In this document: positions 1 through 64,000 of the stretch, in pieces
Layout: the number at the start of each line of letters is the position of its first letter
Position numbering within the stretch: position 1 is the first letter of the stretch
From: Anthoceros angustus
Taxonomy: Eukaryota > Plantae > Anthocerotophyta
Direction: 5' to 3'
DNA: 64,000 nucleotides
Assembly: GCA_010909165.1 (NCBI GenBank)
Contig: MU008165.1
Span: 1,178,001 to 1,242,000 of the forward strand
Notes under the pieces: model-generated
The model's input: only the letters and a program-made list of their open reading frames with translations
Database searches by the model: none
Told to the model about the DNA's origin: nothing
Program-made: the position numbers and the translations under genes

Positions 1-195
1 CGGAACGTGAAAATGGGACACAAGAGAGCTACCAAGCGGGCAGGAACGGCCGTGTATAATAGTGCTTCTTCGCTGGAGACTCTGATAGGATACTTGTACT
101 TGACCAATTCTGACAGACTTGACCAGATGATGTCCAAGCTTGGCCTCCATGGTGATGGAGCTCTGGTTGACGTTGGGCCGGAGCCTCCTTCCTGA
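1..195 (+). CDS. Mini-ribonuclease III family protein (plant organellar mini-III), C-terminal part only
   Basis: Translation ...KRAGTAVYNSASSLETLIGYLYLTNSDRLDQMMSKLG matches the mini-III C-terminal signature (ASSLETLIGYLYL); 5' end lies outside the window. Confidence 0.8.
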   Translation, partial: RNVKMGHKRATKRAGTAVYNSASSLETLIGYLYLTNSDRLDQMMSKLGLHGDGALVDVGPEPPS

Positions 196-770
196 GGCGG
201 CATCTTCACCGTTCTGGACAACGATTCTGCGAGCCACCGCTTCTGCTCTCTCGCAGCGACTCGATGGCCAGTTGCCTTGTCTCAAACCAGGCTGGTAGCT
301 GGATGTGCCGTCCGCTTGTAAGTAGGGGCCGACTCTGTGTCATGTCTCTGTCATGTCCTTCCAGTCAACTGCTTTGCTCGTTGGTGTCGTAACAAAACCT
401 GGGTACGTCTGAAGCAGGTTGGAATAAATTCCACATGCTCGAAGGGTGGGGGACTGGCGTCTCTGTCAGGATGGAGAGCCCTTTCGGTGAGCTTCGTGAT
501 GTGGAACACCAAGACACCATGCTGGCTTTTGAAGACCAAACTGCAATCCTGGCTGGCCTTCGAAGCCCAAAGCAGCATGCTGAAGCTAGCATCTACGTGG
601 TGCGGCGTGCTATCTCACCACGACAACACAAGGACCGGCTTCCTTTGGTTATTAGTGACTGGTCGAGTACATAATTTCAGCGAAGCTTGAACTTGTGTTT
701 CTGAAATAGGCAGCCCTTATATCTTTCCTTGCCACCGATAAAATGCCCTGTCAATGAAATGGCGGGGCCA

Positions 771-1456
771 TGGCGATGTCCAAGAACGCATGGGCCAGAT
801 GAAGGACGGTGCTTCATGCCACCGGAGTTGCTCAGCAGAAGGCTATTGATACCAAGAACAACACCGGCAACATGCTGCAGCAGGTCACCACCGCTGCCCA
901 GCAATTTGTGCCTTCCTAGAAATCTTGAACGCTTCGAAAGGCATGCAGGTTCAGCTGGTGTTGACATCATGAATGTTTCAAATGCACTTCTAGGCTGGAG
1001 ACAGGACCAAGCAGGCAGCCGAGGGAGCAATGGACAAGGTGAAGGGAGCTTTCTCTTCCAACGTTAATTGAACAGTAGGCGCGGCAAGTCCTGTACATAT
1101 AGAGGTTAATCTGCAGTAGAGCTAGAACTCTGAAGGGGCGATTAGTTTCTAGCTCCATTGCCTCCTTATTGTCTGTCCAGGGTGTGTTCTCTAGTCCTAT
1201 CTCCGAAGGCGTTTTGTTCGAAACTCTGTATGTAACATTGTAACTACAACTTTGGAGGAAGACATCTGGACTTCTAGCCAGCTGGCGTCCGCTTAGGCGA
1301 GCAATGCCTCAATCCGAATAGGTGATCCGTTGTTGGGGATCGGGAGTCCCGAAAATCCCTGCCTGTGGCTGCTTCCGTGAGTGACCAACTGTTTGTTGCG
1401 AAAACACGAAGGAAATGATCGGTTAACGCTGAATTTAGTAACTCCAAAATTATATG
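771..1456. repeat. Copy A of the LEA-3'/P450-3' junction segment (intact version at about 3238-3940)
   Basis: Near-identical to 3238-3930; lacks 2 nt in LEA exon 2 (ttcatgcc vs ttctcatgcc) and 1 nt in the last P450 exon (gaaaatccc vs gaaaaatccc). Confidence 0.9.
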
Positions 1457-1531
1457 TCACTTGGATCCGAATGGACCAAACTATGGCAACAAGTAAAACA
1501 ACCTGTGCTGGCAATCTCTTCAAGTTCATAC

Positions 1532-1824
1532 CACTCTCCTTCACCCTTCCATGGTAACCACCTCATCGAAGCCTCTGAGTGCCCCTTCCGGCTCGGTCTC
1601 CACCAAACCTGGTGACAACATAAACGTTAAGTGACAAATGAGAGTAGTCCAAGCCAGCTACCCTCAGTGCAGAGACCTGATGCAACACGAGCTCCCTTCC
1701 GCAATTTCACCAAACAACCACCTTTGGAGTTGTAGTACTGATTCTCAATGTCGACATCCTGCTCTTCGGTCTCCTCATCCGAATACTCGAACCCGTAGTC
1801 CTCCATATCCGCATCTTCAGACAT
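1532..1824 (-). pseudogene. CSN2: COP9 signalosome subunit 2, 5' fragment (exons 1-2), truncated and frameshifted
   Basis: MSEDADMEDYGFEYSDEETEEQDVDIENQYYNSKG, intron, then GLVETEPEGALRGFDEVVTMEG; this is the CSN2 N-terminus. The frame breaks before the EW-donor and the next intron runs into P450 intron sequence. Confidence 0.8.
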
Positions 1825-2228
1825 AGCAAACGACGCAAGGATTAAGTTCCTCCACGGCAGCTTCTGAGTGAAGTCATCAATCATCCCACCCAAGAAGGCG
1901 TCTTCCTCCCAAGCTACAGGAGGATTCCCCACCTTTGAACCCTACGACGAACACAAACCACCTGATTCAGCTGACTTACCGGAATCCATTGCTGCGCATC
2001 CGCAGAAACAGAAATCCGAGGAGAGTGACGCTGTCCGAGACCTCGTCCGCTTCTGCCGCTCTTTTCTGACTGAATACGCAAATAACTCCCCGGCCCTCTG
2101 CTACAACGAACAGTGCGTTCCCACTGGCAATGATGCTCATAAATTAATACCGATAACCTGTAAATTTCGGGTAGCGAGGTTTGAGACGTCTCGGATTTGC
2201 GAAGCCTGAGGTCCCGAGAACACATCAG

Positions 2229-2683
2229 CGCAGCCGAGGGAGCAATGGACAAGGTGAAGGGAGCTTCTCTTCCAACGTTAATTGAACAGTAGGCGCGGCA
2301 AGTCCTGTACATATAGAGGTTAATCTGCAGTAGAGCTAGAACTCTGAAGGGGCGATTAGTTTCTAGCTCCATTGCCTCCTTATTGTCTGTCCAGGGTGTG
2401 TTCTCTAGTCCTATCTCCGAAGGCGTTTTGTTCGAAACTCTGTATGTAACATTGTAACTACAACTTTGGAGGAAGACATCTGGACTTCTAGCCAGCTGGC
2501 GTCCGCTTAGGCGAGCAATGCCTCAATCCGAATAGGTGATCCGTTGTTGGGGATCGGGAGTCCCGAAAATCCCTGCCTGTGGCTGCTTCCGTGAGTGACC
2601 AACTGTTTGTTGCGAAAACACGAAGGAAATGATCGGTTAACGCTGAATTTAGTAACTCCAAAATTATATGACCAGGCGACAAG
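2229..2683. repeat. Copy B of the LEA-3'/P450-3' junction segment
   Basis: Starts inside LEA exon 3 (cagccgagggagcaatgg) and matches 3485-3940 with single-base deletions. Confidence 0.9.
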
Positions 2684-2807
2684 ATGATTCTTCGGATGCA
2701 GGATGCGATCACCTGCGTCTCTGCTGCTTGTTGGTGTGACGATTTTCCAGTTGAAGCTTCTGCATGCCCTAGTCGGGCGAGGTTGAGGAGGAGGGAATGC
2801 AGAGCAG

Positions 2808-2886
2808 GCGCGTGGCCATGGCCAGCCTGAGCCCTAGCCCGTCTGTGGCGCAGAGAAAAGGCGCCACGTAACAGCAGCTGCCACGT
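2808..2886 (+). promoter_or_regulatory. ABA-responsive promoter module: two ABRE cores plus a CE3-like box upstream of the LEA gene
   Basis: GCCACGT (reverse complement of ACGTGGC) at 2863-2869 and 2880-2886; GCGCGTGGC at 2808-2816; about 190-260 bp upstream of the LEA ATG. Confidence 0.6.
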
Positions 2887-3069
2887 CGTCTAAAATCGTG
2901 TACAAATAGCTCTCCTTCTCCGACTTCCGACTTCGTCACTGTATTCAATCTTGCTCGAGACGTCAAATTAGGCTGCTTTGTCGCAGGCATTTCACGTCAG
3001 CTTTACATTCTGGATCCAGATCAATATCCATAGAGCTTTCTGTACATAGTCCGCTTGCTGTCGTTCACA

Positions 3070-3541
3070 ATGGCCGAACAGTTCCAGCAGACCAGGGACA
3101 CCGCTGCTCGCAAGACTGACGAGACAGCGCAGTTTGGACAGGAAAAGACAGGCCAAGCTCAGGAGCATGCCAAGGTTCGTTTCCTGCAAAGAGATGATTT
3201 TGATCAGTTCATCTATCTTGGGCAAAGAACTGGGTGAATGGCGATGTCCAAGAACGCATGGGCCAGATGAAGGACGGTGCTTCTCATGCCACCGGAGTTG
3301 CTCAGCAGAAGGCTATTGATACCAAGAACAACACCGGCAACATGCTGCAGCAGGTCACCACCGCTGCCCAGCAATTTGTGCCTTCCTAGAAATCTTGAAC
3401 GCTTCGAAAGGCATGCAGGTTCAGCTGGTGTTGACATCATGAATGTTTCAAATGCACTTCTAGGCTGGAGACAGGACCAAGCAGGCAGCCGAGGGAGCAA
3501 TGGACAAGGTGAAGGGAGCTTTCTCTTCCAACGTTAATTGA
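3070..3541 (+). CDS. Group-3 (LEA_4-like) late embryogenesis abundant protein, about 102 aa, 3 exons (3070-3174, ~3228-3353, 3464-3541)
   Basis: Spliced product MAEQFQQTRDTAARKTDETAQFGQEKTGQAQEHAK / NWVNGDVQERMGQMKDGASHATGVAQQKAIDTKNNTGNMLQQ / AGDRTKQAAEGAMDKVKGAFSSNVN*; both introns GT-AG, phase 0; A/Q/K/T/E-rich composition. The intron-1 acceptor (53-nt intron) is the least certain point. Confidence 0.7.
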
Positions 3542-3762
3542 ACAGTAGGCGCGGCAAGTCCTGTACATATAGAGGTTAATCTGCAGTAGAGCTAGAACTC
3601 TGAAGGGGCGATTAGTTTCTAGCTCCATTGCCTCCTTATTGTCTGTCCAGGGTGTGTTCTCTAGTCCTATCTCCGAAGGCGTTTTGTTCGAAACTCTGTA
3701 TGTAACATTGTAACTACAACTTTGGAGGAAGACATCTGGACTTCTAGCCAGCTGGCGTCCGC

Positions 3763-5959
3763 TTAGGCGAGCAATGCCTCAATCCGAATAGGTGATCCGT
3801 TGTTGGGGATCGGGAGTCCCGAAAAATCCCTGCCTGTGGCTGCTTCCGTGAGTGACCAACTGTTTGTTGCGAAAACACGAAGGAAATGATCGGTTAACGC
3901 TGAATTTAGTAACTCCAAAATTATATGACCAGGCGACAAGAACACGAACTGCAGGAACACTAGCCGTAGTTGCACTTGTGCTCACCTGTACTTGGTCATC
4001 CAGTGGTGAAGAAACACCTTCACTTCCATCATAGCCAAATCTTTGCCCAGACAAATTCTAGGACCAGTCCCGAATGGCATGAACGTGTGGCGCTTTGCGG
4101 GTTCCTGGTTTGCAATCAGCAGGACATGAGCTCAAGCTCACAACATTGAAGAGAAAAAGTTCGGGATTCATGGACTTGGAAGGATTTCAACTTACATCGA
4201 AACGAGAGGGCTTGAACTCGTCTGGCTCAGGGTATAGCTGAGGGTTGTGATGTAGGTCATGCACATCCAGCACAATGTTCCAGCCCTTGGGAATATGGTA
4301 TCCTGCACGGCATGATATCATCTCGGTAAACACGAGGATCAAACTTTCCACCAATTTCACGCTTGCTGTACTATAACAGTACGAAGCATTCAAGCTGCAA
4401 ATAGGGTTAGGATGTGAGTGTACCGTTGAATGTGAAGTCCTGCTTCACAGAACGATGGTGCCAAAACGCCAGAGAAGCCACCCTGAGCGACTCTTTGATA
4501 ACCTGAAACATCACCACGGAGCGTGTTAAGCTTGGTAATGGAAGTCCAACTTCTAGAAATGGGAGAAAAAGAGACCGTCTCTCACCGCTGAAGTGTAAAC
4601 AAAGTCGTTGTTGAGCTCGTCCCATGTCAGTGGCTCTCCCTCTTGCTTTCTGCTTCTCACAGCCTGATGTTCAGCCTGCCACACACGGTCCCGGAGCGCA
4701 GATTAGGTCTCGAACATTCACAGACAAGCTCACAAACTTGTCGTCCATGCTTCAGAAAAAAAAAGAAGGAGCGATGGTCAGAGAAACTTCACACATACAA
4801 TGAGCCGCTGTTTGACATCAGGATGCTCGTGAATGAACTTGGCAAGCCAAGTTAAGGTGTTTGTGGACGTTTCATGGCCAGCCAGGATCAAGTTGTGCAG
4901 CGTGTCCACCAGCTGCAAGTCACTCATGGCCGGCTTCCCGTCGGATTCCGGATCCACCGCCTCCATCATGACCTGCAGCAGGTCGCCCTTGACAACCTTC
5001 TCGTGCCTCCGCAGTGCAATTTCAGTGGCAAACATTTTGGAGAGCTCCTTCCTTGCCTGCATTGCCCCATCGTTTCCCGCCATTAACTCTCCCAAAAACT
5101 CCAAAATTCTCTCAAGCAAGCACTTAGCTGTAACCGCACATACCCGCATGGCCTTGTTGAAGGCGAACCCAGGGAGATCGATGGGCGCCTTGAACAGATT
5201 GCTACTAACCACTCGGACAAGCTCCAAGCTGCGCTCGCGGACCGGCCCAGGCCCCCACCCCATCACCACGCCGGCGATCACATTATAAGTGAACTGCCCA
5301 CAAAAACCCACCACGGATGAGAACGATATCCACGCACACTTCTCTGCAGGCTGTGATGCCCGACGCGGGAAACGTAACGACCTGGTCCAGAGCCCAAGAC
5401 GACGCACCTTCACAGTGTCCTCCTTGACGACGCGGACATCCCCGACCTTCCAGGCACCGAGCGCCTCCAGCACAACGGCCTCCACCACGGGCAGGTGCTT
5501 CCGCAGGCCCTCCCCCATGAACTTGTCGTTGAAGAGACGGCGGTATCGCTTGTGCTGCTCGCCCTGCATGTTGATGAGCGCGGCGTCGCCGATGAGGATC
5601 CTGGCGGGCGCGAACTGGTGCGCGTGCACCAGCTTGTCCTCGCTGCCGGCCAGCAGCCGGACGGCCTCAGGCCCCCGGATGAACACGTACGGCGTCCCGA
5701 ACACGTGCGACTTGAACGTGTCGCCGAACTTGCGGTAGCGCTCGCCGGCGAAATCCTCCGCCGCGCCCTTCTTGAACGCGGCCAGCAGCTCCATGGACTC
5801 GCCCAGGAGCGGCCACCCCAAGGTCCCCGGCAGGGCCTTGGCTCCCTTGGGCGCGTGAATGGCCCGCCGCTCCCAGAATCGCCACACTGGCCATGCCGCC
5901 ACCAGCAGCACCGCCACTGCCACCGCGATCTCCAGCACTACCCCCAGATTCACCTCCAT
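3763..5959 (-). CDS. Cytochrome P450, CYP85 clan (CYP716/CYP707/CYP90-like), multi-exon
   Basis: N-terminal membrane anchor and LPGTLGWPLLGES; I-helix AGHETS; ExxR (KESLR); PERF-like FKPSRF; haem motif FGTGPRICLG (about 4040-4075); last exon WSLTEAATGRDFSGLPIPNNGSPIRIEALLA*. Confidence 0.93.
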
Positions 5960-6783
5960 GCTCGCAAGCCGCGTGCAAAAGGTTGCACAACCTTGCACAA
6001 GCTTGATTAATGTTGCACAAGGGAATTCGATTGCGCGCTCTGTGCTGAAGTGATTGAACGCTTTCCGGACTCCACTCCACTCGACTCCACTCCAGATGAG
6101 CGTTTGTGGGATTGCTCGCTGGGGGATCCATGGATACATGGATATTTGTAGGCGGTTTCCCAGCTCGCGCCTGGACTGGGCTGGCCGGTTACCGGCTCCG
6201 CACCGGACTGGTGGACAACTTGTGTATTCTGGCACGACGGGGCAACTGCCCGGGAAGCTCAACTCCATGGCTTTTTGACTTTGACATGCTTGTTTCGGCC
6301 TTTCGGACGGTGACGGGAAGGCGTCGGTGGTGAAATTTATGGGTCACACTCTATGGAGCTATGTGTTATATGCGGGTGGTCGCAAGTTCCCTACATATTA
6401 AGTACAATAAATAAATAAATAAGAAAAAAATGTCTTTGTATAATACAATGCAAATCCTATTAAGCAATCACCAAGTGAGTAAGTTGGGGAGTACCATAAA
6501 ATGATTCTATAAATTGACTTACTACCTAATGAATGTGTTACGTTACGTGTTAGGTATGTATTGAAAGAAAAGGGGTGGCTTTATTAAAAAATTATTCCTA
6601 AAAAAATAAAAGAAGAAAATGAGGGTGTAGAAGAAGAAAAGAATTTTATTTAAGTCCACTAAGGACGGATTTCATGCTGGCTGGGTTTAGGGTTTAGTTG
6701 CATTCTCATGTACCCCTTCCTCCTTGTGCTCCATGTGGCGGGGGAATTAGAGCTAGGAGCTGCTGCCAGCAGCCCATCAATAT

Positions 6784-6950
6784 CATCACTAGGGATTACA
6801 AGCTTATGTATCACAAGTATGTTAGTGATGGAAGGAAGCCTAGCCAATGTTGTCATCACTAGGGATAACAAGCTTATGTATTACAGGTGTGTTTTGCAAA
6901 GTGATGAAGGATCTAGAGGAAGCCTAGCCAGTGTTGTTAGGTTGTGTTGA
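6784..6950. repeat. Degenerate ~70-bp tandem repeat with internal inverted arms
   Basis: catcactagggat(t/a)acaagcttatgta at 6784 and 6854; CATCACTA/TAGTGATG arms at 6784-6791 and 6823-6830. Confidence 0.6.
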
Positions 6951-8029
6951 ATTTTAGTGATGAGTGAAGGGATTGTCTGTGCTTTGCCCTTAAGTGAGAA
7001 GGACATCTCACATGACCGATTGTGATTGTGATTATTTGCCTTTATCTTACTACCGGAGTTGTAAGGTTCCAAAGATGAGCTCATTTGGTGACTTTACGGA
7101 GCGTAATAGAATACCTATGATGGATGTTTCTCTTCTTTCCCAGGATTTTTTTTTCCTTTTTCCCCTCTGAATATGTATCTAGTGGATGGATTAGGTGAAT
7201 ATTCCATCCCAAAGATGACCCAACCGGACAACTCCACGGAGTTCCAAGGAACTCCTGGCCACCATGCACTCCTCACATCAGGAGGATAACAATAACTTGG
7301 AAATCTGGAAATACTATATGGCAATCCATAATCAAATTTTTAATGTTGGACTTTAACGACATTACAAGACAAAAAAAGCCATTACGCAACAACTGGATTG
7401 GCCCAATAGGTGTCAGTACATGTGTAAACTATAGAGAGAACATCCACGAGAGATTGGATGGCTCTAGGATCTCTTACTGTTCTCACTGACGGAGGTTAGG
7501 GGGTTTACGAACTGCTCGACCTGACCACCACCACAAAGCTGTCGACTAGTACAAACAGGGACATTCCCAACTGTCACAGGTCGTCTGCGTGGGACCTGGA
7601 CGCTGCGCTCTTTGGCCAAATGACAAAAGAAGCAAAGAGAAGCGACCAGGTCGAACTTCGACGAGCTCCAGACGAGGCACCTGTCCCTGCCATGCGCAGC
7701 TCCACTCATGTTCCCCGCGTCTTGATATGTCGGTTCCCACAGGGCTTCGCTGCCATAGGATAAGCAGCTGGCTGGGCTGTCCTAAGCCCCAGAAGAGGTA
7801 CATTTGCATCACTGTCACAGGTCCCTGCATGACGTGTACCGACTCAAGCACGTAACTAGCAAGCGTTGAAAACCGTGAGCCCTGCCTACAGTTTGAACTA
7901 ACAGGTCAGCGTCCATTGGTACGCGTACATGAGCTATGCTACACTCACAAGCCGCAAGGAGGAAAGCTTGTCCGGCACACAAGAATCTGTCACACTCCAG
8001 AAAAAAGGCCACTCCGAAGCAGATGTTTC

Positions 8030-10070
8030 CTAGTCTTTCGAGACCGAGTCTGCTATGGTGGCGTTCTCCACGCTGCCTGTGGCCATACCTGCCACATTCT
8101 GGCTAGAGCGGTTATACTTCATGTGGCTTTGCACCAAATGCCCGGCAGCCTGGGCGGACATAAGGGACAGCTCCCCAGCAAGGACTGCACCCGCAATTAT
8201 CCTTGCAAGTTGCTGGGCGTGGGCACCAGGAGAGGCTCTGTTGGGACCTTTAACCCCAAGAACGTTCAAACAGGCTGCCTGGGAAGCAAGCTGTGTACCT
8301 CCCCCAATCGTCCCCACCTGCATCGATAAAATCCACACTTTGGTTCACTTGTAGACAATCCAAGCAGGCAAAGATTAAGTCACACACCTCAGACGCTGAA
8401 AGAGGGAGAAAGCCATCAAGTTTACCTCTATGGAAGGCATGGTGACAGATACATGCAGGTCCCGCCCACCATTCACAGCCTCCATCATGGTGATACACTG
8501 CGAGCTCTCCACAGCCTGGGCTGGATCCTGACCTGTGGCAATGAAAATGGCAGACACAATGTTGGACGCATGTGCATTGAAGCCCCCGAGAGCTCCTGCC
8601 ATGGCGGAGCCGACCAAATTCTTGGCCGTGTTCAACTCCACCAAGGCAGCCACAGACGTCTTGAGCACCTTGGCCACAATGTCTTCCTTGATGACGGCCT
8701 CACAAACCACAGATTTACCACGCCCTTCGATCCAGTTCACTGCAGTGGCCTTTTTGTCCGCACAGAAGTTCCCGGACACACTCATGGGCTCCATGTCCGG
8801 GAACAGATGCTGCAGATAATTGAGCACGTTCTGCACGCCCTTGGATATCATGTTCATGCCCATGGCATCGCCGGTCACACACTTGAACCGAATATAGACA
8901 TTCCGGCCAGCCAGGACGCAGTAGATCTCATGCAACCTCGCAAACCGACTCGTGCTGGAGACAATTCACGAATCAGCCCACAGAATCTCACCCAGCCAGC
9001 ACACACACAGGCCCGATCCAAGAGAGTCAGGCAAGGCAGTATGCAACAACCCACCTGTTGAAAACAACGCACAGGCTCTCGAAATTGGCGGCATCCTCCA
9101 GGTAAAACTTCAACTCCGCAGCGCGCTTCACGCTGGCAAACCGCACCACGGGGGCGCGGGTCATCCCGTCCTGCAGCACCACGCTGGTGGCTCCCCCCGC
9201 CTGCAGAATGGCCTTGCATCCCCGGTTGGTGCTGGCCACCAGGCACCCCTCCGTGGTGGCCATGGGCACCATGTTCTGGAAGCCATCAAGCAGCAGCGGC
9301 CCCGCCATCCCCACCGGCAGCTGCACGTACCCCACCACCATCTCGCAGCACTGCCCCAGCACGGCGTTGTAGTTGAACCCCGCCAGCGGCAGCCCCTCCA
9401 GCGACCTCCCCGTGGCCAGCTCCACCGCCCTCCGCCGCACGGACGCCGCCCGCTGCGCATCTCCAAGCTCTGCCTCCAAAGAATACGACGCCAACCTCCC
9501 GTCGCTCACAGCACACGCGATGTCCTCATCCTCGTTCTCTCCCAGACTCTTCCCCCGCAGCAGAGGCACGCTCCGGGGCCGCGGCGGCAGAGTCAAGGAG
9601 CGCGCGTTGCACGGCCCTCCCCCTACGCCCCCCTTGTCGCTGGCCACAATCTCGTCCCAGGCCTCGTCCCCGTCCCCGTCCCCGCCCCGGCTAGTGAAGT
9701 TCTGCACGTAGTCGATCCCGAAGAAGCCGATGAGGTAGATGAAGCTGGAGAGCTGCACGAACAGCGCCAGGATCTCCCCCAGGCTCAGCAGATGCAGTGG
9801 GGCCGACATCCGGATCTTCTCCCTCCAGCGCCGCATCAGGTAATACGAGGCCGAGAAGAACAGCACCATGAAAACCTTGTTGGTGAGCCCGACAGGAAGC
9901 GGCAGAGCGTCCGATGCCAGCGTCTTGCCCTCACGCTCCCGCTGCCCCTGCCCTTGCCCTTGCCCTCCTCGCCCCGGCCCTGCCCTTCCCCGCCCGCCCC
10001 GGGGCTCTTGAAATCCTTTCCCTCGCCCGCGGCCCCTCTGCACCGCGCCCTCCATCCCCCGCTGCCGCAT
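8030..10070 (-). CDS. HMGR: 3-hydroxy-3-methylglutaryl-CoA reductase, plant ER type; exons 10070-9055, 8954-8426, 8317-8030
   Basis: Two N-terminal TM segments ([15 protein letters not shown]..., [17 protein letters not shown]), then [34 protein letters not shown] and [13 protein letters not shown]; canonical splice sites. Confidence 0.97.
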
Positions 10071-10589
10071 CTTTCTTTCTTTTTTTCCCTTTCTTCCTTC
10101 TTCCTCCCTTCCTTCCTACTCCGAGTGGCAGATCCCGCGATCCCTCCTGCTCCGCATGCAGCGCCTCACAGGCCCCCGCGCCGCATGGGGCCCTGCCCCT
10201 GCATGCACCGCCGGTCCCTCTCTTCTTCTTCAGGCTTCACGACTCAGATTCAGACGGGCGCTACCCCCGGCTTCCCAGCATTCCTTCGGGGAATGCAGCA
10301 GCGGGAAAGGTGCAGCGCCGGGAGCAAGCAAGGCCCAAAGGCGGAAGGCGGGAAGCTGTGTCCGCCAGGCCGCGGCAGGAGAGCCAAATGTGGATCAAGA
10401 GAGTGGAGCGGAATCGCAAACGGGCCTGAAATGCCTAGGCAGCAAAAACACCAAGTTACCGCCGTGGTCCCCAGCGCTGCCGCTCTGTCTCTCCCTGCAG
10501 ACAGCGCACTGTGCAGCGTCCTTCTCCCTCTCCGTAATTCTCTACCTACTAGTCTCAACCTTTAATAATATTCTCTAACTGCCATCCGC

Positions 10590-10715
10590 GGCCTCCCGCG
10601 GCCTGCGCCTGCCACCGACGCCAGCACCTGGCCTACCTCCAGCGCCGTTCCTTGCGCTCTCTTCAACTCCCGCGGCCTGCGCCTGCCACCGATACCAGCA
10701 CCTGGCTTACCTTCC
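10590..10715. repeat. Short direct repeat pair (~45 bp) upstream of HMGR
   Basis: cccgcggcctgcgcctgccaccga(c/t)(g/a)ccagcacctggc occurs twice, about 70 bp apart. Confidence 0.7.
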
Positions 10716-11439
10716 ACCATCGTTTCTTGCTTCCCATGCATCAATTCCTAGGTTTTCCAGCTGCTGCGTTCTCGTGGACTGTGGTACAGACTACCTGCAG
10801 TACGCTACTCCGAATGACTGGTTCACGTCTTCTTATCAAACCCTCGCTTCTACCCTGTGTCCAAGATCAAACCCTAGGCTCAAGCCTGGTGTTCGCAGTC
10901 TGCTCGCTTGCTTCTTCTTCTTGTCTAGTTGCGTGCTGGTTTGATGCTTGTTGTATGGATGACACCTTGCTCTCTAGTGTAGTCTGTAGTATCTCAGGTC
11001 TTCTCACCCACAGTACCTGATTTTGAATCGCTCCACACAATTAGTAAAATCGCTGCAAGGGAATGTCCTGACTCCTCCGAGGTACAAAGAGCCTTTACCG
11101 TGTTTCTTGTGTGTGCAGCTCGGATTACAGGGGCTCGTCCCAGTCTTTTAGGAAGCTACATGTGGACCTGTGGAGATGCAGTGTGCGCCGTATAGCCATG
11201 TCCACCAAGTGTCCGAAACAGCCAACTGTCCCAACTGTCAGTAACATGAGCACGGCTGATGAGGCCTGCCATGGCCGGCGCCATGGCGGCACATGGTGTC
11301 CCTGTACAAGCCACGCCACAAGCAGCCAATCGCGGCCTCGGAATTCCTCCATTTACCTAGCTTCCGCGCTAAGACACGATGAAAGCGGCTTTTGGACCCA
11401 GCCCTAGATCCTAGCCCGCTGTTTCTAGACCCCTTTCGT

Positions 11440-11870
11440 TGCAGCCACGCACGAATGAACATTGGCCTGTACTGTAGGTATTCCGTCATTCTTATTATGA
11501 ACTTTGTAAACACGCCAAAGTTACCTCCAAACCTCCCAAGGGGTAGGAATTTTCGTTTGAATGGACACTTTCGGGTGCTGCTATTCCAGGACCACAGCTT
11601 CCCTTTATGTCAGACGAGACACAGCCCAAGGTGACTGTACATGTGCTCTTTTGAATCCCTTTCTGGCCAGCCACTCACGAATGCATACCACCTAATACAA
11701 CCTGTAACGATTGTCCCATACAGTAGTATTCAGTCATTCTTGCTATGTATGTACGTGTGAATACGCCAAAGTTAGACGCTGCAAAGATTGGGCACTTCCA
11801 CTGGAATGGACAATTTCGGGTGCTCCTGTTCCAGGACCGCAGCTTCCCATTATTTCATACGAGACTTCAG
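11440..11870. repeat. Diverged ~250-bp tandem duplication, intergenic
   Basis: acgccaaagtta...gaatggaca(c/a)tttcgggtgct...ttccaggacc(a/g)cagcttccc recurs near 11510-11610 and 11760-11860. Confidence 0.6.
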
Positions 11871-12012
11871 GCATCTGAATATTGAGGGGCCCTAGCCCAG
11901 CAAGTAAGACTGAAAGGCGAGGGGGCCTGCTAGAGGCCTATTCAATGAGGTGGCAGAATTGGAGTGAAAGGAATTGGGGGCTACTGTACTACTAAAGTAT
12001 GAATGAAATGGG

Positions 12013-13164
12013 CTAAATGAGGGCTTGCATTCCCAGCTTCTGCATCTCTCTGAGCTGCCATCGTCCTGAACCTTCCCTCAAAGTCTCTTCAGTGAACACA
12101 TGCTCCATGGCCCACAGGTAGTATACTGTGTGAATGTCGTCCTTGGCTCCTTCCACAATGTTGCCAGCCTGGTCTCGAGCGCAGTTGATCTGCTGGGTGT
12201 GGAAGGAGACGATGATGACCGGCTCGTTGCCCAGCAGTTTAGTCTCCTTCACCTGGACGTCAGAGACGTGCAGGATCTTGTTGTCCAGGAACCAGCCCAT
12301 GGTCCGTAGTGCCTTCGTCTCTGCCCCACAGCGGACTAGGACGGACTCGCTGCACCTGTTCTTCAGTGCCTCAGTGTCGCCCTTGAGGTAAGCTTGCAGA
12401 ACTGGCCTCACGCACTTTTGCACCTCCGAGATGAAGTCAGGGTAGGAGAAGGTTGGATCCCGCTTGCGGATCTCCCTTATGGCCATAGCGGTTGCTGTTT
12501 CTCCGAACATGGACTCGTTCAGGTCCTGGATTTTGTGCACCACGGGGCTGTCACTCGTCTCCCACGTCTCTCGAATGTCTTCTGCAATCTCCTGGCCCCT
12601 CGTCACCACCGGATGCTGCTTCACTTTGCTCAGCTTTTTGAACAGAGGATGACCCTGAGCTTTGGACTTGACGTCGTCCCACCGTTTTTCCCATGCCGTT
12701 TTCTTCCTTCTCACTTTCACAATCGCAGTGGCACTGGTGTCCGGCGCTACCGTCGGAGCAGGAGGCCCACTGGGCCTCTTCCGCGGGCCAGTGCTCGTCA
12801 GCTCTTCTTTCAAAAACGCGTACCCGTCCTTGGCCACATCCAGCACCTTGGCATCCTTAACCCTCCTCAGAGCTGCTGCCGCTGTCGATGTCGCCCTAAT
12901 CACCCCCTTCCCGACCTTGTCCACAAACGTCTCTCCACCTACAGCATCCTGCCCAACTCCGGCCCCTGCCCCCTGCCCTGCGCTGCTACTGCTGGACCTC
13001 GCTGCCTCCTCCCCTGCCCTACTGTGTGCCCTAGCCGTACCGATTCTAGATTCCCAACCTTGCAATTCGAATGCACCACCACATGAAAAATCCTCTCCCA
13101 CAACAAATCCACTGTCACCCGCAACTAGCCTGCCTCTGCCTCCCAAGATCTGCACGAAAACCAA
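12013..13164 (-). CDS. TIM44: Mitochondrial import inner membrane translocase subunit TIM44; 5' end unresolved
   Basis: WETSDSPVVHKIQD...IRKRDPTFSYPDF...LDNKILHVSDVQVKETKLLGNEPVIIVSFHTQQINCARD...WQLREMQKLGMQALI* is the plant TIM44 C-terminal domain. Confidence 0.9.
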   Translation of the reverse strand: MVFVQILGGRGRLVAGDSGFVVGEDFSCGGAFELQGWESRIGTARAHSRAGEEAARSSSSSAGQGAGAGVGQDAVGGETFVDKVGKGVIRATSTAAAALRRVKDAKVLDVAKDGYAFLKEELTSTGPRKRPSGPPAPTVAPDTSATAIVKVRRKKTAWEKRWDDVKSKAQGHPLFKKLSKVKQHPVVTRGQEIAEDIRETWETSDSPVVHKIQDLNESMFGETATAMAIREIRKRDPTFSYPDFISEVQKCVRPVLQAYLKGDTEALKNRCSESVLVRCGAETKALRTMGWFLDNKILHVSDVQVKETKLLGNEPVIIVSFHTQQINCARDQAGNIVEGAKDDIHTVYYLWAMEHVFTEETLREGSGRWQLREMQKLGMQALI

Positions 13165-14260
13165 ACATGCTCACATTCAGCACACCCATGCCACATCGCT
13201 CTGCCTCCACCCACCACATCCCTCCCACCCACTTCCAGTACCCTGGTTTAGGGTTTCGCAATCCAGCGACGAGCACCCAAGACAAAAAAATGCCAAACGC
13301 ACCAACCTGCCCTTGCGTCTGATAAACTCGCCATCCCAGGCCCTGCGAATGTGCTGCAGTAGCTCTCTGCAAATCCACACAACACAAACAAAACCACACC
13401 ACGCCGTCAGATAACAAACACGAAATCCATCCCCTGCAAAGAAACACCCCTTATCCATCGGACTCATTACCCGCACGGCTCTGAAAGCAGCTATACTCAT
13501 CGGAATCACTCCAAGTGAAAGAGAGTCGCCTATCGCATCAATTTCAACATAGAATTCAGAATATCTGCACAATCAGGCACCACAGGTCAGCCAGAACTGC
13601 ATTCCCAGCTCACCAAACAGAAATTCAGACACCCGGAAGCCAATGCGGATCGCACTCACAGAAAAAAGCGAGCACGCACGGATCTGCCAGCAACACAAGC
13701 AGCTAGCTCGTCTGGAACGCGACAAGCTCCCGGTTCCAGTTGTCGGTCCTGGACGTGGGTTTCTTAGGGTTGCGTCTACACTCCGCAGGGGTTCACGTAA
13801 CGTACCGTAATCAAACCCCAGGCCGCACAGCCTGTTACGTTAAAGGCCTGGTTGTAGGTCCAGCAGGTGTGCCGGTAGGCACAACCACGGTGGTTGGGCC
13901 TATCCATTGTCAGGTCCAGGGCCAGACGGCCGGGGCCAGTTTTTTTGGCAAAAACCGGAAAATGCTGGCGAGTTCGACTGGAATAAGAAAGGGTCGATGT
14001 GGGCAAGACAGGACATCGCATTCTCCGCCCCGCTTGCGCCTTGTCCGTCTGCCTGGCACATTCTTTGTGTTGCTCGCTGCCGGGCATTGCCGAGCCCGCC
14101 TCGGAGCTCCCATCCCGGCTGCTACCGCATTTCAGCTGCACTTGCCCGCCTGCTGCCTCTCGTTCAGAAGCAGGAGCTGGAATTCGAGCTGCAGCGCATT
14201 GCCTGCTTCAGGCAGCAGATCTGGTGGAGCAATTTCTAGCGTGCAGCTGCGAGGACAGGC

Positions 14261-17200
14261 ATGGCCAGCATGACGCTGTCCAAGGCTTTTTCTCTCGTGG
14301 TGAGCCGGCTCGGGCGCTTGACTCTGTTTAATTGTTGCTGGAATGGCTGCATGCTGGTGTAGGACAAGTCTGTGTGCTCCTTTGCGGGAGGAGGAATTGG
14401 TGGACGCCGGTCGGGGTTTTAGGAAGTGGAGAATTGTTGTTGTGGTGATCAAGGCGTGGTATGAGTGGATGACCTGATGTCTGAAATGTGCGTGCGTGTA
14501 TTTATGCTTTGCTTTGTTGTGGCAGACCGGGATTGGGAGCTCAGTTAAGGCGTCTGAGAGGAGCAAGGCTGGTGCCTGCCAGGTTGCTGCTGCTCCCGCG
14601 CTTCTAGGGAATGCCGTGCAGAGTGTGAGGTGTGGAAGTAGCAGCTTCAACTGCGGGGCCGGGTTTGAGGCTCTCAGCCAGAAGGCGAATGTGTCCGTGA
14701 GCGCAGTGCCGAAATGCAGCTCTCGGGGCAATGGAGGAGCCCTTGGTGCTACGTGCGAGGAGAAGATATTGATTGCAAACAGAGGTGAAATTGCAGTGCG
14801 TATTATCCGATCTGCGCACGAAATGGGGATCCCCTGTGTGGCTGTGCACTCTACCATCGATAGGACGGCACTTCATGTGCAGCTCGCTGATGAGGCAGTC
14901 TGCATTGGCGAGGCACCCAGCAGCCAATCGTGAGTTTGTCTTTCCCTGGTTGCTGAAAGTATGTGCTGCGGAGTCTGGCTGTTCAAGAGTATGGATTTTG
15001 TTGTGCCTGGTAAGTCTTTTGATGCGTCTGGCACTATAGGTACCTTAATATCCCGAACATCGTCTCAGCGGCTATAAGTCGAAGGTGCACTATGTTGCAT
15101 CCTGGATATGGTTTTCTTGCGGAGAATGCTACTTTTGTCGACATCTGCAAGGACCATGGGATCAACTTCATCGGCCCCAATGTAAGGAACAGGCATGTGG
15201 CTGCATTCAGCTTTTGGTGGCTTGTGTTTCTATGCACTGTATCTTAGGATATCTTCTGGTTTACAGGCAGACAGCATTCGTGTGATGGGTGACAAGGCCA
15301 CTGCCAGAACAACCATGCAAAAGGCTGGAGTGCCAACCGTCCCTGGCAGTGCTGGGCTTATCGAGGTATGGCTTCCGCTCCGGGTGTGAATACCAGCTCC
15401 AGGTTTGCACTCTGTGGGCACTCATCTTCATGTTCGTTTCTGTTCACAGACAACGGAAGAAGCTGTAAGAACGGCCCACGAGATTGGGTTCCCAGTGATG
15501 ATCAAGGTAACCCTGTGATCTTGGAACACTGCACCTGGAAACTCTGTCTGTTGCGGTTCAGCTAAGGCTTTTGGCTGCTGCTTCAGGCAACTGCGGGAGG
15601 AGGTGGTCGTGGGATGCGACTTGCCAATGAGCCAGGAGAATTTGTCAAGTTGTTGCAGGTCTGATTCCGTATTCTTGGTGCCATAAGGGGGTCTCAACTG
15701 GTGACTAGTTTCACATAATTTGCCATGATCCCAGCGTCTGCTGCTTAGGAGGCTGTGTGTATAGGCAGCTTTCTGTTCCTGTTGCTTACGGAATGTGGTT
15801 TGCAGCAAGCAAGGGCTGAAGCAGGGGCTGCCTTCGGCAATGATGGCGTTTATCTTGAAAGATACATCAAGAATCCTAGGCACATCGAGTTTCAGGTCGG
15901 TATGCGGAACCACCTTTCCTTTCGTTCCTTCATGTGGGTGTGGAGACCTGCTTCTTATAGTTTGAACTTCATCAGGTCCTTGCAGACAAATACGGAAATG
16001 TGGTTCACTTGGGGGAGCGCGATTGCAGTATCCAGGTAAATCATTTGGTTGGGACCGTCAGGGGTCCTGGTTCAATAACTAGAAACTCAAATGAGATTAC
16101 GAAGTTAGTGACCGCACCATGATATTGTCTGGTATTAACGTATGGCTCCTGCATTTTCTATGGGAATGGCAGAGAAGAAATCAGAAACTTCTGGAGGAGG
16201 CTCCATCGCCTGCATTGACTCCTGAGCTTCGCAAGGCCATGGGAGATGCTGCAGTCGCAGCTGCTGCATCCATTGGTTATATCGGAGTCGGAACAATTGA
16301 GTTTCTTCTTGATGAGGATGGTAAAAGTTTCTACTTCATGGAAATGAACACTCGTATCCAGGTATGACATCCGGCATCTTGCAAGCTTTGGGGTTTCTGT
16401 TCTCTAAATCTTCGAGTCGTCTAATCTAAGGAGGGCCTCATTTTTCCAGGTCGAACATCCAGTGACAGAGTTGATCTCTTCGACTGATCTGATCGAGGAG
16501 CAAATTCGAGTTGCTTTGGGACATAAGCTTCGTTTCACCCAGGTGAAGTAGCATTTTTGGAATACGGTTTTGCAGCAGCAAGATCTGTGTGTTAATGTCA
16601 TTTTCTTATCCAACTTCAGGAAGACGTGGTGCTTCGTGGACATTCCATTGAGTGTCGTATAAATGCAGAGGATGCTTTTGCAGGATTCCGGCCAGGCCCA
16701 GGTAATGTCTAGAACCAAAGGCCGGTCAAGGGCTGTTAAGCCCTCGTATCCCGGATGTCGCTTATTGCCTCCGCCCTGAATGTATTTGTGCAGGCCGCAT
16801 CACGGGCTATCTTCCTCCAGGTGGGCCATTTGTCAGGATGGACAGTCACATCTACGCTGACTATGTCGTGCCTCCGAGCTATGATTCTCTTTTGGGGAAG
16901 GTGAGCACACTGTGGGTTGCATTTGTCCAGCGTTCACCTGTTCTGGGTGCCATCCTCACTATGTGTACCTGTGCACCAGTTGATTGTATGGGCCCCTACC
17001 AGAGAAAGAGCCATTGCGCGCATGCAACGTGCCTTGAACGATACAATCATCACAGGTATCCCACATAAAAGCGACCTTCCTAGTTGTTGATGGAAGTGCA
17101 TACCACAACCGTCTCCTCATGGGCTTCACTTATCTAACTTTTTGCACAGGCATACCCACGACAATTGAGTACCACAAGCTTATTCTGGAGGTTCAGGTCT

Positions 17201-17496
17201 GGCTGTTGTACTTATTGTGAATTCAATGGTCTCACTTTGCAGTATGAGGCTTGGTTGACTAACAGAATGGCTTTGCCAGGACTTCAAGGATGGAAAAGTG
17301 GACACCGCCTTCATCCCGAAACATGAAGAGGAGCTCCGAGCTGTAGGACATCTTTCACTTTTTTGTCTGTCCTTGTTGGTGTGCATCGTGGCCAGAGGCA
17401 GCCCCTCATATCCTTATTGGTTTGAATCTGCAGCCACAGGCGTTTCCGACACTACCCAAGTTAGAGGAGCCCGTGAAAGCTGGAGCTCTAGTTTAG
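14261..17496 (+). CDS. CAC2: Plastid biotin carboxylase subunit of heteromeric acetyl-CoA carboxylase, about 16 exons
   Basis: Transit-peptide exon [13 protein letters not shown], then [77 protein letters not shown], and final exon [20 protein letters not shown]; all joined by GT-AG introns. Confidence 0.95.
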
Positions 17497-17553
17497 AGAG
17501 CCAATATGTGTGTCTCCACGCTCACCGGCGGGGCTTTTTCGTGGAGTTCGCCT

Positions 17554-17850
17554 CTCGTCAAACCGATGGAAAACCACTTCACCAACAGAACGGTGTTGAA
17601 CTTTTTGGTAGTGAGCTACCCCCAAAATACCTTGGGACTACATTGAATTGCGGGCTGTTAAATCTGATCTACGTATTCGAGTCAAGAGTGCATGTTCTCG
17701 TCAAACTGATGTAAAACCACATCACCAAAAAACGACACAGGTTGTCCAACTGTTTGGTGGCGAGTTCCCCCCCCCCCAACAAAATACGTAGGGATTACAA
17801 TGAAATGCGGACTATTAAATCCGATCGAAGTGTTGAAATTGCGGGCTGTT
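17554..17850. repeat. Degenerate ~145-bp tandem repeat in the biotin carboxylase 3' flank
   Basis: ctcgtcaaac...ttgaattgcgggctgttaaatctgatc unit repeated with divergence; a homologous array follows the second BC copy at about 24906-25277. Confidence 0.6.
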
Positions 17851-17875
17851 AAACTTCAAAGAAGTGCTGTCACTT

Positions 17876-19860
17876 TGAATGCTAAGCCCAATATATTTTG
17901 TAACACATATTTCTTTTTTCAGTTGAAATGTAATACATTTTGCAATCCAACTGAAGTGACGATGGCAGCCAGATCCGGCACTCTCTCCCCATCTGGGAGA
18001 CTAAACGACCGGCACTCTGAGCTCTACAGTCAGGATCGTCCGGCAAGCTCCTGTGCAAGCCACTGCGACCCATCTCCATCTCCAAATCCAGCAGAATGGA
18101 GGACCGTCTTGGCCTGCCTGTTATGCAGCTAGAGCGTGGGGAGCTGGAGCAGCAGTCGGCACCATAGCTCTCGAGGTCGAGGCTCACAGGAGCGAAAACT
18201 GTCTCGGCCCGTGTGACCCAACCGAGACGCACCATCCCATCATTGCTAGGGTGAACAAGCACAAGCTTGCCCAATTAACCCCAGTATCCAGTAAAAAAGA
18301 CCAACCTACAAAAAGTACTTAGGCAGCTTTTGGTTTGCTGCAACCTACGGGCTGGGGGAATGAAGAGATGGTTTGCTGCAACCTTCGGGCTGGGGGAACG
18401 AAGAGGTGGTTTGCTGCAACCTACGGGCTGGGAATGAAGAGGTGGCCTGCTTGCAACCGGCCCTATTTCCCGACCTTCAAAGCCACTACTCCAGCAATAG
18501 CCCAACGTGGACGGATGGCGACAATGGTGTTAAGTGCGGTCGGTGACCAGCATCCGCCACGAGACTTGGTCATGGCTCACGAGATCACGAGCCATGAGCA
18601 AGAGACACACATAGAGTGTACGACCATAGTAGGTAAGTACTTTGTGTTTGTGTTCAATGCACTTTGTGCCCGCAACATTGCACATCCATGGTCGACAAGA
18701 TGGACACAATTTTGCCAATGTTGGTGCTCATTGTTGCACTTGTGTCACTATCCTTAGTGATCCCAATCGACTTTTGGGAATGGCGATTCTTTTTGCCTTG
18801 CATCTCATTCGGTAACTCGGGCTCAAAGGCCACATGTATGGAATTACAAGCATCATTCTTGAATGCTAAGCCCAATATATTTTGTAACACATATTTCTTT
18901 TTCAGTTGAAATGTAATACATTTTGCAATCCAACTGAAGTGACGATGGCAGCCAGATCCGGCACTCTCTCCCCATCTGGGAGACTAAACGACCGGCACTC
19001 TGAGCTCTACAGTCAGGATCGTCCGGCAAGCTCCTGTGCAAGCCACTGCGACCCATCTCCATCTCCAAATCCAGCAGAATGGAGGACCGTCTTGGCCTGC
19101 CTGTTATGCAGCTAGAGCGTGGGGAGCTGGAGCAGCAGTCGGCACCATAGCTCTCGAGGTCGAGGCTCACAGGAGCGAAAACTGTCTCGGCCCGTGTGAC
19201 CCAACCGAGACGCACCATCCCATCATTGCTAGGGTGAACAAGCACAAGCTTGCCCAATTAACCCCAGTATCCAGTAAAAAGACCAACCTACAAAAAGTAC
19301 TTAGGCAGCTTTTGGTTTGCTGCAACCTACGGGCTGGGGGAATGAAGAGATGGTTTGCTGCAACCTTCGGGCTGGGGGAACGAAGAGGTGGTTTGCTGCA
19401 ACCTACGGGCTGGGGAATGAAGAGGTGGCCTGCTTGCAACCGGCCCTATTTCCTGACCTTCAAAGCCACTACTCCAGCAATAGCCCAACGTGGACGGATG
19501 GCGACAATGGTGTTAAGTGCAGGGTCAGTGACCAGCACATCCGCCACCGAGACTTGGTCATGGCTCCTGAGATGCAGGAGCCATGAGCAAGAGACCTGCA
19601 CATAGAGTGTACGACCATAGTAGGTAAGTACTTTGTGTTTGTGTTCAATGCCCGCCTGTGCCCCGCAACATTTGCACATCCATGGTCAGCAAGATGGACA
19701 CAATTTTGCCAATGTTGGTGCCTGTCATTGTTGCACTTGTGTCACTATCCTTAGTGATCCCAATCGACTTTTGGGAATGGCAGATTCTTTTTTGCCTTGC
19801 ATCTCATTCGGTAACTCAGGCTCAAAAGGCCACATGTATGGAATTACAAGCATCATTCTT
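17876..19860. repeat. Tandem duplication of a ~985-bp unit containing three ~37-bp subrepeats
   Basis: ttgaatgctaagcccaatatattttgtaac at 17876 and 18858; ggtttgctgcaacct(a/t)cgggctggggga x3 in each unit. Confidence 0.9.
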
Positions 19861-21000
19861 GGACTGAATGCTTGTTTGGCAATTCTTCTTCTTTGATCAG
19901 ACTGCTTACAAGCCTGTGACATGGATTGGATTACGGTGAATATTACATGTGCCCTGTGTGAAAGATTTTTGGCTTTTGTATAAAAATGTGGTTGCTATCA
20001 CAAATGAAGCGAGGTTTGCCCATTTCTTCCGTTTTAAGCCCAGCTACTTCTTGCTGCATCCTGCACAACATCGTACTGTGGGGTCCATCAACAACTCCGG
20101 AACCCACCTCGCTCGCTGCCCACCACCTACCTAGCTGGTGAGCACATTGCACACACGACTCTGTCCGAGATGTCATATTTTCAATGTCTAAGGAGAGCAG
20201 ATTCTTTTCCTTTCAGGGAGCTCCCATATACTTTGCTCAATGCCGTTTCTTTCAGAATTGACTTACTTTTGATCCGGGGGATCATATGTTTGTTGCACAC
20301 GTGGTTGTAATTAATATTGACCCTACCCGAGATACTGTATATCATCATCAACTCTATGGGTCGGGTAGCGGAAGGATGCACTTCGGCTAAGGTTCGCAAG
20401 TACACCCCCATGCACTAAGGCCACATGTATGGAATTACAAGCATCATTCTTGGGCGAATGCTTGTTTGGCAATTCTTCTTCTTTGATCAGACTGCTTACA
20501 AGCCTGTGACATGGATTGGATTACGGTGAATATTACATGTGCCCTGTGTGAAAGATTTTTGGCTTTTGTATAAAAATGTGGTTGCTATCACAAATGAAGC
20601 GAGGTTTGCCCATTTCTTCCGTTTTAAGCCCAGCTACTTCTTGCATCACCCTTCGCAGGTCCATCAACAACTCCGGAACCCACCTCGCTCGCTGCCCACC
20701 ACCTACCTAGCTGGTGAGCACATTGCACACACGACTCTGTCCGAGATGTCATATTTTCAATGTCTAAGGAGAGCAGATTCTTTTCCTTTCAGGGAGCTCC
20801 CATATACTTTGCTCAATGCCGTTTCTTTCAGAATTGACTTACTTTTGATCCGGGGGATCATATGTTTGTTGCACACGTGGTTGTAATTAATATTGACCCT
20901 ACCCGAGATACTGTATATCATCATCAACTCTATGGGTCGGGTAGCGGAAGGATGCACTTCGGCTAAGGTTCGCAAGTACACCCCCATGCACTAAGGCCAC
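19826..21000. repeat. Tandem duplication of a ~590-bp unit
   Basis: Units start aaggccacatgtatggaattacaagc at 19826 and 20417; the identical 76-aa minus-strand ORF appears at 20181-20411 and 20757-20987. Confidence 0.9.
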
Positions 21001-21535
21001 AGGTGCTTTTATTACCCTACATTCGGAAGAGAATGTCACAAAGAAAGTACTAGTTAGGTCTTCTAAGTTATAAGTTTAAGGAAGCTTCTATATTATAATA
21101 GATTCCTAGTTAAGATTGCTCACTTGTCCTCTATTTAAAAGCCTTTAGGACTAAGTGTCTCCGTATGTTTTTTTTTCTGAAATATTATAAGTGGTCTAGT
21201 GACAAGTTTATGGAAATTTCTTACTTGTTTATCCTAATCTTTTTTTTCTGAAATATTTTAAGTGGCCTAGTGACAAGTTTGTGGAAAATTCTTACTTGTT
21301 TATCCTATCAATTAAGTTCACAATTGTGTTTGTTGGATAAGGTGATTGTGGCAACTTAGGTGAGTTTTACTTTAATTATTGTTGTGTTGCTTAATCCAGA
21401 TCTGCATCCTGAGGCAATTTGAAGTTAAAATTTTACTTCCTAATGCAGACATTAGAGTAATTGTTGTACAAGTGTTCTAAGGAGAGGAGCAGTAATAGGC
21501 TAAATTTAAGAGACTCCTACAACTGCATAGCTAAC

Positions 21536-21985
21536 ATGACAAGTGCAGACCGCGTTATTCACTGCGACCCCGATATCATGGGAGGAGCTCCTGTTTTTGT
21601 TGGAACCCACGTGTTCATGACTAGCTTGTTCGACTGGATCGACAATGGTTCATTGGAAGAATTTTTATATAACTTTCCAAGTGTTACACGTGAGCAAGCG
21701 ATAACAGTTTTTAAACTAGCAAGGGAAATGCTAACAAGCTATGAGAAAGATGCTGATATTAGGGTAGGAACTCTTGTGTTTGTCGGGACTCATGTCCCTG
21801 TGAAGCTGTTGTTCGACTATCTCGATGGTATCGATCCACTTGGTGCATTCTTAGATGATTTTCCAAGTGTCACGTATGAACAAGTCATTGCAGTTCTTAA
21901 ATTAGCAAGGAAAATGTTGTTCGCCTATGCGAAAAGTAGGCTATCTGTAATTGATATAGATATAGATATTGATACGGATATATAG
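21536..21985 (+). CDS. Tandem double-DUF433 (COG2442, antitoxin-like) protein of bacterial type, 149 aa, intronless CDS
   Basis: Domain 1: RVIHCDPDIMGGAPVFVGTHVFMTSLFDWIDNGSLEEFLYNFPSVTREQAITVFKLAREML. Domain 2: DADIRVGTLVFVGTHVPVKLLFDYLDGIDPLGAFLDDFPSVTYEQVIAVLKLARKML. Both fit the DUF433 pattern DP-I-GG-P-F-GTRVP...L-EFL-DFP-V--EQ. The ORF ends in a (GATATA)n tract encoding DIDIDI. Confidence 0.85.
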   Translation: MTSADRVIHCDPDIMGGAPVFVGTHVFMTSLFDWIDNGSLEEFLYNFPSVTREQAITVFKLAREMLTSYEKDADIRVGTLVFVGTHVPVKLLFDYLDGIDPLGAFLDDFPSVTYEQVIAVLKLARKMLFAYAKSRLSVIDIDIDIDTDI

Positions 21986-22460
21986 ATACAGATTCATATT
22001 CGAATATAGACAAAACATTTATGTCTCATATGCTGACCCTTATTACAAATGAAAAGATTAAATCTGCCCACACTTGTTTTTGCTCTGGTTGAGATAATGA
22101 CGAGGAACGTTGTGTTGTGAACTATCGCCACTAACCAGAACTGATGTTTATCCAGGCTGGGAACTCTCACAGTCCTTTGATACCTGCAGGCAACCAAGTT
22201 CCTCCATTGCCCCGTTCTCACAAGTCTTTGTGTGCTACTAAGCCTATACCTCGAGAAGCATACCCCTTCAATTAACCTATTCCACACTAACAGTTCCCAA
22301 ACCGCGAATGCGAGGCACTAATAGTCACTACAAAGTAATGACGCGCTCCGACTCTTACGTCTCGAAGTGTATTAGGTTCCAAAATAAATAGGCTCCCCAT
22401 CGCACCTCTTATGTATAAGACCCCTCGGCGTTCTTTGCTGACTCTGACACCGGCATCACA

Positions 22461-22506
22461 CACTACATAAGTAGTGACTACATAAGTAGTGACTACATAG
22501 GTAATG
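22461..22506. repeat. 15-bp x3 tandem repeat of a palindromic unit
   Basis: actacataagtagtg twice, then actacataggtaatg; the first unit reads CACTAC-ATAA-GTAGTG (perfect 6-bp arms). Confidence 0.85.
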
Positions 22507-23339
22507 GCGCCTGCGCCCGAAAACTAAGCGCCTGCCAAAGAGACTTTTGCAAACCTCATAAGGTGGCTCTAGACATGGCAAGGGAGCCCTGCAATTCCAA
22601 GGGAAGGGGCGTGCATATGGCAGAGATTCCATTGGTGATGTAGCCAGGCAGAATTGGCACAATCCAGCCCTACGACTAGCCAATTTCACCGAATCTGCGG
22701 CCAATTTGCAGTCAATCTGCCAATCTTGGAGACTTGGTGCGCTTGAATCTGGTGCAAGGGAGGGCGCCCTGGTTTGTTGAGCCTCGAGCGGGATCCTCTA
22801 ACTCTTACATGTGGAGCAGCATTGCTAGCCGAGACCTGCACAAACTGAAATCTAGACCGTGAACAGCAAGTCCAAACCAGAATTTTTGGCATCTGAGAGC
22901 ACCCAGGAGCGGGCGCCTGGGCCGGCTGCGGATTGCCATCATACAAAGATTTCTGGCTAGATAAGCATCCTTCTAATCTGCTGGAACCAAATCCCGTCCA
23001 AGAAAGGCCACGGGAAAGACACGGAGAGTTTTTTTGGTATGTAAGGGTTTTAGGGTGGCTGGCTGCTGTGGAGGCTGTGGGTTGGTGCGCGTAGCGATGA
23101 CGTGTTTGTTAGCGGCCTTATTCTGTCCATGCACCTTCGACAGCGGTCCCTGAACAGTGGCCATAGCGAAGGCTGAAGCTTCGTTTCTTCTCTGTGCACG
23201 TCACTGGCTTCGGTCGGGACTGAACAATTTGGTGCGTGTACAGGGATTCTACGAAGAGCTCCTGCTAACGTTATCGTAGGGAGTTGACCCCTGGCAAGCA
23301 AAGCCTCCAGGTGCAACAGTGTAAGTGGCCCAGCACTTC

Positions 23340-23740
23340 CACTTCTGAGAAAGTGTGGGTAGGGAGGGGTTTCCCAGCGATGGTCGTTGTCAGAGGAGGA
23401 GCACTTGTGGCAACAATTTTTTCTGGACCCTACCTTGTGGTGGGACAACAGACTTCCGGCGAAAGGGGTCCGGCGAGGTGCTGTGGTTAAACGACATGCT
23501 TAAGGCAGCTTGGGTTGATGAGCAGCTCGTTTCCTTGGATATGCAGATGGGCCACGGTGTCTCTCCTTCCAAGTCGAGCTCTCCTTATGATCCTGAACTT
23601 GGAAGGCATGCTTATTCTGAAATGGGCTCCAGGTGCAGCAGTGTAAGGAGCCCAGCACTTCCACATCCAATGGGCCATGGTGCCTCTCCTTCCGAGTCCG
23701 GTTCTCAGGATAAGCCTGAACCTAGCGAGCCTGCACGATC
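23340..23740 (+). mobile_element. Possible LINE ORF1 (DUF4283-like) remnant with a 123-bp internal repeat
   Basis: VWVGRGFPAMVVV...IFSGPYLVVG weakly resembles the GRGFF...GPW motif of plant LINE ORF1; the 41-aa repeat MGHG-SPS-S-S---PE...SEMG is directly visible (23547 and 23670). Confidence 0.3.
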
Positions 23741-23820
23741 GGAAATGGGTGTCGTAACGGCTGGAACAGTGAGCATGTCACGTCAACAGGGGAGGCCTTG
23801 GAGCTCAGGCTGTTGGAGCT

Positions 23821-24032
23821 GTGGAATCTCTGGCTGAGACAGACTCTCCTATGTCTCAGTCTTTGATTTGCACTGTGATAAAGCTGTGTACAGCTAAGAA
23901 GGATTTGGTTGTGGGGCGACGAGTTCATGATCTCAGTGTCAAACTCGGGTACGAGTTGATTGCATACGTGGGGAACCATATCTTGCGCATGTATGTATGT
24001 GGAGGAAGGCTAGTCAAGGCCATGGATGTGTT
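23821..24032 (+). pseudogene. PLS-class PPR protein N-terminal fragment
   Basis: ICTVIKLCTAKKDLVVGRRVHDLSVKLGYELIAYVGNHILRMYVCGGRLVKAMDVF resembles L/S motifs of PLS PPRs; it ends abruptly in biotin carboxylase sequence. Confidence 0.6.
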
Positions 24033-24849
24033 CAGGATTCCGGCCAGGCCCAGGTAATTTTAGAACCAAAGGCCCGTCAAGGGCTGTGAAGCCCTCGTAT
24101 CCCGGATGTCGCTTACTGCCTCCGTCCTGAATGTATTTGTGCAGGCCGTATCACGGGCTATCTTCCTCCAGGTGGGCCATTTGTCAGGATGGGCAGTCAC
24201 ATCTACGCTGACTATGCTGTGCCTCCGAGATATGATTCTCTTTTGGGGAAGGTAAGCACATTGTGGATTGCATTTGTGCAGCGTTCACCTGTTCTGGGTG
24301 CCATCCTCACTTTGTGTACCTGTGCACCAGTTGATTGTATGGGCTCCTACCAGAGGAGCCATTGCGCGCATGCAACGTGCCTTAAACGATACAATCATCG
24401 CAGGTATCCCTCATAAAAGCGACCTTCCTAGTTGGTCATGGAAGCGCAGATCACAAACGTCTCCTCATTGGCTTCCCTTATCTAACTTTTTGCACAGGCA
24501 TACCCACGACAATCGAGTACCACAAGCTTATTCTGGAGGTTCAGGTCTGGCTGTTGTACTTATTGTGAATTCAATGGTCTCACTTTGCAGTATGAGGCTT
24601 GGTTGACTAACAAAATGACCCTTTGCCAGGACTTCAAGTATGGAAAAGTAGACACCGCCTTCATTCCGAAACATGAAGAGGAGCTCCGTGCTGTAGGACA
24701 TCTTTCACTTTTTTGTCTGTCCCGCTTGCTGGTCGGCATCGTGGCCAGAGGCAGCCCCTCATATCCATTTTGGTTTGATTGTGCAGCCACAGGCGTTGAC
24801 GACACTACCCAAGTTAGAGGAGCTCGTGAAAGCTGGAGCCGCAGTTTAG
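24033..24849 (+). pseudogene. CAC2: 5'-truncated second copy of biotin carboxylase (last 5-6 exons)
   Basis: Collinear with 16681-17496 including introns, with many substitutions; final exon PQALTTLPKLEELVKAGAAV*. Confidence 0.85.
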
Positions 24850-25378
24850 AGAGCCAACAGGTGTGTCTCCACGCTCACCTGTGGGGCTTTTTCGTGACTT
24901 AACCTCTTGTCAAACCGATGGAAAACTACATTATCAACAAAACGGTGTTGAACATTTTGGTAGTGAGCTACCTTGGGACTGCATTGAATTGCGGGCTGTT
25001 AAATCTGATCTACGTATTCGAGTCAAGAGTGCATGTTCTCGTCTAACCGATGTAAAACCACACCACACAGGGCTGAACTTTTTGGTGGTGGGTTCCTCCC
25101 AAAATAACTAGGGATTACATTGAAATGCGGGCTGTTAAACCTGAAAGAAGTGGTGGAATTGCGGGCTATTAAATTTGAACGAAGTGTTGGAATTGCGGGT
25201 GTTGAACTTTTTGGTGGTGAGTTCCCTCCCAAAAGTACTGGGGACCACATTGAATTGCGGGCTATTAAATCGGATCATGAGCCTGCAAGTTGTCTTCTCT
25301 GCCTGTCAATAGGCAACGTTCCAGAAATACAGGTGACACTGTCACATGTTCATAACTAAACTGGTGATAAGCAGACTT

Positions 25379-28018
25379 CTAAGTCCGAATAACGTAGGAA
25401 TTGGCGCTTGTCACGTATCTGACCCAGCGGTAAGGGTTGAAGGACTTTGACTTCCTCACGAGCTGAAGATAACGGACCTGCGACAAAGGGACGATTACAT
25501 TTCAACGACTCGGACAAAGTTGCCTCATTCCAACCCATAAAACGCAGCAAGGACGCACACGAACCTGCAGTCTAGACGCATTGAACATCGGGATCGTGAA
25601 ATTCATGCTCACGGGACCGGCTTCTTTCTTGATGTTCCCTGGAGAAGATCAAAGCAGCTAATTACCTACCCTCCTTCAAGCATGTACTCCAAAGAGCTTG
25701 CGCTGTCAAAATCACGAAAACAAAACCACATGCCAATCTGGAATACCATTTCTTTCTTGAGTCAACGTAAGCTTGGCTCGTAACGTATGATCAGTACCTC
25801 CCACAACCTACACGAGAAAGAGTGCAGCCAAAGAACTTAGAATGGGGACAACCACTATTCGAAGAGAAGGGCCCCATAACACAAAGTACGATACAACCCT
25901 CACCTTCTTAAGATGCCATTCCATTGTTTTGGTTGATTCTTTGAAATCCGTTGTCTGCCCGGCTGCTCCGGTTTCCAGCTCAAAGCTGACCCTGTAACAA
26001 CAGCACAGAACTCCTCTGACACCTGTGCTTCAAATGTAGTAGGCTACAGCAAACTGAAGCTAATGAGGCTGTAACCTTGACGTCGATTTTGGAAGAGGCA
26101 AACGCAGCACCACAGTGTTTGCTGCTATGGTAGAGGCAAAATCAGCTCGGACCTTCAGGGTGACCTCAGCCTGCAGGAGAACACGGACCTGTGACCCAAC
26201 ACTCTTTGCCATGGGAGAGAAGGTAAACAAAATACAACTCTCAAGACCACCTTAAAAGGGCCGGCCTCCTCGATGACTGGTAAAACTCTGAAAGGAGGTT
26301 TAAACTCCTGGGTCATCCGGTAGTTCATTACAGCAAACTCCCCATCAGGAGGTACCTGTTTGCACAATATGGTTTAAACACAAATGAAGTTCCTCAGAAA
26401 CTACAAACAGCACAGGTGAATAGAGATGTTAGCCAAATAGTTCAAAGGTGTTAGGAACACCAACCAGAGTAAGAGTGCGATCTACTTCAAAGTCATCAAG
26501 CCGCACCGATTCATGAAAGTTGCAGTCATCCAATATTACCGTGTTCATTCCTGTTGACCCGCTATAATCCGGTGCTGCATGTGAATGCCACATAAAAACA
26601 GCCATGCTCCATCATTACCCTCAGAAACCCATGGTCATACACTTGGGCAACATCTTATCAATTCTGAAACAGCCCTGACCAGCACATGCAACAGCGACAA
26701 CTGACAGTGACTGCCTTTAATCTCAAGAGAAACATACTATAGCCTGATTGTAAAGAACGGCCAATATTCAGATCCTCATTTAGAGCTACTTTGATCTCTG
26801 GATTCCCAGTCAAGTAGCTTTTCATCTGGATGGTACCATCAACCTCCGACGTCAAAATGTAGCCCTGCAAGTGCAACATTTCACTTAGCGAGCGCATGAG
26901 AAGGATGAATTGTGAAGATTCCAATTGTAAGTAATCTGTCTTACGCTTGAATTGAAAGTCACACTAATCTTCTCAATGATGTCCACAAAGACTTCTTCTC
27001 GCCTTCTGCCCCCTCCTTCAGTTGACACAACTGACTTTGTCACAGCAGTTCCAGGCACGCGCTTAGCTCCTTGCTGAGACAGCAGGTTACCAGCCTTCGG
27101 TTAACTCCCTGCACTATCAGCTCTCCTTCTTCATCCCCAACACATACCAGAAATTCAGAACTCAACATTCACAATCTATCCAACAGGATCAACTGTGCCT
27201 AAAGGGCTTACAACAAATATTGCTGCAGGGCCAAGAGATGGAATTCGTGCAGACTCCACAACCACAGGCTCATTGAAGACAAAGGACTTCAAAGCCTCCG
27301 TCGATGTGGTTTGTGGATAGCCAAAATCCTGAGGACAGCCAATCAGATCTGAGCAGAAGAGTTGAACAGGATTCAAGCATGGGACACACGACTGACTGGT
27401 CTTCACTCACAATCATTTCATCGAGCAGCTCGTAAACCAGTACAAAGTTCTTCCTGAGTGAATCCTCGTTCAAAACCCCAAGATAATCTTTGGTTACTCT
27501 GGCAATTCGTTGAAGCAGTTCCACAACAAGAGCAGGAGAAACGTTCACTCTCGTAGTTGCCACAAAAAGCAGTCCCGCAACCTTCACGTGAAGATAGTTT
27601 ACAGCATCCACATTCTGCAACGCATCGGAAAACATTTGAACACATTGCAATAGAGTCTACCCTCCATACGACTTGCTAAAAGCCCTTGAGGGAAAGCAAC
27701 AATCAAACGGGAAGCCAGCACAGCAAGTCATCGTCACATGACAATGTTAAGGAATACCTACGAACACAGGAGGTGCCTCTTCACTCTCTTCCCCCCCGTC
27801 ACCCTTCCAGAATTTCACTTTGCGGAAAAAGATCTCGGCGCTTCCCTTGGGCACATCGCCCCTGTCTGCGTTACAAATCCCTCCAAGCATTTCACTATGT
27901 GCAACACTTCTGCCCCATACCAAAGATCAGCAAGACACAACTTCAGATAGAAATCCTTACAGTCCCTGAAAATGATGTTATCACCCCGCAGGGAAAGGAC
28001 AAACAACTGCGATATCAT
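25379..28018 (-). CDS. AP4M1: Adaptor protein complex AP-4 subunit mu, multi-exon
   Basis: [120 protein letters not shown]. Confidence 0.95.
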
Positions 28019-28730
28019 TCTGAAACCGTTTGGAAGATCTACGCCTGCATGAATGAACCCAAGAGCATCAGAAGCCGTCAACCGTCATCATCGTGGAAGG
28101 TTCCAGCCAAAGAGCAGCATTAAGCATGAGCATTCTCAAGACATGCCAAGCATTTGACACATCAATCACCCAACACCTGGGAACCGGAAGAAATCGAGCT
28201 GACCGCAGGGATCCGGGGCTACGTCAGATGACGATATCAACCAGAAACCAGCTGCTCGAGAGACCCACGACGTTCACGAAGCTCACCGATCCTTGCAATT
28301 GAGCTTCCGAGATCAGTTCCGACCCTGACACATCCACCACCTCGATCGCAAGAGGATTCACAAAGACGGTAATGAAATAGTCCGGGGTAATTATGAAAAC
28401 GTAATGGGAACCAGGGTATTTTCCAACCCGGTTGCTCGTAGGTCTTGTATAGAGACCCCAGCTCTGACACTTCGGCACCCAGCTCTGTGAGTCTGAGTTG
28501 AAGTGACCACCCCTCTGTTGCGCGATCTGCAAGCTTCCAGAAGCCACAGTTCTTGCGTGAAGGTCGTGTGATCTGCGTGTGCTGCGTTCTTTCGAAATTT
28601 ATCTAAAGTGTTGGGTTCAGGTGTGTTGTGGCGAGCTCTACCGAATTCCAGTGAAAGCTGTTGGAGGTGATCGGTTCGGGTTCGATTTTCATTGTGTTCA
28701 CCTGAGCTTGCCGTTGTTGCTGTGCAGAAC

Positions 28731-28961
28731 ATGGCAATTTACAGGAGATGGAATATTGCATCAGGGCCTCTGGTTATGCTGGCCGCCGCTTTTGTCGCTG
28801 TCACTGCAGCTACATACTTGACCACCACTAGTGTAAGTTCGTGGCATTCTGAAAAGCTTGTTGTGGATATCGGGCTTCGTTTGCTTCAGGCCTTGAGTAT
28901 TGACTTGCATTGACAGGGCACAAGTTCCAGTGGTAACAAGCCTCCGAAGAAGGAGAAATGA
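28731..28961 (+). CDS. Spliced 48-aa single-TM microprotein (exons 28731-28832, 28917-28961)
   Basis: MAIYRRWNIASGPLVMLAAAFVAVTAATYLTTTS/GTSSSGNKPPKKEK*; GTAAGT donor, GACAG acceptor, phase 0; TGCAG acceptor just before the ATG suggests a leader intron. Confidence 0.5.
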
Positions 28962-29494
28962 GGACTTCCGGCAGTGGCAACATGATGCTTCGCTGTTTCC
29001 ATCCGTGCCTATCAATGAGTTGGGTGCCGGTATTGACAATTTTTGTAGTAGCGATCCCTTCATGGGGCAGTGCTTCACATGGGTGTAGGGATTTAAAATG
29101 ATGGACCCTCGATGCTCCAAAGATCTCTTGTTGTGAACAGGTTTTGGGATGCATCTTAGGGTAAACCATGGAAGTTCGAAGAACTCCGGCAACTTTGAGA
29201 CAGCGGTGGACAGCGAGTGCGAGTGCGAGTGTGATAATAATGTTCAACGTTCAGCAGAACTGTACAGTCAAAGAAAAATTGAAACGCATCTGACAAGATG
29301 GCTAGTTTCTGGGCCTCTCGACGTTCATATTTAACCACGTGCCTATCGTCCATTTATCTCTGGACTACTCGTTGTTAGCTACCAGATCTGCCAGCACCTG
29401 ATGCCCAAGACCCGGCAGTAGTCTGAATCGGTTTTGAGCTAAACCGCAGACCAGAGAGGTTTCGGAGGCAAGAGCTGCAGGTACAAAGGCATAA

Positions 29495-30371
29495 TTACTG
29501 CCGCTCTATGACTTGTAGTACCTTCTTAATAATCCGCTGCAGAGCTGATGCACTAGACGTGCATTGAGGGTCTGCAAAGCAGGAACGTCCCTCCTCAGCT
29601 GCTCTTCCCAGCCTAGGATCTAGAGGCACTCGCCCCAGAAAAGGCACCTTCATTGCTTTCGCCATCTTCTCTGCACCTCCGGCACCAGCATAGAACACCT
29701 CGGAGCAGGCAAAGACTGAGAGCAGATGAGGAGCATGTCGTTTGATCTCATCCAGCACTTGGTCAGTAACATCCTCCTCTTCCCCACTATCTAAGAACTT
29801 CTTGAACTCAAGACTTTCTAGTGGTTGTTGCAGGGAACTCATGTTCTCCACGACACCGAGGACAGGGATTCCTACTTTTTTACAGAAGTTAACCTCTTTT
29901 CTCACATCAATGAGGGACACCTCTTGCGGAGTAGTCACTATGATTGCCCCATCAACGTTTGTAGCCTTCAGATACTGTGCTATAGAAATGTGTTCATCTG
30001 AAGTGCCGGGAGGGGCATCTACGATAAGGTAATCCAAGTCCCCCCAGTAAACATCCTTCAAAAACTGCTTGATCAGACCATTCTTCCGTGGTCCCCTCCA
30101 AATGACAGCCTCATCTGGATCCGACAGCATGAACCCAATGGACATCACACCAAGATTATCTTCCACATAAACAGGAGACCAACCCAAGTTACTCTGATGT
30201 ATCTCTTGACCTTCAAGACCTAGCATCTTGGGTATACTAGGTCCACATATATCGATGTCCAGCAGCCCCACTTGCTTGTCTCTGGCAGCAAGCGCAAACG
30301 ACAGCTGTGCTGCAAAGGTACTCTTTCCAACTCCACCTTTTCCCAGACAGTACCAGCACTTTATGTGCAAC
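29495..30371 (-). pseudogene. NBP35: NBP35 cytosolic Fe-S scaffold, 3' part only; the 5' end is replaced by AP4M intron-1/exon-1 sequence
   Basis: [75 protein letters not shown]; lacks the N-terminal Cys cluster. Confidence 0.9.
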
Positions 30372-31709
30372 ACTTCTGCCCCATACCAAAGATCAGCAAG
30401 ACACAACTTCAGATAGAAATCCTTACAGTCCCTGAAAATGATGTTATCACCCGCAGGAAAGGACAAACAACTGCGATATCATTCTGAAACCGTTTGGAAG
30501 ATCTACGCCTGCATGAATGAACCCAAGAGCATCAGAAGCCGTCAACCGTCATCATCGTGGAAGGTTCCAGCCAAAGAGCAGCATTAAGCATGAGCATTCT
30601 CAAGACATGCCAAGCATTGACACATCAATCACCCAACACCTGGGAACCGGAAGAAATCGAGCTGACCGCAGGGATCCGGGGCTACGTCAGATGACGATAT
30701 CAACCAGAAACCAGCTGCTCGAGAGACCCACGACGTTCACGAAGCTCACCGATCCTTGCAATTGAGCTTCCGAGATCAGTTCCGACCCTGACACATCCAC
30801 CACCTCGATCGCAAGAGGATTCACAAAGACGGTAATGAAATAGTCCGGGGTAATTATGAAAACGTAATGGGAACCAGGGTATTTTCCAACCCGGTTGCTC
30901 GTAGGTCTTGTATAGAGACCCCAGCTCTGACACTTCGGCACCCAGCTCTGTGAGTCTGAGTTGAAGTGACCACCCTCTGTTGCGCGATCTGCAAGCTTCC
31001 AGAAGCCACAGTTCTTGCGTGAAGGTCGTGTGATCTGCGTGTGCTGCGTTCTTTCGAAATTTATCTAAAGTGTTGGGTTCAGGTGTGTTGTGGCGAGCTC
31101 TACCGAATTCCAGTGAAAGCTGTTGGAGGTGATCGGTTCGGGTTCGATTTTCATTGTGTTCACCTGAGCTTGCCGTTGTTGCTGTGCAGAACATGGCAAT
31201 TTACAGGAGATGGAATATTGCATCAGGGCCTCTGGTTATGCTGGCCGCTTTTGTCGCTGTCACTGCAGCTACATACTTGACCACCACTAGTGTAAGTTCG
31301 TGGCATTCTGAAAAGCTTGTTGTGGATATCGGGCTTCGTTTGCTTCAGGCCTTGAGTATTGACTTGCATTGACAGGGCACAAGTTCCAGTGGTAACAAGC
31401 CTCCGAAGAAGGAGAAATGAGGACTTCCGGCAGTGGCAACATGATGCTTCGCTGTTTCCATCCGTGCCTATCAATGAGTTGGGTGCCGGTATTGACAATT
31501 TTGTAGTAGCGATCCCTTCATGGGGCAGTGCTTCACATGGGTGTAGGGATTTAAAATGATGGACCCTCGATGCTCCAAAGATCTCTTGTTGTGAACAGGT
31601 TTTGGGATGCATCTTAGGGTAAACCATGGAAGTTCGAAGAACTCCGGCAACTTTGAGACAGCGGTGGACAGCGAGTGCGAGTGCGAGTGTGATAATAATG
31701 TTCAACGTT
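30362..31709. repeat. Second copy of 27897-29255 (AP4M 5' end, intergenic region, microprotein gene)
   Basis: Near-identical sequence with small indels; bounded by microhomologies tatgtgcaac (30362-30371) and tcaacgtt (31702-31709). The microprotein copy at 31193-31420 lacks one Ala codon. Confidence 0.92.
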
Positions 31710-32626
31710 TGTAGCCTTCAGATACTGTGCTATAGAAATGTGTTCATCTGAAGTGCCGGGAGGGGCATCTACGATAAGGTAATCCAAGTCCCCCCAGTAA
31801 ACATCCTTCAAAAACTGCTTGATCAGACCATTCTTCCGTGGTCCCCTCCAAATGACAGCCTCATCTGGATCCGACAGCATGAACCCAATGGACATCACAC
31901 CAAGATTATCTTCCACATAAACAGGAGACCAACCCAAGTTACTCTGATGTATCTCTTGACCTTCAAGACCTAGCATCTTGGGTATACTAGGTCCACATAT
32001 ATCGATGTCCAGCAGCCCCACTTGCTTGTCTCTGGCAGCAAGCGCAAACGACAGCTGTGCTGCAAAGGTACTCTTTCCAACTCCACCCTTCCCAGACAGT
32101 ACCAGCACTTTATGTGCAACGGTACTCATACGATCTGCTATGTCGACTAAGTCTGAAAAGACAAGGTCAGCTTAATTTTCCTCTTGCTACTCACAATGGT
32201 TAGGGATTCAGAACTACTTCGTCAGCCCAATTGAACACAGTCCGACCGCAGCTCAAGCGCACGACACAGCTGGACAAAGACGAACCTGGATCAGGACCCT
32301 TGGGAGCCGTTGCACAAGCCTGCTGATTGGGACATCCCTCACAGGCTGCAGCTTTTCCAGCTGTCTCAGCTTCTGTCCCAGGACAATCTGCCAGAGGAGA
32401 AATTCAAGTGATCCATCAGTAAGCCAGTTCCGTCGCAGAACTTCCATACCACCTATCCGAGCATACTTTGCTCCATCAGGGACACTCTCCAGGAGGCTGA
32501 GAGACTGCAGGAGGAAAATTGAAGTCTGAATGGATTGCTTGAGCTACACGGCACACGGCAAGTACGTAGATTAGCGTCTTCCGGGACAGCGCCGACGGCA
32601 TGCTCTTCGTCACCGCCATTCGCCAT
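31702..32626 (-). pseudogene. NBP35: NBP35 5' part only (with the N-terminal Fe-S exon), truncated after ...QYLKATNV
   Basis: Exons MANGGDEEHAVGAVPEDANL / HCPGTEAETAGKAAACEGCPNQQACATAPKGPDP / [28 protein letters not shown]...; the CX13CX2CX5C motif is diagnostic of NBP35. Confidence 0.9.
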
Positions 32627-33059
32627 GCCTCCGTCGGGCGAATGACTGGCTCTCAGTCGGGCTATGGCCGCGGTCTTCGATGCACACCCCTTTGCAGAGA
32701 GCCACCGCAACAACGGGCCAGACAATGCACTTTGCCACTGTGTGTCTAGGTAGTGAAATAGTCTTAGTTTGCCCCCTACAAGTCAATACCCGTTGCGCAA
32801 GGCGGAAAATAAAAAATAACTTGCGTGAATAAAAACATGCACATAGGAAAACAGGAATATTTAATCTCTTTTCATTATCTAGATTAATATATAAATTTAT
32901 TATTATTATTATTTCTATCTTTTCATCTATTTTATTTAAAATCATTTAATTATTTATAGTAACTTGCTATGAAATATTGATCTGGTCACTCGGCTTCATG
33001 TGTGTGACTTTGTTTTTTGGGTGTACGCTACGGAAAATATGCCATGGCATCTATCGGAT

Positions 33060-34730
33060 ACTTGTTGTGAACAGGTTTTGGGATGCATCTTAGGGTAAAC
33101 CATGGAAGTTCGAAGAACTCCGGCAACTTTGAGACAGCGGTGGACAGCGAGTGCGAGTGTGATAATAATGTTCAACGTTCAGCAGAACTGTACAGTCAAA
33201 GAAAATTGAAGTCTGAAAAGCTTGTTGTGAACAGGTTTTGGGATGCATCTTAGGGTAAACCATGGAAGTTCGAAGAACTCCGGCAACTTTGAGACAGCGG
33301 TGGACAGCGAGTGCGAGTGCGAGTGCGAGTGCGAGTGCGAGTGCGAGTGCGAGTGCGAGTGCGAGTGCGAGTGCGAGTGCGAGTGCGAGTGCGAGTGCGA
33401 GTGCGAGTGCGAGTGCGAGTGCGAGTGCGAGTGCGAGTGTGATAATAATGTTCAACGTTCAGCAGAACTGTACAGTCAAAGAAAATTGAAACGCATCTGA
33501 CAAGATGGCTAGTTTCTGGGCCTCTCGACGTTCATATTTAACCACGTGCCTATCAATGAGTTGGGTGCCGGTATTGACAATTTTGTAGTAGCGATCCCTT
33601 CATGGGGCAGTGCTTCACATGGGTGTAGGGATTTAAAATGATGGACCCTCGATGCTCCAAAGATCTCTTGTTGTGAACAGGTTTTGGGATGCATCTTAGG
33701 GTAAACCATGGAAGTTCGAAGAACTCCGGCAACTTTGAGACAGCGGTGGACAGCGAGTGCGAGTGCGAGTGTGATAATAATGTTCAACGTTCAGCAGAAC
33801 TGTACAGTCAAAGAAAATTGAAACGCATCTGACAAGATGGCTAGTTTCTGGGCCTCTCGACGTTCATATTTAACCACGTGCCTATCGTCCATTTATCTCT
33901 GGACTACTCGTTGTTAGCTACCAGATCTGCCAGCACCTGATGCCCAAGACCCGGCAGTAGTCTGAATCGGTTTTGAGCTAAACCGCAGACCAGAGAGGTT
34001 TCAGGCAAGAGCTGCAGGTACAAAGGCATAATTACTGCCGCTCTATGACTTGTAGTACAAGCTTGTTGTGAACAGGTTTTGGGATGCATCTTAGGGTAAA
34101 CCATGGAAGTTCGAAGAACTCCGGCAACTTTGAGACAGCGGTGGACAGCGAGTGCGAGTGTGATAATAATCCGCTGCAGAGCTGATGCACTAGACGTGCA
34201 TTGAGGGTCTGCAAAGCAGGAACGTCCCTCCTCAGCTGCTCTTCCGGGACAGCGCCGACGGCATGCTCTTCGTCACCGCCATTCGCCATGCCTCCGTCGG
34301 GCGAATGACTGGCTCTCAGTCGGGCTATGGCCGCGGTCTTCGATGCACACCCTTTGCAGAGAGCCACCGCAACAACGGGCCAGACAATGCACTTTGCCAC
34401 TGTGTGTCTAGGTAGTGAAATAGTCTTAGTTTGCCCCCTACAAGTCAATACCCGTTGCGCAAGGCGGAAAATAAAAATAACTTGCGTGAATAAAAACATG
34501 CACATAGGAAAACAGGAATATTTAATCTCTTTTCATTATCTAGATTAATATATAAATTTATTATTATTATTATTTCTATCTTTTCATCTATTTTATTTAA
34601 AATCATTTAATTATTTATAGTAACTTGCTATGAAATATTGATCTGGTCACTCGGCTTCATGTGTGTGACTTTGTTTTTTTTGGGTGTACGCTACGGAAAT
34701 ATGCCATGGCATCTATCAGATACTTGCGTA
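33060..34730. repeat. Patchwork of short direct copies of 28850-29560 and 32570-33060
   Basis: ttgtgaacaggttttgggatgcatcttagggtaaaccatgg recurs at about 33065, 33225, 33670 and 34065, interleaved with NBP35 3'-end and 5'-flank pieces. Confidence 0.9.
33307..33439. repeat. (GAGTGC)n hexanucleotide microsatellite, about 22 units
   Basis: Directly visible; sister copies of this segment carry only 2-3 units (e.g. 29214-29231). Confidence 0.95.
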
Positions 34731-35734
34731 CAATACACGTATAATATGTGCCACATCAGCTTCGGTAGGTTCGTATGCGGGGCAAAAACTTTCTATGATA
34801 CAATGTTAGCTTTGTGTTCCAATTGTGTCATGCACATGTTTTCTTCTTTAGGGTTTTAGGGTTCTGATCACCACACATACATGTTAAACAGGCGGCCAAG
34901 ATATTGTGCGAGTGCGAGGAGCGGGGAGGCCGCCCGAGTACTGCAGATGGTGGGCAGTGAGCCACGCCGTGGGCGTGGACAGGGATCAGCCTGCTGCGTT
35001 ATGTGGTTAGTAGGCCCTTTGAACTTTACTCTTGTGCACTGCAAGCTTTTTTGGGTACAAGTCTTGTATTTGTGCGATTGTTTTCATGGAAGCCCTTCTT
35101 GTGTTGGTTTTTGTAGTACAAGCTTGTTTCAGGGTACTTAATGCTATGTGAAACTGCGCCCCCATAGGCAGCAGGAAACGTTGTAGCCAGTGCCAAACAC
35201 TGCAGCCCTACATGCAAGGGCAAACGCACTCAGCCACTCCGCAAACACAAACGATGAGTGCAGCGCAAACGCAAATGTAAAGGGTATGCCGCCCACATAC
35301 GGCGCCCAGATGCATGCCGCATTACGGAAGCATAAATGACCCTAAACACAACCCTAAACCCGAGAGAAAAAATTTACGTGTATCGTGAAAACTTTGTGTG
35401 CATCATCGATGATGCGTGGGTTGACGACATCGAGGGGCTTAGCCCCGATGTGGTCATGACACACCGAAATAGTTCGCCTTATTGAGGGACTATTTCTTCA
35501 TCCACAACCCTAAAAAATGTGGATGCGCGTGATCGGATCGGTATTCCATAACACCATATTATACATTTTCAATACATTTGAATCTTAGTTAAAGAATTTT
35601 ATATAATTTATTTCTTACTCTCTTAGTTTTTCCTATTCCTCTAATTTTTTTCACTCTTGAATCTTGAGTCGATCAATTATCTTTATATTACATCTCTATT
35701 GCATTCTTTCTTTCTTAGTACTCATCTCATCTAC

Positions 35735-35818
<84 letters not shown>

Positions 35819-35863
35819 TTACTATTACTACTATTATTACTATTATTATTACTATTACTATTA
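35735..35863. repeat. (TTA/CTA)n compound microsatellite, copy 1
   Basis: Directly visible; followed by ggctaactca. Confidence 0.95.
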
Positions 35864-37140
35864 GGCTAACTCAGCGGTCCCACAGTTTTGGTTATAGGAG
35901 CGGAGCAACAGGCGGTGGCGGAGCGGAGGCCATGTCGGAAGAAGAAGGAGAGCGGAGTGCAGCTCCGACCCCAACTCTGCGGAGGGCGGGCACAAGGGAG
36001 AGGAAGCGGGACTACAAGGACTCGGGGCAATGTCGGACACGGTGTCGGAAGTGGGCAGGCGGCCAAGGCGGGTGCCTCCAGCGAAATGCGCACGCTAGGC
36101 GGCGGCAGCGGCGAGCAGACGAAGGGCAATGTGCAGCGGAATGCAGCTGTGGAGGCAATGGAGGCCTGGTTCTCGACGGTGATGGAGGGCATGGAGGGGC
36201 ACGAGTAGGCTTGGTCCTCATGCCTTGTGCTTGGAGCTCTGACGGTTTTGCATTATGGTGGAAGGCAAGCATGCTACGTAGGCGAGGCCCGATGGGAGAT
36301 AGGGTTTGATGCAAGGCGCAATTTTGCTATGTGTGCGTGGACACCCTTTATGATCAATGGAATAGCTCCCTTTCATGAACTTGGTCGTTGGAGGGACCGT
36401 ACACTTTATTGGTGAGGTTGATGGGTTGTGGCTGCTGGTGCGTGCAATGGCGCAAATCTTTGGAAGGTTCACATATTGCCGTGGATGATGGATGCGGTGT
36501 TTGGGCGGCTCATGTCCATTTTCGTCGATGAGTGCAGCGCAAACGCAAATGTAAAGGGTATGCCGCCCACATACGGCGCCCCATGCAAGGGCAAACGCAC
36601 TCAGCCACTCCGCAAACACAAACGATGAGTGCAGCGCAAACGCAAATGTAAAGGGTATGCCGCCCACATACGGCGCCCAGATGCATGCCGCATTGGCACG
36701 GAAACGCAAATGACCCTAAACACAACCCTAAACCCGAGAGAAAAAAATTTCTGTGTATCGTGAAAACTTTGTGTGCATCATCGATGATGCGTAGGTTGAC
36801 GACATCGGGACACTGAGGGGCTTAGCCCCGACCGATGTGGTCATGCGTGACACACCGAAATAGTTCCGCCTTATTCGGCGGGACTATTTCTTTCTGTCCA
36901 CAACCCTAAAAAAATGTGGATGCCGCGTGATCAGATCGGTATTCCATAACTTGCACCATATTATACATTTTCAATACATTTGAATCTTAGTTAAAGAATT
37001 TTTATATAATTTATTTCTTACTCTCTTAGTTTTTCCTATTCCTCTAATTTTTTTTTCACTCTTGAATCTTGAGTACGATCAATTATCTTTATATTACATC
37101 TCTATTGCATTCTTTCTTTCTTAGTACTCATCTCATCTAC

Positions 37141-37224
<84 letters not shown>

Positions 37225-37269
37225 TTACTATTACTACTATTATTACTATTATTATTACTATTACTATTA
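37141..37269. repeat. (TTA/CTA)n compound microsatellite, copy 2
   Basis: Directly visible; followed by gctaactca. Confidence 0.95.
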
Positions 37270-39334
37270 GGCTAACTCACGGCAAAGCGGTCCCACAGTT
37301 TTGGTTATAGGGAGCAACAGGACGGCGGTGGCGGAGGCCAGGCCATGTCGGAAGAAGAAGGAGGCGGAGTGCGGCTCACCCCAACTCTGAGGCTGGGGAA
37401 GGCGGGACTACAAGGACTCGGGCGCAATGTCGGACACGGTGTCGGAAGTGGGCGGCGGCCAAGGCGGGTGCCTCCAGCGAAATGCCCGGACGGGCTAGGC
37501 GGCGAGCAGACGAAGGGCAATGTGCCGCGGAATGCGAAGCGCTGTGGAGGCAATGGAGGCACAGTTCTCCGACAGGTGATGGAGGGCATGGAGGACGACG
37601 CAGAGTAGGCTTGGTCCTCATGCCTTGTGCTTGGAGCTACAGCAGCAGCGGTTTTTGCATTATGGTGGAAGGCCGAAGCATGCTACGTAGGCGAGGCCCA
37701 GTAGGAGATAGGGTTTGATGCAAGCTGTGCAATTTTGCTATGTGTGCAGTGGACACCCTTTTATGATCAATGGAATAGCTCCCTTTTGCTGTGAACTTCG
37801 GGTCGTTGGAGGGACCGTACACTTTATTGGTGAGGTTGATGGGTTGACGCGCTGGTGCGTGCAATGGTACAAATCTTTGGAAGGTTCACATATTGCCGTG
37901 GATGATGGATGCAGTGTTTGGGCAGTCTCATGTCCATTTCGTCGATGGTCTGTTTGATGCGCCGAGCCATCTTGTTCTTCACCCTCTCCTTCTCGTAAAG
38001 TGCTGTCCTCTCTGCATCACAGTGCCAGAGTCTTGCTATTGTTCCTTGCGAACCTATTCCGAGCCCCATCAAGGCTCTTGGATTGCGCATGATGCTTCCA
38101 GCATTTGGTTGTCACCGCCTTTGCCTATGTTCTCTGGCCCTTCCATCAAACTCAATGTGTGTTGTGAATTGTTCCTCTTATACCAGAAGTTGAGAGGCAG
38201 CAATTCCTAGAATTGGGTTCTTTGAGTAATGACCATTCGATTACCTTTGCATGTTTGAAAGCAATGCAGGGCAGACTCGCATGATGGCCCTGTTCGAAGG
38301 TTTATGTGAAAGACATCAGAAGAAGCGATGTGCTCAGTGCAATGTGAAAGGAGCATATCTTGAACTAGCCTTGTCTGGCTGTTCTTCAGGGTCAACTTCT
38401 GTGCATCTGAAGAAACGCGCAATGGGGAAGGATATCTACTACACCCGTAAATCGCTGGCATCAGAGTAGTGGTAGAACGAATTTCAGCTCAAGATTACCC
38501 AAATCCCGCCACACACAGAGTCTGCCACATGCACCGGGTTCCTTCTTCCAACTGAAGGCGACTTTCATGTTCCAAGCACATTGCCAACCCTGGACACGCT
38601 CGCGGCCGTGTCCGCGTCTTCTTAGACAGGGACAATGGAATCGTGTTTTTGTTAGGGAACCTGTGATGCTGGAAAAATTAAGCACTATCCTCCTCGGAAC
38701 AGTAAGAAGCACGAGCATGTGCGAATCAAGAAGACCGCCGACCGCGGCTGTCATTGCCTTCGAAGACCATGGCTGAGGTAGGGTTTGCAAGCATGCTACG
38801 TAGGCGAGGCCCGATGGGAGATAGGGTTTGGCGGCCATGAGATAGCAACGAAGAAAACATATTCGCACAAGGTAGGGGCGGTTGACGACATCGGGACGAG
38901 GGGCTTAGCCCGACCGATGTGGTCATCGTATTGACTCATGATGCCATTTGTGACGTTATGTTTGCAATGGCAAATCTTTGGAAAAATTTTGAAGCAAACA
39001 ACCCGTTTCGAGGAGGAAAACTATGTGTCCCCTTTGGTGCTTGGCCGCTCTTGGTTAGGGCGCCAAAGCGAACATAACACCATGTGCTGTGAGAAAACAA
39101 TCCGTACTCGAATCTAAGGTATATTCCTCAAGATGCCTACACCTTGCAACGGGAGCGTTTTAGACCGAGCTTTTGGCGGATGACCTTTCCCATATTGAAG
39201 ACCTTCCTTTATTGGAGGACCCACATGTGGCTTTTGGCATTCTCTCCTCATGCTTTGCCAAACACCCAGTTACCTTATCGCATTGCCTCCTTCTCCACTT
39301 CTTCTCGCCTTTTCTTAGTACTCATCTCATCTAC

Positions 39335-39562
<228 letters not shown>

Positions 39563-42500
39563 GGCTAACTCAGCGGTCCCACAGTTTTGGTTATAGGAGC
39601 GGAGCAACAGGCGGTGGCGGAGGCGGAGGCCATGTCGGAAGAAGAAGGAGGCGAGGCCCGATGGGAGATAGGGTTTGATGCAAGGCGCAATTTTGCTATG
39701 TGTGCGTGGACACCCTTTATGATCAATGGAATAGCTCCCTTTTGCTGTGAACTTCGGGTCGTTGGAGGGACCGTACACTTTATTGGTGAGGTTGATGGGT
39801 TGACGCTGCTGCTGGTGCGTGCAATGGCTGCAAATGCTGGAAGGTTCACATATTGCCGTGGATGATGGATGCAGTGTTTGGGCAGTCTCATGTCCATTTC
39901 GTCGATGGTCTGTTTGATGCGCCGAGCCATCTTGTTCTTCACCCTCTCCTTCTCGTAAAGTGCTGTCCTCTCTGCATCACAGAGTGCCTGTAGGTGCTGC
40001 TATTGTTCCTTGCGAACCTATTCCCTGAGCCCCATCAAGGCTCTTCGGATTGCAGGGGGGCAGCATGATGCTTCCACTGCATTTGACAGTTTGTCACCGC
40101 CTTTGCCTATGTTCTCTGGCCCTTCCATCAAACTCAATGTGTGTTGTGAATTGTTCCTCTTATACCGGTTGAGGCGCAATTCCTAGAATTGGGTTCTTTG
40201 AGTAATGACCATTCGATTACCTTTGCATGTTTGAAGCAATGCAGGCGGACTCGCATGATGGCCTGTCAAGGTTTATGTGAAAGACATCGGAAGAAGCGAT
40301 GTGCTCGGTCAAATGAAAGGAGCATATCTTGAACTAGCCTTGTTCTTGAGGTCAACCATGCATCAAGAAACGCGCAATGGGAAGGATATCTACTACACCG
40401 TCGTCGGCATCGTAGTGGTAGAGCAATTTCACTCAAGATTACCCAAATCCGCCACACAGTCGCCACATGCACCGGGTTCCTTCTTCCAAGGCGACTTTCA
40501 TGTTCCAAGCACATTGCCAACCGACACGCGGCCGTGTCCGCGTCTTCTTAGACAGGGACAATGGAATCGTGTTTTTGTTAGGGAACCTGTGATGCTGGAA
40601 AAATTAAGCACTATCCTCCTCGGAACAGTAAGAAGCACGAGCATGTGCGAATCAAGAAGACCGCCGACCGCGGCTGTCATTGCCTTCGAAGACCATGGCT
40701 GAGGTAGGGTTTGCAAGCATGCTACGTAGGCGAGGCCCGATGGGAGATAGGGTTTGGCGGCCATGAGATAGCAACGAAGAAAACATATTCGCACAAGGTA
40801 GGGCGGCAGACTGTGAAAACATTGTGTCCCGGTTCTTTGTTTTCAAAGTTGGAAGGACAGAAAAATTTTGAAGCAAACAACCCGTTTCGAGGAGGAAAAC
40901 TATGTGTCCCCTTTGGTGCTTGGCCGCTCTTGGTTAGGGCGCCAAAGCGAACATAACACCATGTGCTGTGAGAAAACAATCCGTACTCGAATCTAAGGTA
41001 TATTCCTCAAGATGCCTACACCTTGCAACGGGAGCGTTTTAGACCAGGCTTTGGCAGATGACCTTTCCCATATTGAAGACCTTCCTTTATTGGAGGACCC
41101 ACATGTGGCTTTTGGCATTCTCTCCTCATGCTTTGCCAAACACCCAGATTACCTTATACGCACATTGCCTCCTTCTCCACTTCTTCTCTCACGTTCAAAG
41201 GAGTTCGATAAGAAAATCATAGGTGTCTTGGGAGACATTCTACGCCCAAGGGCTTTTGAGTGTCCAGCAGGCAATCTGGCACATCAGCAAGCATCTTGCT
41301 AATAGCTTGTGGCGCGACACATCTGGTTTCCATGGAGGAATCCTCAATGGCGGCGTTTTTGGGCAGCTAGGTTTTGTCTGGCTTTGCTCTAGCCTCGTGT
41401 TTCTTGCTTCGAGACAAACGCTTTTGGGAGGACTTTGTATAAGGAGTTGAAAAGGGAACCCTCCCTCTTCAAGTGTTCCTGAGACAAGCTAGAGACATGG
41501 TATCAATGGAAGCAAGGCAGCTATTCCCTCCTTTCATGACCTTTTCTCAACGATGATTTCAGGGGGTTGCAAGCATCCTTGCTTCATAAACAACTCGGCC
41601 AACCTTTTAAGTTCATCCTTTTGGACCCTTCTATTTTGAAGGAACACAAGAGCCCATCTCCACTCTTGTCTCGGAAGGGCGCAAGAGCTTGGCTATTGGC
41701 TCCATGCATATCTGAGGATTTCACATAGCACCTACAACCTTCACTCTGATGTACTTTTGTCTAGGCTTGGTTTAGCTAGTGTCTTCCTCACTTCTCACTT
41801 GTGAATGTGGCTCTGCTGTGGATGCATCTGGGACGCATCTTGCTCATTGTTCAAATGGGAGTCATCGTATTGACTCATGATGCCATTTGTGACGTTATGT
41901 TTGCAATGGCTTGTGAAAGTAGTTATATGGCTTGGAGGGAGAGTTAGTATGCTTTACGTATAAGGTAAATAGTCATACCTAGTCCGCGCGACTAAGTCTT
42001 CGTGGCAGACGTGGTAGTTACTCACCCTACACGGGAATCCACCCCTAAACAAGTTATCTTCAATCGTCCATGTTGGTGGTAACTAGAGTGGCGGCTTTCA
42101 AGGTTACTAAGTATAGGAAAATGCGTCGGTCATCTCCTCATCCTGCTTACCTTGAAGACTTCTCGGGCTTTCAAGGTTACTAAGTATAGGGGAATGCAGT
42201 CAGGTCATCTCCTCATCCTGCTTATCTTGAAGACTTATGGGGCGTTTGTTAAATTTATCAAGTCTGTGCCAAAGCATATCATACAAGGAGAGGAAGCGGG
42301 ACTACAAGGACTCGGGCCATGCCGGACACGGTGTCGGAGTGGCGGCGGCCAAGGCGGGTGCCTCCAAGCGAAATGCCCGGGCCCAGAGGCGGCGAGCAGG
42401 CGAGAAGGGCAATGTGCGCGAATGCTGTGGAGGCAATGGAGGCCGTTCTCCGGGTGATGGAGGGCATGGAGGACGCCAGAGTAGGCTTGGTTTAGCTAGT

Positions 42501-44405
42501 GTCTTCCTCACTTCTCACTTGTGAATGTGGCTCTGCTGTGGATGCATCCGCATCTTGCTCATTGTTCAAATGGGAGTCATCGTATTGACTCATGATGCCA
42601 TTTGTGACGTTATGTTTGCAATGGCTTGTGAAAGTAGTTATATGGCTTGGAGGGAGAGTTAGTATGCTTTACGTATAAGGTAAATAGTCAGAGTCGGCTT
42701 GTACCTAGTCCGCCGCGACTAAGTCTTCGTGGGCGTGGTAGTTACTCACCCTACAGAATCCACCCTAAACAAGTTATCTTCAATCGTCCATGTTGGTGGT
42801 AACTAGAGTGGCGGCTTTCAAGGTTACTAAGTATAGGAAAATGCGTCGGTCATCTCCTCATCCACCTTACCTTGAAGACTTCTCGGTTACTAAGTATAGG
42901 GAATGCGGTCGGTCATCTCCTCATCCCGCTTATCTTGAAGACTTATGGGGCGTTTGTTAAATTTATCAAGTCTGTGCCAAAGCATATCATACAAGGAGAT
43001 ATGCGGCAGACTACCTCTCCTATTTCACATCGTTCTTGCCCTCCAAAGGGCATTTGCAAGGGCTATTTCTGACGACAGCGATTGTTGGAGATGCACCCTC
43101 AACTAATTCAGAATATGTAGGCCATTCAATCTCCTAATTTTAACATTGTAGGCATGGGTGACTTTAGACACGAGTTTAGTTGCCCTTCTTTACTTTGACC
43201 CTTGGGGTCTCTCTTTGATCTCTTTTAGTAGATGGTGTCACCTATCTATTTTTCCTTAATAAAACTATTCTCAATAAAACAAGTGATTTCAAAAGTACTT
43301 GCTTATGTCTACAGTGCAAGTTAGCCTTCTTTTGGCTCAAACACCTTTACAAACCACAAGGGATTGTGTAAGAAAGGGATTCCTTGGCTGATCCATGCAT
43401 GAGCGAGGCTTAACACAATGGCCAACAAGATAGACGATTCATTAAGGTGGAAATCTTGTTAAATGTAAGATTTAGGTGGTATCTTATAGGTGTTGGCCAC
43501 GACAATTTTGCTGTGAATTGAGCTTCAATATTATTCCCATTGATTGTGATGGACTATGTTGTCTTCCTCACTTCTCACTTGTGAATGTGGCTTTTGGCTC
43601 AAACACCTTTACAAACCACAAGGGATTGTGTAAGAAAGGGATTCCTTGGCTGATCCATGCATGAGCGAGGCTTAACACAATGGCCAACAAGATAATCTTT
43701 GGAAAAATTAAGCACTATCCTCCTCGAATGAAGAAGCACGAGCATGTGCGAATCAAGAAGACCGCCGACGGCTGTCATTGCCGAAGACCATGGTGAGGTA
43801 GGGTTTGGCGGCCATGAGATAGCAACGAAGAAAACATATTCGCACAAGGTAGGGGGTGGCGGGCATGAAAACATTGTGTCCGGTTCTTTGTTTTCAAAGT
43901 TGGAAGGACGAGAAAAATTTTGAAGCAAACAACCCGTTTGAGGAGGAAAACTATGTGTCCCCTTTGGTGCTTGGCGCTCTTGGTTAGGGCGCCAAAGCGA
44001 ACATAACACCATGTCTTTGTGAGAAAACAATCCGTACTCGAATCTAAGGTATATTCCTCAAGATGCCTACACCTTGCAACGGGAGCGTTTTAGACCGAGG
44101 CTTTTGGCGGATGACCTTTCCCATATTGAAGACCTTCCTTTATTGGAGGACCCACATGTGGCTTTTGGCATTCTCTCCTCATGCTTTGCCAAACACCCAG
44201 TTACCTTATCGCACATTGCCAACCTGGACACGCTGGCCGTGTCGCGTCTTCTTAGACAGGGACAATGGAATCGTGTTTTTGTTAGGGAACTGTGATCTTT
44301 GGAAAAATTAAGCACTATCCTCCTCGAATGAAGAAGCACGAGCATGTGCGAATCAAGAAGACCGCCGACGGCTGTCATTGCCTTCAAGACCATGGTGAGG
44401 TAGGG

Positions 44406-44424
44406 TTATTATTATTATTATTAT

Positions 44425-44456
<32 letters not shown>

Positions 44457-44504
44457 TTACTACTACTATTATTACTATTATTATTACTATTACTATTACT
44501 ATTA
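44406..44504. repeat. (TTA/CTA)n compound microsatellite, copy 4
   Basis: Directly visible; followed by ggctaactca. Confidence 0.95.
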
Positions 44505-45699
44505 GGCTAACTCACTCAGGTCCCACAGTTTTGGTTATAGGGCGGGCAACAGGGCGACGGTGGCGGAGGCGGAGGCCATGTCAAGAAGAAGGAGAGCGGA
44601 GTGCAGCTCACCCCAACTGCGGGCGGGCACAAGGAGAGGAAGCGGGACTACAAGGACTCGGGCCATGCCGGACACGGTGTCGGAGTGGCGGCGGCCAAGG
44701 CGGTGCCTCCAAGCGAAATGCCCGGGCCCAGAGGCGGCGAGCAGGCGAGAAGGGCAATGTGCGCGAATGCTGTGGATGCATCCGGGGCATCTTGCTCATT
44801 GTTCAAATGGGAGTCATCGTATTGACTCATGATGCCATTTGTGACGTTATGTTTGCAATGGCTTGTGAAAGTAGTTATATGGCTTGGAGGAGAGTTAGTA
44901 TGCTTTACGTATAAGGTAAATAGTCATACCTAGTCCGCGCGACTAAGTCTTCGTGGCGGCGTGGTAGTTACTCACCCTACACGAATCCACCCTAAACAAG
45001 TTATCTTCAATCGTCCATGTTGGTCGAACTAGAGTGGCGGCTTTCAAGGTTACTAAGTATAGGAAAATGCGTCGGTCATCTCCTCATCGCTTACCTTGAA
45101 GACTTCTCGGGCTTTCAAGGTTACTAAGTATAGGGGGTGTCAGTCATCTCCTCATCCCGCTTATCTTGAAGACTTATGGGGCGTTTGTTAAATTTATCAA
45201 GTCCTGTGCCAAAGCATATCATACAAGGAGATATGCAGCAAGACTACCTCTCCTATTTCACATCGTTCTTGCCCTCCAAAGGGCATTTGCAAGGGCTATT
45301 TTACGAACAGCAACGATTGTTGGAGATGCACCCTCAACTAATTCAGTAATATGTAGGCCATTCAATCTCCCTAATTTTAACATTGTAGGCGCTGTAGGTG
45401 ACTTTAGACACAGAGTTTAGTTGCCCCTTCTTTACTTTGACCCTTGGGGTCTCTCTTTGATCTCTTTTAGTAGATGGTGTCACCTATCTATTTTTTCCTT
45501 AATAAAAACTATTCTCAATAAAACAAGTACAGATTTCAAAAAGTACTTCGCTTATGTCTACCTGGTGCAAGTTAGCCTTTCTGTTTTGGCTCAAACACCT
45601 TTACAAACCACAAGGGATTGTGTAAGAAAGGGATTCCTTGATCCATGCATGAGCGAGGCTTAACACAATGGCCAACAAGATAGAGACGATTCATTAAGG

Positions 45700-48600
45700 T
45701 GGAAATCTTGTTAAACAGAAGATTTAGGTGGTATCTTATAGGTGTTGGCCACGACAATTTTGCTGTGAATTGAGCTTCAATATTATTCCCATTGATTGAC
45801 AGTGGACTATGTTGTCTTCCTTTATATCTATCCTTTTGTTGATTGAAGTATGATTGTTAATTGGATTTTATCGAGAACTTTTATCTAGGTGGCAAGAAAA
45901 TACTACAAAATGTGGCAAAACTGTTTAAGCTCTTGTCTTGTCTTGACTTTGTGAATGTTAAAACAACTACCCATTTGACACTGAGCACATCTTGGTTGAT
46001 GTTGCAATTCCGAGTCTTTAATCTTGAATGTTTTGGAACGAGCACCTCTCCCTTGAAGAGAAAAAATAGGCTTCCAATGTAAGTCTTCTTTCTTTGATTG
46101 ATTAGCTTTAGTGCGAGGAAAGAACACAATAACTGTGATATCTTCGTGAAATTGCCTTCGATGACCTATCCCAATTTTCAGAAGATCACCATAAGTCATT
46201 CTATGCTTGCTGGCAGCCTCCTTTAGAGCTACTTCCACAAGAATTCGTGCAATATCCTACAGGGGGAGGAGGAATCTTGAGTAAGAGACAATTATAAAAA
46301 AATATAGGTAAATGTAAGTAGACTTTGCATATGCATAATTTTGCAAGAAAATATAATGTGAGTTCCTCTAGCATACCTTTTGACCTGTTTTGGCTATAAG
46401 ATCTATAGCATGTTGATTGCTTACATCGCCAATCCACGTGTTGCAATCACAAGAAATTCATCATTTATCGAGAGGAGCGACCCGGATATATGTGGTTGGG
46501 ATTATAAGAGGGGATCAAATGGTTGATATAAATCGCGGAAGCAATGGAGGCCGTTCTCCGGGTGATGGAGGGCATGGAGGACGCCAGAGTAGGCTTGGTT
46601 TAGCTAGTGTCTTCCTCACTTCTCACTTGTGAATGTGGCTCTGCTGTGGATGCATCGGACGCATCTTGCTCATTGTTCAAATGGGAGTCATCGTATTGAC
46701 TCATGATGCCATTTGTGACGTTATGTTTGCAATGGCTTGTGAAAGTAGTTATATGGCTTGGAGGAGAGTTAGTATGCTTTACGTATAAGGTAAATAGTCG
46801 AGTCGTACCTAGTCCGCGACTAAGTCTTCGTGGCGTGGTAGTTACTCACCCTACAGAATCCACCCTAAACAAGTTATCTTCAATCGTCCATGTTGGTGGT
46901 AACTAGAGTGGCGGCTTTCAAGGTTACTAAGTATAGGAAAATGCAGTCAGGTCATCTCCTCATCCTGCTTACCTTGAAGACTTCTCGGGCTTTCAAGGTT
47001 ACTAAGTATAGGGGAATGCAGTCAGGTCATCTCCTCATCCTGCTTATCTTGAAGACTTATGGGGCGTTTGTTAAATTTATCAAGTCCTGTGCCAAAGCAT
47101 ATCATACAAGGAGATATGCAGCAAGACTACCTCTCCTATTTCACATCGTTCTTGCCCTCCAAAGGGCATTTGCAAGGGCTATTTCTGACGACAGCGATTG
47201 TTGGAGATGCACCCTCAACTAATTTTGTAGGCCATTCAATCTCCCTAATTTTAACATTGTAGGCATGGGTGACTTTAGACACGAGTTTAGTTGCCTTCTT
47301 TACTTTGACCCTTGGGGTCTCTCTTTGATCTCTTTTAGTAGATGGTGTCACCTATCTATTTTTCCTTAATAAAACTATTCTCAATAAAACAAGTGATTTC
47401 AAAAGTACTTCGCTTATGTCTCTACGGTGCAAGTTAGCCTTTACATTTTGGCTCAAACACCTTTACAAACCACAAGGGATTGTGTAAGAAAGGGATTCCT
47501 TGGCTGATCCATGCATGAGCGAGGAACACAATGGCCAACAAGATAGACGATTCATTAAGGTGGAAATCTTGTTAAAAAGATTTAGGTGGTATCTTATAGG
47601 TGTTGGCGACAATTTTGCTGTGAATTGAGCTTCAATATTATTCCCATTGATTGTGATGGACTATGTTGTCTTCCTTTATATCTATCCTTTTGTTGATTGA
47701 AGTATGATTGTTAATTGGATTTTATCGAGAACTTTTATCTAGGTGGCAAGAAAATACTACAAAATGTGGCAAAAGCTTTAAGCTCTTGTCTTGTCTTGAC
47801 TTTGTGAATGTTAAAACAACTACCCATTTGACAGCACATCTTGGTTGATGTTGCAATTAGTCTTTAATCTTGAATGTTTTGGAGCAGCACCTCTCCCTTG
47901 AAGAGAGAAAAAATTTTGAAGGAACACAAGAGCCCATCTCCACTCTTGTCTCGGAAGGCGCAAGAGCTTGGCTATGGCTCGTCCATGCATATCTGATTTC
48001 ACATAGCACCTACAACCTTCACTACAGCGATGTACTTTTGTCTAGGCTTGGTTTAGCTAGTGTCTTCCTCACTTCTCACTTGTGAATGTGGCTCTGCTGT
48101 GGATGCATCTGGGACGCATCTTGCTCATTGTTCAAATGGGAGTCATCGTATTGACTCATGATGCCATTTGTGACGTTATGTTTGCAATGGCTTGTAGTTA
48201 TATGGCTTGGAGGAGAGTTAGTATGCTTTACGTATAAGGTAAATAGTCAGAGTCGGCTTGTACCTAGTCCGCCGCGACTAAGTCTTCGTGGCAGACGTGG
48301 TAGTTACTCACCCTACACGGGAATCCACCCCTAAACAAGTTATCTTCAATCGTCCATGTTGGTCAGTAACTAGAGTGGCGGCTTTCAAGGTTACTAAGTA
48401 TAGGAAAATGCAGTCAGGTCATCTCCTCATCCTGCTTACCTTGAAGACTTCTCGGGCTTTCAAGGTTACTAAGTATAGGGAATGCGGTCGGTCATCTCCT
48501 CATCCCGCTTATCTTGAAGACTTATGGGGCGTTTGTTAAATTTATCAAGTCTGTGCCAAAGCATATCATACAAGGAGATATGACTACCTCTCCTATTTCA

Positions 48601-51600
48601 CATCGTTCTTGCCCTCCAAAGGGCATTTGCAAGGGCTATTTCTGACGACGATTGTTGGAGATGCACCCTCAACTAATTCGATGTAGGCCATTCAATCTCC
48701 CTAATTTTAACATTGTAGGCATGGGTGACTTTAGACACGGAGTTTAGTTGCCTTCTTTACTTTGACCCTTGGGGTCTCTCTTTGATCTCTTTTAGTAGAT
48801 GGTGTCACCTATCTATTTTTCCTTAATAAAACTATTCTCAATAAAACAAGTCTGATTTCAAAAGTACTTATGTCTACAGTGCAAGTTAGCCTTTCTGTTT
48901 TGGCTCAAACACCTTTACAAACCACAAGGGATTGTGTAAGAAAGGGATTCCTTGGCTGATCCATGCATGAGCGAGGCTTAACACAATGGCCAACAAGATA
49001 GAGAGCGATTCATTAAGGTGGAAATCTTGTTAAGCAAGATTTAGGTGGTATCTTATAGGTGTTGGCCACGACAATTTTGCTGTGAATTGAGCTTCAATAT
49101 TATTCCCATTGATTGTGATGGACTATGTTGTCTTCCTTTATATCTATCCTTTTGTTGATTGAAGTATGATTGTTAATTGGATTTTATCGAGAACTTTTAT
49201 CTAGGTGGCAAGAAAATACTACAAAATGTGGCAAAAGCTTTAAGCTCTTGTCTTGTCTTGACTTTGTGAATGTTAAAACAACTACCCATTTGACCGAGCA
49301 CATCTTGGTTGATGTTGCAATTAAGTCTTTAATCTTGAATGTTTTGGAGCGAGCACCTCTCCTTGAAGAGAGAAAAATAGGCTTCCAATGTAAGTCTTCT
49401 TTCTTTGATTGATTAGCTTTAGTGCGAGGAAAGAACACAATAAGCGTGATATCTTCGTGAAATTGCCTTGATGACCTATCCCAATTTTCAAGATCACCAT
49501 AAGTCATTCTATGCTTGGCGGCCTCCTTTAGAGCTACTTCCACAAGAATTGCAATATCCTACGGGGAGGAGGAAAACTATGTGTCCCCTTTGGTGCTTGG
49601 CGCTCTTGGTTAGGGCGCCAAAGCGAACATAACACCATGTCTTTGTGAGAAAACAATCCGTACTCGAATCTAAGGTATATTCCTCAAGATGCCTACACCT
49701 TGCAACGGAGCGTTTTAGACCGAGGCTTTGGCGGATGACCTTTCCCATATTCCTTTCCTTTATTGGAGGACCCACATGTGGCTTTTGGCTCTTGTCTTGA
49801 CTTTGTGAATGTTAAAACAACTACCCATTTGACAGAGCACATCTTGGTTGATGTTGCAATTAGTCTTTAATCTTGAATGTTTTGGAGCGAGCACCTCTCC
49901 TTGAAGAGAAAAATAGGCTTCCAATGTAAGTCTTCTTTCTTTGATTGATTAGCTTTAGTGCGAGGAAAGAACACAATAAGCGTGATATCTTCGTGAAATT
50001 GCCTTGATGACCTATCCCAATTTTAAGATCACCATAAGTCATTCTATGCTTGTGGCGCGACACATCTGGTTTCCATGGAGGAATCCTCAATGGCGGCGTT
50101 TTTGGGCAGCTAGGTTTTGTCTAGCTTTGCTCTAGCCTCGTGTTTCTTGCTTCGAGACAAACGCTTTTGGGAGGACTTTGTATAAGGAGTTGAAAAGGGA
50201 ACCCTCCCTCTTCAAGTGTTCCTGAGACAAGCTAGAGACATGGTATCAATGGAAGCAAGGCAGCTATTCCCTCCTTTCATGACCTTTTCTCAACGATGAT
50301 TTCGGGGTTGCAAGCATCCTTGCTTCATAAACAACTCGCCAACCTTTTAAGTTCATCCTTTTGGACCCTTCTATTTTGAAGGAACACAAGAGCCCATCTC
50401 CACTCTTGTCTCGGAAGGGCGCAAGAGCTTGGCTATTGGCTCGTCCATGCATATCTGAGGATTTCACATAGCACCTACAACCTTCACTCTGATGTACTTT
50501 TGTCTAGGCTTGGTTTAGCTAGTGTCTTCCTCACTTCTCACTTGTGAATGTGGCTCTGTGGATGCATCCGGGACGCATCTTGCTCATTGTTCAAATGGGA
50601 GTCATCGTATTGACTCATGATGCCATTTGTGACGTTATGTTTGCAATGGCTTGTGAGTGTCCAAGCAGTGCATCAAGCATCTTCCATGTAATAGCCGGCT
50701 TGATACATAGCTACCGAGAGTACCCAATTTTGTGTTTTTCCATGACTTGTGCCATAAACTAGATCTATCTTTTTGATTGGAGAGATTCCTAATGCTACTG
50801 TAAACTCTCCTTTGTAAGTACTTTACCATCTTTTATTGTCAAGTTAATATGAGGATGGTCATCGTAATGCCAAACATCGACAAGCCATGGAGGTTCTCTG
50901 GATAAGTCATATTTGGACTATCACGAACAATGAGAATAAAATCTCTTTAACATTTCAACGTGCTCCAAAATTTACAATATCTGAGATAGATTACGAGTTA
51001 CACATTTATCAATAATATTTAAAATGTACCTGGATTTTTCCCTTGATTCTTTTAATTCCATCTTTTCCCAAATTAAATCATCTCACAACACTTTTGGTGT
51101 TGTAGGCTATAAGCTTCCTAATTCTAGGAATATTAATATTATGATCTGCTGAAAGAACATGAGGTAATAGGCCTCGATGACCTCTATGAGCAATAACCGC
51201 CTACAATCTCCACATTCGCAACAAGTATTCTATTACTTGTGATAATTGCAATCGTTGAGCTTGCACCAACTGTAGCCAAATATGGATTAGATTGGAAACG
51301 ATTTTGTACCATTTGCAAAAATGCTTGTTCAGTTTGTGCAAACGCTGCATTCATTGTGCTTATTGTTGGTACACCATCATTCTCAAGAAATTGATCTACA
51401 ATCAAAGAAGCCATATGGTATATTAGGTTTAAATATTACAGATCTTATCATATCAACATATACAATTGTCATGGTACATGACAAAATTTACCTTTCATGA
51501 CCTTTTCTCAACGATGATTTCGGGTTGCAAGCATCCTTGCTTCATAAACAACTCGCCAACCTTTTAAGTTCATCCTTTTGGACCCTTCTATTTTGAAGGA

Positions 51601-52400
51601 ACACAAGAGCCCATCTCCACTCTTGTCTCGGAAGGCGCAGAGCTTGGCTATTGGCTCGTCCATGCATATCTGATTTCACATAGCACCTACAACCTTCACT
51701 ACTGATGTACTTTTGTCTAGGCTTGGTTTAGCTAGTGTCTTCCTCACTTCTCACTTGTGAATGTGGCTTCAATACCCCGTGTCCATCATGTACTCCTAGA
51801 TATAAACCACTTGATGTGGCTTCTACCTTCATGCCAAATATATGTGACACTACATTTACAATATACAGAGATAGATTACGAGTTACACATTTATCAATAA
51901 TATTTAAAGTTTTCAAGCATGTATACATAGAGACTTACTTCAGCAGCATCTTCCATGTAATAGCCGGCTTGATACATAGCTACTGAGAGTACCCAATTTT
52001 GCTGTGAATTGAGCTTCAATATTATTCCCATTGATTGATGGACTATGTTGTCTTCCTTTATTGGAGGACCCACATGTGGCTTTTGGCATTCTCTCCTCAT
52101 CCCGCTTATCTTGAAGACTTCTCGGGCTTTCAAGGTTACTAAGTATAGGAAAATGCGTCGGTCATCTCCTCATGCTTTGCCAAACATCGACAAGCCATGG
52201 AGGTTCTCTGGATAAGTCATATTTGGACTATCACGAACAATGAGAATAAAATCTCTTTAACATTTCAACGTGCTCCAAAATTTACAATATCTGAGATAGA
52301 TTACGAGTTACACATTTATCAATAATATTTAAAATGTACCTGGATTTTTCCCTTGATTCTTTTAATTCCATCTTTTCCCAAATTAAATCATCTCCACTCT
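45700..52400 (-). pseudogene. Dispersed fragments of the PP2C gene interleaved with retroelement pieces
   Basis: Last-exon copies near 45900-46450, 47700-47910, 49180-49560 and 49790-50050; exon 1-3 pieces near 50660-51480 and 51760-52400; all match 53600-55560. Confidence 0.85.
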
Positions 52401-53659
52401 TGTCTCGGAAGGCAAAGAGCTTGGCTGGTCCATGCATATCTGATTTCACATAGCACCTACAACCTTCACTACTGATGTACTTTTGTCTAGGCTTGGTTTA
52501 GCTAGTGTCTTCCTCACTTCTCACTTGTGAATGTGGCTCTGTGGATGCATCCGGGACGCATCTTGCTCATTGTTCAAATGGGAGTCATCGTATTGACTCA
52601 TGATGCCATTTGTGTATGTTGCAATGGCTTGTGAAAGTAGTTATATGGCTTGGAGGAGAGTTAGTATGCTTTACGTATAAGGTAAATAGTCGAGTCGGTA
52701 CCTAGTCCGCGACTAAGTCTTCGTGGCGGGGTGGTAGTTACTCACCCTACACGAATCCACCCTAAACAAGTTATCTTCAATCGTCCATGTTGGTGGTAAC
52801 TAGAGTGGCGGCTTTCAAGGTTACTAAGTATAGGAAAATGCGTCGGTCATCTCCTCATCCACCTTGAAGACTTCTCGGGCTTTCAAGGTTACTAAGTATA
52901 GGGAATGCGATGTCATCTCCTCATCCCGCTTATCTTGAAGACTTATGGGGCGTTTGTTAAATTTATCAAGTCTGCCAAAGCATATCATACAAGGAGATAT
53001 GCAAGACTACCTCTCCTATTTCACATCGTTCTTGCCCTCCAAAGGGCATTTGCAAGGGCTATTTCTGACGACACGATTGTTGGAGATGCACCCTCAACTA
53101 ATTCAGAATATGTAGGCCATTCAATCTCCTAATTTTAACATTGTAGGCATGGGTGACTTTAGACACGAGTTTAGTTGCCTTCTTTACTTTGACCCTTGGG
53201 GTCTCTCTTTGATCTCTTTTAGTAGATGGTGTCACCTATCTATTTTTTCCTTAATAAAAACTATTCTCAATAAAACAAGTACAGATTTCAAAAAGTACTT
53301 CGCTTATGTCTACCTGGTGCAAGTTAGCCTTTCTGTTTTGGCTCAAACACCTTTACAAACCACAAGGGATTGTGTAAGAAAGGGATTCCTTGGCTGATCC
53401 ATGCATGAACGAGGCTTAACACAATGGCCAACAAGATAGAGACGATTCATTAAGGTGGAAATCTTGTTAAACAGAAGATTTAGGTGGTATCTTATAGGTG
53501 TTGGCCACGACAATTTTGCTGTGAATTGAGCTTCAATATTATTCCCATTGATTGACAGTGGACTATGTTGTCTTCCTTTATATCTATCCTTTTGTTGATT
53601 GAAGTATGATTGTTAATTGGATTTTATCTGAGAACTTTTATCTAGGTGGCAAGAAAATA

Positions 53660-55495
53660 CTACAAAATGTGGCAAAACTGTTTAAGCTCTTGTCTTGTCT
53701 TGACTTTGTGAATGTTAAAACAACTACCCATTTGACACTGAGCACATCTTGGTTGATGTTGCAATTCCGAGTCTTTAATCTTGAATGTTTTGGAACGAGC
53801 ACCTCTCCCTTGAAGAGAAAAAATAGGCTTCCAATGTAAGTCTTCTTTCTTTGATTGATTAGCTTTAGTGCGAGGAAAGAACACAATAACTGTGATATCT
53901 TCGTGAAATTGCCTTCGATGACCTATCCCAATTTTAAGATCACCATAAGTCATTCTATGTGCTTTGGCGGCCTCCTTTAGAGCTACTTCCACAAGAATTC
54001 GTGCAATATCCTACAGGGGGAGGAGGAATCTTGAGTAAGAGACAATTATAAAAAAATATAGGTAAATGTAAGTAGACTTTGCATATGCATAATTTTGCAA
54101 GAAAATATAATGTGAGTTCCTCTAGCATACCTTTTGACCTGTTTTGGCTATAAGATCTATAGCATGTTGATTGCTTACATACTGCCAGAATCCACGTGTT
54201 GCAATCACAAGAAATTCATCATTTATCGAGAGGAGACGACCAGATATATGTGGTTCGGCAGTTATAAGAGGGGGATCAAATGGTTCCGATATGCGAAATC
54301 GCGGAAGCAATGGAGCTTGGTTGTATTCATGATATTTCATATACATGTCGCCGAAAGATCTTGTAATCTGTTATGCAACAAAATTAGTTAATTTTTTCTT
54401 ACTCTCGTATATATCTTATATTTCCTCATAGATACAGTATGACAGATCAAATTGTTACGGTAATGAAATTATATTGGGCTTATTTTCTCATTCTTTTCAA
54501 TTTTATGATTGAATCTGGATATTTATTCATAAAGACAATTGCTACTTTAATATTTAAAATGTACCTGGATTTTTCCCTTGATTCTTTTAATTCCATCTTT
54601 TTCCCAAATTAAATCATCTCCACAACACTTTTGGTGTTGTAGGCTATAAGCTTCCCTAATTCTAGGAATATTAATATTATGATCTGCTGAAAGAACATGA
54701 GGTAATAGGCCTCGATGACCTCTATGAGCAATAACCGCCCTACAATCTCCCACATTCGCAACAAGTATTCTATTACTTGTGATAATTGCAATCGTTGAGC
54801 TTGCACCAACTGTAGCCAAATATGGATTAGATTGGAAACGATTTTGTACCATTTGCAAAAATGCTTGTTCAGTTTGTGCAAACGCTGCATTCATTGTGCT
54901 TATTGTTGGTACACCATCATTCTCAAGAAATTGATCTACAATCAAAGAAGCCATATGGTATATTAGGTTTAAATATTACAGATCTTATCATATCAACATA
55001 TACAATTGTCATGGTACATGACAAAATTTACCTTTCATGTTATTGTACAAGTTTTCTTTTAAGAAATGTGTGGCTTCAATACCCCCGTGTCCATCATGTA
55101 CTCCTAGATATAAACCACTTGATGTGGCTTCTACCTTCATGCCAAATATATGTGACACTACATTTACAATATACAGAGATAGATTACGAGTTACACATTT
55201 ATCAATAATATTTAAAGTTTTCAAGCATGTATACATAGAGACTTACTTCAGCAGCATCTTCCATGTAATAGCCGGCTTGATACATAGCTACTGAGAGTAC
55301 CCCGAATTTTGTGTTTTTCCATGACTTGTGCCATAAACTAGATCTATCTTTTTTTGATTGGAGAGATTCCCTAATGCTACCAGGTAAACTCTCCTTTGTA
55401 AGTACTTTACCATCTTTTATTGTCAAGTTAATATGAGGATGGTCATCGTAATGCCAAACATCTGACAAGCCATGGAGGTTCTCTGGATAAGTCAT
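53660..55495 (-). CDS. Protein phosphatase 2C, clade D-like, divergent, 5 exons
   Basis: GVLSVAMYQAGYYMEDAAE / VEATSSGLYLGVHDGHGG / ...LVANVGDCRAV...LSADHN...RIKGKIQ / VTRSFGDMYMK...PLITAEP...VIATRGFW / VEVALKEAAK...RRQFHEDITVIVFF follows the plant PP2C-D motif order and intron positions. Confidence 0.85.
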
Positions 55496-56220
55496 ATTTG
55501 GACTATCCTGAACAATGAGAATAAAATCTCTTTAACATTTCAACGTGCTCCAAAATTTACAATATATTGAACTCTAAAAGATTATGCATTTGCGAAATAA
55601 AGCTTGATATCCTTTGTCTGGATTTGTTGATTTATAGATCTTAACCCAGATTCAATGAGAAAGTTTGATAAAATGATCTTATAAAGATGTGATTGAGAAG
55701 GATCGAAGGAATATTTATGTGAAAGACTTGTACTAGTTAAGTGAAGGTTTTGAATCATATGGAATCCAACAAGAGAAACAGTGCTGCAAGAAAGCCTTTC
55801 TTTTTTTTTTTTGGGTGAAAGAAAGCCCTTGAGTTTTGGTGTATTGAAATTTCAATCAAAACAGATTCTAAAGCTGAAGTGCTTTTATTGGATATGTGAA
55901 AACTTAACTAAGCCTAAAAACTTAATTTGTTTGTGAAATATAAACAGTTCAAATGCTACACCATCTAATAACTTGAATGTACACAAAATACTATACACCA
56001 TGAACATCTACGCCGTGTACCCATCATCCATCACACGCTTCCAAGCGTCATGGATGATTATTTTAAAGCAAATTTGATTTCAACATTTTGATTTGCTGAA
56101 ATCATGGGTTTCTAGGTTCTCATGCTCACTAATATTGTGAGACATCAAAATAGAAGTGTCCAAGTTGTGGATGAACACTTAGCATAAAAAAGCCCTTCTC
56201 TAGTGTGCTCTACACATGAC

Positions 56221-57484
56221 TCAAGTACATCTGAAGCCATGGCATATAGCTAGCCACATGAACAAAATAACAGCTAGAATAATTGCCAACACAATAATCT
56301 TCATTTTGAAATTCTGCATCCACATTTTTTGACGTAGCTGTCTTCCTTGTCGTGAGAAGTTGTCAGCCTACAATCAAATGTATATTTACCTCAAAAGAAA
56401 ATTCTTTTGAGGTGTTATTGATACAAACTTCTCTATGTTCACTTCTATAGCAACTAGTATCACACCTAGGAAAGAAATCACTTGAAAAGTGAAGGAACCA
56501 AGACCTGAAAACGTAAGTTCTCTGTCTTATCAACAAGAAGCTCGATTTTTTCACCTCGATCCAAAACCTGTAAAACAAGGTATTTACCCAGACACATGCC
56601 AAGTCCAATAAAAAATCCATGCAAAGACCACCTTTAAAGGCATATTGGCTCAACTAGAAATTAAGTAATTCAGGGATAAAGTTCTGATCTCCCTTTATAA
56701 GCTCAAACAAAATTTTGTAGAATGATACACGTGGTAAAATAAAAGCTTATGATTTTGATTTAAAAGTTACAAACATGTAGTTTTTCATATCAATATTTAT
56801 TTCTTGTATGAATGAGTCGTATTTTATCAGTATTACCTTTTCAATATTATCCATCATAATTCCTTTTACTTCAGATACTTGTGCTTTTATTTTTGAAAGC
56901 TTATTTATTTCATCAGGATGATCCACACAATATTGCATATGCTCTCTTAGTTTACCTCTGCAACCAATAATTTCTATAATTAGGAATGAAAATGATATTT
57001 TTAAATTCTTATAAATGGAACATGTGTATGCTCATAAATTCGATGGCCATACCCAAATTCTTTATCCAAGCTATTTGCCATAGCCATATCTACCTTTCCT
57101 CCATAACGTCTTTTAAATTCTTCCTTTACTCGCTCCAGAAAAGCAAATGCCATTTGTCTTCCATACTCTTCATCAGCAACAACCATATACACTACAAATT
57201 TCCAGCACAAACAATACAATTAAGTTGATGTCCAAATTTATGTTTTCTTAGTACAACATGATTTCAAAGGATAGAAAGAAGAGATGCATACCATATCCAT
57301 CTTCAACAAGATAATTAAAGGTGTGGTGGTCACAAGTATAAGTGAACTTGTTATTATTTGGTGGTAATTTTGTAAGCATTGTATTGCTAATTGACTAAAA
57401 TTTCGGAAAAGGCAGAATACTCGGCTAATCTTGTGTTACCCTTGCTACAAAGCTATATATCAAAGATTGACCTTGAGAGCCCAT
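56221..57484 (-). pseudogene. VAMP72: VAMP72-family R-SNARE, copy 1 (exon 1 frameshifted, 3' exons intact)
   Basis: Longin and SNARE exons; intact VLDRGEKIELLVDKTENLRFQ / ADNFSRQGRQLRQKMWMQNFKMKIIVLAIILAVILFMWLAICHGFRCT*; exon 1 reads ...FVARVTQD*. Confidence 0.88.
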
Positions 57485-58506
57485 GATTTTTTCCCTTATT
57501 TATTTCATACATGTTCTATTCATCTTCACCATCACAAATTGGTAGATCATGACTCATTGATTATGCTTATGGCAACATGTGTACTGAATATTTATATTTT
57601 GAAATTCTTAGCTCCTAGTCAAACATATGATTTAGATCCGTTGATTATTTGAGACTAAAAGTTGTAGGTATTTTGTCGGTTCTTGCATCACATTTTATAC
57701 TCACACTTATGAAACTTGTCTTCACTATGCATAAAGATATCAATATAAAACTAAAATTCATAATTATTTTGTCCATCATTTCCATCACATTTTATATCAA
57801 CACTAAAACTCAAACTTTTTTTATTAATGTATAAAGATATATCAAAATTTTGGATTAGCGTAATCGCTTGAAATATATTTAGCGTAATTTGAGTGATCCA
57901 CTAGTGTTTCAAAAACGTCTCTAGTCATTATGATCCATAAAAGGTTTTGGAGCCAAAACATTTTATGCACTTGATGCTCCCAATAATTTAGTCATTGCAT
58001 AATTAGTTTCTCACTTGTCTTGGTTTTTCTTTCTAAAAGCTTTGTTTGCTGCAATAAGCAACCACTTATTGAGTAATCTAACAAGAGTAAATATTAGTTA
58101 TCCAATTACCAATCTAAACCTCAAAAGAAAGTTAAAAGGTTGCAGAAATATTTCCATATAGGTAATTATGTTAGGGTTTTATTTTGAGTCATTGTGTACA
58201 CATTCAGTTTGTTTGTGAAATATAAAGCAGTTCAAATGCTACACCATCTAATAACTTGAATGTACACAAAATACTATACACCATGAACATCTCATACGCC
58301 GTGTACCCATCATCCATCACACGCTTCCAAGCGTCATGGATGATTATTTTAAAGCAAATTTGATTTCAACATTTTGATTTGCTGAAATCATGGGTTTCTA
58401 GGTTCTCATGCTCACTAATATTGTGAGACATCAAAATAGAAGTGTCCAAGTTGTGGATGAACACTTAGCATAAAAAAGCCCTTCTCTAGTGTGCTCTACA
58501 CATGAC

Positions 58507-59746
58507 TCAAGTACATCTGAAGCCATGGCATATAGCTAGCCACATGAACAAAATAACTAGAATAATTGCCAACACAATAATCTTCATTTTGAAATTGCAT
58601 CCACATTTTTCGTGTCTTCCTTGTCGTGAGAAGTTGTCAGCCTACAATCAAATGTATATTTACCTCAAAAGAAAATTCTTTTGAGGTGTTATTGATACAA
58701 ACTTCTCTATGTTCACTTCTATAGCAACTAGTATCACACCTAGGAAAGAAATCACTTGAAAAGTGAAGGAACCAAGACCAAGCGTAAGTTCTCTCTTATC
58801 AACAAGAAGCTCGATTTTTCACCTCGATCCAAAACAGCAAAACAAGGTATTTACCCAGACATGCCAAGTCCAATAAAAATCCATGCAAAGACCACCTTTA
58901 AAGGCATATTGGCTCAACTAGAAATTAAGTAATTCAGGATAAAGTTCTGATCTCCCTTTATAAGCTCAAACAAAATTTTGTAGAATGATACACGTGGTAA
59001 AATAAAAGCTTATGATTTTGATTTAAAAGTTACAAACATGTAGTTTTTCATATCAATATTTATTTCTTGTATGAATGAGTCGTATTTTATCAGTATTACC
59101 TTTTCAATATTATCCATCATAATTCCTTTTACTTGAGATACTTGTGCTTTTATTTTGAAAGCTTATTTATTTCATCGGGATGATCCACACAATATTGCAT
59201 ATGCTCTCTTAGTTTACCTGCAACCAATAATTTCTATAATTAGGAATGAAAATGATATTTTAAATTCTTATAAATGGAACATGTGTATGCTCATAAATTC
59301 GATGGCCATACCCAAATTCTTTATCCAAGCTATTTGCCATAGCCATATCTACCTTTCCTCCATAACGTCTTTTAAATTCTTCCTTTACTCGCTCCAGAAA
59401 AGCAAATGCCATTTGTCTTCCATACTCTTCATCAGCAACAACCATATACACTACAAATTTCCAGCACAAACAATACAAGTAAGTTGATGTCCAAATTTAT
59501 GTTTTCTTAGTACAACATGATTTCAAAGGATAGAAAGAAGAGATGCATACCATATCCATCTTCAACAAGATAATTAAAGGTGTGGTGGTCACAAGTATAA
59601 GTGAACTTGTTATTATTTGGTGGTAATTTTTGTAAGCATTGTATTGCTAATTGACTAAAATTTCCAGAAAAGGCAGAATACTCGGCTAATACTGTGTTAC
59701 CCCTTGCTACAAAGCTATATATCAAAGATTGACCTTGAGAGCCCAT
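58507..59746 (-). pseudogene. VAMP72: VAMP72-family R-SNARE, copy 2 (exons 1-3 intact, exons 4-5 damaged)
   Basis: [42 protein letters not shown]...; the exon-4 AG acceptor is lost and exons 4-5 carry small deletions. Part of a ~2.27-kb tandem duplication (55927-58207 / 58208-60480). Confidence 0.88.
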
Positions 59747-61339
59747 GATTTTTTCCCTTATTTTATTTCATACATGTTCTATTCATCTTCACCATCACAA
59801 ATTGGTAGATCATGACTCATTGATTATGCTTATGGCAACATGTGTACTGAATATTTATATTTTGAAATTCTTAGCTCCTAGTCAAACATATGATTTAGAT
59901 CCGTTGATTATTTGAGACTAAAAGTTGTAGGTATTTTGTCGGTTCTTGCATCACATTTTATACTCACACTTATGAAACTTGTCTTCACTATGCATAAAGA
60001 TATCAATATAAAACTAAAATTCATAATTATTTTGTCCATCATTTCCATCACATTTTATATCAACACTAAAACTCAAACTTTTTTTTATTAATGTATAAAG
60101 ATATATCAAAAATTTTGGATTAGCGTAATCGCTTGAAATATATTTAGCGTAATTTGAGTGATCCACTAGTGTTTCAAAAACGTCTCTAGTCATTATGATC
60201 CATAAAAGGTTTTGGAGCCAAAACATTTATGCACTTGATGCTCCCAATAATTTAGTCATTGCATAATTAGTTTCTCACTTGTCTTGGTTTTTTCTTTCTA
60301 AAAGCTTTGTTTGCTGCAATAAGCAACCACTTATTGAGTAATCTAACAAGAGTAAATATTAGTTATCCAATTACCAATCTAAACCTCAAAGAAAGTTAAA
60401 AGGTTGCAGAAATATTTCCATATAGGTAATTATGTTAGGGTTTTATTTTGAGTCATTGTGTACACATTCAGTTTGTTTGTGGTGAATTTAATTTTTATTT
60501 ATGATGTTCCATAATACATAAAAGCTAACTTATGAAGATTCTGAAGGCAAGCGAGACGAAGAGGACTACCCACGTAGACAAGTGCAAATGAGGCACAACT
60601 TGTGGATAACCTCTGTAGCAACTAATACATTAGTCACTAATTCATTAGACTTGCAACATGCAAAAGGCTGCAAATCACTCCACAACATCCTTAAAGAAGG
60701 GATATGGTATGAGGATGTGGCGAAGCCGGGATACACTGGGCAAGAGATCCCACAAGTATGAAATAAGCTATGCCTATCATGAGGAAGAAGCCAACTAAAC
60801 TAAAGGGTCTCCTTGATAAGGTGGATATTGTAGCTCAGCTGGGTTTCTTGTACATCTGCAAATGGTTTTTTTACTTTCTTTATGTAAAGTGATATTCTGT
60901 TAAAAAAAAGTTGGATATTGTAGCTAAACTCGATCATAACCATCTTGTTCAATGGGAGACCCATTGCCATGCTTCACAATATTGTGTGAAGACCAGGTGC
61001 CTTGATGGCTAGGATCTTATCGAGACGTCGAGGGAGAACCCATGAGCCCATCTTTCACTCAATAGTACGCTTCATGCTTCCTCAATCATTTATATAAATC
61101 ATAATAAATTCATAAATATCATATATTATTTTAAACAGAATATGTGAGTAGCTCTCAATGTCCCTTTTCGGACAATTTGCAACACTCCAATAACAATTCA
61201 TGGAAAGGACGCTTGGCTTGACAACAATCTTTGGAAAGAATGCTCTCCCGGAGGCTGGGCAGCCACAGTTTAGCAAACTAGCTAGATGTAAGCACATGAG
61301 ACAAGTGCTATAGAGTGTGATGAAAGTTCTCCTCCCTCG

Positions 61340-61620
61340 TTGAGATGACAAAATAATTCTTGTGCCGATTAGAAGTCGCTAAGTTTGGAGGTCACCTCCA
61401 CTACCGCTTGCCAGCCTCCAGTTATCCGTGACGCATCTTCCTCTACCTCCGTGGTTTGTAGGCCGTTTATTCTTCCTGCATATGACATTGTGGGTGCAGT
61501 AGGTGACTTTAGGTAGGGAGCTTATTTTGCTCCTCTTCACCTCGACCCCTGGTCCCCACTGGTTGTCCCCTCCTAGATGGGCTTTTCCCATCGTTTTTTC
61601 ACCTCAATAAAATCTACCTG
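61340..61620 (+). mobile_element. Diverged 3' end of the same CRE-like retroelement family
   Basis: VIRDASSSTSVVCRPFILPAYDIVGAVGDFR* aligns with IVGDAPSTNSVICRPFNLPNFNIVGAVGDFR (about 45320-45410), followed by a similar 3' UTR ending caataaaa. Confidence 0.65.
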
Positions 61621-62763
61621 TTATCCAAGGAGACCACTGGTTGCAAACTCTCAGAAATGGAGATTGAGACAGTTCAGGATATAGTCTAGGACTCTTTTGC
61701 ATCAATGTAAATTGTTGGGTTATTACCTATATTTGAATTATGAATGATAAAATGAGATTATTAAATGACCAAATAGGAAAGGGATACTTGACAGAGATAT
61801 GTACTTGACTGAGGAGTTATATGATATAAGGAAATATCCAAAGAAATATAGCTCTTTAGAGAACTAAAGCTAGATAATGAATGGGACGGCGACTGCAGAA
61901 CTTGCCGGAACGCCGGTGCCTCACGGGACTGCGCTAAGAATTGCGCCATCACCCGGGAGCCGTGAGGGCATTTGGAGCCGGGACGCTACCCCGGGCAGCA
62001 GCCTCTGCCGCTCGCACAACTCCGCTGCCAAAGAGAAGCCGCATCCCACGCATCTCCACCAGCAGCCATTCCTGCGCTACTCCTCGCTCCACTTCCACTG
62101 CGAGCCCAGCCTTAAGTGCTAGGTGATGACATCCATGACTTCTGTGTGCCTGTCCGACCCCTGCCGTATGTCTAGCTTGACCAAGGAGTGACGGCCAACC
62201 TGAGTCCGGAAACTCGAGTAAGGAAAAACCTACCCTGACTGGGTTGAACATGTTCCACTCACCTAATATATATATTTATTGAGATTATCTAAGCTTTGTA
62301 AGTAAATAAAACATTACACTCGTACTTAGCACCGGAGGACCTAACGCAAGAAAACAGCAAAACCAAATCCGCAAGAGCCCCGGAGCAAAAAAGGGGACAA
62401 AATGGAGGGGAGGAGTTAGGTGCCACACCTAATGTGTGCAATGGGATGTGCACATCATTAGTGTCTTCTATATCCGCATCTATTATTTAATATTAATTTT
62501 CTATAAATCTTAATATATATAATACCTAATATCTAATATTCACTGCCTGTTGTAGTTTGATTGTATATGCAGCTTCTATGTTTGAAGTTATTAGTATATA
62601 ATGGAGTTTCATGGTTGTACAATTACAAAGTACTCATTCTTCTAGTGTGTTGGAGTTAGACAATACATGTGTGGCTGCATGCTTAAAGTGAATTGTGGAT
62701 GTAAAACGTACTTGTTGTGGTGATCAACCTACATTACTTGAGTCTTGCGATACTCCTGAATCC

Positions 62764-63474
62764 ATGTCAATGGAGAAAAATGAGTTAAGAAAAGTGAGAT
62801 CTAAAGATAGCGCTAGGCAAAAAGTAGAATTACTAGCAGTATGTAAGGATGTAGAAGAACAAGTGGCATCGTCTCTGTTCTTCAGGAAATTTTGTGGGCA
62901 AATGCAAAGCAGTTTACGACTGCATCTTTCGATATCGAAGCAGATTGTATTATATGGAATAGGGGATTTGACGACTAATGAGCAAGCACGGTACCAGCTG
63001 GCGCTTACATTGTTGATAAAGAAAACTCTTCCACATATCGAAAAAATTGTGATTTATGACCCTATATTGGATAATTTTCAACGATCAGTGCTGAAAGATC
63101 TGGGGTGCTCCACACTGAAAGATAATTTTTTGGGAGATTTAACTTTCTCTGTGCCCACCATTTTTTATATGCCACGTTGTCCCTTCTACATTTGTGAAGC
63201 TACTATAAGGTCCAACATACAACTCGCATTCTCAGGCCAAGCTGTGTTTTTGGGCACTAGCCTAATAAGATATTGTGAAGGTTGGTCACAATCAAATGTG
63301 TATACGAACAAAATACATACAAATATTTCATTAATGTCCAAGTTTGTACAAGAATATCCAATTGATAGCTTGGGATTCTCGTCATCTTTGCATGCAGCTT
63401 TCAATAAAACCACTTGGTATTTCTTCCCATCTTTTCCTTTATGTATGCAACTGAATCATTCGAAAAAACAATGA
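62764..63474 (+). CDS. SRR1-domain protein (SENSITIVITY TO RED LIGHT REDUCED 1-like), intronless
   Basis: IVLYGIG...ARYQLAL...IVIYDPIL...LKDLGC...PTIFYMPRCP...N...VFLGTS follows the SRR1 pattern YGIG / QL / FDP / PTLFFMPHC / GNS. Confidence 0.75.
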   Translation: MSMEKNELRKVRSKDSARQKVELLAVCKDVEEQVASSLFFRKFCGQMQSSLRLHLSISKQIVLYGIGDLTTNEQARYQLALTLLIKKTLPHIEKIVIYDPILDNFQRSVLKDLGCSTLKDNFLGDLTFSVPTIFYMPRCPFYICEATIRSNIQLAFSGQAVFLGTSLIRYCEGWSQSNVYTNKIHTNISLMSKFVQEYPIDSLGFSSSLHAAFNKTTWYFFPSFPLCMQLNHSKKQ

Positions 63475-64000
63475 GATGAAGAATTGATAGGAGGGAAGGA
63501 TAACTTTGGAGGAGTCTGATGGCATGGCCTCTAGCGCGAGGCATGTCAGAGGCGGAGTCAGAAGCCTCTACCGAGGAGGAGGAACCCCGCCGCAAAAAAA
63601 AGAAGAAGAAGCTAGCGGTAAAACGGAAGTCTGCGTGAGGAAATTCAAAGCCGAGAGCAAAACATTTTGCTAGGAGTTGAGTTTTGAAAGAGGAAGACAG
63701 TTGAAGAAGTTGAAAACACCCTTAATCAATTCGTTAAGGAACTTCATTCTAAGAGGACGATTTCTATGAAGGCATGAGGAATGATGGAAGTTACACCTGA
63801 ATGCAAAATTGAAGTACATTAAGAAACTGGGGTCCGAGAGAGTTGGCTTAAAGTACAGAAATAGATGGGAACTCGCTATCGAGCGGAAGAGTGTTGAGAA
63901 GGCAAGGATGACACTACAATCCGATGGACCAAATTGGAGTACAATAGGAATGCGTTGCGTGACCCTTTGCAAAGAACAAAGCGTTGGTGGTGGCATTGGT

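Follow-up and report, generated by a model that had tools for sequence, protein, structure and literature searches.

An intact open reading frame (ORF) of bacterial antitoxin type lies among plant genes in the stretch of DNA analysed here, which measures 64,000 nucleotides and is referred to as the window. The ORF encodes two DUF433 (COG2442) domains in tandem, its horizontal, bacterial origin is well supported by sequence comparison, and it makes a real and tidy candidate for the transfer of a toxin-antitoxin component from a bacterium to a plant. COG2442/DUF433 proteins act in bacteria as antitoxins of PIN-like toxins (PMC2701414). The Synechocystis member VapB10 forms a complex with VapC10 and thereby neutralises it, attaches to its own promoter and is broken down by ClpXP2s (PMC3834315). 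The window ORF has no such toxin partner, and on balance it is regarded as an antitoxin relic of a bacterial toxin-antitoxin operon, intact as yet but without its toxin, rather than as a working plant gene, a view that is held with a modest degree of confidence.

The Two-Domain ORF

The ORF (21536–21985) has 149 codons and a stop codon in an uninterrupted frame (Table 1). The open frame extends over 174 codons, a length rarely expected in this DNA, as 500 shuffles of the local 1.9 kb gave a mean of 94 and a maximum of 172 codons. Against Pfam PF04255 (DUF433) the whole protein scores 71.7 bits, and the halves taken alone (40.5 bits for the N-terminal and 35.1 bits for the C-terminal half) also lie above the Pfam gathering cut-off of 23.6 bits. 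With a family HMM made from 80 short DUF433 relatives the N domain reaches 99.9 bits and the C domain 82.4 bits, values that fall inside the range of genuine bacterial multi-domain proteins. An earlier, sequence-only reading of this DNA had claimed an intronless ORF with two tandem DUF433 domains and had proposed a HMMER search with PF04255 as a check; the search confirmed the claim. NCBIfam and PADLOC assigned no family to the protein. Residues 3–134 are colinear with bacterial proteins, and the ORF appears to be intronless as far as this homology reaches.

Both domains read GTH where the family has GTR, as had been noticed at first sight, and the substitution is indeed a rare one: in 293 motif instances from 276 proteins (the relatives and the window protein) the position is occupied by Arg in 277 and by His in 3, two of the latter being the window's own. 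Apart from this Arg, domain 1 preserves the core motif G.PVF.GTRVP and domain 2 preserves it in part; the first strand motif of the C-terminal domain is degenerate (DADIRVGTL vs. DP.I.GG.P). The last 15 residues of the protein are encoded by a microsatellite. Identity between the halves amounts to 58% at the protein level and about 70% at the DNA level, which agrees with the earlier remark that the domains are well diverged, unlike the near-identical repeats found elsewhere in the window (90–100% identity).

The predicted structure is in keeping with the domain assignment. In an AlphaFold2 model (pLDDT 88.4, pTM 0.77, from a 40-sequence alignment) each half consists of a short strand region and three helices. 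The best structural matches of the predicted N domain are Ava_0674 of Anabaena variabilis (2GA1; Z 5.0, rmsd 2.5 over 62 residues), which ranks first in both Foldseek and VIA-align, and the COG2442 domain of Rv2018 (5AF3; Z 4.2, rmsd 1.9 over 58 residues). The predicted model thus has the strand-plus-three-helix DUF433/COG2442 fold as in 2GA1, with modest scores. The two known proteins are only ~19% identical to the window protein and contain single domains, which in Rv2018 is fused to a winged helix. An alignment-profile search of the PDB retrieved 2GA1 at E 7e-5, and phmmer against the same database gave a chance match only. Prediction of the N and C domains as a two-chain complex resulted in a score of 0.31 against a mark of 0.34 (controls 0.00), which gives no verdict and carries no weight either way.

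Table 1. Features of the window in and around the tandem DUF433 ORF.
Feature	Position	Strand	Remarks
Biotin carboxylase (accC/CAC2-like), multi-exon	14478..17400 (end approximate)	+	Pfam Biotin_carb_N E 1.9e-18, weak Biotin_carb_C; exon-like peptides
AT-rich, CpG-poor upstream flank	20958..21535	.	GC 0.34, CpG observed/expected 0.24; holds 71-bp tandem repeat 21169-21307
Tandem two-domain DUF433 ORF (COG2442, VapB-like antitoxin)	21536..21985	+	Intact, ATG at 21536, TAG ending 21985; PF04255 E 4.3e-20, 2 stretches
N-terminal DUF433 domain	21536..21748	+	Residues 1-71; His25 CAC at 21608-21610 replaces near-invariant Arg
C-terminal DUF433 domain	21746..21937	+	Residues 71-134; His86 CAT at 21791-21793 replaces Arg
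C-terminal tail SRLSVIDIDIDIDTDI then stop	21938..21985	+	Non-homologous; encoded by GATATA-type microsatellite; 21941-22006 flagged as repeat in read mapping
Downstream DNA without toxin remnant or bacterial domain	21986..22900	.	tblastn; local ORFs without Pfam match
Partial copy of the last three or four biotin carboxylase exons	24024-25186	+	89% identity to 16670-17866, 7.35 kb downstream

Bacterial Kinship and Putative Donor

All relatives of the ORF recovered in word-indexed, metagenome, plasmid and Atlas searches are prokaryotic or metagenomic; hornwort proteomes are seemingly absent from these collections, and a search with NBP35 likewise returned no named hornwort. An exhaustive HMMER scan of 1.84 billion representatives yielded 3529 relatives, none of them below E 1e-30 and the best 44–57% identical. 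The best full-length matches are two-domain proteins of 154–157 aa (38–43% identity over 86–91% of the window protein), and identity to the individual window domains peaks at 62–63%. Scans of GTDB genomes and JGI metagenomes, which use exact 8-residue words, found only 1 and 6 loci, respectively, all of them 59% identical or less. With the N domain alone as query, five single-domain relatives at 45–58% identity and no plant fragment were obtained. Phage genomes contained no match to the ORF protein, which is also absent from a collection of 15 billion proteins that includes assemblies of public runs. The proposal that an antitoxin-type gene of bacterial kinship (DUF433/COG2442) resides in plant DNA as a result of horizontal transfer is sustained by these searches, in which only prokaryotic or metagenomic relatives and no vertical plant clade were found. 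No report linking DUF433 to plants was found in the literature searched.

The closest named relatives are cyanobacterial and AT-rich, namely a locus of a Snowella MAG (L010, 57% identical) and ssl8008 of Synechocystis pSYSG (55%). The Snowella locus and a set of lake-metagenome loci (L014–L017) are 57–62% identical, with a GC content of 0.39–0.43 vs. 0.405 in the ORF. Proteins of the lake loci begin with ...VIHCDPDIMGG and finish with ...LAKEMLTTYA, and the end motifs that the sequence-only reading likened to cyanobacterial members (VIHCDPDIMGG..., ...LA(K/R)EML..Y) do occur in these and in the Snowella protein. A cyanobacterium-like donor is plausible on this likeness. The more specific suggestion of a Nostoc-like donor is not supported, as the Nostoc plasmid copy is only 44% identical and no relative exceeds ~63% identity per domain.

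Plant Setting of the Locus

Judged from its gene content, the window is nuclear DNA of a seed-free-like land plant. Its host ORFs include P450, HMGR (HMG-CoA reductase), Tim44, NBP35, SRR1 and biotin carboxylase; the NBP35 ORF shows 83% identity to proteins of lycophytes and ferns and 76–77% to those of liverworts. The DUF433 ORF is intergenic: the biotin carboxylase gene ends about 4 kb upstream of it, and the partial copy of this gene follows about 2 kb further on. Its own flanks are unique within the window, and tblastn found no second DUF433 copy there. No bacterial-domain ORF was found nearby (the local ORFs have no Pfam match), and the 64 kb contain no other bacterial gene.

Neither inverted repeats nor transposon protein domains were found around the ORF. 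Direct repeats of ~1 kb (16670–17866 and 24024–25186) were considered as LTRs of an element carrying the ORF and were ruled out, being biotin carboxylase exons at single-copy depth. The downstream exon copy differs by small indels (TRERAIA vs. TRGAIA) and is probably a pseudogene fragment; positions 24033–24896 are well covered by one of the four sequencing runs consulted (X2) and by the runs of two further organisms, B and C.

Repeats of several kinds occur throughout the window. Young tandem duplications, both 96.8% identical, are present at 17875–18861 vs. 18859–19861 and at 19826–20425 vs. 20417–21001, and short repeats include the 71-bp tandem repeat of the upstream flank (Table 1) and a 15-nt triple repeat at 22462–22506. 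A high-copy repeat at 23137–24121 has a summed contig depth of thousands to hundreds of thousands in all four runs, many internal rearrangement joints and ORFs without a Pfam domain. The NBP35 region (27896–34726) is segmentally duplicated at 99% identity (27896–29251/30362–31709, 29952–30371/31702–32120 and 29004–29521/33545–34058), which represents either a recent duplication or assembly redundancy. Two array regions follow: an AT-rich array at 41300–54300, with units of 1.1–1.8 kb in at least five copies at 92–96% identity, and the region 55926–60481, with a 2.3-kb tandem pair (55926–58217 vs. 58208–60481) at 98% identity.

In base composition the ORF has a GC content of 0.405 and a GC3 of 0.36. 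The earlier impression that it is AT-richer than the plant genes is right with respect to the nearby host ORFs (GC3 0.48–0.84) and fails for other parts of the window, since the immediate upstream flank (GC 0.33–0.34) and the SRR1 ORF in the AT-rich right part (GC3 0.34) are richer still in A and T. The CpG observed/expected ratio is 0.95 in the ORF, 0.24 in the 578 bp upstream and 0.67 in the whole window, and the ORF ranks in the top 6% of GC-matched 450-nt windows. This CpG content is the mark of a foreign or young sequence, and its boundary is sharp. An origin of both Arg-to-His changes by CpG deamination of methylated plant DNA (CGY to CAY) is unsupported, as the ORF overall shows no CpG depletion, although for those two codons it may remain conceivable.

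Type II PIN-COG2442 modules are recognised by a toxin gene that directly adjoins the antitoxin gene, an arrangement that is present in the bacterial relatives and absent from the window. In the bacterial loci the toxin ORF overlaps the last codons of the antitoxin; in the window, homology to bacterial antitoxins stops at 21938, where the toxin gene would begin. No remnant of a DUF5615/PIN toxin was found in the window, and tblastn with three bacterial DUF5615 toxins (E up to 100) gave nothing better than E 44 near the ORF.

Relic or Working Gene

The events that may have led to the present locus can be outlined as follows. From a bacterial type II toxin-antitoxin operon (DUF433/COG2442 plus a DUF5615 PIN-like toxin), the antitoxin half would have entered the plant by horizontal transfer and inserted into intergenic, repeat-rich DNA of a seed-free land plant. 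Bacterial proteins of this kind consist of three-helix DNA-binding domains that neutralise, by binding it, the PIN-like RNase encoded directly downstream and attach to their own promoter, as demonstrated for VapB10 of Synechocystis; the two- and three-domain versions would plausibly be single-chain equivalents of the antitoxin dimer. The plant copy would most likely have been doubled on arrival and have come from an AT-rich, probably cyanobacterium-like donor that is not closely sampled. Only the antitoxin gene is present, with a frame that now ends in a microsatellite. The domain assignment, the kinship with bacteria, the plant surroundings and the missing toxin are shown by the data, and the kind of donor, the place of the duplication and the lack of function are inferred.

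The preference for a relic is based on the lack of a cognate toxin, the lack of visible transcription, the change of a near-invariant Arg to His in both domains and the improvised C-terminus. It is also supported by run X1 (organism A, DNA contigs), in which a contig over the ORF differs from the window at 21594 and 21708, both differences being non-synonymous (V20A, V58A). The same contig is 10 letters shorter than the window over 21552–21929. All X1 contigs in this region are 0.5–2.6% shorter and the shortfall may be assembly noise; if it were real and inside the ORF, the frame would be broken in that sample. Concerning transcription, run X2 has no depth over 19394–21954, while 24122–24900 is well covered; this run is guessed to be RNA and consists of assembled contigs, and the gap is accordingly a weak sign of non-transcription.

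The main rival of the relic reading is a domesticated, expressed plant gene, in which selection would maintain the toxin-less two-domain DUF433 protein, for instance to regulate genes as a small DNA-binding protein or to bind PIN-like nucleases, which may belong to cyanobacteria or other microbes associated with the plant. An intact frame, domain scores in the bacterial range and CpG sites that are kept while the flanks are depleted would fit purifying selection in the plant as well, and a frame of 149 codons in AT-rich DNA is itself a point in favour of this explanation. The predicted two-domain fold is confident (pLDDT 88, pTM 0.77), and the dN/dS of 0.22 between the halves indicates a long protein-level constraint, although it does not tell in which host. 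A similar sequence is found in the run of organism B; should those contigs be orthologous, the insertion would not be very recent, and the persistence of an intact frame would call for an explanation. These observations are countered by the features on which the relic reading is based (no transcript in X2, which is guessed to be an RNA run; the absence of a cognate toxin from the window; the lost Arg in both domains; a C-terminus made from a microsatellite), by the two protein-altering differences and the possibly broken frame of the X1 contig, and by the absence of the protein from the 15-billion-protein collection. Domestication is considered improbable, though a serious contender. A more particular version would be a long shot: a hornwort would maintain and express a double antitoxin of cyanobacterial origin, joined in one chain and lacking a toxin, either for immunity against the PIN-like DUF5615 nucleases of invaders or microbial partners, or for DNA-binding regulation of a new kind, and a plant would thereby have recruited a component of a toxin-antitoxin system.

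Origin of the Tandem Arrangement

The family had been regarded as normally single-domain and paired with a PIN-like DUF5615 toxin. The first part of this view is weak: of 271 sequences scanned (the 270 closest relatives that were fetched and the window protein), 34 contain more than one DUF433 domain (28 have two and 6 have three), 33 of these being bacterial. Of the bacterial multi-domain genes examined, most precede a DUF5615 gene. At two-domain loci (L001, L007, and L008) and at a three-domain locus (L011/L012) on bacterial contigs, the end of the antitoxin gene overlaps a gene for 109–111 aa that passes the Pfam DUF5615/PIN_10 cut-offs. The tandem DUF433 proteins P0002, P0003, P0005/P0123, P0131, and P0129 resemble the window protein in architecture, align colinearly with 86–91% of it at 38–43% identity, measure 154–220 aa and are each followed by a DUF5615/PIN_10 gene. 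They differ from the window gene in their GC-rich contigs (0.50–0.72), the overlapping toxin gene, a longer linker and the GTR kept in the domains that were read. The two-domain antitoxin of the P0002 type adjoins a gene of the mandelate racemase/muconate-lactonising-enzyme family. A further two-domain DUF433 protein of 188 aa (P0004; loci L002–L005, from bacterial metagenome and Logan contigs) is encoded without a toxin gene, and in every case a convergent DUF4291 gene comes next. The literature searched yielded no description of tandem DUF433 antitoxins.

Between the halves of the window gene pS is 0.64, dS 1.47, dN 0.32, and dN/dS 0.22. Because the halves differ at 64% of synonymous sites with a dN/dS of this size, the duplication is old and was followed by long constraint at the protein level. 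A duplication that preceded the transfer, in the bacterial donor lineage, would be the more economical place for it on these sequence data.

The sequence-only reading had put the duplication after the transfer, that is, a single DUF433 domain would have arrived and been duplicated in tandem inside the plant genome; this question is separate from that of a function of the gene. Several observations are consistent with this order of events. In two IQ-TREE runs (63–74 domains, 65 columns) the window domains are sisters (UFBoot 84 / SH-aLRT 74 in the first), which fits a duplication later than the split from all sampled bacteria, possibly in the plant, and in the best tree the N and C domains of the P0002 type form separate well-supported clades with the window domains outside both. 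The rare His and the Lys in KLAR.ML are common to both window domains, and the window is full of local tandem duplications. These duplications, however, are 90–100% identical vs. ~70% between the halves. Multi-domain DUF433 genes arise often in bacteria, the support for the sister grouping is only moderate, and a tree of 65 columns has little power. An AU test did not reject the joining of the window C domain to the bacterial C-domain clade (p 0.37), and in a FastTree of 292 domains, which is unresolved, the window domains are not joined. At plant nuclear substitution rates, a dS of about 1.5 would be reached only by a very old event. The near-saturated synonymous sites would thus imply a very old duplication on the plant side, yet the CpG content looks young. 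A duplication in the plant is unlikely, and the doubling more probably took place in the donor lineage. The overall picture of a plant-made pseudo-dimer derived from a Nostoc symbiont was for the most part not upheld; the doubled form is ordinary in bacteria.

Integration or Assembly Artefact

The sequencing runs were also considered with regard to an artefact, in which the ORF would stem from bacterial contaminant DNA mis-joined to the plant assembly, or from the reads of some associated bacterium. The short-read contig of run X1 (617 bp) spans 21552–21929 and extends for ~250 bp into non-bacterial downstream DNA, at a depth of 10.6 vs. 15–20 for neighbouring contigs. The X1 contigs break between 21397 and 21552, so that no independent contig ties the ORF to a named plant gene and its linkage to biotin carboxylase and NBP35 comes from the window assembly alone. 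The flank 19000–21166 is present in both the organism B and the organism C run, the latter having no contigs over 21167–22939. Run X3 (organism B) has contigs that match ~21535–21695 at ≥85% identity, cover only the first third of the ORF and start almost exactly at the ATG; their summed depth is ~504 vs. ~137 for single-copy contigs (as read from depth bins). This match could reflect several plant copies or a close bacterial relative in the sample.

The ends of the X1 contigs and the start and depth of the organism B pieces, which are such as a bacterial gene in the sample might show, speak for an artefact, which is nevertheless very improbable: the 64 kb hold no bacterial gene besides the ORF; the operon breaks off where the gene ends, and the short-read contig that covers the ORF passes on, at a depth like that of plant contigs, into microsatellite and non-coding sequence; upstream, the DNA is depleted in CpG and bears a tandem repeat, as is typical of the host; and no bacterial protein among 15 billion proteins exceeds ~63% identity.

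Comparison with Known Systems and Significance

Among characterized systems, the closest in kind are cyanobacterial COG2442/DUF433 antitoxins, which have short N- and C-terminal motifs in common with the window protein. VapB10 (ssr2962, from the vapBC10 PIN-COG2442 locus of Synechocystis sp. PCC 6803; PMC3834315) belongs to the same Pfam family, and ssl8008 (ssl8008/sll8007 of pSYSG; PMC4963859), which adjoins a DUF5615 gene, shows 55% identity to either of the window domains. VapB10 is a single-domain protein co-transcribed with its PIN toxin, whereas the window gene encodes two domains with His instead of the conserved Arg, lacks a toxin and lies on a eukaryotic chromosome.

Transfers from bacteria to the hornwort Anthoceros angustus have been published for 19 genes in 14 families (PMC7027989). 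They resemble the present case in that a bacterial gene is embedded among bryophyte plant genes, and differ from it in being mostly metabolic enzymes with transcript support and a GC content (57.6%) above that of other genes, whereas the window ORF is AT-rich and no transcript of it was seen. Neither DUF433, PF04255 nor the term "antitoxin" is mentioned in that article or in three of its supplementary files.

Bacterial genes in bryophytes are well documented but mostly encode enzymes, and it is unusual to meet a piece of a toxin-antitoxin system in the chromosome of a plant. Should the ORF be no more than a relic, it provides a clean, small example of a bacterial operon fragment in plant DNA, severed between two genes, closed off by a microsatellite and bacterial to this day in its CpG content. 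If it were expressed and conserved, it would be a rare eukaryotic adoption of an antitoxin and a handle on the function of tandem DUF433 proteins. For the family itself, the finding that bacteria commonly pair DUF5615 toxins with tandem DUF433 antitoxins of two or three domains corrects the view of DUF433 proteins as essentially single-domain.
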